DNA from: Tubulanus polymorphus
Lineage: Eukaryota > Animalia > Nemertea
Assembly (NCBI RefSeq): GCF_964204645.1
Contig: NC_134031.1
Location: forward strand, 9,610,001 to 9,674,000
Direction: 5' to 3'
Length of the DNA: 64,000 nucleotides
Shown: in pieces, positions 1 through 64,000 of the stretch
How the letters are laid out: the number at the start of each line of letters is the position of its first letter
How positions within the stretch are numbered: position 1 is the stretch's first letter
Translations under genes and position numbers: made by a program
The notes under the pieces: model-generated
The model's input: only the letters and a program-made list of their open reading frames with translations
Database searches by the model: none
What the model was told of the DNA's origin: nothing

Positions 1-551
1 CAAAGTTATTGTAGAACCTGTGTTAAAGAAATGAATAAGCAATACCGAGCAAATAATCCAGATTATCAAAAGGAATGGCGAAATGAGAATCCAGAATATT
101 TAAGAGATTAGAAGAAAGATAATAGAGAACATTATAATGAGTATCAAAATAATTACCAAAAAGATATAAAACGGATCTTAATTTTAAATTGAAACAATGT
201 TTAAGTTCTAGATTAACAAAATTATTCAGTAAAGAAACGCATTCAGCCACACTATCTAATTTATTGGGATGTTCAGATGAATTTCTCAAATCATGGATAA
301 TATATCAGTTTAATGATGAAATGAATGAAAAAAACTATGGTGAATACTTTCATATTGATCATGTGTTACCAATATCGAAATTTGATATGAACGATGAATA
401 CAATCAAAAGCTAATCTGGAGCTGGAAAAACTTAAGACCTTAAGAAAAAGTTGGAAATATTAGGAAAGGAAACAAACTTGATATGAAATTATATTTAGAT
501 CAACTGAATAAAGCAAAGACATTTGTTGAATTATGGAACTCAACACGATGA
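1..551 (+). pseudogene. HNH-type endonuclease of the kind common in NCLDVs/phages; 5'-truncated by window edge, in-frame stops; probable Polinton accessory gene
   Basis: ORF 189-443 has YGEYFHIDHVLPISKFDM...WSWKNLRP, read through a stop to xxGNIRKGNK (HIDH-x-P...NLxP...N HNH signature). Upstream short repeats NKQYRANNPDYQKEWRNENPEY. AT-rich like the neighbouring Polinton genes. Confidence 0.6.
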
Positions 552-1850
552 AATATACGTTGAATGAAAAATAAGTTGAATCTCAAGCGCTTAGAAAACC
601 GGTAACTCTCGATGTATGTCAAACTGCCTATGCAATTATACTAGCATCCGTCGCATGTTATTTCAGTTGAATGGGGAGTACCTCATTTGAATATTGATCG
701 AACGCGCTCTTTCAGTTGAAAAGAAATATTCAATTTCATCATAAAAGAACAGCCGTTAACATCGCGGCAGACAGTGTTTGGCTAGTGAATAACTGGCAGT
801 TATAAGCGTGCAGTGCATAAGCATAGGAACGCATAGGATATTCTCTCTCGAAACACAATTAGGAGTTTACAGTTATAAATGTAAGTACTGTTTTTGTTGT
901 TATTAAGACGCCGGGAAACGTTAAACATGTTTAAGTGTATTAATCTATATTTGACAACTACAACTTCAAGTTTACAACTTCAGTTTTATTCTACGCTAGA
1001 TATTTATCTTTTAGATAACAAAATGCTACGCGTTACAAGAAGACCATTGCTATTTGAGTCATGAAAGTGAATATGGAAGGATGTGAAATCAGAAATTACG
1101 GATATTTCAAATCATGAGACTGTAGCAGTTTAGCCATACTTTATAGACTTTCAATGCATTACGTTTGCTGGAATTTCAATTGCGTCATTCAGCTGTTGTT
1201 AATGGTTACAGTGACAGATGTTGTATTATACTTTATTGATTCCTGCATTCCACACATACCTTACCGCTCCTCTCAGGACCGGCTTGGAATGTGGAAATCG
1301 ATACTGACTGTAGAATAAAATACATATGTTTATGAATAGTAATTCCACCAGGCGTTTCGTTGAATTGATTTTCAGTTTGAGGATTTATTATCGAGGATCC
1401 GAAATGACTTATCTGGACAGTTATAGTTACCGCTCCTATAGATAGACAATAGTAGTGAGATATTGAATCCTAATTTAAATAAAAAGTGAAATAACAATGA
1501 CTTCAACTATATAGTGAATTCTATTATGAGGAGAGAATCCCACAATGATAATAAAAAGTCCGAAAATGAAACTTCGAGATAGTAGTTTATTTCAACGTTT
1601 CTCCGTGACATTCTCTCTGAATCAGACATCGTTAGCGATAACATAGGCCTACCGAACCGAACCGTAAAAGCGTTCTATTTTTATATCGCTACGATGTACG
1701 ATCAGATTGTGTGTGTAAAAAATCAATAATCTAACGTGAAAACTATTAGCGTGCGCGTATCACCGCGCCTACCTGTCTGTCTATTGTATTAAGCTTCCCG
1801 CGCCGTAGTTTTGTTTTGAATGCTGGGGTGCTATTAGCAGTTTGTTCGTC

Positions 1851-4520
1851 ATGGATCGTAAGATCATAGACAGGTGCTCTTCTGTAGACCCATCAGGGGG
1901 GGGGGGGGTTGATAAAGGATTAAAAAATCCGTGGAAATGGAATTGGTTAGAGACTGTTATCGACGATGTTCCCCTCGCTGAATGTATAAGAAAAATCAGC
2001 GTTGCTGGAAGAGCATTATGCATCTGGTACAACAGCGAAATAAACTATGGTGCACGGGGAAAGGTTGCTATTACTGATCACGTAAAAGCAAAAAATCACA
2101 AAGATATAGATAAAGACAGAAGAAGTAATTACAATCTACCAGGTATGCTTCCTTCGTTTTTGAACCAAAAGTTTTAGCAAGTCGGTACCTTAGTTTGTTC
2201 TGTGGAAAAAATTTCTGCAGGAATCCCGGCTGCAGAATTTTATTTGCAGCTTTTAGATATGAAATTAGATCAAATAATTTGAGGCCTAGACATTCGGTCT
2301 AAGAATAAATAGAAACAGACAATCGATTGAGTCTTCAATGTTTACTTCGCAGGGTCTTCAACATCACAACAGGAGAAACCGTATGGTCTTTGGCAAGCAT
2401 TTAAAGATTCACCATCCACTGTAAATGAGAGCAGTCGTCCGAAAGTTGAACCTTTCATTCCAGTCCATAACCGGGTTCTTCATTCTGAGGCTATGCTGCT
2501 TGCATTCATTGCCGACAAAAACATGTCATTTAGCATTGTTCCGGATATGATAGATCTGATTAAAGCCTTATGTAAAGACAGAAATGCCCTGTCGCACTTA
2601 CAAATGTCCAGAGTTACAGCATCGTACAAAATGAAACATGGCTTGGCCAAGACGTTTTCAGATCAGTTAAATGAAGAACTAAATGAGAACTTCTTCTCTC
2701 TCAACATCGATGAAGCAACAAGTTTAAGTCTGAAAAAAGTTCTCGCCAGTTTTTATTCACCCGTCGAGAAAAAAATCGTGTTTCGTCATGTCTCTTCACT
2801 TGAGGTCATCTCGGCTAAAAGTGAAAGTATTTTTAACGAGGTCATTGGCGAGTTGGACCGTCGGCAGATATCTTATGATCATTTAATGTCCGTTCTTGTT
2901 GATTCATGTAATGTCATGCGTGGCTGCAGTTCGAGACCAGGTTGCGTGATAAGGTCCCTTACCTTCTAAACATCGACGGCGACTCGGCGCACCACGTACA
3001 CAATTCGTCAAAACAGTTTACCAATTGTTTTGATAAAGTGATCGAAAAGCTAATTACAGATCTGTACAATGATTTGAAATGGTCACCTGACTTGCGCGAT
3101 GATTACCTTCGTGAAATATGTTCTTTGTTAGGATTTAACTTCACGATGCCCGAAAGATATGTTGTTACCAGGTGGCTGTCTTTGCACGATGCCGCTGTTG
3201 ATTTAGAACGTAAGTTACACAGTGTTCTACTTCGGTTTTTTGAATCCAGGTGATCGCGTTATATATCTAGCCCGTTGCGTAGAAATTGATCGGCGCTTGG
3301 GTATTTCAGAACCTGCACGAGTTCGCATTAAAGAGATACAGCCAACTGTAAAAAACAAGAAACTTACTGAGGACGGAAAAGCAAGAAAAAATCGAATTAC
3401 CGATCGATTGTTTGTCGACCGAAAACGGACAGTTATGTACCTGAATTTCCTGATTTCAGTTTTGCCTTTTCTGAAAAAATACGTTCTGAAAGTTCAAAAG
3501 TGAGAGCCGTTGATACATAAGCTTATTGATGAACAAGTCAGTGTATTCCGGGAATTTCTCTGTTGCTTTATTCGGCCTGACAAGATCCCTGCCGATGATC
3601 GAAAATTAGTTGGTATCGATTTTGATATTTTTACGATGAAACCGAGTGAAATGTTTGTTGGAGACAAAGCCTCAAAACTTATCAGTGAGAATCCAAAAGA
3701 TCTACTTGTCAATGAATTTTACGACAAAGTCAGAAAGGCCTACATCTCTTGTGCTAAATATTTGGCAAAGAAACTACCGCTTAACAGTAAGACACTGTTA
3801 CGTATAGCTGCAATTGATCCAGCATGTCGCGTTCATACCTTGACCTTGAAATATCTAAAGGATTTGCCAAATATAGCAACATATGTTCTGAATTCAGATG
3901 AGGTTGATAGCTACCAACTTGAGGTACACCGTTACACGGCTGACAAGACACTCCCAGAAGCTATTTCTGACGAGTCAATGCCGGTGCGTATAGACGAATG
4001 GTGGTCGCACGTGGCTAAAGCATATCCTTATCTTTCAAAAATGGTATTTGCGCTCCCAAGTTGTTTCACATGCCCACTAGTTGAAAGTTCATTCAGCGAA
4101 ATGTCGAATATTGTGGATACTACATCCAACCGGTTGAATATATCAACATACAGTGCCTTACAGACAGTGAAGTATTCGTTGGCTGGAAAGTCGGCTGTGG
4201 ATTTTTTCAATAGAAATGACATTCGCCGCGATCCCATCCATCCCACGGGTTTGAACGTAAACATGGCTTCAGGCACGTTTATAAGCAAGAACTCGAAGAA
4301 ACAAAAGAAAAGCGGGAATCTCATTTAAAAGCGATCCAAGCACGGAAAACTGAAACAATCTCAAAACGAAAAGCAAGAGAAACGAATATCGAGACGGCGA
4401 AAAGAGCTAGGATCGTTCATGCAGCAGCCGCCCAGACCAAAGCCAAAAGGGCCGATCGAAATGAGATTCTTCAGAAATTAGCAGAGAAGCGTCGGCGGAA
4501 ATTGAATTTTTGCTCGGCTT
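1851..4520 (+). pseudogene. hAT-superfamily transposase, decayed, one predicted intron (2143-2352)
   Basis: N-terminal WKWNWLE...ALCIW...DH (BED-like). GT donor at 2143 and ttcgcAG acceptor at 2352 join exon 1 in frame to ORF 2493. Motifs SLNIDEAT, DSCNVMRG, HHVHN, TRWLS and C-terminal dimerisation VESSFS are spread over frameshifted ORFs 2493-4328. Confidence 0.8.
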
Positions 4521-4948
4521 ATATTCTTTGTCCTTAACCTGTAATTCATGGCTATAATTCGTGTTTGTTTTGTTAGAACTATCATTTTCCGTTGTATGAA
4601 AATAGTTTCAGAACGAGAGATGGTTAAACTGGACTCTTAAACGAGTTTAATCTAAATTGTTTGAAAGTTTACGGTTAAACTGATTCCTGCGTGATCTGGA
4701 TCCCGTGTGATTGTAATACTGTATAATATGGCAAATTAAATAGTTTAATATCTCTTCTTGTGTGTTGAAATAATAAAACTCAAAAAGATACCCTTATCGG
4801 ATTATCATTGTGTTATTGGTTTGTGTCCAGGAGTGAATTTCAGAATCCGTAACTTAATAATTCATGGGCCCCCTTTTTTTAGCCGAGGAAATGAGAATCG
4901 TTATCCCATTAGCAATGGACCGCGCCGGCGTTGAAATAAGAATTCCCG

Positions 4949-5080
4949 AGTACCGACTGCTAGCGCCACTGTGTTCGATTGCCTTAACATATCATGCCTC
5001 AGTACCGACTGCTAGCGCCATTGTGTTCACATGCCTTATCATAATGATGCCTCAGTACCGACTGCTAGCGCCACTGCGTT
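4949..5080. repeat. Tandem repeat, ~52-53 bp unit x3 (core AGTACCGACTGCTAGCGCCA)
   Basis: Core seen at 4949, 5001 and 5054; the intervening segments are also similar to each other. Confidence 0.85.
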
Positions 5081-5299
5081 CCGTACGGCGATCGCTTTTC
5101 AATAAGAAATAATATATGTCAGTGAATTATTAAATGTTTTCCAGTAGGTTATATAGTGTCAAGGTAAATTCATATATGTTTAAAGATTTCTGCGGATTTC
5201 AATACCTCCTGTTTTCATCCCTGTATTATACCAGAAAATAGGTCAAATGATAAAATCATTGAAAATAAACCAAGATTATTATCAATGGACTAAAATAAG

Positions 5300-6374
5300 A
5301 TGAAAAAAGAACAATATTTAAGAGATTTATATTATAACCCAGAGAGTGAAGTATCATATTCTAGTGTTTCAGAATTATGGGATAAAATTAAATCTGATAA
5401 AGAATATATGAAATATAGTGAACTAAGATTATGGTTACAAAATCAACCAACATATCAAATTCATAAGAAAATGGAAAAAAATTATTTAACGAGAAAAGTT
5501 AGGGTTTTATATATTGATCAACAATGGCAAGCAGATTTAATTGATATGAAAAACTTAGAAGAATACAACAAAGGATATTTCTGGATACTGAATGTTATAG
5601 ATATATTCAGTAGATACGCGTGGTCAATTCCAATCAAAAATAAAACTGGTATAGAAGTAACAAATGCATTTAGAAATATATCTAAAGAAGCTATCCCAGG
5701 TAAGATACAATTTGATGAAGGTAAGGAATTCTATAATAAACATTTTAAAAAAACTATTATCTGATAACGATGTAGATTATTTTCCAACACACTCAGATAA
5801 AAAAGCATCTATTATAGAAAGATTTAATAAAACATTGAAAACTAGAATGTGGAAATACTTTACTGCTAATGAAACATATAAATATATAGATGTATTAGAT
5901 GATTAGGTGAAAGTTTATAGCAATTCTAAACAAAGTTCTATAAATATGAAACCGATGCAAGCTAGAAAAGAAGATAATTCAGAAATTGTTTGGAATAATT
6001 TATATGGAGCATTTGTTACACACGATTTTGGAGAACCTATATTTAAAATAGGACAACATGTTAGAATATCTAAATATAGAAAAACATTTTATAAAGGTTA
6101 TACTCCAAATTTTACTGAAGAAATATTTTGAATTAAAAAGAAAATATTAACTAAACCATTTGTTTATAAATTGGAAGATTTACAAGATGAAGAAATAATA
6201 GGTTATTTTTATGAACAAGAATTATCACTTGTACCAAATCCAGATGATATAGAGTACAAAATAGAAAAAGTATTGAAAACAAAAAATCTTAAAGGAAAAA
6301 AGTATTCTCTGGTGAAATATAAAGGGTATGATGATAAATTTAATGAATGGATTTTAGTAAAATTAAAAGATTAA
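5300..6374 (+). pseudogene. Polinton retroviral-like (rve) integrase with C-terminal chromodomain
   Basis: DDE motifs WQADLIDM / IQFDEGKEF / IIERFNKTLK; chromodomain YKIEKVLK...LVKYKGYDDKFNEWI; broken by a frameshift and stops. Confidence 0.93.
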
Positions 6375-6987
6375 ATGAATAAAGATTTATTTATATTTGA
6401 ACCGCATAATATGTTAGTTAATGGAGTAACCAACTGTGGTAAAACACATTTCATATTATATTTAATAGAAACTATTTATAAAAATCATTTTGATAATATA
6501 ATATTATTCTGCCCTACTTATGAAATGAATAAAACATATAATAGAGATATAGTTAAGATAAAAAAGTTTATTATATTAGATCCTAAAACAGTAAAAGAAA
6601 ATTTAGATAATTGTATTAAAATAGCATTAGATATTTATAATGGTTCAAATACATTATTCATTATAGATGAATGTGCTAATTTACATGATTCAAAAGTTAG
6701 AGAAAGTGAGTTATGTTATTTAGCTTTCTCTGCGAGACATTTTGGAATAACAACATGGGTTTTAAATCAAAAATATTATTAAATTGTTAAAGACTTCCGA
6801 GAAAACATAAGATTTTTAGTATTATTCTACAATAAAGATAGAAAATCTATGTAACAATCATTAGAAGAGAATCAAATTATACCTACTGAATTACATGATG
6901 AATATATGAATAAATTAAAGAACAGTAAAGGCTCAAAATTACTTCTGAAGCTTCAATTTCCTTATGAATATAAATTTATAAAATAAG
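6375..6987 (+). pseudogene. Polinton A32/FtsK-like genome packaging ATPase
   Basis: Walker A GVTNCGKT, Walker B LFIIDE, RHFGITTWVLNQ motif; frameshift near 6780; homologous to 55870-56476. Confidence 0.92.
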
Positions 6988-6999
6988 GCATTTAAAGCA

Positions 7000-7310
7000 T
7001 TTACGTATTAGATACGTATTAAATGCGTATTAGATACCTTAATACGTATTAGGTACGTATTAGATTAGATACGTATTAGATACCATAATACGTATTAGGT
7101 GCGTATTAGATACGTATTAGATACATTAATACTTATACCCCCTTTTTTAGAATATATTATCTATTTTAAATTTTCAACTAATATATTTTTATTTTTTCAA
7201 CTAAGTTTGAAAATAATAAAGGTTATATATATTAATACATATTAGATACATAAATATTTAAATACGTATTAGATACGTATTAAATACGTATTTTATGCCT
7301 AAATGCTTAA
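7000..7310. repeat. ~11-bp tandem array (ATACGTATTAG-like) downstream of the ATPase
   Basis: Repeated tacgtattaga/tacgtattaaa units at 7002-7130 and 7237-7290. Confidence 0.85.
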
Positions 7311-7344
7311 AACCCCCTTTTTTAAAAAACTATTTATATATCTA

Positions 7345-7640
7345 TGTACGAGTGTACGAATTGTACGAGTTGTACGAATGGTACGAGTGTACGAGGGCAA
7401 CATATATAATTAACATATGTTTTTTTATTTTAAAAACAGTACGAGTTTCATTATTAATTTTATACTCTATTTAAATATTATTTTAATAAAACATATATAT
7501 TATGTTAAATATAATATAGAATACAAATATTATATTTATACTCGTACCATTCGTACCATTCGTATGTTTAAAAGTGAAATATATATATTATTACACTCGT
7601 ACACTCTTACAGTTCGTACAGTTCGTACCATTCGTACATC
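7345..7640. repeat. ~9-bp GTACGA array followed by an inverted TCGTAC array
   Basis: tgtacgagtgtacgaattgtacga... at 7345-7395; tcgtaccattcgtacc... at 7541-7640. Confidence 0.8.
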
Positions 7641-7656
7641 AATATGTTAATAGAAA

Positions 7657-8671
7657 TTACTCTTTTTCATTTTCATATTTTTCTTTCAGCTTATTATATT
7701 CCAACAATATATTCCTTTGCATTGATATTGGTATAGTTCCTAAATGATTCCCGAGTTTATATTTATTGAATGTTGCCCATGAAAATATTTTTGGAATATA
7801 ATTTTCGATTTCATTTTTAGATGGATGTTTATTTAAAAATTCTCTAAAATCATCGTATTTAAGTTCAAATAAGTTCAAATAAGTTACATTTGGTTTTGAA
7901 AGTTAGATAACTTTTTCAATATGGTAACTATATCCACCGATAATCTAATATATTCATTTTATTAAATTTCGGATTTATGATTAATGGATTTTCTATTACA
8001 TTATCTGTACCTATATGTTTAATTGAGTATTAATGATTCAATTGTTTATCATATATTACATGATCTTTACATTTTTCACACCATGATTTTATTACGTGTA
8101 TTGCATGGACTGAATCATTTCCACCTTTTGTTTTTAATTTATAATGTTTTGACCAATTAGTCTTTGCTATACATTCATTACAGAAGGCACAATAATTTTG
8201 GTCTTCTTTGCATTTATGTTTTTATATATATTAGCATATGTTTTTACTAATTGTAAAATATGTTCACCTTTTTGTGCAATAAATAATCATTATAATTATC
8301 AAAATCTTCTTCACGATATGTGCATCTAATGATATCTTTTGGTTAAAACATTTGGTTTTTCTATTTTATAGTTAGAGGTAGATTCTGTTACATCTTCTTT
8401 TTTTGTTTCAATATTATCTTCTTTTTTTGTTTCAATATTATCTTCTTTTTTGGTTTCAATATTATCTTCTTATTTAGTTTCAATATTATCTTCTATTTTA
8501 GATTAATTATTATCTTCTATTTTAGGTTCAATATTATCTTCTATTTTACTAATTCTATATTTGAATTGATTAAAGTATTAAATACTTACTATATTCAGCA
8601 TATGGTATTACATATTTTATATCTGATATCATTTCACTTGGACTTTGTATTTCATATATTCCTCCTTCCAT
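7657..8671 (-). pseudogene. Polinton gene of unknown function with a 21-bp (7-aa, KEDNIET-like) internal repeat
   Basis: TAAATG start immediately after the MCP stop; 21-bp repeats at ~8390-8550; C-terminal ORF 7657-7878; several disruptions. Confidence 0.5.
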
Positions 8672-8703
8672 TTATTATAGAATGTTTTATCAAAACTAAA
8701 ATT

Positions 8704-10766
8704 TTAATACATAACACTATTCAATTGAGAATTAATAATATATAATTGCGCATCAGATATTATATAAATATGCATTTTGAAATTTAAACTTCCTTTTTTC
8801 TTTTTCATGAATAATTGTATTCCATATTTAGTGTTCTATAGTTTTCTCCCAGATCCATGTAATAAATTATCTTCAGTTGTTCTAAAATCTAACCATAATG
8901 CGTATTTATTACCAGTATAATAATCAGATGATTTCATTTTTTCATTCATAAAATGTTTTCTAATTTCTGGCCTCTGATCTATCATTCTCACTCCTTGACA
9001 AAATAATTTATTTGCTATGCATTCGATAGTTATTTCTACTTTTGGATTTCCGGATAATAATAATTATCCACATTTATTGCGCATTTATTTATTATAATAT
9101 GTAGCAATGTTAGAAAATATTAATATACCTTTAACAGATCTTCTTGGAAAGTTAATATTCTCATTAATTATTTCATCATTTGCATTAATAGTTACAGTTT
9201 TAAATTTATCAATATAATCATATAATAATGAAAATCCTTGATTGTATTGAGTTTGAAGTATGCTAGCAATATTTTCATCAGTTACTGTATCATATTCTAA
9301 ACATATATTCGATAATTTATATCCCATATCTTTTATTACACTTGATAATACTATTTCATTAACAGGAGCAATTGTTATCTCAAATTTGATATCTTCTTGA
9401 ATTGCGTATTTATATAAAGGTGCATTATTATCTATCAATTCAAAGTCTAATGGAATTTTATATTTGCTTCCATAAATCTTTTTTATCAAATTATCTGCGG
9501 TACTATTTGAGTTACTATTGCGTCATTAGCTCCCGATCTTAATTTATCATGGTTTTCTGATTGGATGCCTTGAAATATCATATTATTTATATTTTCTTTT
9601 GTTAACCATAAATCTTTATAATGCATAAATAAATTATAATCATCTAATGAGAAAACTGTTTCTGGTCCAATCTTTGTAGTTAATTTTTTAATCAAATATC
9701 TCCCAACATTATCAACAACATAATTATTATCATGACCAGTTACTTTTATATCAGCTGATGAATAAATATGTAATAGAGTGATTTTTGATATGTCAATCTC
9801 AATGGAATTGGGATTGAATGGGTTAAAACTGTAGTACTGTATTGTGGCGCCTCTGTGACAAGTTGAGGTACTAATCTGTCTGCTGATCCTATTGTCACTC
9901 TGTTAAGGAAATTCAGCCATGTAGGGTGAATTTCATGTAGGAAAATAAAGTTGATACTATATTGTACTCTGTCTATTTTCGTCTCTTTAGGTAAGATTTA
10001 TATTTATTTATGCATTGTATTCTAAGAGTTAATGTTGCTAGACCGTGCTCTTATGGTAAAAGTATTTATATGACTGAAACTGGACCATTCTTTCGAATAG
10101 ATGTTTGGTCGGTGAGTATTTTAATATGGAATATTATGGTTATAGAAATTAATTGATTTTGCATGTCTGTTGCGTATGATAATGAATTAAATTAAATTAA
10201 TGAATCAAATGTGTTTATATAAGAAAACTATTGTAAGTATTGATCCTATGGTCACTCTGTTAAGGAAATTCAACCATGTAGGGTGAATTTCATGTAGGAA
10301 AATAAAGTTGATACTATATTGTACTCTGCCTATTTTCGTCTCTTTAGGTTCGACCGGATCGGTGATATAGATCGGTGGTCAGTTCGACCGTAACGAGGAG
10401 AGATTGGAGACTGGTTAGCCTTGTTAACGCAGCACGGCTACTCGAGATAGTGGAATGGCACACCTGGGAATCCTGTCGTTTTGATTCACGTTTCGAATTA
10501 CGCAGTTCGGGAAGAAAATAAATATATATATAAAAAATCCTCACTGAGAGTTTACGTGTAATTTACTCGGAGGAAAATACCGCTCTGCGACAAATACTAT
10601 ATGGAACATAAAAAGTATTTTCATTTAATCTCGGGATTCTAACATCTAAAGTTTCATCGGGATTAATATTAGAAGGATTATGAGTAATTATATGATGAGA
10701 TCTCTCTGCTTTAATAGCATTAGATATTCTAGAATTTTTAGAAGGATTTATTTAACTCCCACTCAT
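8704..10766 (-). pseudogene. Polinton major capsid protein (putative double jelly-roll), interrupted by a solo LTR
   Basis: Colinear with 53572-54817 (IKKLTxKIGPETVFSLDDYNLFMHYKDLW; NENINFPRRS); reading continues across 9769-10592 once the insert is removed. Confidence 0.8.
9769..10592. mobile_element. Solo LTR (TG...CA) with 4-bp TSD AATA
   Basis: Starts TGTAATAGAG, ends CTCTGCGACA (imperfect inverted ends); AATA at 9765-9768 and 10593-10596; internal ~105-bp duplication (~9884-9991 / ~10242-10349). Confidence 0.75.
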
Positions 10767-10786
10767 TTATTTAACAAAAAAATTAA

Positions 10787-12245
10787 TTATTTATTTTTCA
10801 TCATATTAACTAACCCAAAATTAATTGCACTTACAACTGTAATTAAGAATAAGATATGTTCAGCCGCAAAGTTAATAATATTCCCAGCAGATTTTAAAAC
10901 AAAACAAACAATTGGTGCTATAACTCCGGATAATGCTGCAGCAGATTTTTTTGATAGTTCCCATAGATATTTTGCTAATTTTTTGAAACCATCTTTCACT
11001 TTATCTTGTATTGAGTTATTACTCGGTGGTTTATCCGGTTTGTTAGGTGTAGGTGTAGATTTTAATGAATTTGATATTGCTAAACCAATTGTTGTAAATA
11101 ACATAGTTACTGCAGTTGGAATTGAAAGAATTGCTTTACCTTCTAATTTGAATAATAATTTTATTCTATCTTTAAATGATATTTCAGAATTTGGTTTTAT
11201 CAACAAATCTTTAAAAATAACTTTTAATCTATTAATATTATAATCATATGATTTTAATACTAATTTAGATTCTTCTTTCTGAAATTCTATGTTATATTCT
11301 AAATCATCTTTTTCTTTTTCTAAATATGCATTTCTTCTTTTAAATTCAATTTCGTCAATAACTTTATTATCTCTATCTAATTTTAATTGTTCTATTTCTT
11401 TAATTTTGTCAGGTCTATCTTTTTCTAAAGTTCTAATTTTAAAATCTCTTATGCTTTTATCATGCGCAATTTTATCAGATGCAAGTCTTATACTAATAAT
11501 TTCTCTAATTGCTTTATCAGAAAATATATCTAATTCTTCTAATTGTTGATCTGTTGCGTCAAGTAACCCATTTGCTAAAAGTTTTTCAATTGGAACTTTA
11601 TTTGATTTAAGTTTACTAGTTTTGGAAGTTATATTCTGTTCAGAAGTTGTTTCTGTTTCTAAATTATTATTGATTATTTCAAATAATTCATTAATTCTTT
11701 GTTTAAAAACTCTTTTATTTTGATTTATTTCTATGTCGGTAACATTTTCTATTTCATTACTATTACTAATTCTTTTAATTCTAGATGGTTCTAAATTACT
11801 CAAAGTTGATTCTGCCAATATTTTGTTTTGATTTTTATAAGTGATATTAATATAATAATCATCTTTCAAATGATAGTAATATTCACCATCTAAAGATTTT
11901 AATTCTTGTACTAAATATCTGGCACCTCTATCATTTATATTATATCCAGATTTTTCAAATATAGGTTTAAAATTATAAATATATTCATTATATTCTAAAT
12001 TTTGTTTTACTAAATCTGGAATTTCATTTTCAGCATTTATTCTCGATTAAGTTTTAAAAAAAATCAAACTCGTCTGTTGAAGGGGCTTTAGAACCACTAT
12101 CTGCTAAATTAGAATTATATGCTGATCCATCATCATTATCAAGATTAGTTTCATCAAAATCAGGTTGTGGTTCATCAGGTATAAATCCTTCATTATTATT
12201 TCCCATTTCTCCCATTTCATAAGCTTCTCCACCTTCTACATCCAT
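10787..12245 (-). pseudogene. Polinton coiled-coil protein with acidic N-terminus and amphipathic/hydrophobic C-terminal helices
   Basis: ORFs 12054-12245 (MDVEGG...) and 10787-11869 form one frameshifted gene; homologues at 63355-64000, 53331-53553 and 41890-42480. Confidence 0.75.
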
Positions 12246-12261
12246 TTATATGTTATGAAAA

Positions 12262-13644
12262 TTAAAATTTAAAATATAATATTCCTCCTATTACAATTCC
12301 CATACAAGTTATAGCTAATTTAGTATTTTCATGGGATTTATTATCATTATTGGTTTTAATTATATCAAGTTGAATGATATCAGTTTTTATATTTTCTGTA
12401 GTATTGTAATCTTTTATTTTAGAATCATTATCCAATTTAATATTCTTAGTTTTAGTTTCTGTTGATTGAATATGTTTTTTAATTTTTTCACCATCCATTA
12501 ATTTTGGAGCAGTAATAATTTTTCTATTTATATCATTTAATCCAAATGAATTATTTATTGTTGCAGTTTTGATTAAATTATTATAACCAATTATAATCCC
12601 CATTTTTAATATTAAATCATCAGAAATAATTAATAAATTGGGCCCTATACAATAATTTAATCTTACATGTGATTTATCTAAATAATTTTGGTGCCTAACT
12701 ATATTTTCCGGAATCGATCTATTTTTATCATTATGAATTAAATCTTCAAATAATAATTTAAATTGTTTTTGCGTATCAAATGATGTATTTAAATTTCCAA
12801 TTATTGGGGATCTTGTTTCAACTTGTGCACCCAGAATACATATCAAATAAGTTCTAATTGATTGATTTATTCTTTGTATACCTGATTTTGTAAATCCTTC
12901 ACTATTATCTAAAATAAAATAAACCCAACCATTATTGTTTTCTTGTTTTAAATTATCATAGAATTTCGGTAATTTATTGAAATTTAATGTTTCTAAATCC
13001 TTAGTTTCTATTTTACCATAACCTTATTTATTATTATAGATATTGTAATAACTATTGATTGGCATGGGAAGTGCACAATATTGCGCAATTTTTTAGGGCA
13101 AGGAAGTGATCTTATTGTTCCATTTTTTGTTCTAAAATCAGAATTATTTGTATTTATATTAAATTCATTACAAATCTTATAAAACTTTGATAAATTAATA
13201 TTATTATCTAATTCTTTAAAATATCTAGATCCTGGTAAAGGAGTCTTTTAATTCATTCAATATTAATCTTATTTGAAAATAAGTATGGAATCTAAATAAA
13301 CTTTGAATAAATTTATATTTAGAATTATTCAAATGATCATTCCAACTAATTCCACAACCTGTTGTTGCACAATAAACTGCAAAATTTATTTGGTTCTGCC
13401 ACTACTTCATATTTTAATAACCAATTTTTTTCATCTTTCAATTTCTAAAAATTAATTAGATATACCTAAAATATATTTTCCATCTTTGCATTAAAATTAT
13501 AAGTTTCAGTAACATAAATATCTAAATTAATAATGAATTTAAAACTTCATTTCTATATGAAATATCTTTATTAAAATCTATTGCAGGAATATTTTATTTA
13601 ATTGATTTATTATATTGGAAAGCTTTTGAAAAACTATCTGCCCT
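12262..13644 (-). pseudogene. Conserved Polinton protein (WQNQINFAVYCATTGCG motif) with C-terminal TM helix
   Basis: Manual minus-strand translation near 13400 gives WQNQINFAVYCATTGCGISW; ORF 12262-12846 ends LAITCMGIVIGGILYFKF; start codon mutated (TAAAGG) behind a T-tract. Confidence 0.65.
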
Positions 13645-13661
13645 TTATATAATAAAAAAAT

Positions 13662-14096
13662 TTATAATTTATTAATTCTTTTAATAATTTAACTTGGTCT
13701 TCAACTGTTATATTACCATTTAAACTCATTATATAATCTAATGTATTTTTTAATTTATTAATTTCTTTTATATTAGATTTTATTTTTTCTTTATAATTTT
13801 TCATAATTAATTTTGAACTTATGCCGGTAAATACATTTGAACTTAAACCTAATGCTCCAATTGAGATAGCTAAAGGTGCTAATGGTGAGAATAATGCTAG
13901 AAATGTTATTACAGAACTAATTGTAACTGAACTACTAATAATAAAATAATATATAATTTTACTTTTTATAAATTTTTTTTCTTTTTAATTTTTAAATCAT
14001 TTTCAAATTCTATATTTGTTTTTCCAAATATAATCTTAATTTAGTTTTATTTATATCATGAGGAATAATATCAATATTATCAACTTTATCATCCAT
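13662..14096 (-). pseudogene. Small Polinton two-TM membrane protein
   Basis: Starts MDDKVDNIDIIPHD, followed by two hydrophobic segments; homologue at 19062-19507. Confidence 0.6.
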
Positions 14097-14115
14097 CTAT
14101 TTAGAACAGAAATTA

Positions 14116-14322
14116 CTAATAAGTAAATTTATAAGCAACAAATAATACAATAACTGTTCCACCTAAAATCCAAATTATTTCATATTTTTGTTGTTCACTA
14201 CTTGGGGTATAATAATCTGATAATTTAGGTTTGTATAGATGTAATTTTTCTTTATTTGTTACTGCGTTATATAAACTCATAGCATCATCGACTGATTGAA
14301 AATCTCTATGCGAAATCTTCAT
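14116..14322 (-). pseudogene. C-terminal half of the Polinton MASAV/ALAFTGG protein (TM tail), fused to PolB by a deletion
   Basis: KISHRDFQSVDDAMSLYNAV matches KISQRDFQSVDDAMSVYNAV in the 51935 gene; ends IIWILGGTVIVLFVAY. Confidence 0.7.
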
Positions 14323-14324
14323 AT

Positions 14325-16973
14325 GATTTTCAGGTTTAATTCTTTTTTGGTAATTTGATAATTCTTCATGTGTTACAGTTTTATTTTCGGGACATTATGC
14401 TAGATTTCTAGATTTAAATTTAATATGCTCAGGATATTCTAAATCTACAACAAAGAAGTAACCAGTATCTGAATCATCTGCAATATCTAGAATTTTCTTC
14501 TTCCTATCAAATTTATCATTATTTTCATACTGTAAAACTTCAGTTATTTGAAATACTCCATAAGGTTGTGGTTCCATCATTGCCCAACCATATAGATTAT
14601 TTGCATCTATATATAATAATTTATATCCAGGATTATCATTTTCATTGAAATATCTATCACCTAATACACCTGAAACTCCTCCTCTTATAGATTTTTCAAA
14701 TAATAATAATTGATCTATATTTGATAACAAATCCATTTTTATATCTGTTAATTTTAAACCACAGTCCCAAGTTAATCCTGGGCTCGAATAACAATGACAT
14801 GGATCAATATTAAAATATTTTAGATTTACATCTCTAAACCTTTCGAATATATCAGTTAATAATAAAACATCTGATTTTAGATATAAATCTACTAATTGTC
14901 CATGATTTGTCATTCCAAAATGATTCCAAATATTCAATGTTCTATTATATACTTCATCTTTAAAATATTCATTTTTTAATTCATCAAGAAATTGTTCTTT
15001 TAATAATTCAGCTATATTGAAATCATTATGCGACTTATAAAATGAATATGGAATTGCGCCTTTATATCTCATTAATTGAAAATCATCATTATTTGGATAA
15101 TGTTGTTTTAATATTTTTAATTCATCATCAACTAATAATTTTGATAAATTATCTAATGAACTACTTAAAAATCTATATGAGTCTATAAATCTTAGGCACC
15201 CAAATTCGAAAGATATATGATTCTCAGATGTTTTAGCAAACATTTTAAATGTATAAGTTGGTATTTTAGCAACATTTTTTGATCTATTTGAATTTAATCT
15301 TTCTATTTCATTATTGATTTCTTCTATTTTGTGACATAGTTGCTTGATAAATAAATGAGCATCATACCCTGACAATTATGAAATATTACTGGAACAAAGT
15401 TGATTTTGTTTGCTTGCAAATTACAATTCTCATGTGCTGCGCCTCTAAATTTACCATTCAAATGCTCATGATCTCTACCTTTTATCTCTATCTTTTTATC
15501 TTTTAGATTAAATGTCTTTTCACAATAATAACATTTATCAGCAAACTCAAATTCTTCTTTATCTTCTTCTGTCATTATAATTTCTTTATTTTCATTTAAC
15601 TTTTCATTAAATTTGATTTCATATTCAATTAATAAGTCACAAAAATGATTAATAACATTTTCATTTCTATAATGATAATATTCATTTTCAATTAGTTCTG
15701 GATAATCAGATTTAATATATAACCCGAAAGCTGCAGCTGATTGATGAATCTTTTTAATAGTATTTGTTATTAGAGGATCTGAATAATCAATTACATCATT
15801 TTCACCTTTTCATGTATATGCTGTTTTGAAATAATATGTTGTGAATTAGAATTTATATTATATATTGGTTTATCTTCAGATTTGATAAATTTAACTTAAG
15901 AAGATAGACTAATTTAAGGGTATTCAACATCGGTAATTAGGGTTTTCTGACTTTCGTCGAAAACCCTCTTGAAATTCTGTTGATTATTATTATTATATAT
16001 TTTCCGCCGATTTCGTCAAATAAAATTCATCTTCATTCAGATTCGGCAACTGACAGCTTCGAAACGAAATGTATAAATTGATACTGTAATAACGGCCTCT
16101 CTGAACCAACAGATTGTCTGCATGTACTTTCCATCCTATTTGAAACTTAAAATTACTTATTAGGTTACTGTAAATAAAGAATTGAATTGAATTGTTAGAC
16201 AACAAGCACCGGCGAAATAACAGTTTGTGACGTCATTTAGTAAGTAAATAAAGGAGGACTCCGAGAATTTCCAAATCACGGGGACTATACTGGGGTTAGA
16301 CCATTCAACCAAAAAGAGGATTGCTCCGATAATATCCAAATCATCTCATTTTATTTTTTACATCGAATACCCGGTAATTAATTTTTTTTTCGATCACATG
16401 CATCCAGAAAACCCGTTATCGCTGCTTTGCAGCTATATTTATTTTTATAATATTTTTCATATTTCCTAAATGTTTTTATTTTCTACTAATGTTTTACCTT
16501 CATGAAATTTAAATTCAATAGCAGCTGGTCCAATATCACTTTTGAATGCTACGGTTATTTCTATTTCTTTTTTTATCATCTAATGAATTAACATAATTTC
16601 TTACATCCTCCATGTATGGTCTTTTATTGTTTAATTTTTTTTTAATTCTTTTAATTGTCTTCTGTTTCTTATCAATATCTTTATCAAAATATTCTTCACC
16701 TAAAATATCATTATTAATATTTCTAATATGACTTTTAGATTTTAAATGTTCTTTATAATATCTTTTATCACTGAATGATTGATTACATGTATCACAGTTG
16801 TATGTTTCTTTTTCATTCTTTAATTCATCTAATTTAGTTTCTAATATATCATCTTTATATTCCAACTTTAATTTATTTTCTAAGTGAGATTTAGTTTTAT
16901 CATGTCTTGCTTTTTGAGATTTATCTATATTAATTTTACATGTTGGACAGTAGTACTTCTTATTTGCTTCCAT
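14325..16973 (-). pseudogene. Protein-primed DNA polymerase B (second copy), N-terminal Zn fingers, truncated before motifs B/C
   Basis: CYYCEK...RDHEHLNGKFRGAAHENCNL, FHN.SGYDAHL, LYLKSDV, YIDANNLYGWAM; Zn-finger ORF 16536-16973; internal deletion and a repeat insertion at ~15930-16440. Confidence 0.9.
15930..16440 (+). mobile_element. Non-autonomous Helentron/DINE-like element
   Basis: 5' hairpin agggttttc...gaaaaccct followed by (ATT)n; 3' end gctgctttgcagctatattt shared with 32030-32600. Confidence 0.55.
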
Positions 16974-17052
16974 TTCAATATTAAATTTTTTATCAAAATT
17001 TATTTTAGAAGTTATTCATTTATAAAATATTCATATGTATGAATATTTTAAG

Positions 17053-17174
17053 AGTAATAGGGATAAAAGGGGTTCAGGTCAAAGGTTGAAAGGTCGAAAA
17101 ATAAATTCGAGTGTGCGGGAATTTATTTTTCGATCTTTCGACCTTTGGCTTGAACCCCTATTATCCCTATTACT
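17053..17174 (-). repeat. Polinton terminus forming a ~120-bp fold-back (AGTAATAGGGATA...TATCCCTATTACT)
   Basis: Self-inverted repeat; contains the AGGTCG core shared with the 44050 TIR; lies upstream of the PolB copy. Confidence 0.75.
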
Positions 17175-17300
17175 TATATTACAAGGTATTATATAATATA
17201 GACCATTATTATTTTCAGGTTGATCATTGTATGGAATATGTTTATATACTTTACCTTCGTCCATTTATAATATAAATTTGCATTAAAGATGATTTTATTA

Positions 17301-18563
17301 TTACATAATACTATGTAATTGAGAATTTGTAATATCTAATTGCGCGTCAGATATAATATAAATATATATTTTATAATTTTGACCTCCTTTCTTCTTTTTC
17401 ATGAATAATTGAATACCATCTTTTGTGTTCTGCAGCTTTTTACCAGAGCCATGTAACAAGTTATCTTAGGTTGTTCTAAAATCTTACCATAATGCAAATT
17501 CATTGCCGGTATAATAATCTATTTGATTAATATTACAATCTTAAGATAGTTTATATTTTTTCTGTCGTAAAATGTTTTTTAAATTTCAACCCATTGATCG
17601 ATCATTCTCATTCCTTGACAAAATATTTTATTTGCTATACCTTCAATAGTTATTTCTACTTTCGATATTTCTGGATTATAATATTTAAATAATGGTTCAA
17701 CTTTAATTGCACCATTAGAATATAAAGTGGTTAAGTGGTTAATGGTTATATTAATAAACCTTTAATAGATCTTCTAGGAAAGTTAATATTTTCATTAATT
17801 ATTTCATCAGCCGCATTAATAGTTACAGTTTTAAATTCATCGATATAATCATATAATAATGAACAACCTTGGTTATATTGAGTCTGAATTGAGCTAGTAA
17901 TATTTTCATCAGTTATTGTGTCATATTCTAAACATATATTTGATAATTCATAACCCATATCTTTAACAACGCTAGATAGCACAATTTCATTCACCGGTGC
18001 AAATGTTATTTCGAATATAATATCTTCTCGTATAGCATATGTATATAAAGGCCCATTATTATTTATCAATTCAAATTCTAATGGAATTTTATATTTACTT
18101 CCACAAATCGTTGTAATCAAATAATCTACGTCATTGGTTACTACTGCATTATGTGCCTCAGATCTTAATTTATTAAGATTTTCTGATTGAATACCTTGAA
18201 ATATCATATTATTTCTTTTTTCTTTAGTTAGCCATAAATCTTTATAATACACGAATGAATTATAATCATCTAATGAAACAAATTTTCCGGTCCAATCTTT
18301 ATACTTATTGTTTTAATTAAATATCTTCCAACTTTATCGACAACGTAATTATCATTATTGCCAGTTACTTCTATATCAGCCGATAAATGAATACTATTTG
18401 GAACATAATAAGTATTTTGATTTCATCTAGGAATTCAAACATATGAAGTTTCATTAGGATTAATATAAGAAGGATAATGAGTAATTATATGATGAGATCT
18501 TTCTGCTATAATTGCATTACATATTCAAGAATTTTTAGAAGGATTTATATAACACGCATTCAT
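17301..18563 (-). pseudogene. Polinton major capsid protein (another copy)
   Basis: ORF 17746-18252 YKDLWLTKEKRNNMIFQGIQSEN...NENINFPRRS; colinear with the other two MCP copies. Confidence 0.8.
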
Positions 18564-18649
18564 TTATTTAAAGGAAAATGTTACTTATTTATTTTTTATA
18601 TTTACTTATCCAAAAATAACTACACGTTATATTTTCTGATGTATTGTAA

Positions 18650-19507
18650 TCCTTTATTTTAGAATCATTATTTAATTTAATATTCTTTGTTTTAGTTTCT
18701 TTTGATTGTTTATTTTTCTTTAATTTTTTCACCCTTCATTAGTTTTGGAGCAGTGATGACTTTTTTACTGATATAATTTAACCTAAATGAATTATTTATT
18801 CCAGCAGTCTTGATTAAATTATCATACCGCATTATATTCCCCATCTTTATATTAAATCATTAAATTTAATGAACAAATAAGGACCTATACAATAATTTAA
18901 TCTTATATGAGATTTATCTAAATAATTTTCATATCTTACTATATTGTCTGGAATAGATCTACTTTTGTCTTTATGAATACAGCCTCAAATAAAACTTTTG
19001 TGTCGAATGAATTTGTGTTGAATTCGCTGTATACCGGGCTTGGTAAATCCTTCACTATTAATAATTAATTCTTTTAATGATTAATCTTGATCTTCAATTG
19101 TAATATTTCCATTTAAACTAATAATATAATCTAGTGTATTTTTTAATGTATTAATTTCTTTTATATTAGATTTTATTTTTTCTTTATTACTTTTTATATT
19201 CAATTTTGAGCTTATGCCAGTTAATACACTTGATGATAATCCTAGCACACCAATTGATATAGCATAGCTAAAGGTGTTAATGGTGAGAATATTTGAGAGT
19301 GAGCTAAACAAGTTATCACCGAACTAATTGAAACAGACCCACTAATAATAAAATAGTATATAGTTTTAGATTTTAAATAATTTTTCTTTTTAACTTTTAA
19401 ATCATTTTATATTCAAATTCTAATATTTGTTTTTCTAGATATAATTTCAATTTTGTTTTATTGATATCATGAGGAATAATATCAATATTATCAACTTTAT
19501 CTTCCAT
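18650..19507 (-). pseudogene. Fragments of the Polinton WQNQ-family gene and two-TM gene
   Basis: Sequence similarity to 12420-12910 and 13662-14096. Confidence 0.65.
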
Positions 19508-19523
19508 TTATTTAACAAAAATG

Positions 19524-19539
19524 TATGTATGTGTGTGTG

Positions 19540-19594
<55 letters not shown>

Positions 19595-21820
19595 AGACAG
19601 AGGGTGAAAACAGAAGAGCATGTGAGCTACAAAATGACTGTAAACCTTCAGTCCAATGCAAAGATGTCAAGCCCGAAAACATCAAAGAAAAAAATGCCGA
19701 AGTCGTTAACCTATCCAGTAAGTTATTAACGGGACCCCAAAAAGACCTGTTACACAAGGGCTTTGAATTTGTACCTTCACGGAGAAATCTAGACATTGCC
19801 AAAATCATCACTGATTTACATGAATGGGAACGTCGGATGAGACTCAAGGAATTCTTTTACGATAATTCAGCAGACGATCAACCCATCTATGAAAAAGAAC
19901 AATTCCATCAAAAGAAATCAAGTACATGGATGCCTCCAACAGGTAGAGACAATTATTTGGACACATAAATTCCCCAAGAACCTAAATAAATCTGAAGAAA
20001 AGGCAATGATAGAACTCCTGAATGATGGAGATATAGTAATTAGACCAGCTGATAAGGGCTCGGGTATAGTGATAATGGATATATCCAAATACATTGAACA
20101 GGTAGAAAATGAAATGTCCAAAACAAATCATACAAATCAATTGCTTCAGATCAAACAGGAAAAATAGCAAACAAAGTTAAGAAATTGGTCAACAATCTAT
20201 ATAAACAGGGAGCTATTTCCAAGGATTAAAAAAATACCTAATGCCTCCGGATCCAACACCCGGGAAATTACAGGCTAACCCCAAAATACACAAAAAAGGT
20301 AACCCTTTAAGGACAATTGTTAATGGGCGCTCTCACCCAACAGAGAAAATTGCTGAATTTGTTGAGTCACAATTAAGAGAATATGTATAGAGCCTAGATA
20401 GTTATATAAAGGACACTACACACTTCCTCAACAAAATATCGAAATTTGAAGGGCCCTGACCAAAAAACAATACTTTTTTGTATCGATGTTAAGGGTCTTT
20501 ATCCCAATGTCCCCCGTAAGGAAGCCAGAATAGCTGTAAAAAAAGGCTCTAGACAGACGTACAGGAACAAATCTAGTCTCGACTGAAATGATATTAGATT
20601 TAATGGACATGGTATTGGAAAATAATAATTTTTCTTTTATGGACAATCATTATATACAGCAAGAGGGAACGGCTATAGGTATGAATTATGCATGTACGTA
20701 TTTAGGGGAATGGGAGAAAGAACTACTAGACAGGTCACCAAAGAAACCACTAGCCTACGAACGCTATGTGGACGATATCTGGGGTATCTGGGTAGGCTCG
20801 TTGGGGGAACTACAAAATTTCCAAAAATTAGCAAATACGATTAATAAAAACATACAAGTAGATTTGAGACATTCAGAAAAAGAAATAGAACACATTGACG
20901 TATTGGTTTATATCAAAGATGATAGACTAAATACAGACTTATATTGCAAAAAAACTGATAAACATCTTTATTTAGACTATTCTTCATGCCGCCCAGAAAC
21001 AACAAAAAAAGCCATACCATATGGTCTAGGCATCCGTCTAAGACGTATTTGTTCAGAAGACAACACTTTTTTTCAAAAAAAAGAACTGACTACTTATCTC
21101 ACCTCAAGGGGTTACCCCAGGAACCTAATAGATAAACAAATAAATAAAGCAGAAGCCCTTGATCGTAATAGTTTACTGAATTATAAAGGTGTAGAAAAAA
21201 ATACAAATCGTGTACCCCTAACTCTGATGTATTCAAAAGCTATACCGGAGTTACACAAAATTCAGAGAAAAGGACATACAACCCTACAAAAGACAGAAAG
21301 ACTAACCAAAATATTCAAAGAACCACCTATTGTAGCTTACAGAAGGGATACTTCATTATGTGATATTTTAATACACAAAAAACATAACCTAATGTTTTCT
21401 AAAAAAACAAAATAGATGTGAACCATGCGGTAAAACTGCGCAATATGTCTGTACTTGTCTAACTCAGATAAGTTCATCAATTATGAAGGGTCCTCGTATT
21501 ATGTCCGAAACTTTATCAACTGTAAATCACAATGTGGTGTATGCAATTTTTTGTAATAAATGTGACAAATTTATCTACGTGGGGGAGACGGGGGATTCAC
21601 TATACCAACGTCAATTACTCAATTTGTCCCTAATACACCGTAAAACTGACGATCCAATCGCACAACATTTCCACACTTTAAACCATTCTATATCCAACCT
21701 ATCAATCATGGGCATTGAAAAACTTTATAAAATGATTCCTATAGAAAGACTATTGAAAAATTGTGGATTAAGAAATTAAGAACACAAAAACCATTTGGTA
21801 TCAATAGCAAACTAAACTAG
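19524..21820 (+). mobile_element. Penelope-like retroelement (RT + GIY-YIG endonuclease), decayed, preceded by (GT)n(GCGT)n
   Basis: VVNLSSKLL...LHKGFEFVP; IRPADKGSGIVIMD; YERYVDDIW; HLYLDYSSC.P...AIPYG...RLRRICS; GIY-YIG NVVYAIFC...YVGETG. Confidence 0.92.
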
Positions 21821-23606
21821 TTGCAATAAAAGTAAGAATATTAGGCTATTGCCCACTTCGCATCATCTGTATCAATGTGACAATACATCGAGAATTTCGT
21901 TTGTTTTATAATTAAGAGACTTCATTTATATATACATTTATACACAATAATATAAATCACATTGTTTTCACTTGTCTAATGATTCAGCCGGCTGCACAAA
22001 TGTTACAGCTTGTGATATTTTCATAAATAAGATAATTAACTTGAAATTACCTACAACACCTCCCAACGCATATGTTGTATAGTTTGAAAGGCCTCGTGAA
22101 ATTACTAGATAGATACATACCAAAATGACCGTCAGTCAGTCAACTTCGATGTTTGTAATAAAGGTAAATCGTAGGCTTACGAATACTTATACCAAATAGT
22201 TGTACCCACTTTCATCAAAATACAATTGAATACCTAGGAGTTGTCCGCGCAAATTTTTCCCTACATAGAAAGAGAGATAACAAATGACCGCCAGTCAGCT
22301 ATCTTTGTTTTGTTTTCATAGGTAAATCGATACACAATTACACACCATACGTACCAAATAGCTGTGTTAAGATAGTTGAAATGACCGCCATGATTAAAAA
22401 AAAAGTTAAATAAGAGATGCAAAGCTACATACCATATACCAAAATACTGTCCAACCAAAGACCTTATACGAGGTTCACGCACACGATTTTTCGTCGGGAA
22501 ATCGAGTGACGTGCGCGCATCTTAATAGACTTCGTTTGTGGTAAGATATATTTCTACAATAAAAGCATAACCCTTTGATAAAATCTCATCAAATTAGATT
22601 TTAGTAACTCTCAGATAGTTGATATGAAACCGGATCCTCTTTTAAAATTAATGGTGTCGGAACCCAATGTGATGTCAATGGTTACTGGACGAGTCATTTT
22701 ATCTTATTCCGCAATTTTCTCTCTTGATATCTGCTTAAATTGTGTTTTCTTTTTCATCCATCTCTGGGTAAATGCACTGTACGCTCAACTGGAGTTGCGT
22801 GAATAATGTTGTGTATGTGAAGATACATTTCGACACAACCTTTTATTTTTCTAACTGGGTCAAAAGCTGAGACATGGAGATGTTGAGACGACTAAACAGG
22901 TAGAAACACGAGAAAAATCCGCCATGGATTGCATCAATTGATCTAAACATTAATTCAAAAAAAATATATTCACAGCATGACGTGGATGGGTCAAACATTG
23001 TACAGCATTTTAAAATTGATGTTGCGTAACGGCGTGAAATTTCTACGACTTCGCTGGATTTAATACGCTTCTCGTACTCTAAAGCTGGATGAATAGCAAT
23101 CCTAACGGTGTCACTAACTTTAATCTACATTATCGTCATTCGCATTGACGGTGACAGGTCCATTTGTAACCGTATTCTTATCTAATGACACAGGTAAAGT
23201 CTCTTTCCGTGAGTGATTAGTCTGAACCTATTGTGTCACTCACACATTACTAATGTTATGGGCTCTCAATCGAATCACTGACGACAAAAAAGTTTGAAAC
23301 TCTAAGTAGCAATTTTTATATCTATACTGTATATCTAAAAACCTAGTCAAATGCTTTTAAGAAATGACGATTAATAACCTACGTTTTATCATCACGATTT
23401 TGATATATTTTTCTATTGAACAGTGCGAAGATAAATGGCTGCAACTGATTTAGTGGAACATCACCTGCTGAATACAAGCATCACCTTGTGATTTCAGTGG
23501 CATTCCACTCGCATAGTTTATAGCTGCCTAGATGTCACATGCAGTAAATCGAGATCAAACGCTGCAAATCACTCGTTCTTTACCAGCGAACGTGGAATGT
23601 GGTATA

Positions 23607-23851
23607 ATGTCACGTTGTACACAATTTCGTTGTTTATTCGTGTTCATTCGTATAATCTGCGTACCATGGGTGTTAAGTGAAGATATTAAAAGTTTGGATG
23701 ACTTGATGATTCCTGAAGGACCCGGTACCTCATCTTCTCAATGCGGCCTTTGTGTCTGTACGTACAAACCTCCGAGTTCTCTGAAAGCAGTATGTAGCGG
23801 ATTAAACATAACAAAAATACCTCAAGATCTACCCGCAAACGTAACATTCAT
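23607..23851 (+). CDS. Host LRR receptor, first coding exon (signal peptide + LRR N-cap)
   Basis: MSRCTQFRCLFVFIRIICVPWVLS signal-like segment; CGLCVC...AVCSGLNITKIPQDLPANVTF LRRNT; phase-2 donor GTAAGT at 23852. Confidence 0.8.
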
Positions 23852-24899
23852 GTAAGTAATCAATTGACTTCTTTGATTCAATTCAATGTATCGAATTATA
23901 GTTGCAATGAAGTTCATTGCTCAGAACACTGATTGACTAGGCAGTGCTCAATCTCAATTCCCTCTCTGTTAAATTCATAAACTCAAAAAATGAGAAAAGG
24001 AAATACAAACCTTTTTTTATCTGATCTTCATTGTATGTAAGTTATTTCGTACTTTTCAATAACGTAAACAACTTCTATGAAACATCGGAAAAAGCCTCCC
24101 TCCTGGCTCAGGAGGGATAGGTTATCATTCAGGTAGTTTTCTGATTCAAGCCACAGTGTCAAAACACAGTGGATGTTGAAAATAGTGTTTTATAGTTATT
24201 AGGTACAAATATTGTATGTAGGGATTTGAGGAAAGCACGTTTATCTCACGAACGGACGCATCAAGGACATCAGCGAGGATCCCTGTTTGGCAAAGACGCC
24301 CCAGGCCAAACACGACAATAGATATGAATGACAAAACAATTCATTATACTGTAATTTCCGAGCGCTACCCTTACTGCTATAATTTCATGCACCCTTCGGG
24401 CTTAACTGGGCCTGCACTTCGTATATTATAATGTGTATTTATATTGTTTTGTACATAATATTTGTCACTTACAATGGTAGTTTCATGGATTATTTGCTGC
24501 CGTCGTAGGAAACCGAAATATCCGAAAAATCGTTGCGAAATCTCAAATAGTTCTAATATCTATGATCCATCTTTACATTGTTACATATGTTATGTAAATT
24601 ATTGTGATCTTTACCTCTAAGATAGAATTTAGAATCCGATTCTATGAAGAGATAATTGTCACGATAGAATCTTGTCTTAACGTTAAATCAGGACTGTCTG
24701 TAATCTCGCGTACGTATTTCTCCAAACAACTCTAACTAACGACTTTTGTTCTGAGTCCTTACTCTATTGTCTAATTGTTCGTAGGTCTTTACTACATTCC
24801 CTGCGAATACTAAACGAAATTGAAGGTGGTTATGGCCGTATTGACATTGGCGTCACGTAATAACTTAGTTTATTGAGAAACATCGCACATGATACATAT

Positions 24900-25052
<153 letters not shown>

Positions 25053-28000
25053 ATATTATCATATTATATGTATCATATATGATTGTTAGTATAAACAACA
25101 ATTGTCTGGCAGGAAAATACAAGACAAGTCACTTATACTGCTGTCACTGTATCAAATATATTCATTATCTCTCTATATCACAATCAAGAGGCGAAGTTCT
25201 GTCGACGGCTGCTGCATAATGAAGATACGATTGACGGTCATTCCCATAATTGTTAAAAGGTCCGTACTACTGGAAAATCTTTCGCCCATAACACAATTTT
25301 TCGTGCATATTTGCATTCAATAACCAATACACAACCATTTGCATGTTTTGCCACCGTGGGCATCTTGTTAATAACGAGAGGAAGACAGGGGGTAGCTTTA
25401 AACGATGCCGAGGGCTCGGCATCTAGAATAAGAGGCACAAAATAGTCGAAAGCATCGTATATGAACAACCAGAGCTGTTTTTCATATAAATAGTATGATT
25501 TTTCTTTTATTCCTAATTTTGTAACAGACCATGGGTTCCTATTGAAGTAGTCAGAACTGTATCGGTATTTCTTGACGATACATTTTTTTTAAAGGCACTC
25601 GACAAATTTAAAGAATTGCACGCCCCATGCGACCCCTACTTAGAAGTTAAACTAGTTCATTATGTACGAGTTCTGTAATTATGAGCCAATTCTTAACTCA
25701 GAAGTGTGGAACTTTGCCAAGATTAACTTTACCCATTACAAGCCGCAGGTTTTTACTTAATCGAAGTGGTTCTAGCATGTACTATAATTGAATTTCGAAA
25801 GACTTGTCACTTTCAATTCCGGAAATAAACTTGTATCATTAATGTAATTAAAATCGGGTGAGAGGATTACTGCATAATCTGGCAACGTTTTCATGATTAC
25901 ATTTAATTTTAATCTCAAAATGTAAATATAGTACTGCTATGACCTTCTGTTCCCTGGACGCTGGTTCCAGGGAATACTAAAGATTTAGGTCTTGGTGTCT
26001 TCGACCTCAATTTCATTCGGCAGATCGTGGACCCATCTGATGACCACAGGTCGGGAATAAGTAGTCCTTCCGTGTTGCTGGCTAGTAGTGCTATATCAAC
26101 CTTGTTGTATGAATCTCCTCTATGGCAACGTGCCTTCTACATCGATTACTGTGCCCTATCCATTGTTGCCACTATGTATGATGTAGCGGCAACCGGTATC
26201 TTCCATGTGCTTGGATATAGGTTGCGCTGCCACTTTGATCCATGTGCTGGACGTTGTAACTATTCTGTTACCCATGAGTCCTGAAACTTTAGAAATAAAA
26301 ATCTGTTTTACCCTATAAGATTTCATGTTTAACCCCAACCGAAGCCACTTCATTGCACCATATATAAGTGAAAAGACAGATAACAAAAAAATTAATAGAT
26401 CACATACGTTGATAGATCATCTCGAATTAATCCATTGCTTTATCAATACAGCAGACATTGTTGTTTTTTATGTTTTAATCTCAATATTGACGAATTTGAA
26501 TTTACTTTTTGTTTTCGTATTCTATATTAAGTTATTACGTCAACATTAAATCAAAAAATCCCTTATTCAAATTAAACTAATTTGCACACGCCATTCTATA
26601 GCCACTTTAACATTATACGTTGTCTAGAACGGTCTAAATTTGCGGCCTTGTCATATCGCGGAACGACGGAATCGCGGAATTTTTTAAAAACACGGAATTT
26701 CTTCACTACGAATAGTAACCGGGTTTTCGCTCGGGGATACTCGGTGTCTGACAAGGCACCGGACCAATCGATACACTGAGTTAGCTTCGAATCACACTAT
26801 TAGCACGCAATTTTATCTGACATTATTCCATGATACCGTTCAGCTGCAGTCAGAATGTAGTCGGAAAAAGAGATCGGCACCAGGGCAAACATCGGTTATC
26901 GATGTTAATCGACTTTTTGCGATCTCAGTAGATTTGAGCACGGTCCTATCTATGAACATTCTAGGACATTGCCGTTATTTAAGAAATATAGATATGCAAT
27001 CCGGCATAAAAAGTACTAGGGAACTAGGCCTGAATTAAGTGAAACGGTATTTTCATTATCCTTAGAACTATTTTAACTGAACTTGGTACATCAGAAGCCC
27101 ATGCTGACTCACAAAAACTAGTGCATACGTTGAACACTAGGTGGCGCTTTGAAATAGTCATAGTTGAAAATGTCCTAGAATGTTCATAGATTACCGTGTC
27201 CAGATGCATGAAAACCGCAGTCACAAAAAAATTCTCAATAAATTACAGCCATTGACTCCTTCCTTAATTTATCATTAAGATATACATTTCCGAGTAAAGT
27301 AATTAAAGGCGACGTATTGCGGAACCAGTGGTAACTAGGCAGCGAATTAAACCATGCGTAGGTTTATAAACTCTTGTTTAGTCCATTCTAAATTTGGCGC
27401 GTTCCAGTTTAGACCGGTCTGACTAACGCGGCTTAAGTGTATATGCCATATCTCTCGGTAATATAACCATGTCATTTGACCCAGTGGCTCATTTTGTTTA
27501 AAGTTAATTAATTACCTTCCATCAACGTACAACATGGATGACAAATTCAATTAAAATGTGGGTAAACCCTGAGGCTTGTTGAGTATTGAATTGCAATCTT
27601 TCAATCAAGGAATCTTAAGCATTTCACCTAGTGGGACAATGTTTTTTCGGATATCATGTTTTGGGTTTCTTCAAGTCTGCGAATTTGGAGGCAAGATATA
27701 ATCCCCATTTCACCTACCCGAGCGTGATTTGTGTATTCGAAAACAGGTTCCTAACCGAAAAAAAAAATTCTTGCTCATGTCACGTAAATTTACCATTGAT
27801 TTTTGTGTTGTTTTTTTTTATATATAAAAACAAGAACAATATACCTACAAAGCAGAGATAATGGGTTTCTGCGCAGCTTTGCCATGCATAATCGAAATGG
27901 AGGGAATTATAGTTTATTGAAATTTCGCACTGTCAGGATTCGAACCTGATGTGAAACGATCATGAGAATAACCAGTTCCATGCTGGTACACAGGAACGCT

Positions 28001-30244
28001 TCTATTATTCCATCTCGACATAACGAATATTGGCATAATCAGCTAGAAATACATAACGCGTGAGTTTATCTTAGGGGTTTTGTATACAACCCTACCAGGT
28101 TTTGTTATCTTTAACTAAGTAGCACTACGTGTTTACTTGCCATCATAAAATAGCATTTTTCAGATGATTATACAGGTGTTCGTAGTTTTAATCAAGGCAT
28201 CTAACTAATTGTATCCGGCGCTCGTACACGACGGAGAGTCACAAAACGTGTCATAAGTGACAAAAATGACTTGGCTTTTGGCTATATTCTGATGACCTAA
28301 TTCATTCTTATATAATTGCATTATTGTTTAGCATGTTATGAATCGGATTGCTGAAGACTGGGGCATGATCATCAATAAATAATGTTAAAGCTGTGACCGA
28401 TGCACCTTAAGCTTAACGTCCGGGATTTTGGCTTATAGAGCCATCTTTGACGGACATAAGTGTTAGGTAAATACAGAAGGGAATGATATTTACAGCAATA
28501 TTTGAATAACGATGATAAGTTACGACATGGAATTCTTAAGTTGTACATAATATGCTATGATAGAGTTATGGATTTCATTGCCATTATGCAGTATTTTGAT
28601 AACAATTGCGATTGTTCAATATATCATCTACAATTTCACTTGATCGTATAGATAGGTAGGCCTAGTTCTGATCTTTTTTATCCGCAGAGAGCAATTGTGA
28701 TCATGTGATCATACAGTCATTTGTCCGTAAATTCCGCTACGGGCGGCTGGAGATTTTTAAATCTATAATGCGTTTACCAATGAGGCGGGCGCTTTAAATC
28801 TTTTGTTTGGTTAATTGCCGATTGACTTGGTATCAAATACCTCAACATGTGTAACGATGCGGCCATCGTGACTTGTACAAATTCATACAATAGCTAAATC
28901 TATCGTCCTGGTGCAAATCCACAAAATACATTGATATTTTTAGATATACTTTTTTTAAATACTACCAACTACCATATCATAAATTATTTTCACAGAAATT
29001 AATCCTCTTGAATATCATTAACTCCCCTAAATCATTTCACAAAACTTCTCTCAAAAATTGAATTACGTATATTGAATTTACGCATGAGATGCCAATCGAA
29101 ACTTTATTTCCTGCTTCAGATGATAATCAATGAATAAGTATCTAGTTGAGATGGCAAACATAAATAATTGTTTTCTTGAAAGTAGACAGATATACGTAAT
29201 CTTGACACCAGAAAGATAGATTTGTTGGCCCGAAGTCTGAAAGCTAAGGAACATTTTTGGAAAGGTAATAAACTGAATCCTAATAAGCTGTCTGGTGGAG
29301 AGTGGTAATATTGTAACCTACAGTAAAACACTGACAAAGATACTGATTCATTAAACCTTGGAGTAATCATGTCAAATGATTACTCCAAGATTAAACTATG
29401 CTGAATAACCACAGACGCTAATTTGCTGTTGGATGAATTTAGTTGCTAGTTTGTGATTGATTCTCATCATAGTACGGTGGAACTAAGAGCGTCTATCTTA
29501 ACATAATTGCCCGTAGGCTGGAATAACTCCAGCGTTACAACATGTATGAGTGTGGTTATATTGGTTTCTCCGAATATCGTTGATGGGATCTTTACGTGCT
29601 AGAAACAATACGTCTTTTGCGGCAATATCCCTTTCACACTGTGCGCGGAATTCAGAAATTCCTTTTAAGTTATTTTGGTGCAGAGATTTCAGTGAAAAGA
29701 CATCCATTCGTCAAAATGCTTCATTTAAATGGATTTTCAATGGAGGTTTTTCTGTTGATCTTCAATCAGTGTCGTGAGGCTTAATCTGTGATTTGTGTAA
29801 GAGTATTGGGACAATTGAAATTGAATCGATTGTACAAATTTTAAGATGTTGGTATTCATACACTTCCCATACTGAAAGGTATATTTAGTTCCTACCTGGT
29901 CAGCTTTCTATGCTTTCATTTGTCTCCGGTCATCATCAAGCATTCATACTGTCATGGACAACGATACGTGATACAACAAATACAATCCGATACAATCAGA
30001 TGAAATGACCAAAAGATTTTTTTTCATTTGTTTCATCCGTTCATCTTTGCATGATCGAAGAGCTTTAATTCATCGTGATATATATCGAAAGACATCAATT
30101 TTAGATCTGATGGAAGAATAGTTTCGATCTTACATTACGTCAAAAAACTATCGGTCTGCCCTACCATGAGATCATTTCAATAATAAAATAATAACCCATT
30201 AAAACTATTGTAGATGGTCCCGAGTTGGAAATAACAGTAATAAG

Positions 30245-30477
30245 CAGGGGCGGATCCAGGGGTATGTTGTGACCATGCCGACCAATTATTAGAGCATCTG
30301 AGCATCTCTGAGAGGCATTTAGTCAAGAAACATATGTTATATATTTAGGAAAATATCTATTGTGTATCTCAGGTGGTTACAACGGAAAATTGAGAAAAAA
30401 ATAAAGAGGCGCTTTAAAATTCCGACCGTGTCGGGTGACACGGTCGACACGGTCGACACGGTCTAAATCCGCCCCTG
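30245..30477. mobile_element. MITE with CAGGGGCGGAT TIRs
   Basis: CAGGGGCGGATCC ... AAATCCGCCCCTG; flanked by ATAAG on both sides. Confidence 0.7.
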
Positions 30478-32029
30478 ATAAGAAAAAAAGAAAAGACGGA
30501 CACAATAATGAATGGTTATCTTCTTACTTGAGCTAACTTCCTTGTTCACAATATGATTAGTGATATATACCTGAAACAGGCTTCGGTAATCATATCCTCA
30601 TATTTCATACTAGGGTAAAACGAAAAGTCCTATCAGCTTGGACGCATCAATACATATGACTGTAAACACATGGATGCGTTACGAACGTCACGATAATGGA
30701 TGAGGGGTAGATTGAATTGACTAAATTACCTGTAATGGCAATGATAGATCGTCCAAAGCTTGGAACTTGCAAATGAAAGTCTTTGCAAATCTTTTGCAAA
30801 TTTATAGCCTATATCATGTTTATAATCATATTTGAATCCAGCCAAAAAATCTGCTTTGATTTCCATATGCTTGACATCTCAAACATAACAGCACATTTTC
30901 AGATGTTTGCCTTACTTTCAGTGGACAGTGTAAACGAAATCTAATCAAGTCGCTTGCTACACTTTCCGGTACGAATGCAAGTGTGCAATAATACTTGTTC
31001 AAGAAGTCAACACTGTGTCTTGGTCTAAGTGAAAAATGGCCTCCAAGCAATAAGCGCGAAGGTGAAATGCCGGTTGTTGGCTCAGGCAATGACAACTGTT
31101 GATTTATTGTAATTGGACGTATATTTATAGATTGCACACTGAGGTACAGGGCATCCTTTCGATTTCAATCTTTGTTGTTGACATGTACCGCGATCATACG
31201 AGCGTTTTTGGCCCGACTAAAAACGTCGGACCAGGCCCGAGCTAATTTTAGCATTAGAAAAATGATTGCGTTTGAATTGCAACTGGAACCGGAAATGACC
31301 CACTTTGCTGTGTTTAAGCATTGTTTAGTATCGAGTGAATGGTTTGCGTGTGAACGCGATCTCGAATTGGACACGGGTCAAATTTGGCCCGGGCAAAATC
31401 ATCTCTGTGTGATCGCGGCTATAAACAGAAGTGACAACTCGTCCTCCTCACATTTTCTTATTTTGTTTTGAATATAAGATCTTTTTATTGATCTTGAAAT
31501 AGGGATTACCCCTGTTGTTTATTCGGTTGATGAATTTCGATTTTTTGATTGAGTGTCCCTTACAAACCAACCACACCTGCCGGGAGCGAAACTGGGGCTT
31601 TTGATATTGAAATCGGATATGGAAGTACAGATATAATTGTGTGATCGGCGGTCGATTTTGTAGAATTTTTTTTTCAAAATCGAAGAACATAATTGGGAAC
31701 GTAATGGTTAATAGAATTATGCACACAGCAAATCGAGGAATTTGGAATATTTCTATGATGATGATAGTTTTGATTGATTTGTTGCAGGGGTAATGTGACC
31801 TTGAAACTAACTTTGCCGAAGGATGTATCATTCCACTGGCTTCATATCGGCAACACATCCTTGACAATGATCTCGTTTTCATGTATTCAGTGCCACCTCA
31901 TGAAAAATCAAAAGTCGTATGACCTTGAAAATTCACACCAGGCATATCATTCCATGGGCAGCATATCCGCAATGTACCTGTTCATGTAACTGGAATGCGG
32001 CCACGCCACGTATGTCTCTCCCTTGTCAT

Positions 32030-32600
32030 GTAATTAGGGCTTCTGCTGCTTTCGCAGAAACCCTATTGTTGTTCGAATGATTATTATTATTATCATTTTC
32101 ATTATTCTAATTATCATCATTTTTATCATTAATATCACTATTTATGATTAATGATAAAAAATGCATCTATCAGATTCGACAACCAACGCTTTCTAAACGG
32201 AATGTTGAAATCGGATCGAAATATAACAGTCACTCGGAACTAGCAGATTCTATATATGTATATACTGTCCATCCTATTTCTTACCTGAAATTACTTACTG
32301 CAAGACTGTAAACACCGGCGGAAATCATTCAACTGCCACCAGGGGACTGAAATTACCGACTCTTCGTTATTCTCAAAGCTATTTTCCCTGAACTTGGTAC
32401 AGCAGTACTTAAATTTACGTTATAGTAGCATTTTATGGGTCCACATCCAGTATGTGATGACTCCTACGTGGCGCTCCTTAAAAAGCCGTACTTTATTATG
32501 AACTGATTTTGACGAAACCTTTGTACGCTTCCGAGTACGACATTTATACCAGCAAGGAAGACACCAGTTATCACTACTTTGCAGCTATATTTCATTTATC
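32030..32600 (+). mobile_element. Non-autonomous Helentron/DINE-like element (same family as 15930-16440)
   Basis: Hairpin agggcttctgc...gcagaaaccct + (ATT)n; 3' end actttgcagctatattt. Confidence 0.5.
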
Positions 32601-35600
32601 ATTCTTTGACACTGTAAGAATTATTAGTTGAATTCGAACACAGATAAACCTGTCTTTATTCTCACAACAAGTTTCATGGAAATCCATCAGATATGCAGGC
32701 TGTATCGTGCCAACGATACATTAAAGATGGGTACCCCGACGGTCACGTTTGATGGCTGATGACTTTCATTTTCGTTAGGGGTCGACAGCTAACCCGCCCC
32801 AATTCTTACACCAAGTTCCATGAAAATCCTTAAATAAAAAAGGAATTTCAAGATGGCTGCCGTAGTGCCCATGTTTAATGTTAAATAACCTCTATTTTCA
32901 AAAGTGGAGGACAATCTCACCGGTACCAATCCTCACATTGAGCTCCATGAAAATCGATAATTGTATGCTGTATCGTTGGAAAAAGAAATTCAAGATGGCT
33001 GCCTTTGCGGCCATATTTGAAGGCCGATTTACGTACTACATTCTGTGATGGGCCCACATCTCACCTGCCCAAACTCACTCACTAACTATAAGTATATATG
33101 AGTGAATCGGATCCGAGTGAATCAGAGGCGAGTGCATTTTAGGAGAATCATCAGTGTTTGTGTCGTACTGCATGTTTCATGCATCTAACCAATTGTCACA
33201 CAATGACACTTCTCAAATGTCTGGAGTCATATGTATTCGCCTCCTTACTTATGCATACTATTAGCCCCAGCAACTGATAGTTCTCTGGAGTGCAGATTAA
33301 CCAATGAAGCAGATACGTATCTAAAATCAGCAAAGGACATCAAATGGTAGAAAATATCTACTGAATAACCCACATTAATCAGCAACAGTGGGTTAATATA
33401 AGATCAACCATCGCGAAGAGCATTTTATTGCCAGATCTAGCGGCGGAATGGAAAATGAAAATTGATTTACCCAAATGCGACTGCATGTGACGTGATTGTG
33501 GATGGTGGTAGCTCCCTTCAAACCAAAGCTATAATTTCAAGTACGAAAAGAAGTTCATTGATTTCTAAATTAATTAGGTCCAGGTCAATTTTAAGTAGAA
33601 AGAAGTATTACTTACATTAGTGAACTTATATTGTCAAATTCATCCGAGTCGTACCCAGAATGTTTGGTCTTGATTAAATCTGTTAAGCAACCTTTCACAT
33701 TTAGTACCATTTAGTCATGGGCAACGCTGGTGTATACAATTGAGTTCGGGATTCGTTGGGGATATACGGAGGCGCGGTTCTGAGGCCAGGAACGAGGATG
33801 TTTTTTTGTTGCTCCCCACCAATACCCTAATACCGCGTAACTGAAAACCTAAACCCTATAAATATAAGACCTCGTAACAATTCTATTCCACGAGTTTCAC
33901 TCTGTCTACGAGATCCCAATTCATCATAGTTTCTATCAGTCGCAGAGATCCCAGTCGAATTTAAGACACGCGCTTTCGGCAGGCATGTTACTCTAATCGG
34001 TTTATAGCCTGACCACACATGGGGCGGTGCTTTCTACGACTAGAATCATATGTTACTGATACATGTACATGTACATTAAATTCAACGACTTTTAAACGAG
34101 CCATAGAATCTTTGGTGGACAAAGATGTACTGTATGAACCTAGCGACCCCAGTGACCTAAATTAAAAGTGTGAACCCCTAGCTAAATTCCTGGACGTATT
34201 GGACAAACATGGCTACCTTTTGAATTTTCAAAGCTAGAAATTGTACAATGAATCTCAATTATTTCAGCTGTTCGGGTTTAATTTAAAGGCACAATATAAC
34301 TAGATGATGTGATACGGCGATGTTAATAAATGATAATGCCAGTGAAGCCAGTCAGGAACTGTCCCGATTGAATGTACAGCGGTCAAAAACCTATGGATTT
34401 GTGTAGTTACGTAACTATTTGCAGTAAAGTACAGACGAAACATGAAGCCATCACAATTGAAAGATAATAATGATATAAAACTTAAGTTAAAATTATGGCC
34501 AGTTCTAAAATTATAGCAAAATTATATTATAATTTGTAGTTAGTGTGGAACGTTTGTTTTGGGAACAATGATGAGGGGTGGCAGGAATTCGTTCAATTCA
34601 AGTCATGATTAACCACAGAATGGCGTAACATTGAAATTGGCAATAAATGCCAAGTATCATACATATTTTTTTGGTACATATTCATAACTTATACGCTAAA
34701 AAGTGCCGATAAACAATTGCATGTTTGAGAGTTTCCGCCATATGTTTGCACTGCGCACGCTCCTCATTCTTAATGTAAACACAATCTACACGTGTGCACT
34801 ACGCTCGCTGTATCAGCGTTCGCAACCTACAAACCAAACAGCGTCAAATAGCCTACCGGAACCCGCCGCCCTGGGCACCCTTTCTACGATTCTACGTCTA
34901 TATGATTAAATCAATATCTGACAGCTTTTTCGCATTTTTTATTCGTGTATCTAGTGTTTCAACGTGGCTATCAGCATACCGGGGGACCCGTGATTAAGAT
35001 AGATCTTTTTGTACATATGAAAAATTTTGAAATATTGAAATTTTTCCACGTATTTGACATCTCCCTGGACGTATATTACTACAATAGCTATGATCGTTGT
35101 GATCTGCGTGCTGGCCAAAAATGCACACAGATCACGCTACACTACCCACTTCAACACAAGTACCCACAGCTTTGATATATCCATCCTTAGCTAGTGTGTT
35201 TCTTCCTGGGTTCGAACCTGTTATGCCGTATATAGAATGAGCCATTCCTTTTAACATGTACACTTTACATGCACTGATGATTGATTGGCGGCCTCACTAG
35301 AAACACCGGATGTGGGAAAGCGCACGGAGCCCAATCTAAGCCCACCTTTGAATATTTGATCTCAATTTGATCATTCGCATTTGAAATAACTAGATGGCCT
35401 TACCACTCCCAAATACAGTGAGCATATCAAAGGCCTCGCAGCGTTTAATAAAATCTGTAGTTCACAGTTGAATAATTCTACAACCGGCGGGTGAACTTTG
35501 TCTTTGACTCAAACATCATAAATAAATCAGGTGCTTCCATTCGTGCTTCACTTCAAAGTTCTAGGAAATTTGAGGAAACACATCTATATCAATTGTTGAT

Positions 35601-36329
35601 TTTGTGATGTCTTAGGGTGTAGCTACTAAAGGATGCAACATTCAAGACAAGCGAGGAGTTAAACCGATGTGTTCAACAACACACGATAGCAATCAGTGAC
35701 TCAGTGACAGGGTACTAATTACAGGAATGCCGGTGTGATGTCTCTGGGCTGGCTACAGTATAATTTAAGCGAACAATCCAACGAAATCAATACCAGGCAC
35801 CTTGTCAATATAATGACAGGTGAATTGATCCAAGTATATAATCTTGGCCTGTCTCTGTTATTAATATTTTCATTAAATGCCTGTCGATACACAGGGAGAT
35901 TAACCCGAAGAACCTCACATCATCGTTTCTATTGCCGAAATGTTGATTGAGAATTACTCTCTGATTCAAGTGAGTTAAATAAGTCTCTTGATCAATCTGT
36001 CAATACAGTGTAAAATGCAGTGGCGTTGGAAGAGCAGCGACTGCAGCGACAATAATTTACTTAATGACGTTTTTTTCTTTGAATACCATGTTTCTGAAAA
36101 AATTAAGTAAATTCGCCGCAGCAATATGTAGAACCTGTCCAAAATCGTCATTTAGCCGCAGCAATTGAAAATTGTTTCCAACACGCCATTTAATGGACAT
36201 GAAAACGATGGTATATTCAGAATGCACAGTTTCACTGGTCGTAGTATGGCCAATATGAAGTTGTTTTCAAAAGATTATTGTGAAATACCCCCACAATCGA
36301 TCCAGACTAAAGAAAATGTTCTACCACAC

Positions 36330-36700
36330 CCGATAGGTATATAAAAAACTTAGAAATTCCCTCCCAGTACATGAAGCGTGCAAACCTGATGAAATCTCGA
36401 ATAAGATGCTAAAACTGTCGACTGACAAAGTGTCACCTCTATTGTTGTTACTATTTAATAGTCTGATCGAAAAGAAACATTTTCCAAATGTATGGAACGT
36501 TGGATATGTTATTATCGACCAATCACCTTTTATCAAATACAGTGTCCAAACTTTTTATGAATGTGTCCTATATAATGCCATACATGATCATCTACTTTAA
36601 AAAAATTTGATTTATAATGAACAATCTGGGTTTTTATCAGGACATAGCATTTCTGATCAACTGCTAGCTATAGTATCCTTCATAAGTAATAAATGAACAT
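36330..36700 (+). pseudogene. Non-LTR retrotransposon RT remnant
   Basis: MLKLSTDKVSPLLLLLFNSLIEKKHFPNVW and downstream QSGFLSGHSISDQLL, typical of LINE RT N-terminal regions. Confidence 0.6.
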
Positions 36701-36834
36701 AATGATTTTCAATCAGTCTATTTAGACATTACGGCCGAACAAGCTACAACGAGGCTAGAGATAATAAAAAACACACTGTCACTCCTTGTCATTCATTATA
36801 TCAATTTTTGACGCCTTATTAAACGTTACCATAA

Positions 36835-36992
36835 GCCACGTTCACACTAGATTCGGCGCTTACGAAGTACCGTACTTCGCTGGTGCCAAATTGACGATTC
36901 TACGCGTGAACGTAACTGGCCGGGTAAGCGCCGTATTTTGGCACCAGCGAAGTACGGTACTTCGTAAGCGCCGAATCTAGTGTGAACGGGGC
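36835..36992. mobile_element. Palindromic MITE (PIF/Harbinger-like)
   Basis: ~60-bp near-perfect arms GCC.CGTTCACACTAGATTCGGCGCTTACGAAGTACCGTACTTCGCTGGTGCCAAA; TAA/TTA flanks; related pieces at 37095-37290. Confidence 0.8.
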
Positions 36993-38616
36993 TTATGTGT
37001 TTCTATATCCTTATACAATTGACATTAGCAGGATGAATGAATAAAGTTCAAGTTTAAAGTATTGTACTACGCGGATGTAAATACGCGGCTAGCTAAGCGC
37101 CGAATCTGCGTTCACGCTACAGAAAATACGCGGCCAGTTCCGTACTGAGCTCAGTTCCGTCTTGAGATCCGGTTTGCGGAAGTTTAATAAGCCGCGTATT
37201 TCAGTACGGAACTGAATAAGCCGCGAATCGGTCTCGTATAATTTCATAGTGTGAACGCTTAGTACCTTACTGAAATCCTAGTGTGAACGCAGCTGTTATA
37301 AAAACCAAAACAATGTTAACCATTCGGTGCCATATTATAAATCGCAACCGTAAATCGATGTGCAAAACGTCACAGGTCTATGTGTACACAAACAAGCTAT
37401 TTGGCAAAATATTATTGACAAAGAGTTCCTCTGAAGATAAGGTTTAGTTTGAACCTCGAAACTATAAGGAGATAAACTGTTTTTACGGATCTAACTGTGG
37501 GTTTTTATTCGTTAACTCTACACTGAGATTTACATCAGCTCGCTACAGTCATGTAGAATGTCTTCCTGTGATAATATGCTGAGCCCTATTTGAACGTCGA
37601 AATATTATATTGCATTGAATATCATGAGAAGACGTAGGCCTATTGTAATAGTAATGGATGTATCAATACATCAGAAGCGGCAGGCGTAAATAGAAATCAA
37701 AACTAAATCGGATTATTCGATCAAAATGGCGGATGTATACACGATGTGGCAGTCTGATATAAAAGTAAGACGTGGGGACGCTGATGGAATGACGGAGCTA
37801 TCTACGGTCTGTGTAGGGCCGGTGTGAAAACGGGCAACATAAAAATGCGTAAACATATTAATTTCAATATTCAAATGTTTTAGAAAATATGTTCGATATT
37901 AGGGGTATGCAGGTTTTATGAGAACGATCATCCCGATGAGCAATTTGTAATAGCATAGCTGTCGTATACGGCTCCGCGTCCTCTGATGGCATGTGTATCA
38001 CGTGACAATTCAATTCGATTCTTTGTTGATCATTGTGTTAAACATTACATATGCAATTCCCAAATTCAATTAAGTTACAAATTCCAAAAGAAGAAAATAC
38101 AATACACAAAACACATGCGTAATTCATACAGAATTACATAAAAAAGTTATTTCAAATCACCTCTACTTCAACCCAGACTTAATACGATATCAATTGACAG
38201 CCAAACAGGGACCGGCCGGCTGGCTAGGCCACACGTTCGCTCCAAAGTCATGATGAAGCAGACATCAGAAAAACTCTTTCCTCAACCATTAAGGCAATGA
38301 AGTTGCAGACCAGCTTAGAGCCAACAGTGAATGAAGTCGGTCGCAAATTATCAATTATTGACAATATCAATGAAAAAATTAAACCAATATTTATATTCGA
38401 ACCCTGTATCACCTACCCAATCACCAAATCTTATAATTCCCCAAAATTAAAATTTGCAATCCCATATTAACTTATCCTAAAAATCCTACATTTTTTCGCA
38501 TGCGTCAAATAATTTATCAAAATTTATTTTCTCGTTAAGGTTTTTAATACGATTGTTTTTTTGCAACATGATAATAATCGTGGATTATTGAATCTTCTGC
38601 ATATATGTACTTACAG

Positions 38617-38688
38617 TGGATTTGACCAAGCTAGTGTCATAACTGTCAGACGTGGAGATTTTTCGAAGTATAAACTTCTCTATAGTAT
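38617..38688 (+). CDS. Host LRR receptor internal exon (72 nt, one LRR)
   Basis: ttacAG | ... | GTAAGT; phase 2-2; translates (I)GFDQASVITVRRGDFSKYKLLYS(I). Confidence 0.8.
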
Positions 38689-39674
38689 GTAAGTATATCC
38701 GTAAGGTTATCACAATTTAAGTTCCCATTGGGAAGATTAACTGTATCCAGGAAAGGGTTCAAGGTTTCGAACCAAGATGAGCTAATTTGCCATAGAATTT
38801 TTATCTGGCTTTAGAAAGTGAAAAAAAATGTTTACGGCTTACTTTTGATCTACATAATTGCTCGAAAAACATAATCAACAATTCAAAATTCCAAACTTCC
38901 AACCCCCTCCCGCTCGACCGACTCGCATCTACGACGCTCGTGTTCCGATTTTGATGTTGAACTCCCTACCTATAATCCTGGCATCGCCCATCATGTATTT
39001 TCTCGATTTATTATACTTCATTTGTTGATAGGCAACATAATATTATCGATGATATATAAATAACTGCTCTTGAAATCATGCAAATCGGTGCATTTTAACA
39101 AGTGCCCCGGCGCACTATGGCTAGCCTGGCTTGATCAACTTCTTAAAGAATTATGCCAATTTGCAAATATACGTGCAATATTTGCTAACTTTTCTTAACC
39201 TACACAGATAGTGGTCTGGCAAGAAAGAACACTTCACATCCATTTTTTTTTGTCCTACGAATTATGCTGAAGAAAAAAAACTTAAAGGAATTTGATGTTG
39301 TTTTTGCTAAATAAGATTGAAGTGGATTTCGCAGATCCCCCGTTAATTTTTCTAATTCAAGAAAACGGTTTCTGAGACTCGGGCTGTGCCAACTGGAATA
39401 TAATAATCGTCTACGACTGGGATTTTAGAGTATCCGCATCCGCATCTGAGTTGACTTAATAAAATGAATAAATCTCAATGATTTGTTTATAAAGTTTTAT
39501 CCAAAAAACTTTTACATTTTTTCAAGTGATTGTGATTAACTATCATCCCCATTCAACCCGAAATAAAGATACGTAGATTTGGCAAATGTTCCGGAACTAT
39601 ATCGATCTCTCTGCGAACGCAGTCGAACATGCTTGTTCCCCTAGCGCTAAAAACTAAAACCTTCTCGCTTGTAG

Positions 39675-39749
39675 ATTATTCAAGAAAAATCGACACTTGC
39701 GAGTACTGGAATCACATAGCTTTCACGGAATAGATAACCTGAAACATTT
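39675..39749 (+). CDS. Host LRR receptor internal exon (75 nt, one LRR; glycoprotein-hormone-receptor/LGR-like)
   Basis: ttgtAG | ... | GTAAGT; phase 2-2; translates (I)LFKKNRHLRVLESHSFHGIDNLKH(L/F). Confidence 0.82.
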
Positions 39750-40162
39750 GTAAGTACAATGTATGGAAAACATGACAAAAGGTCAGATATAAGATGTATC
39801 ATTTTCTATCAGAAACAATTTACATGTGATTGAAAGATGAGGGCAACTAAGACTTTTTTATTTCATGTTACAAAGTAGATTACATGTATTGATCAATAGG
39901 ATTTCTTTTCGTAAATGTGATACACTTGCTTTTGTTTGTTTTTTTCTGCTATACGAATTGGCGCCATTCCGCGACCATTTCGCCACTGCGCGGGATCTAC
40001 GCGAATCAGCAGGAAGCAAAAATGGCCACACTCTGTATTTTGTCGATTTAGGAAATGCGTATGAATTTCAATTATTTCAGCTCTTAGGGTTTCAATGCAC
40101 GATATAACTATATGATGTGATATGGCGAAGTTAATAAATGACGTTATAGCCGTTAGAATTTA

Positions 40163-40660
40163 AACAAGAGCCCCAAGGGGCACTAAGGCCAGCCTGTCAG
40201 CTTTTCATTAAATGACAAATGATGATGCATTCTGTGGGTTAAATTTGTCAAAATACACTCCCAGCTCAGAGTCAATACCAAATAATTCACGCTATACAAT
40301 CGTAGAATACAAAAGTAGCACAGACAGCGAATGGATCTGGCAGGAACAAATACCTCAGATAAATGTTTTCCCTTGGTCTCATTGATTTCAATGCGGAATT
40401 TTCTGGAATTTGCTCAATAAAACGAAATTGAATTGGATTTGATGTTTTAATTTGTTCAAAAAAGTAAAATTGAATTGGATTTGATATTTTTTAGAGAATA
40501 AAATTTGATTGAATTTGTTGTTCGAGCACATGGCTAATTAGCATATCAAGGTCATCGATCCGATTTAAGAAAAAGCTATTTTTCCCGGACTTTGCACAAT
40601 GGTCAATGATATTTTCTGCAGTGCTGATAAAAATATTCCTCCCAAAAACCAAATCAACTA
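40163..40660 (+). mobile_element. Non-autonomous repeat (AACAAGAGCCCCAAGGGGCAC family)
   Basis: Shares its start and internal blocks with 52224-53330; weaker copy at ~39097. Confidence 0.65.
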
Positions 40661-41889
40661 AAGCTTTTACAGAAATCGATCTTAACTCTTTCCATGTTTG
40701 AATTTTTTTATATCAAAATCCACTCAATCTGATATTACTTAATTTTGGCGAATTTGACATATGGTTTTTAATGTCCATTAAAATGCTTTTCTAATGCCAA
40801 AACCCCCGTATAACCTAAAACTTTCTGAAAGCTATTAGTTATAGCTATTAGAAATTTATGGTTTTCAAAACTGTTTGACACCTGGGTCCAAGTGGGTCCC
40901 CAAAATATGGGGTCGTGTTCAGGTCATATGCTATAAAAAGTCATGTTATTCATTATACTGAAGCCAGAAATATGTATAAATCTAAAAGCAAATGCCTATT
41001 TTCTATTCCTATAATATCAATGTTTGTGTTACTCAAACAAAATAATACATTTTTTCTCATTGGTGGGTCAGAATTTCCTAAAAAGGTCAAAGCAACCCAA
41101 GCGTGACCCAATTTTCACACATTTTCTCCTCATGAGTGCAGATCATTCTTTCTTCCAGTATCCTCATTGTTTATTTACAATAAACCATTAGATAATTATC
41201 TCTAAAGACTTTTGCGTGGGTGATAAGTGTTTTTTATATGTTGCTGGGCGCATTCACGAGTAACTGAGCGCGGGTATCTGAGGCAATGACTAAATAGAGC
41301 ATTTGGCCTACATTTCTATAACAACCAGACGCCGAGTGTTAAATACAGTATCTACTAGCAAGTATTGCTCGTATAGTGTATATACACACTTGCTTAACAT
41401 GCAGGCAACCAGTGGAGTGCGTTGTAGGAGTTTGTTTTCACTAATTCGCCATCTAGGGGGTGTATAAGTCAATGGTATTATGTTGATGGCAACACCACCT
41501 ACATTAATTGGAGTATATGCCATCGGTCTGATGCCGAGGACATTCAAAGAGTTAGAATACAATTTTAGATCTGAAAATAAAACCCGGAAGTAAAACGGTA
41601 GACGATACCTGCTGATTACTGCGGCTAAGCCAATCATAGAGGAACCTTTGCTTTCTGATTGGCTTTTCAAAACCAATATTTTTGCGATCAGATATTCGCA
41701 AAAAACCTCTTTTAAATTCAGCTACGTAGAGTTTGGAGAATGGATAATGCTCTAATAAATGATTTGTATGAATATATGCTCAGTTGCACAGTAAAAGAGC
41801 CTTTACTCTGGAAACCATGTCATTTAAATTCGCACCATTTGTATAGTAATAGGCTCAGCCAACGGCTGGCCTAAAAATTGTAAAAGTTT

Positions 41890-42480
41890 GTAATTTAAAT
41901 AGTAATTTGATTTATCTCCTAATGATATATCTGAATTTAGTTTCATTCATAAATCTTCGAAATCTTATCTTTTAAAATTATAATCATATGATTTTGATAA
42001 TAAATCTGTTTCTTCTTTTATAAATTCTATATTATATTTTCAATCATCAATTTCTTTTTCTCAACTGAAATTTCTTTTTTAAACTCAATTTCTTCGATTA
42101 CCTTTGTATCTCTTTCTAATTCTAACCTTTAAAACTCTTTTATTGTTTTAAATAATTCATCACCTTAGGATCTCTTATAATTTTATTATGTGTAATTTTA
42201 TCAATTTCATTTCTTTAACTGATATATTCTCTAAGTGATTTATCAGAAAATATATTTAAATCTTCTAATCCTGGATATGATACATCAAAAAATTCATTCG
42301 CTAAAAATTCTTTAGTTTAAACTCCAATTAATATTGAATAATAATATTGATAGTTATGAAATTATATCCTGTTTCTAAATTGTTACTGCTGCTAAATTAG
42401 AATTAATTGTAAAAAAAAATTTTTAAAAAATTGATCAGCTCTTTGTTTAACATCTGAAAAAGATTAATCATTAAAATTCA
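41890..42480 (-). pseudogene. Isolated fragment of the Polinton coiled-coil gene
   Basis: Colinear similarity to ~11140-11710. Confidence 0.6.
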
Positions 42481-44049
42481 TTTAATCGTGTGATCTATAG
42501 AATTCCACCTTTCATTTTAATCACGTTTTAACAACTTGTTGGTACAAAATAACTTCCAAACGAGGCTTAGTTTCCCTTCGGAACTTTTAAAACATTCAAT
42601 GTAGCAATAAAAGCTCTAACCCTATTGAGTTTCATCGGCATCCGTTGCTTATTCATCAATTTGGTTACTTATTTGTTGTTGGAACTACATTTCGTTTCGG
42701 AAGAACACATGCCCTCTTACGTACATTCATGCTTTACATACGTGCCTGACACATATACTCGCAGCTATATGTGGTGTATTGATATGTGCATGTATATGAA
42801 AAGGGCGCCTCGTGCCTGGCCTAGTTAATATTTTGTTGGAAACTGCAAATGATCAACTGCCAGGCTTCGTCGCGGCCGGCCGTGAAAAGCAGTGACGTTT
42901 ATAGAAAGGCTGTAAAATTTGGAAAGAGGGAAGTGAATCTTGGAGATTCAATTTACCAAAATAAATTGTTTAAACTTCGCACACTTCGTGTATAGAAATC
43001 GTCACACCATGAGCGTGGATAGTGTTTTTTGAGTCAGTGGGGAAAACCCACTACCATATACATTCATGATGAATCATCATGCAGTTGTGTGTGATTACTT
43101 GGAGCATGGATTCTCTGATATACTGCCAAAAACTTCATGCCAAAGATAGGTATATGCGTTTCCATTCATAACTCGAAAAAAAGACATTTTTCCTGATACT
43201 TTCCGGCGTCCTTATTTTCGATCTATTGTCTGTAAAAAGTCAGTCTTCTCCCATCATTTGAAGTCAATGCAATAGCTTTCACTATTTTTCTTCGGCCGGG
43301 TGCTTACAATCTCTAATTTAGACTAACAATGTTAAATGTTTATGCTGATTAAACATACACTCATGTAAATTTAGGAAAGTCCATATTAAGAATTTCGTTT
43401 AAGAATATCTTAACCCGATTTCCTTGAAATATTTTACAGGGTTTTTGAAGAATGTCCATCATTGACAAGAATTCCACAATCTGCTTTGTCATGCATGCGA
43501 CAATTAAAAAAATTGTAAGTATAATGTAAGACACAAACAACTGAAAAAAGAAAGACACAAACAACTGAAAAATATAGCTATATCGCAGTGTTGACGGTTT
43601 TCTACTGCCATGGTGTACCCCATATGCTGGTCGACTCATCTCATGAATTTTGACTTCAATGAATTTAAGCAATCAGGAAAAATTTCCTCGGGACTCAATC
43701 TTCCGACCAATTGCCTAGAATATGATCGTCCTAATGCAGCGTCAAGCCTCACAACGACGGCAACTCAGTTCGCTCGAGCTGACTTAAGATGAAATAAGAT
43801 AAGATATACCTTCATTCTTCATTTTACAGTTTGAGGAGGTGCAAAAATTTGGTTATATTTAACAGGGAATATATACACTGATAGAAAGAAATAAAATGTA
43901 TGAAAAATACAATGTTTTACGAACATAAAATTATAACAATAAAATCCCTGAAAAAACTATACATTACAAATTTCAGTAAGATAATTTTTTGAACTGCTTC
44001 ACAGACTTTGTCCATAGTGAAAAAGGCGTCTCCTTACGGCGAATATACG

Positions 44050-44387
44050 AGTAATTAGGAAATGGCGTTTTCATACCTGAGGTCGAGAGGTCGAGACACC
44101 ACTCATCACAGCTAGGCCGAGAACGGTCAACAGCGTTGTGATACACGTATACAGTGAGTGCGCGTAACAACAGCTGCGCGTGGATAGATCGATACAGTGA
44201 GTCGCTACTGAGAACGGTTATTAACGCGTGTGCTATTACTGTAGTACAGTGATTGCGTGTCAGCTGTGCTCGGATAAATAGATGCTGTGAGGCTTGGGTG
44301 AGAACGGTAATAGCGCGCTTGTTATATACAAGGGGAAGTAATCCCTACTCATCACCACAAGTATTTTTTTTCCTTGTAAATGGGAGA
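44050..44387 (+). repeat. Left terminal inverted repeat
   Basis: Reverse complement of 58150-58488 with few mismatches. Confidence 0.97.
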
Positions 44388-47300
44388 GAATAAGACAGAA
44401 CAAATTGATGTTAATGAAAATCAATATTATTGTCCATATTGTAAAAAATACATTGATAAATCTCAAAAATCGCGTCATGAAAAATCTTCAAATCTCAGAA
44501 AATTCCAATGAAAGAAAAGAACGATTAGAAAATATGAATGTGGATGAAATAAAATGTGAAGTTTGTGATGAATTTATAGCAAAAAGGAATTATAATAGAC
44601 ATCTCGAAACACAAAAATACCACCAAAATTTGAGTAATAATGTTTTAGGAAAAGATTATTTTGATGATAAACCTCAACAAGTAAAAAAACCAGCTTCAAA
44701 AACAATCTATTTCAAATAAACCTTACATGGAAAATGATAGAAATTATATTGATTCACTAGAAATAAAAGATTCAATTGAAATATTAGAAACATTACGTAG
44801 TAAAATTGGTCCTGCAGCGATTATATTTAGATTTTTTAAAGGTACAACAATAGAAGATTATATTAAATTTAATTAAATAATTGAAAAAATACTAGATTTG
44901 ATAACAGATGTTGAATATCCAAAAATTAGTATCTCTGGGAAAGTAAGTTTTTTAAAGTCAGAAGAGAAAATGGATTATAATATTCGAACGCTCTCTGAAG
45001 AAATAATTTCAAAAACGCAAATAAAAGAGAAGTTAGAAAAAACATTTAATGAATTTAAACGTCATATTGAAGAAAGATATTTTGAGGGTTCTGGTTTAAC
45101 ATTGAATGAAATTATATTTTTAGATTTAAATGTTTATAATACAAAAAGGAATAAAACTTCAAAAAGTAAAACAATGTTTAAAAATGACTCCAACTTTACA
45201 ACAGAAAAGGATATTAAAGCATCAAGTTATATTAAATTACCATTTACAACAAAAGCGGTAATAAATGTTCAAAATGAAGATAATAAATGTTTTCTATGGT
45301 CAATTAATAGTTGTTTACACCCAACAGAAGATATTACGCATAGTTTTAGAATAACAAATTACCGGAAATATGAAACATTATATAAAATTGATCAATATCC
45401 AGTAACTATAAAAATGATACCCAAAATAGAAAAAATTAATAGTTTAAAAATAAATGTATTCGAATTAATGCAATTACCAAAGACAAAAGGTGAAAATATT
45501 AAAGATTATACATTGGAAGCTTTATATTTAACAGAATATTATGATGATGAAAATGCTATAGATTTGTTATATTACAAAAAAGATGAAAATGAACATTATA
45601 TGTGGTTAAAACAAATTGATTCATTCTTTAGAACAGAAAGTGATTTTATCAGTCATAAAATTTATCTATGTAGAAAATGTTTATCTAAATTTAGAACTGA
45701 GAATGCGTAACTAAAACATAAAGAATTATGTGATAATAAAGATTTTTGTAAATTAATAATGCCAACAGAAAAAGATTATAAATTGAAATTTACTAATCAT
45801 AAATTTAAGAATATTGTTCCATTTGTAATTTATGGGGATTTTGAATCGTTGAATAAAGAATTAACTGATCAAGATAGAAAAGAAATATATAACAAAAAGC
45901 AATTATCAAATCAATGGATAAACGAAATGAATTAAATGAAGACACAACACAAGACCCGCCAATTATAAATATAATTAAAAAAGTTCATCAAAGAGCTGCT
46001 GCTTATGGAATTTACATCAAATCAAATTATCCCGAATTATATGAAAGTCAATATATTTCTTTTAGAGGTGAAGATGTAGTTAATGATTTTTGTAACAAAA
46101 TGATTGAATTAGAAAGTGATTTTGCAAAATTATTAAACAAAAATAAAAGAATAGTTATGACAAAAGAAGATGAAATTGATTTTAATTATGCAACTCATTG
46201 TTGTTATTGTGAAAAACGTTTTTATTCATTTGATAAAAAAGTTAGATATCATAATCATTTAAATTCAAAATATCGTGGAGCTGCTCATGAAGATTGTAAT
46301 TTACAAGCTAAGAAAGTTAATTTCGTACCAATATTATTTCATAATTTATCAGGCTATGATACCCATCTATTTATAAAACAATTATCAGGGAAATTGGGCA
46401 CAATTAATCAAGAAATAGAAGAATATAATGCTATGAATGGTGTAAATGTAAGAAAATATGATTTTAAACTATTAGCTAAAACATCCGAAAATTATATTTC
46501 ATTTCAATTTGGTTGCATTAGATTTTTAGATTCTTATAGATTTCTAGCAAGTTCATTAGATAATTTATCAAAAAGTTTAGTTGATAATGATTTTATAATA
46601 ACTCGATATTATTATCCAAATGAACAAGATTTTAAATTATTGAGATATAAAGGTGCAATTCCTTATTCATTTTAAAAAACACACAATGATTTGAATGTAA
46701 CAGAATTATTAAAAGATCAATTTTATGATCAATTAAAAGAGGAGTATGTGAAAGATGAAGTGTTTAATAGAACATTAAATATTTGGAACCATTTTAAGAT
46801 GAAAAATCATGGTGAATTAGTTGATTTATATTTAAAATCAGATGTTATGATATTGGCTGACATATTTGAAAAATTTAGAAAAGTTAATTTGAATCATTTT
46901 AATGTTGATCCTTGTTATTGCTACTCTAGTCCTGGTTTAACCTGGCAATGTGGTTTAAAATACACAAATGTAGAATTAGATTTATTAAAAGAACCAGACA
47001 TGGTTTTATTATTTGAAAAATCAATTAGAGGTGGAATTAGTGGTGTTATGGGAGATAGATATTTTAAAGCAAATGATGAATATAAATTATTATATATTGA
47101 CGCCAATAATTTATATGGTTGGGCAATGATGCAACCTCAACCATACAAAATTTTTATATTAACAGAAGTTGAAAATGGTGATAAAACTGATTGGGAAAGC
47201 GCAATTGCGAGTTTAAAAGATGAAGCACCAATTGGTTATTTCTTTGTAGTTGATTTAGAATATCCTGATAACATAAAGTTTAAAACAAGAAACTTACCTT

Positions 47301-49279
47301 ATTGCCCAGAACATTTAGCCGTAGATGATAGTTATTTAAGTGAATACCAGAAGAAAATAAAACCGAAAGATCATGTTTTTACAGAAAAATTAATACTTAC
47401 TCAAAATAATAAATACAATTATATTGTTCATTATAGGATGTTAAAATTTCATCTAAAACAAGGAATGAAATTAAGGAAAGTACATAGATATATTGAATTT
47501 AATCAATCGAAGTGGTTAGAAAAATATATAGATTTCAATACTCAAAAGAGAACCATATCAAAAACAGATTTTGAAAAAGATTTCTTCAAATTAATGAATA
47601 ATAGTTTGTATGGTAAAACATGTGAAAATATTAGAAATAGAAATGATATTGAATTAGTAAATAATTCTGAACGATTAAGACATTTACAATAAAGTCCTAG
47701 ACATTTAGGAAATAACAGATTTGAAGATTATTTAACAGCAGTTAAATTAAAAAGAACGTCAATGAAATTTAATAAACCTATATTCATTGGTTCAACTGTT
47801 TTAGAAGTATCAAAATTAATAATGTATGATTTTTATTATAATGTTTTACAACCACTTTTTGGGGAAAAGCATATTGAAATATTACATTTTGATTCTGTAA
47901 CAGCTGACACCCCAATATTATTAAAATGTAATGATAAAATATTGATAAGAAGAATTTCAGAAATAATTCCAAAACAAAATGAATGTTATATTTCATATGG
48001 TGAAAAAGAATTGATACAAATAAATGGTTTAATGGATGTTTGGACAAGAAATGGATGGAAAAAATTAAAGAATATTATTAGGCATAAAACAAATAAGAAA
48101 ATCTATAGAGTTAGAACTAAATTAGGGTTTGTAGATGTTACAGAAGATCATAGTTTAACTAAACGAAATGGCGATGAAATAAAACCAACTGATATAAAAA
48201 TTGGAGATGAATTATTACATAAAAGATTTTTCCCAAGACTGAATCATATGTCATTCGACGAAATTATTGATAATATTTATAATATAGAACCTGAAACATT
48301 AGAAGAAAAAGAATATTTTGTCTAAGGATTTTTCATGGGTGATGGTTCAGCAGGTGTGTATAAATATGTTAATCGCACTCAATATTGCTGGTATTTATGC
48401 AATCAAGATTTGAAATTATTAGAAAGAATAAAGAAATTCTGTGAAGAAGTTTATTCACATAAAACATTTAAAATCATAGATGTTATGAAATCATCACAAT
48501 GTTATAGAATACATGCGAATAATACTAAAGATTTTGCAATTAAATATAATGATGAATTCTATTTTCATGCAATAATGAAAAGTAATACTTCAACTAAAGA
48601 AAAGATAGTTCCAGATAATGTATTAAATGCAAAATATAATTTAAGAAAATGGTTCTTCATTGGATTCTATACTGTAGATGGTTCAAAAAGTTTCAAAAAC
48701 CGCAAAAAAGGAAAAGTTGCTATATCAGGATTGAATATATTATGCAATTCATTAGGTTTTAATATGAATATTGGATTGATTAAATCTAAACCAAGTTGCT
48801 TTAATTTAAGCCATGTAGAAAATGAGTTAACAGAAGAAGTTAAAGATTTATTTGAAATATATAACCAAACAGATTATGTTTATGATTTATCAACTGAAGA
48901 TGGCACATTTAACTGTGGATTTCCATTAATTGCGTTCAATACTGATGCGTACATACTAAGAATCAAGACAAATGACATAACAAAAGACTTGATTGAATTT
49001 GTTGGGATAAGAAGTAAAATGTATAGTTACAGAACAAAAGATCATGAAGCTAAAAAGTTAAAAGGAATAACAAAACATGTGGTTGATAAACATATAGAAT
49101 TTCAAGATTATATAAGGTGTTTATATAACTCAATTGTTATGAAACACAAAATGAATTGTTTAAGATCAGAAGATCACGAGATGTACATTAATGAAGTTGA
49201 AAAAACTAGTTTGAATCCATTTGATGATAAAAGGCATATTTTAGATGATGGTATAAAAACATTACCTTATGGTTATTAA
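44380..49279 (+). pseudogene. Protein-primed DNA polymerase B (Zn fingers, putative TP/vOTU region, EndoVII-like insert, exo and pol domains) containing an intein
   Basis: NVQNEDNKCFLWS/EHYMW; YGDFES (ExoI); CCYCEK...RGAAHEDCNL; FHNLSGYD (ExoII); YLKSDV (ExoIII); YIDANNLYGWAM (A); KLMNNSLYGK (B); HFD|intein|TDA (C); KKLKGI; several stops and frameshifts. Confidence 0.96.
47894..48940 (+). other. Intein (349 codons) with LAGLIDADG homing endonuclease at PolB motif C
   Basis: Block A SVTADTPILL; block B VDVTEDHSL; LAGLIDADG YFV*GFFMGDGS and FFIGFYTVDGS; block F YVYDLSTEDGTF; terminal Asn followed by Thr+1; one in-frame TAA at 48323-48325. Confidence 0.93.
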
Positions 49280-49327
49280 AATGGATCAATATCATCAAAC
49301 TCGAAATCACTATTGGTTTCTCATTTT

Positions 49328-49588
49328 TCATTTTAATTGTTCTTGTATAATTTGTTTAGGTTCTTCCATTTCATTTTTCTCATTTAAATAAAGTTCTATC
49401 TTGTACCACATTTCATCTCGCTCTCTTTGTTTCTTTTTGTTCGTTAATTCATCAAATGGAATTATAATATCGATGTTTAAATAATTTACAATCTTATTTA
49501 AAAAGAATTCATAATTAATTGAATCTGTTATCCTATTATCCACATAATATCTCAATAATTGTTTGAATGTTTCTTTTATATTTTCCAT
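49328..49588 (-). CDS. Polinton hypothetical protein (possibly the tail of the upstream Zn-finger gene)
   Basis: 86-aa ORF convergent with PolB, within the element. Confidence 0.45.
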   Translation of the reverse strand: MENIKETFKQLLRYYVDNRITDSINYEFFLNKIVNYLNIDIIIPFDELTNKKKQRERDEMWYKIELYLNEKNEMEEPKQIIQEQLK

Positions 49589-49893
49589 ATCTTCTTATAA
49601 ATATAATAAATATAAATACATTTTCTGTTCTTGTGTTAAATGTTGATGGAATAATTGTTTTCATTATATCTTTTTTAGTTATTTCACCATTTTCATTTTC
49701 TATTATTTTCATTTTTTCAAGCCATTGCTTATATTCTGGTGTATGATCTTCCGTAGAAAATATCTTAAATATTTCATCTAGATATTTTAATTTTGGTTCT
49801 ATAAGAATATTTCTAGTTTTTTCATCACCCTATAAATTCTTTTGCCATCCACATTCATTACAAAATATCACAGGACCTTCTTGTCTTAAGTAC

Positions 49894-50574
49894 TCATAAA
49901 TACATTTTGGGCATTTCTTGTCTATCATTTCTTAGTAATAGATCTTCGTTAAGCTCTTGGTATTTTCTTACGTTTTCTTTATGTCTTATTGTTCTATTAT
50001 GTAGATTTGAATTACTTGTTGTAATAATCAATTTACAATATTTAGAATAATATGTTTTTCTTGTTAATTCATTATATTGTTTTTCTAACTTTTCAACTGT
50101 TTCTTTATTATCTGGTAACGTTTTCTCATATTTCATTTTTTCTAATATATTATTTTTTCTTTCATTGAATTCTGCTTCAAATTTATTAGAAATTTTATCA
50201 ATATGTGCTTTACGAAATTGATGATTCTCCCAATCTTCTATATTTTCAGGGTTATATTTTATTCGACAAGGCTCACAGAAATGATATTTTATATTATCCT
50301 TGTCATAGAATAAGAAAGGTCTTTTCCAAATAATTTCAGATTCAACTTCAACAGAATTACTATTACTTTCATTACTATCAACATTAGCCGTTGCGCCATT
50401 AATTTTACACTTATCTGAATGTTTTTTAACATAATTTCTTGAGAATAATTTATTACATTTTGGGCAGTTTAGTTTAGGGGGTTTATAATTTTCATTATGT
50501 TTTTTCATATGTCGAGCCATATTACTTTTTCTTAGAAGTTCACCACAAATTTCACATCCTATCTTCTCATCCAT
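49894..50574 (-). CDS. Polinton multi-C2H2 zinc-finger protein
   Basis: CEICGE...RHMKKH, CPKCNK...KKHSDKC, CEPC...HQFRKAH; TAAATG start. Confidence 0.75.
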   Translation of the reverse strand: MDEKIGCEICGELLRKSNMARHMKKHNENYKPPKLNCPKCNKLFSRNYVKKHSDKCKINGATANVDSNESNSNSVEVESEIIWKRPFLFYDKDNIKYHFCEPCRIKYNPENIEDWENHQFRKAHIDKISNKFEAEFNERKNNILEKMKYEKTLPDNKETVEKLEKQYNELTRKTYYSKYCKLIITTSNSNLHNRTIRHKENVRKYQELNEDLLLRNDRQEMPKMYL

Positions 50575-50642
50575 TTATTAAGGAAAAATTTTATTAAAAT
50601 TAATTTTTAGTGATGAGCGGTAATTTTTTTATGTTATAAATA

Positions 50643-51316
50643 ATGGTAGAAATAAAAGAATATACAATATTTGTTGATTCAAGAAAACTTACAAATTATA
50701 AATCTCATAATTTAATAGTACAATTAGATAGAGAATTTAAGAATTGTGTAGATTTAAAATTAGTAAATATAAGTTTCATCTATTTTTAAAACCAGGGTTA
50801 TATAATGTAGAAACATTGGCCCAAGAAATTAATCGGAGAGCACGATTAAAACTTGGAAGTGAAGGTAAATTTTCAATTAGATTTATAAAAAGTGATAGTT
50901 CTGATAAAATTAAAATAAAGTTAGATGATGAAAGCAAACACGCATTTATGGTAAGGAAACCTTTAGCTAAACTGTTAGGGATTAAACCACAAACTGTTAC
51001 AGGAAACGTAGACGGTAATTCAAATATAATACCTTTTACACATTTTTATATTTATTGCAATTTAATTGATCCTACAAAAACATTTGAAGCAACTAAAGAT
51101 ACAACATGTAATTCTAGTATATTAAATATTTTACCATTGAAGAATGTTAAACAATTTGGAACGCAAATAAATTATAATTTAGCTGAATGTGATTTTAAAC
51201 CTTGTATTCCTCAATTTAATAATTTTAAATTAGAAATAAGAAATCACAATGGATATTTAATTGATTTGAATAACTTTCCTGTAATTTATGAATTAGTTAT
51301 AAGATGTAAAGAGTAA
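50643..51316 (+). pseudogene. Minor capsid protein (penton, single jelly-roll)
   Basis: N-terminal TIFVDSRKL; C-terminal HFYIYCNLID...ILNILP...FKLEIRNHNGYLIDLNNFPVIYELVIR, typical of Polinton pentons; frameshift/deletion near 50765. Confidence 0.8.
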
Positions 51317-51332
51317 TTTTTTTGATATGTAA

Positions 51333-51689
51333 ATGAATATAACTGTTGGGCCGAGTATATGTTTTGGGTTTGATTTTAAACGTGAGAAAGAAATGAAATT
51401 CAACATTAATGATGTAATAACACATATCAAAAATATTGCATTTTCTAATGAAACAACATTTGAGTATGAAACAACAATAGATAAAGAAACTTTAAATGTA
51501 GAAAAGATTACTTATTTAATTAGAGAATCTTTAAGATTTTATGAATTAGTTGAAGATTTTATCATCGATGATATTAAAAAAATAATAATTGAAATATATA
51601 CAAATGAAACTAGTAATGAAATAAATGTTGAATTAATCGTAAATAAGATAACTAAATATTTTGAAGATAGTAATTTTTTTGATAAATAA
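51333..51689 (+). CDS. Polinton hypothetical protein
   Basis: Intact 118-aa ORF with TAAATG start; decayed homologue at 60991-61332. Confidence 0.7.
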   Translation: MNITVGPSICFGFDFKREKEMKFNINDVITHIKNIAFSNETTFEYETTIDKETLNVEKITYLIRESLRFYELVEDFIIDDIKKIIIEIYTNETSNEINVELIVNKITKYFEDSNFFDK

Positions 51690-51910
51690 ATGAGTGATAA
51701 TAAGTGGATAATAACTGGAGTATATAATGGAGCATTACTATCAGTTGGAACTGTTGGTTATTCAATGGTATTAAAAAAGTATTTAAAATGGGAAGTGTTA
51801 ATGTTGATAGATTTGATATAAATGATATTTTAAAATTAACATTAGCAGTTACTTTATCTAATTTAACTATTGATTATTTGGAAAAACAAAAATATATTCC
51901 TCCCATATAA
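51690..51910 (+). pseudogene. Small two-TM Polinton protein
   Basis: MSDNKWIITGVYNGALLSVGTVGYSMVLKK...DILKLTLAVTLSNLTIDYLEKQKYIPPI, with one frameshift. Confidence 0.6.
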
Positions 51911-51934
51911 ATACATAATTATTTTGCTAAATAA

Positions 51935-52223
51935 ATGGCTTCTGCAGTTATAACTATTATAGGATCGGCAATTGTTAACGCTTTAGCATTTACTGGTGGT
52001 GGTTATTTATTTAAGCATATTGATAAAAATGGTTCATTAACAGAACAAAAAAGACATAACTTAGCATTAGAAAAATACAATTAAGCAGCAGAAGAATATA
52101 GAGAAAAGAGGCAAAACTATATGGATTATATTAACAAGGAATTATATGATCAGAAGATTTCACAAAGAGATTTTCAATCAGTTGATGATGCAATGAGTGT
52201 ATATAACGCGGTAAGCAATAAAG
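51935..52223 (+). pseudogene. Polinton protein with hydrophobic Gly/Ala-rich N-terminus + coiled coil (MASAVITIIGSAIVNALAFTGGGYLF), truncated
   Basis: Manual translation; one stop at ~52082; cut by the insertion at 52224; the missing tail is seen in the copy at 14116-14322. Confidence 0.7.
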
Positions 52224-53330
52224 AACAAGAGCCCCAAGGGGCACAATGGCCAGCCTGTCAGATTTGCTTTTTATAAATGATGTAATCTGTGGGTTATATT
52301 TATCAATATACACTCCCTGCTCAATATCATTTACATAGTAAAATCGTGTGTTAACACAGACAGCAGGAACGAATGTAATATAGAAATACTAAGTTATTGT
52401 ATTGTTCAACGCCCCCTGGTGGCCATAAAAAAAAACAATGAGCTTGAAACTCACCTCGATCATAGAACATGTCATGAGCTACAACTTTCCAATTGATTAT
52501 AGTAGCAAAATATGCTTAAGTATCAATTATGATGTGGAAAAACTTTTTTCCACCTACGAATGAGTACTGATGACCCCAAGATGGCGGCCAAGTGCGTCAT
52601 AATTGCCTGGTCAAAAATACCCTCTCGGATATAAAAGATCCCTTTCCAAAGAATACCCATTACAAATTGCAATGAAACATGGCGCACCATTAGAAAGCTA
52701 CAGTACTCAGAATTCAGGCCAAAATTGACATTTGTGGGAACAAAAAAGGTCACAGTACGGCCATCTTGAGTCCGATCGACTCAATTTTTCTCATGCCGAT
52801 GGGCCCTCGGGGGATACAAATATATACGAATGATCAAGGTTATTGATAAAAGCGTCTTCAAAATTTCCCTCGAAAACTTCAAAAATGTGTAAAAAGTGCA
52901 GATTTTGGCGAACAACAATGGCTGCCAGTCGGCCATCTTGAATCTGACAGGGCCAGTTCTTGGCCTGAAGATGTGTCTAGTGTAGATACACGTATAAAAC
53001 AAATATCAAGACATTACCTTGAAGCGTCTTCAAAACTTTGGAACTCTCACGAACTATCTAAATGGTTATCTCTCGACCTCAATAGCTTCAAGACCCATCT
53101 CAAAACAACTTTGTTCCATGCAGCATACCATTAACTCTCGGAAAGCGAATTGTATTTAACATTTTTTGGCAGAATAAAATTTGATTGAATTTGCAATTCG
53201 GGCACATGGCTAATTAGCATATCAAGGTCACACACCCGATTTGGTAAAACCTTTTTTCGCGAACCTTGCGCAATTGTCAAGGATGAATTTTCTGTAGAGC
53301 AAATAAAAATTCCTCCCAAACACCAAAACA
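52224..53330 (+). mobile_element. Non-autonomous repeat insertion replacing ~3.2 kb of the Polinton
   Basis: Same family as 40163-40660; higher GC; Polinton coding resumes at 53331 (QDKVKDG). Confidence 0.75.
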
Positions 53331-53553
53331 CAAGATAAAGTTAAAGATGGTGTAAAGAAATTAGCAAAATATTTATGGGAACTATCTAAAAAATCTGCTG
53401 CAGCTTTACCAGGAATTATTGCATCAATTGTTGGTTTTATATTGAAATCTGCTGGGAATATTCTTAACTTTGCTGCTGAACATATTATTTTATTTTTAAT
53501 TACATTTGTAAGTGCTATTATGTTTGGGTTAGTAAACAAAATCAAAAATAAAT
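53331..53553 (+). pseudogene. C-terminal end of the Polinton coiled-coil/amphipathic gene
   Basis: QDKVKDGVKKLAKYLWELSKKSAAALPGIIASIVGFILKSAGNILNFAAEHIILFLITFV, matching ORF 10787-11869. Confidence 0.8.
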
Positions 53554-53571
53554 AATTTTTTTGTAAAATAA

Positions 53572-54817
53572 ATGAGTGGGAGTTATATGAATCCTTCTAA
53601 GAATCATAGAATATCTAATGCTATTAAAGCAGAAAGATCTCATCATATAATTAGTCATAACCCTTCAAATATTAATCCCGATGAAACTTTATATGTTAGA
53701 ATCCCTAGATTAACACAAAATACTTTTTATGTTCCAAATAGAATTTATTTAGCAGCCGATATAAAAGTAACTGGTAATAATAATAATTAGTTGTTGATAA
53801 TATTGGAAGATATTTGATTAAAAAATTAACTATAAAGATCGGTCCAGAAACAGTTTTCTCATTAGATGATTATAATTTATTTATGCATTATAAAGATTTA
53901 TGGTTAACTAAAGAAAATAGAAATAATATGATATTTCAAGGAATCCAATCAGAAAACCAAAATAAATTAAGATCTGAAGCCAATAATGCAGTAGTAGCTA
54001 ATGACGTAGATAATTTGATTAAAAAGATTTATGGAAGCAAATATAAAATTCCATTAGACTTTGAATTGATAAATAATAATGCACCTTTATATAATATGCA
54101 ATTCAAGAAGATATTATATTTGAGATAACATTTGCTCCTGTAAATGAAATTGTATTATCTAACGTTGTTAAAGATATGGATTATAAATTATCGAATATAT
54201 GTTTAGAATATGATACAGTAACTAATGAAAATATTGCTAACACAATTCAAACTCAATACAATCAAGGATTTTCATTATTATATGATTATATTGATAAATT
54301 TAAAACTGTAACTATAAATGCAAATGATGAAATAATTAATGAGAATATTAACTTCCCAAGAAGATCTATTAAAGGTATATTAATATTTTTTACTTTTGCA
54401 ACATATACTAATGGAGCAATAAAGGTAGATAAATATTATAATCCTGAAATAACAAAAGTAGAAATAACTATCGAAAGAATAGCAAATAAAGTATTTTGTC
54501 AAGGAATGAGAATGATAGATCAATGGCCAGAAATTAGAAAACATTTTATGAATGAAAAAGTAAACTCATCTGAAAATTGTAATATTAATCAAATTGATTA
54601 TTATGCCGGTAATAAATATGTATTATGGTTAGATTTTAGAACAACAGAGGATAATTCATCACATAGTTCTGGGAAAAAACTACAGAACACTAAAGACGGA
54701 ATACAATTATTCATGAAAAAGAAAAAAGGAAGCTTAGATTTTAAAATGCACATTTATATTATATCTGACCCACAATTAAATATTGTAAATTCACATTTAG
54801 ATAGTATTCAATATTAG
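53572..54817 (+). pseudogene. Major capsid protein (putative double jelly-roll, ~415 aa)
   Basis: Beta-rich ~415-codon gene next to INT/ATPase (NPSNINPDETLYVRIP...LEYDTV...LWLDFR...MHIYIISD); one stop and one frameshift; three copies in the window. Confidence 0.8.
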
Positions 54818-54847
54818 AAATATAAAGTTAAAATTAACGATATATAA

Positions 54848-55869
54848 ATGGGCGGTAAAAAACTCCTTATACTAAAGAACAATATTTAAGAAATTTATAT
54901 TACAACCCTGAGAGTTCAGTTGCTTATTCTACCAAAAATATATGGCGTCAAGTAAAACAAGATAAATTAGATAAGATAATGCCACAAAATTTAGTTAAAT
55001 ATAAAGATATAAATGAATTTATGTTTGAACAACCAACATATACAACACATAAAAAAATTGCTAGAAAATATAAAACTCGTAAAACTATGGTAAGTTATGT
55101 AGATCAACAGTGGCAACTAGATTTAATTGATATGAAAAATGTTAAGAAAGATAATGATGATTATTGGTGGATATTGAATATAATTGATATTTTTAGTCGT
55201 TATGTATGGAGTTTCCCACTTTATAGAAAATATGCTGCACAAACATCAAATGTTTTAAGAAAATTTCTTTCGGATGATAAACTTAAACCAGAAAAAAATA
55301 CAATTTGATGATGGAAAAGAATTTGATAATTCACTTGTTCTTGAACTCTTAGACAATCATAATATTGAATATTTTTCAACAAAATCGGATAAAAAAGCAG
55401 CAGTTGTTGAACGATTTAATAGAACATTAAAAACAAGAATGTGGAAACCTATTGATGCTAGAAAACCTGAAAATGCTGAAATTGTTTGGAATATGGGGCA
55501 TTTCTTGTAGATGATTTTGGTGAACCTAAATTTAAAGTTGGTCAAAATGTTAGAATTTCTAAGTATAAAAAGATATTTGACAAGGGATACGATCGAAATT
55601 TTACTAGAGAAATATATAAAATAAAAAAGGTAATAACAACAAAACCATATGTCTATAAATTAGAAGATTTAAATGGTGAAGAAGTTGATGGGTATTTTTA
55701 TGAAGAAGAATTGAGTTTAACTACTGAAAATCTAGAACAAGAATATAAAATTGAAAAAGTATTAAAAACAAAAACTGTTAAAAGAAAAAAATATTCTTTA
55801 GTAAAATGGGTTGGATGGCCAGATAAATTCAGTGAATGGATATTATCAAGTAAAATTAAAAATATATAA
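54848..55869 (+). pseudogene. Integrase with chromodomain
   Basis: WQLDLIDM / IQFDDGKEF / VVERFNRTLK; YKIEKVLK...LVKWVGWPDKFSEWI; frameshifts and an internal deletion after RMWK. Confidence 0.93.
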
Positions 55870-56476
55870 ATGAATAAGGAATTATCTATATTTGAACCTC
55901 ATAATATGTTAATTTCTGGCGTAACAAATTGTGGAAAAACTTATTTTATATTAAATTTATAAGAAACTGTTTATAAAAACTATTTTGATAATATAGTATT
56001 ATTTTGTCCAACATATGAATTTAATCAAACTTATGATAGAAATATTACTAGAAATAATAAATTTATTATATTAGATCCTAAAACAGTAAAAGAAAATTTA
56101 GATAATTGTATAAAAATAGCAATTGATATATATATATAAAGGATCAAATACATTATTCATTATAGATGATTGTGCAAATTTACATGATTTAAAAATTAGA
56201 GAGAGTGAGTTATGTTACCTAGCTTTCTCTGGCAGACATTTTGGGATAACAACATGGGTTTTAAATCAAAAATATAATGTTAAAGATTTTAGAGAAAACA
56301 TTAGATTTTTAGTTTTATTCTACAATAAAGATGGAAAATCGATGAAAAATGCGCTTGAGGAAAATGATATTATTCCACATGATTTACGTAATGAATATAT
56401 AGATAAATTGAAAAATAATAAAAGATCAAAATTACTATTTAGATTACAACACCCATTTAAATATGAATTTATTTAA
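55870..56476 (+). pseudogene. A32/FtsK-like packaging ATPase
   Basis: GVTNCGKT, LFIIDDC, GRHFGITTWVLNQ. Confidence 0.92.
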
Positions 56477-56750
56477 ATTCAACTGGCTTGTTAATCTATT
56501 ACATATTTAGTTACATTCTAGTTGAATTCTAGTTATTGGTATTTGAAACAAAAATCAAATAAAATTCAACAATATTTTAACTAGCTTGTTAATCTAGTAT
56601 ATTTTTAGTTACATTCTAGTTGAATTCTAGTTATTGGTAGTTGGAACAAAATCAACTAGATTTAACAAGAAATAAATAAAAACAATAATAATTCAACTAG
56701 CTTGTTAATCTAGTTTAATTCTAGTTGAATTCTAGTTAAATTCTAGTTGC
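56476..56750. repeat. ~11-bp array (TTCTAGTTGAA) with inverted TTCAACTAG copies, downstream of the ATPase
   Basis: Three higher-order blocks containing ttctagttgaattctagtt and attcaactag. Confidence 0.8.
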
Positions 56751-56780
56751 AACATCACAACTAATTTTTTTGTTATATAA

Positions 56781-57386
56781 ATGGGAGGTGAAAAGAAAAT
56801 AAAATCTAAAAATGGTGATGTTCCAATTGAAAAAACTTTAGATGATTTAGGAATAACAGAAACAAAATTAACTCCAGATGATGGTTCTTTAAATAATGTT
56901 ACAACAAATAATAATTATGAATATTATCTTTATTGTAAACATCAATTAGAAATATTAATAGCATCTGGAAAATGTAAAAATTTTATCGGTAAAAATTTAA
57001 CTTATAATGAATTAGATACAATGAAATCAGATGAAATGATTAGATTATTTAAGATTTATGAAACCGCGAGAACAGCTAGAATTAATGATGCGATATCAGA
57101 AAATGTAGTAAAAGGTTATAGTAAATTATGTAATTATATGCTGCCAATTCAAGATGAAAATAGATTATATGCTGATTTAAAAAATGATTATTTAGTTATG
57201 ACTGAATTAAATAAATGGATTGGATATTTATCATTTCAATTAGGCGGATTTATGACATTATTATCAACTGGAGTTATAACATTTTCAAATATTGAAAGTA
57301 AAAATATTGGTATAATAAATGAGCGAAGTGGAAGAAGTGAAGGAATTAACTGTGAAGAAAAAACCGAGAACTCAGAAACAAATTGA
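56781..57386 (+). CDS. Polinton hypothetical protein (201 aa, hydrophobic C-terminal helix)
   Basis: Intact ORF with T-tract + TAAATG start. Confidence 0.7.
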   Translation: MGGEKKIKSKNGDVPIEKTLDDLGITETKLTPDDGSLNNVTTNNNYEYYLYCKHQLEILIASGKCKNFIGKNLTYNELDTMKSDEMIRLFKIYETARTARINDAISENVVKGYSKLCNYMLPIQDENRLYADLKNDYLVMTELNKWIGYLSFQLGGFMTLLSTGVITFSNIESKNIGIINERSGRSEGINCEEKTENSETN

Positions 57387-57687
57387 ATGGTCTCGGCAAT
57401 TAGGAATTAAATCACAAGAATATAAAAAAGCTGTAAAAGAAAAAATAAGTAATCAAAATGTTAATAAAAATGGTGAAAATATTGTTATTTCTAGTTCTTC
57501 TAATGAAAGAATATTTGATAAATGTCTATATTTTACAATTGGATTTGTAATTGTATTCATTTTGATTGGGCGTAATTGGTATAAGAAATCAAATAAAATT
57601 CATGATATTAATAATTCTGAAACAACTGCTATTAAAAATGAAAATACTTCTGAAATTCCAAAATTGACAATAAAAAAAATGGATTAA
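57319..57687 (+). CDS. Polinton basic protein with one TM helix
   Basis: KKKPRTQKQIEWSRQLG; TM CLYFTIGFVIVFILIG. Confidence 0.7.
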   Translation: MSEVEEVKELTVKKKPRTQKQIEWSRQLGIKSQEYKKAVKEKISNQNVNKNGENIVISSSSNERIFDKCLYFTIGFVIVFILIGRNWYKKSNKIHDINNSETTAIKNENTSEIPKLTIKKMD

Positions 57688-57837
57688 TATTTTAGAAAAA
57701 AAGCAAAAAAAATAATTTTTTTAAATTAATTGAATATCTCACTACTTTTGTCTATCTATGCGGAGCAATTAAATTGTCCAGATAAGTCATTTTGGATTCT
57801 AGATATTCATTATTTTTATTAATTTATTTTTTTTAAT

Positions 57838-58157
57838 TTAACCAACAATTTCTAAATCATGATGGCCATCTTCATCTTTTCCATGATAGATTATTTTAAA
57901 TCCTTCTAAATCTTTCAATTCCTCTGTACTCAATGAAACCCATATATTAGGTAAAAATACTTTAAATTCTGGCGATGTACTAACATTGCAGTAGCTTAAA
58001 TTAGCTGATACTTTCTATCCATATTTAGTTTTTATCTTTTCTAATTTCAATATTTTATGTTCAATTTCTTTTGTAACATCAACTAACTTTCAAATTGTTT
58101 TTTTGCTGGTTTTATTCTGTTATTTATTGTTGCTAAGAATGCTTTTCTATCTCCCAT
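57838..58157 (-). pseudogene. Small Polinton protein, putative OB-fold ssDNA-binding, starting inside the right TIR
   Basis: Manual translation MGDRKAFLA...KLVDV...KIKTKYG...FKVFLP...IIYHGKDEDGHHDLEIVG; homologous to 59874-60213. Confidence 0.55.
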
Positions 58158-58488
58158 TTATAAGGAAAAAAATTACTTGTGGTGATGAGTAGGGATTACT
58201 TCCCCTTGTATATAACAAGCGCGCTATTAACCGTTCTCACCCAAGCCTCACAGCATCTATTTATCCGAGCACAGCTGACACGCAATCACTGTACTACAGT
58301 AATAGCACACGCGTTAATAACCGTTCTCAGTAGCGACTCACTGTATCGATCTATCCACGCGCAGCTGTTGTTACACGCACTCACTGTATATGTGTGTCAC
58401 AACGCTGTTGACCGTTCTCGGCCTAGCTGTGATGAGTGGTGTCCCGACCTCTCGACCTCTGGTATGAAAACGCCTTTTCCTAATTACT
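58150..58488 (-). repeat. Right terminal inverted repeat
   Basis: Reverse complement of 44050-44387. Confidence 0.97.
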
Positions 58489-58787
58489 TATACGAAGCTC
58501 GCAATTTGTTTTTGAACCTTCTCTCTGTAAAGACGTATGTTTTGCTTCCCTCTTGGGCCGAACAAATTCTACGCCCATAAGTGACCAGGAAGGCAGCATT
58601 TTCTTTTTATAGGGGTCAGGGTTTAATTCGACTTTTCTTTTAATAATGTTCCTGGATCTATTTCGTGACCTGGAACTATTTTCCACTGAAGGATCCTTGG
58701 ATACAAATAATGAGTGTTAAGTTTTGGGGTGTTGATTGAGCTGGTTAGTCGCAACACAGAAAAAAAATCTGCACGACTTTCGTTCAC

Positions 58788-58892
58788 TTTTAGCTCCGCT
58801 GAGACCGAGGTCAGCGGAGCTGAAGTGTTAGGGGATGGGCCATTGTCATCCGTCTGTCCGTCCGCCCGTCCGTCAACTTTCACTTTAAATCT
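58788..58892 (+). mobile_element. Helentron/DINE-like element end
   Basis: TTTTAGCTCCGCTGA-loop-TCAGCGGAGCT hairpin followed by (GTCC)-type microsatellite. Confidence 0.7.
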
Positions 58893-58893
58893 C

Positions 58894-59345
58894 AGTAATT
58901 AGAGGTTGTTTCATACCAGAGGTCGAAAGGTCGAGTGAATAAAAACACAAATATAAGTAATTTTAATTCCAAACTATAATATATTTTCATAGTCGTGTGT
59001 ATAGATGCAAATAATCTATATGGTTTGGCAATGATGGAACCACAACCTTATGGAGTATTTGAAATATCTGAAATTTTACAAATGATAAATTTGATTGGAA
59101 GAAAAGAATTCTAGACATTAGATATTGCAGATGATTCAGATACTGGATACTTCTTCGTTGTAGATTTAGAATACCCTGAACATATTAAACTTACATCTAG
59201 AAATCTATCATACTGTCCCGAACATAAAACTGTTACACATGAAGAACAAACAAATTATCAAAAAATGATTAAACCTGACAATCATATTAATACAGAAAAG
59301 TTAATGCTGACCCAGGAAGATAAATATGATTATGTAGTACAAGTT
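58894..59345 (+). mobile_element. Polinton terminus joined to a PolB fragment
   Basis: AGTAATTAGAGG...TCATACCAGAGGTCGAAAGGTCGAG, then IDANNLYGLAMMEPQPYG...GYFFVVDLEYP. Confidence 0.8.
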
Positions 59346-59648
59346 CCTAAAGTGCTCAGAAACGTCCAAATCACGACGAATTTTATGAAAAGACGGAATC
59401 CTTTTCGAGAATCCTTTTCGTCAGTCCGTTTTTCTGTATGATACCATCCGGTTCCAAAATCGAATTAGGCAAAAATAACGCTGAAATTTACAGGGAAGCC
59501 AGCCCATATCAGCATATAGAAAAGACAAAAGCGTAAGAGGGTTCATTCGTAAGTAGTTTCGACATGCTCTATTTTGTACTCGATCAATTTTCATCGAGTC
59601 TCTAAATCCCCATACTTCTACACTACAATTTAGAATTTGATCGACTCC

Positions 59649-61332
59649 AGTAATAGGGTATACGTCTTTTCATACCAGAGGTCGAAAGGTCGAGTTCATA
59701 AAAAATAAATTCTCGCATGCTCGAATTTATTTATTATTTTTTAATCACTCAACCTTTAAACCTCTGATATGAAACAACATATACCCTTTTACTCGAATAT
59801 TTATATATATGAACATTATATAAATGAATATTATATTAATGAAACCAATTTTAATAAAAAATATGTATAATAAATGGAGAGTAAGCAAATACACAGTGAA
59901 TTTCTAGCTAGAATTAAAGATACCACAAATGTCAAATCTGTAGATTATAAATTCAAAAAGTTAACAGAATTAACATTACATAAGAAATATTTTATTACAA
60001 ATATTGAAACAATTACTAATAGATATGGTAATAAATCAGTTATTCACTTAGAATATGAAGGATTAAAAGGTAATAAATATAAATTCAGAACATATTTACC
60101 AGATAGATTTCATAGATTATCTAGTGAAGATCTAGAAGAAGTGTTCTGGTGATTTCTATTTCATATATAAGGGTAAGAATGAAAAAGGGCACCATGATAT
60201 AGATTTTGAATAAGGATATGCTAAATAAATGGTAGAATTAAAAGAATATAGAATATATGTTGATTCTAGAAAAACTTACAAATTATAAATCTCATAATTT
60301 ACTAGTACAATTAGATAGAAAATTTAAGAATTGTGTAGATTTAAAATTATTAAATATATGTTTATGTAATTCTTTTCGAATAAAAGTCTTGATCATTAAG
60401 CTTTTAAAATTTATATTAGAAATTTGAATAAATGGTTTCATCTTTTTCTAAAACCAAGATTAATTTAGAATCATTAGCGCAAGAAATTACTAAAAGAGCT
60501 CGTTTAAAAATGAGCGCATCTAGTAATTTTAAATTAAATTTAATAGAAGTGATAGTTCGAATAAAATAAGAATAAAAGTAGGCAATGAACAACATAGATT
60601 TCTAGTAAGAAAACCTTTCGCTAAACTGTTTGGAATTCATCCAGATAAAGATTATTTAAATATTGATACTTATACAAATATAATACCTTATACACACTTT
60701 TGTATTTATTGCAATTTAATTGATCCTACAAAAAACATTCGAAGCAAATAAAGTTGCAATTTGTAATTCTAGTTTATTGAATATTTTACCATCAAAAAAT
60801 GTTAAAGAATTTGGAACACAAATAAATCATAATTTAGCTGAATGTGATTTTAAACCTTGTATTCCACAATTTAATAATTTTAAATTAGAAGAAAGAAATC
60901 ATAATGGATACCTTATTGATTTAAATAACTTTCCTGTAATTTATGAATTAGTTATAAGATGTAAAGAGTAATTTTTTTAAATGTATAAATATGAATATAA
61001 CAGTAGGACAGAGTATATGTTTTGGATTTGATTTTAAACGTGAAAAAGAAATGATATTCGATATTAATAATGTTATATCACATATAAAAAATATTGCATT
61101 TTTGATGAAACAACATTTGATTATTAAACAACAATAAATAAAGAAACTTATAATGTAGAAAAGATTACTGATTTAATTAGAAATTCTTTTACGATTTTAT
61201 GAATTAGATGAAGATTTTATTATTGATGATATTAAAAAAATGATAACTGAACTATATGAAAATGAAACGAATAATGATATAAATGTTGAAACAATTATAA
61301 CTAAGACAACTAATTATTTTGAAGATAATTAA
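59649..61332 (+). mobile_element. Partial Polinton: fold-back terminus (59649-59793), SSB-like gene (59874-60213), penton (60229-60971), hypothetical gene (60991-61332)
   Basis: AGTAATAGGGTATA...ATACCCTTTTACT; homology to 57838-58157, 50643-51316 and 51333-51689. Confidence 0.82.
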
Positions 61333-61349
61333 TTACACACAATCTAAAT

Positions 61350-61772
61350 TACTGAGTGAAGACATTTGACTAGTAATTAATTATCTAAAAACATTGAGAA
61401 TAAATCCTGACCCGTGTTCGAATTAAGGGAGGGCTGTTGAGTTTTGATGAAAAGTGCTTCATCAATTTTGCAATCTAAATCAGAGGAACCTTTATCTAAA
61501 ATTTTGAAATTCTTTTCGCTAAACGAGACCTGACAGTAACGGCAACTTGACAGATGTTGGCCAATTGCTGAAGTCTTAGGTTTGTTTATAGAAAAGCTTC
61601 TAATACTGGATTACTTTTGAACTTTAATGCAATGTCCTTACAAATGGAAAACTGGTCTTATCAACACGATTTTTTTTTCGTGCATACAATATATGCAGCA
61701 ATTGGAACATTCTTACGGAAGAATTTGATTTTCTAAAGAAATTATTCAAACTTAATGGTTATCCTAGCCATG
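61350..61772 (-). mobile_element. Penelope-like GIY-YIG C-terminal fragment
   Basis: Minus-strand translation SAIGQHLSSC...NFKILDKGSSDLDCKIDEALFIKTQQPSLN. Confidence 0.6.
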
Positions 61773-61774
61773 TT

Positions 61775-61929
61775 AGTAATTGGAAAATGTGGGTTTCAGA
61801 TCAGAGGACGAGAGGTCGACACATCACTCATCACCGCGAGGCACTAACGAAGACGGTCGGAAACGTTGTGCTATTACAGTAGTACAGTGATTGTGTATCA
61901 GCTGCGCTCGGTTAGATTGATGCGGCAGG
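61775..61929 (+). repeat. Truncated Polinton TIR related to the 44050 family
   Basis: AGTAATTGGAAAATG...AGAGGACGAGAGGTCGACACATCACTCATCAC...GTAGTACAGTGATTG aligns with the 44050 TIR. Confidence 0.75.
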
Positions 61930-64000
61930 AGTAATAGGGAATAAGTTGTTCTAGATCAAAGGTCGAGAGGTCGAGCTCACTCTCCCTCTCAACCTTTAAT
62001 GTAGAACAGCTTATTCCCTATTACTCCTAATAATTTCATATAAATGAACATTATTTACATGAATTTCCTATATTTTAATATATATAGTTCATATTTTAAC
62101 AGATTTCGAATAAAAATATAAGTAAAATAAATGGATAACTAAAAGAATATAAAAGTGTGAGTAAAGTGTGAGTGAAATAGTTTATATTTTAAACATATTT
62201 CAATATTTATATTTGTATGAGTTAGATTTTCAAACATAAAACGTGTGAGTAAAGTGTGGTTGAAATAATTCATATTTTGACATTGAATATTTATATTTGA
62301 ATGAGTTTTAATGGAAGTTTTGTTATAAAAATGAAGACAGAAGAAGAAGAACCCAAATTCAAAATCGAAATAAAAGAAACCAATAAATTATTTACACAGT
62401 TTAACATTAAAAATTATATCTCAGCAACAAATTTAGTGTCCGCAAGACATTATAAAATTGATAACATAACTATGATTAATCAAATATCATCAAGTGAAAC
62501 ATATTTAATTACTGAACTAGTAGATACTTTTGATAATGGTGTTTAAAATCCTAAAATGTTCAATACAGTTTTAAATTTTAAAGGAACTTTAGATGAAAAC
62601 ATAATAAATATTCTTCAAACTCCTTTCAATGAAAGAAAAAGTGATACAATACTTTCTAAAGATTATAATGATTTGATTAACTTAAGAATTAAAAAAAGAC
62701 AATTATATTATTTCAATTTTGATAATAAACAAATTATCTATAATGAAAATCTTCAAATATTGGTATTCAATGTGAATTAGATAATGAAAAATCATTCAAA
62801 GATGTTGCAGTTCAATGTAATTTAGATGATGAATTTAGAAAATTCAATCCTAATGAAAAAGTGTATTGTTATTGTGGTGGCAAATATTCAAAATCACATA
62901 AATCAAAGCATTATCAGACAATCAAACATATCGAATATGAAAAGAATAATAATTCTATATTAAAATTAGATTAAGCTGTATGACTAATTGGAAAATTTGA
63001 AATATCATAACTCAAAAATAATAATTCAACTCTAAATATTCATATTCAAAATAAGATATTTCAAATTACTTTTAATTTTTTTCTTTAAATAAATGGATGA
63101 TTTCAGCATTCCAATTGGGAAAAGTGATTTGAAGCATTATTTAGTTGCAGGAGGATTAATATTGGCTGCACTTTTCTTTTACTATGAGAACATTTCAAAA
63201 CATAAAAATATAAAAACTGATAATATTCAGCATGAAATAATTAAAACTTATAATGATAATAAATCACATGAAAATACTAAATTAGCTATAACTTGTATAG
63301 GTATTATAATAGGAGGAATATTATATTTCAAATTTTAATTTTCATAAGATATAAATGGATGTAGAAGGTGAAGATATTTCAATGGATACTTTAGATGAAC
63401 CTGGTATAATTGATGAATCACATCCTGATTTTAATGAAACTAATATTGATAATGAAGATGATACAACATATAATTCTAATTTAGCAGATAGTGGTTCAAA
63501 AGATCCATCAACAGACGAGTTTGATAGAAGAACTAAATCGAGAATAAATCCTGAAAATGATAATCCAGATTTAGTAAAACAAAATTTAGAATATAAATAA
63601 TATATTTATCATTTCAGACCTAGATTTGAAGAATCAGGATATAATATAAATGATAGAGGTGCTAGATATTTAGTAAGAGAATTAAAATCTTTAGATGATG
63701 AATATTATTATCATTTAAAAGACGATTATTATATTTATATCTTATAAAAAACAAAATAAAATATTAGCAGAATCAACTTTGAGTAATTTCGAACCATCTA
63801 GTATTAAAAGAAGTAATAGTAATGAAATAGAAAATGTTACCGACGCAGAAATAAAGAGAAATAAAAGATCATTTCATCTAAGAATTGATCGTTTATTTGA
63901 AACAATTAACAATGATTTAGAAACAGAAACAACTTCTAAACAGAATATAACTTCCAAAACTAGTAAACTTAAATCAAGAAGCGTTCAAACTGAAAAAACC
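61930..64000 (+). mobile_element. Partial Polinton starting with a fold-back terminus (61930-62025); hypothetical/Zn-finger genes, TM gene 63093-63338, coiled-coil gene from 63355 running off the window
   Basis: AGTAATAGGGAATAAG...CTTATTCCCTATTACT; 63093 ORF ends like the 12262 ORF; 63355 ORF is homologous to the 12245 ORF. Confidence 0.78.

Follow-up and report, generated by a model that had tools for sequence, protein, structure and literature searches.

A Pol-c-type intein in the protein-primed DNA polymerase of a Polinton element, and its intact and empty relatives

The window (the whole 64,000-nt stretch of DNA that was analysed) raises the question of whether the insert that splits the catalytic motif C of a Polinton DNA polymerase gene is an intein and, if so, whether its kind is mobile, where it came from and whether its host is an animal. 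In the available text of three papers, eukaryotic inteins are placed in fungi, algae, protists and large DNA viruses (PMC5784728, PMC7765530, PMC10710043). According to the accessible part of PMC5784728, these large DNA viruses include iridoviruses, so inteins in animal-infecting viruses are already known. The sequence-only reading of this locus knew of no well-described case in a protein-primed Polinton polymerase of a metazoan genome; nor was an intein found reported in a Polinton, a protein-primed polymerase (pPolB) or animal nuclear DNA in the full-text literature, a scope outside which most subscription journals, Repbase, InBase and most supplements lie. The available portions of PMC12220804 and PMC13768754 likewise hold nothing on Polinton or animal-nuclear inteins.

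The element that carries the insert is 14,439 bp long (44050–58488) and has the Polinton hallmarks of terminal inverted repeats, a 6-bp duplication and a pPolB gene, while the integrase, ATPase and capsid matches are weak and fall on broken ORFs. The Polinton host proposed earlier is thus borne out. The features of the element are listed below.

44044..44049, no strand: left 6-bp target-site duplication, TATACG, the same hexamer as at the right end
44050..44387, plus strand: left terminal inverted repeat, starting with AGT; 330/338 aligned bases (98%) match the right repeat
44422..49279, plus strand: pPolB gene (PF03175, E-value, 1e-21, over the cut-off; tblastn with the intact relatives P0400/P0402)
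49894..50574, minus strand: zinc-finger ORF of the Polinton (weak C2H2/U1 zinc-finger matches under the cut-off)
50741..51316, plus strand: ORF, possibly of a minor capsid protein (no Pfam or PHROG match)
53572..54817, plus strand: frameshifted major capsid protein gene (PF16903 Capsid_N, E-value, 0.0019, under the cut-off, on 53787-54128)
54859..55869, plus strand: frameshifted retroviral-like integrase with chromodomain (rve, E-value, 0.0012; Chromo, E-value, 5e-5; both under the cut-off)
56120..56476, plus strand: part of an A32-type packaging ATPase gene (Pox_A32, E-value, 0.007)
58150..58488, minus strand: right terminal inverted repeat, pairing with the left one
58489..58494, no strand: right 6-bp target-site duplication, TATACG

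The tentative assignment of the ORF at 50741..51316 to the minor capsid protein is one made by eye. The integrase region has a 67% DNA match to 5306-5855, whose ORF matches rve at 3e-7, and the ATPase has a 78% identical paralog at 6375-6782 with an above-cut-off match to Pox_A32 (E-value, 6e-7). A simple pattern scan of the element found no motif match to a maturation protease of the adenovirus type (lost, decayed or missed), and PHROGs returned no match for 10 ORFs. As described in the main texts of PMC8502044 and PMC11131425, so far as available, animal Polintons/Mavericks (adintoviruses) share with the window element the inverted repeats, the 6-bp duplication, and the pPolB and integrase genes, along with the putative ATPase and capsid genes that the weak matches here suggest; those texts mention no intein, and the window copy yielded no protease gene. 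Several other Polinton fragments, decayed and in part nested, occupy 5300-19100 and 58900-64000 of the window and are 67–87% identical to the 44–58 kb element. Three other Polinton polymerase fragments in the window stop before motif C. A higher-GC stretch inside the Polinton (~52000-53330), part of which matches 40472-40656 at 82%, is probably a nested host repeat.

Within pPolB, an insert of 1047 nt lies in frame with the polymerase gene. Its junctions and motifs read ILHFD / SVTADTP...TEDH...GFFMGDG...GFYTVDG...VYDLST...LIAFN / TDAY, where a slash (here and below) marks the border of intein and extein. Its parts are as follows.

47894..48940, plus strand: intein, 349 codons, from Ser1 to the terminal Asn, between the first Asp and the Thr of motif C
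47894..48220 (right end approximate), plus strand: N-terminal splicing region with block A SVTADT (TIGR01445 on residues 2-88; strands of the structural model)
48140-48151, plus strand: block B TEDH, inside the N-terminal splicing region
48299..48793 (ends approximate), plus strand: LAGLIDADG homing endonuclease domain (motifs; I-DmoI-type fold matches)
48326-48346 and 48662-48682, plus strand: LAGLIDADG motif cores GFFMGDG and GFYTVDG
48836..48940 (left end approximate), plus strand: C-terminal splicing region (block F VYDLST, block G GFPLIAFN)
48941..49279, plus strand: C-extein, beginning with Thr+1 and lacking 39 codons near 48990

Profile searches revealed that the N-terminal intein region model TIGR01445 matches the window intein with 30.5 bits against a cut-off of 24.5. 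PF14890 matches it with an E-value of 2.4e-6, which is under the gathering score, and passes the cut-off in the relative P0041. None of the Pfam LAGLIDADG profiles matched in the window copy; in the intact relatives P0039, P0041, P0043, P0047 and P0190, PF14528 is over the cut-off. An AlphaFold model of the window intein, built from a 14-sequence alignment and with a mean pLDDT of 70, has as its five best PDB matches by Foldseek PI-PkoII, PhoVMA, TliVMA (twice) and PI-PfuI (E-values, 1e-12 to 3e-10), all of which are endonuclease-bearing inteins; among viral models, giant-virus DNA polymerases match best. All class 1 residues are present (Ser1, block-B Thr/His, block-F Asp, terminal Asn, Thr+1), as had been claimed from the letters. 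The four closest polymerase relatives (71–83% identical) are intein-free and read YFD-TDSY across the insertion site. Removal of the insert restores D-T-D; the joined motif of the window copy would be D-T-D-A and not D-T-D-S. The insert is a real LAGLIDADG intein and not a chance resemblance, and its site at D/TD of motif C and closest similarity to other Pol-c inteins identify it as one of Pol-c type. In intact copies, the intein is predicted to splice out and thereby restore the polymerase active site.

The pol-c allele is defined, and the mimivirus PolB intein placed at YGD/TDS, in the accessible text of PMC549080. With the mimivirus and archaeal PolB inteins treated there, the window intein has in common the motif C site, Ser1, the terminal Asn, Thr+1, the block-B Thr/His and a central LAGLIDADG domain. 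Identity to metagenomic inteins of giant-virus type is 35–45%. The host polymerase differs, being protein-primed (PF03175) here and of the PF00136 type in giant viruses and archaea; the flanks differ as well, with HFD, YMD, ASD or YSD/TD in pPolB and YGD/TDS in giant viruses. Unlike the hosts of giant-virus and archaeal Pol-c inteins, the Polinton integrates in a nuclear genome, in many copies.

In class 1 inteins, a penultimate His is usual but not obligatory. The window intein has Phe at this position, as had been pointed out, and the residue is rare: the 27 pPolB inteins that were extracted (see below) have His in 21, Lys in 4, Ser in 1 and Phe in 1, the last being that of the window and of no other pPolB intein. 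The other, giant-virus-type inteins lack the His in 77/167 cases and have Phe in 1/167. The penultimate His thus appears dispensable in this intein family, and Phe an uncommon substitute, a rarity that counts against the preferred reading of the insert.

The window copy itself is decayed. The TAA at 48323-48325, directly 5' of the first LAGLIDADG core, is indeed the sole stop inside the intein; the earlier account of a single TAA does not hold beyond that. Compared with its closest intact relative, the intein also lacks 6 codons immediately past the second LAGLIDADG motif, and the polymerase has stops outside the intein at 44874, 45708, 46673 and 47690. Comparison with intact relatives by tblastn added at least 3 frame changes and the 39-codon deletion in the C-extein near 48990. 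By its sequence, the window element is therefore a broken fossil in which polymerase and intein have both decayed.

Reads from a genomic run under the same species label were used for a view of the other copies (12% of one run, with likeness down to 80% counted). Only 196 of the 3159 reads on 47740-49100 are at least 99% alike, which indicates a multi-copy family. At the intein stop codon, some 97% of reads disagree with the window, and the alignments of 197 and 111 reads end loosely at 48990, so that neither the stop nor the deletion is a family trait. The mean depth of 431 ahead of the intein drops to 247 within it, a ratio that gives no allele frequency, as reads down to 80% likeness were counted. 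Reads span both intein junctions continuously. At precisely 47893, 90 reads depart from the reference, and in two reads 1052 bases are missing and 5 others stand in their place, a net skip of 1047 nt. Intein-bearing and intein-free alleles thus coexist under one species label. In a small share of a marine metagenome run, 13 pieces match the window, 9 of them being less than 90% alike, which is too small a sample to point to a habitat.

Protein searches returned 37 near-length and 331 longer proteins (of the latter, the best 120 are considered here), and among the matches listed the best are pPolBs, including P0039, P0041, P0043, P0044, P0047 and P0190. The intein of P0039, in an uninterrupted ORF of 1693 aa, is 62% identical to that of the window. 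From 398 proteins, 194 complete inteins were extracted, 27 of them in pPolB and 167 in other proteins. All 27 pPolB inteins sit at D/[T or A]D, and all have the C-terminal motif GFPL, compared with 25/167 of the others; Ser1 is found in 194/194 and Thr+1 in 193/194 of the extracted inteins, counts that are partly built into the extraction pattern. The 120 closest polymerase relatives comprise 89 intein-free proteins, 4 carriers, 11 unclear cases and 16 that end short of the site. Among the 15 members listed of the P0041 cluster (136 members) there are seven full-length carriers, five empty proteins and three fragments. Two pairs display the full and empty states side by side: the carrier P0241 and the intein-free P0244 share 99.2% identity and are set apart by a single gap, at D/TD, and the carrier P0041 and the intein-free P0231 share 97.8%, again with one gap at D/TD. 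Some carrier and empty records lie on contigs of up to 1 Mb. The intein-plus and intein-minus alleles that the sequence-only reading proposed to look for are therefore represented by these two pairs and by the reads that leave the reference at 47893. The pPolB of P0043 has no significant BLASTP similarity to the window type (best E-value, 0.40), and its intein is 49% identical to the window intein; on these comparisons the same intein seems to be present in a second, unrelated pPolB class, represented by a single record on a 5.3-kb contig for which an assembly chimera is possible.

Other searches yielded few or no further carriers. IMG/VR scans with P0039, P0047 and P0041 gave no relative, and the N-terminal part of the window intein as a query gave 17 viral loci, none with a pPolB extein. 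A degenerate pattern of the C-terminal motif found 4 viral loci (one giant-virus MAG intein and three without intein) and 33 metagenome loci, of which one (L046) is a pPolB carrier and nearly all others are of giant-virus type; its one prokaryotic locus was rejected, since the pattern falls there by chance on the strand opposite to another gene. The record P0409, which bears a bacterial label, has a window-type pPolB and was set aside as a probable mis-bin. The ESM Atlas gave general LAGLIDADG-intein clusters only and no animal cluster. Some matches lie in other hosts. P0059 (residues 267-620) and P0255 have a Pol-c-type intein in a PF03747 (ADP-ribosylglycohydrolase) protein at GGD/TDT, a non-allelic site that mimics YGD/TD, and the type II topoisomerases P0141, P0146, P0147 and P0155 match the intein query over 98–100% of its length at 31–33% identity. 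P0153 is the intein of Chloropicon primus DNA polymerase delta, published in PMC10710043, in the part available.

Evidence bearing on mobility comes from the flanks. P0041 and P0231 show 26 differences in 1191 columns, 9 of which fall within 40 columns round the site (p 4e-8). The flanks of the carriers, CHYMD/TDSFVLSVNT, equal those of carriers in another family, whereas the empty sisters and the outgroups P0416 and P0477 share a different C-terminal flank (/..MVLSIKT). Such foreign flanks in carriers have the signature that co-conversion in homing would leave; escape mutations in empty alleles could contribute to the flank differences. On an N-extein tree of a chosen subset (43 rows, 13 carriers), intein presence and absence requires 8 changes, compared with a shuffled mean of 11, and all of them are forced by well-supported branches. 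Both LAGLIDADG Asp-Gly cores are retained in 15/15 carriers checked, the exteins of which are mostly 40–60% alike between families. A family with intact members, empty alleles and apparent signs of homing goes beyond what had been read from the window. Two observations on the site may be added. The flank IIYGD of P0039 (residues 1176-1183) resembles that of giant-virus PolB, where intein-free relatives have YMD, YQD, YTD or YLD, and is possibly a relic of an imported flank. The intein-free Polinton polymerases P0416, P0477, P0511, P0491, P0442 and others have D/CDS instead of D/TDS, possibly as homing-resistant alleles.

With regard to origin, an IQ-TREE tree of 63 chosen inteins, with 12 pPolB representatives, joins the latter in one clade (100/100) inside the giant-virus-type Pol-c inteins, several nodes deep, and this clade adjoins giant-virus-type inteins with the GFPL motif (93/85); its outgroup is one long branch and its bootstrap had not fully settled. 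The Pol-c site and the kinship to giant-virus PolB inteins were rightly anticipated by the sequence-only reading. A FastTree run, unlike IQ-TREE, did not place the pPolB inteins with the GFPL group, and in AU tests neither a position of the pPolB inteins outside giant-virus diversity (p 0.247) nor a sister relation between P0043 and the remaining pPolB inteins (p 0.29) was rejected. Of the GFPL carriers, L019 is on a contig labelled as a giant-virus MAG and L034 on a gene-dense contig of 27% GC with a PF00136 PolB. The third-position GC of the window intein (0.155) equals that of the N-extein, and related inteins occur across several Polinton families, so the gain looks old. We consider it probable that the intein was gained once, long ago, and that its donor was a Pol-c intein of GFPL type in a giant-virus PolB, with the direction from giant virus to Polinton favoured but not statistically forced; of the earlier proposal of a gain from a co-infecting large DNA virus, the kind of donor is supported, whereas the age suggested does not look like that of a recent co-infection in this host.

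Whether the host is an animal has to be judged from the rest of the window, which contains these features.

1800-4540, plus strand: broken hAT transposase (PF05699)
20000-21800, plus strand: decayed Penelope-like retroelement (reverse transcriptase, HTH_animal-like and GIY-YIG-like parts)
23719-23851, plus strand: exon-like LRR N-cap with AG and GTAAGT borders

All 22 PDB matches listed for the LRR N-cap are animal LRR proteins (best E-value, 0.006, decorin), and a scan of the window for 72-nt LRR exons yielded no other convincing candidate. The ESM Atlas look-alikes of the Penelope-like ORF carry PF26215 HTH_animal (score 0.97) and are mostly from rotifers and nematodes; the name Penelope is our own reading of the motifs. 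The flanks of the Polinton are long and gene-poor, with a microsatellite; as a point to the contrary, Pfam gave no match on 102 host-region ORFs. On balance, the contig very probably belongs to an animal. The animal genome, taken as given in the earlier reading, is made likely by the N-cap and the Penelope-like ORF and retains the status of a deduction.

Overall, it is likely that a Pol-c intein at the D/TD site of pPolB splices and homes among sister Polintons when intact, and that the window copy is an animal-genome fossil of it. By the class 1 chemistry, established according to the available text of PMC7765530, an acyl shift at Ser1, helped by the block-B Thr/His, would give an ester, Thr+1 would attack and take over the N-extein, and the terminal Asn would cyclise, with D-T-D rejoined. 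The polymerase would be inactive without splicing, and replication of an intein-bearing element would therefore depend on it. In sister elements that share the nucleus, the endonuclease would cut the empty motif C DNA, into which the intein would be copied during repair. Homing of this kind would take place between Polinton copies and families, with co-conversion of ~5–10 flanking codons and repeated loss.

Two alternatives concern what the insert is and where it resides. A non-splicing nuclease domain fused into the polymerase, or an assembly chimera, would account for an inserted endonuclease, and Polinton pPolBs with inserted HNH or VSR nuclease domains are in fact described in the accessible text of 10.1101/2023.08.22.554363 and PMC11071308; a nuclease domain in a Polinton polymerase is what they share with the present case, and PF14890 stays under its gathering score in the window copy. 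Those insertions, as far as described there, have no Hint domain and stay in the mature protein, whereas here a complete intein with a Hint fold and an above-cut-off TIGR01445 match parts the two catalytic Asp codons, Ser1 and Thr+1 are all but invariant (partly by construction of the pattern, as noted), and reads cover both junctions continuously, which makes this explanation extremely improbable. If, on the other hand, the intein is real but its host is a protist, another eukaryote or a symbiont contig, the finding would extend the inteins known from protist endogenous viruses. Such inteins are reported, in the part of PMC10710043 available, from endogenous viral elements of Klebsormidium, Tetrabaena and Hondaea, together with that of Chloropicon Pol delta; like the pPolB intein, they are virus-derived DNA polymerase inteins on eukaryotic nuclear scaffolds, but they reside in RNA-primed polymerases, either giant-virus-like or cellular, from algae and a labyrinthulid, and the main text and two searchable supplements, so far as accessible, contain no Polintons, animals or metazoans. 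The absence of Pfam matches on the 102 ORFs, the abundance of Polintons in some protists (10.1101/2023.08.22.554363, in the text available) and the marine metagenomic source of the nearest giant-virus-type inteins would suit a non-animal host. The N-cap exon with its AG/GTAAGT borders and exclusively animal PDB matches, the rotifer and nematode look-alikes and the long gene-poor flanks with a microsatellite argue against it, and we regard it as very unlikely.

The other two accept the intein and differ on its history. It may no longer be mobile, having entered once in an ancestor and been inherited and lost since, with ordinary recombination behind the mosaic flanks; among window-type pPolBs, intein identity roughly follows extein identity (e.g., 62/59, 78/76), and the GC3 of intein and extein is the same, as would be expected. 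This history is rendered quite unlikely by the 8 changes needed on the extein tree, the foreign flanks centred on the site (p 4e-8), the endonuclease cores conserved in 15/15 and the same intein in an unrelated pPolB class. Alternatively, the direction may be reversed or the source a third one, if Polinton-like elements held Pol-c inteins early and exchanged them with giant viruses. The AU test (p 0.247) is compatible with this, as is the position of the GFPL giant-virus inteins as a sister group and not a paraphyletic grade (66/96). It is nevertheless unlikely, given the far greater diversity of giant-virus-type Pol-c inteins (879 clusters at E<=1e-30, the best 150 of which are mostly of RNA-primed PolB types) and the position of the pPolB clade, which lies several nodes down in the best tree.

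With the mobile Pol-c intein of giant-virus origin as the preferred reading, what has been found is a canonical Pol-c intein whose host class is new; there is evidence that it moves across Polinton families, and its setting is likely an animal nucleus. Contact between Polintons and giant viruses, long suspected and thinly documented, is recorded in the intein clade that they share. A single sentence in PMC11071308, as available, suggested in 2024 that nuclease insertions in pPolB result from intein invasions, and the pPolB intein is a real case for that suggestion; the accessible text of 10.1101/2023.08.22.554363 has no match for intein, Hint, homing or LAGLIDADG. Since the intein splits the catalytic motif and active carriers must splice to replicate, it may serve as a protein-level marker of Polinton activity, and since homing requires that full and empty genomes meet in one nucleus, tracts of conversion would record contact between Polinton families. 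If the host nucleus is that of an animal, a heritable multi-copy intein would move the known boundary of eukaryotic inteins, and the barrier would lie in the lack of a suitable host gene and of the opportunity for homing, not in an inability to splice. The chances are evenly balanced for the joint, more far-reaching proposition that the intein lineage is homing today among dozens of Polinton copies in an animal germline, jumping between polymerase classes that share little beyond motif C, and is the first case of an intein that splices itself, spreads itself and is inherited in the nuclear genomes of animals. If true, Polintons would be the bridge by which giant-virus inteins reach animals, and homing may be the force behind the varied motif C flanks of empty alleles, as a means of escape.
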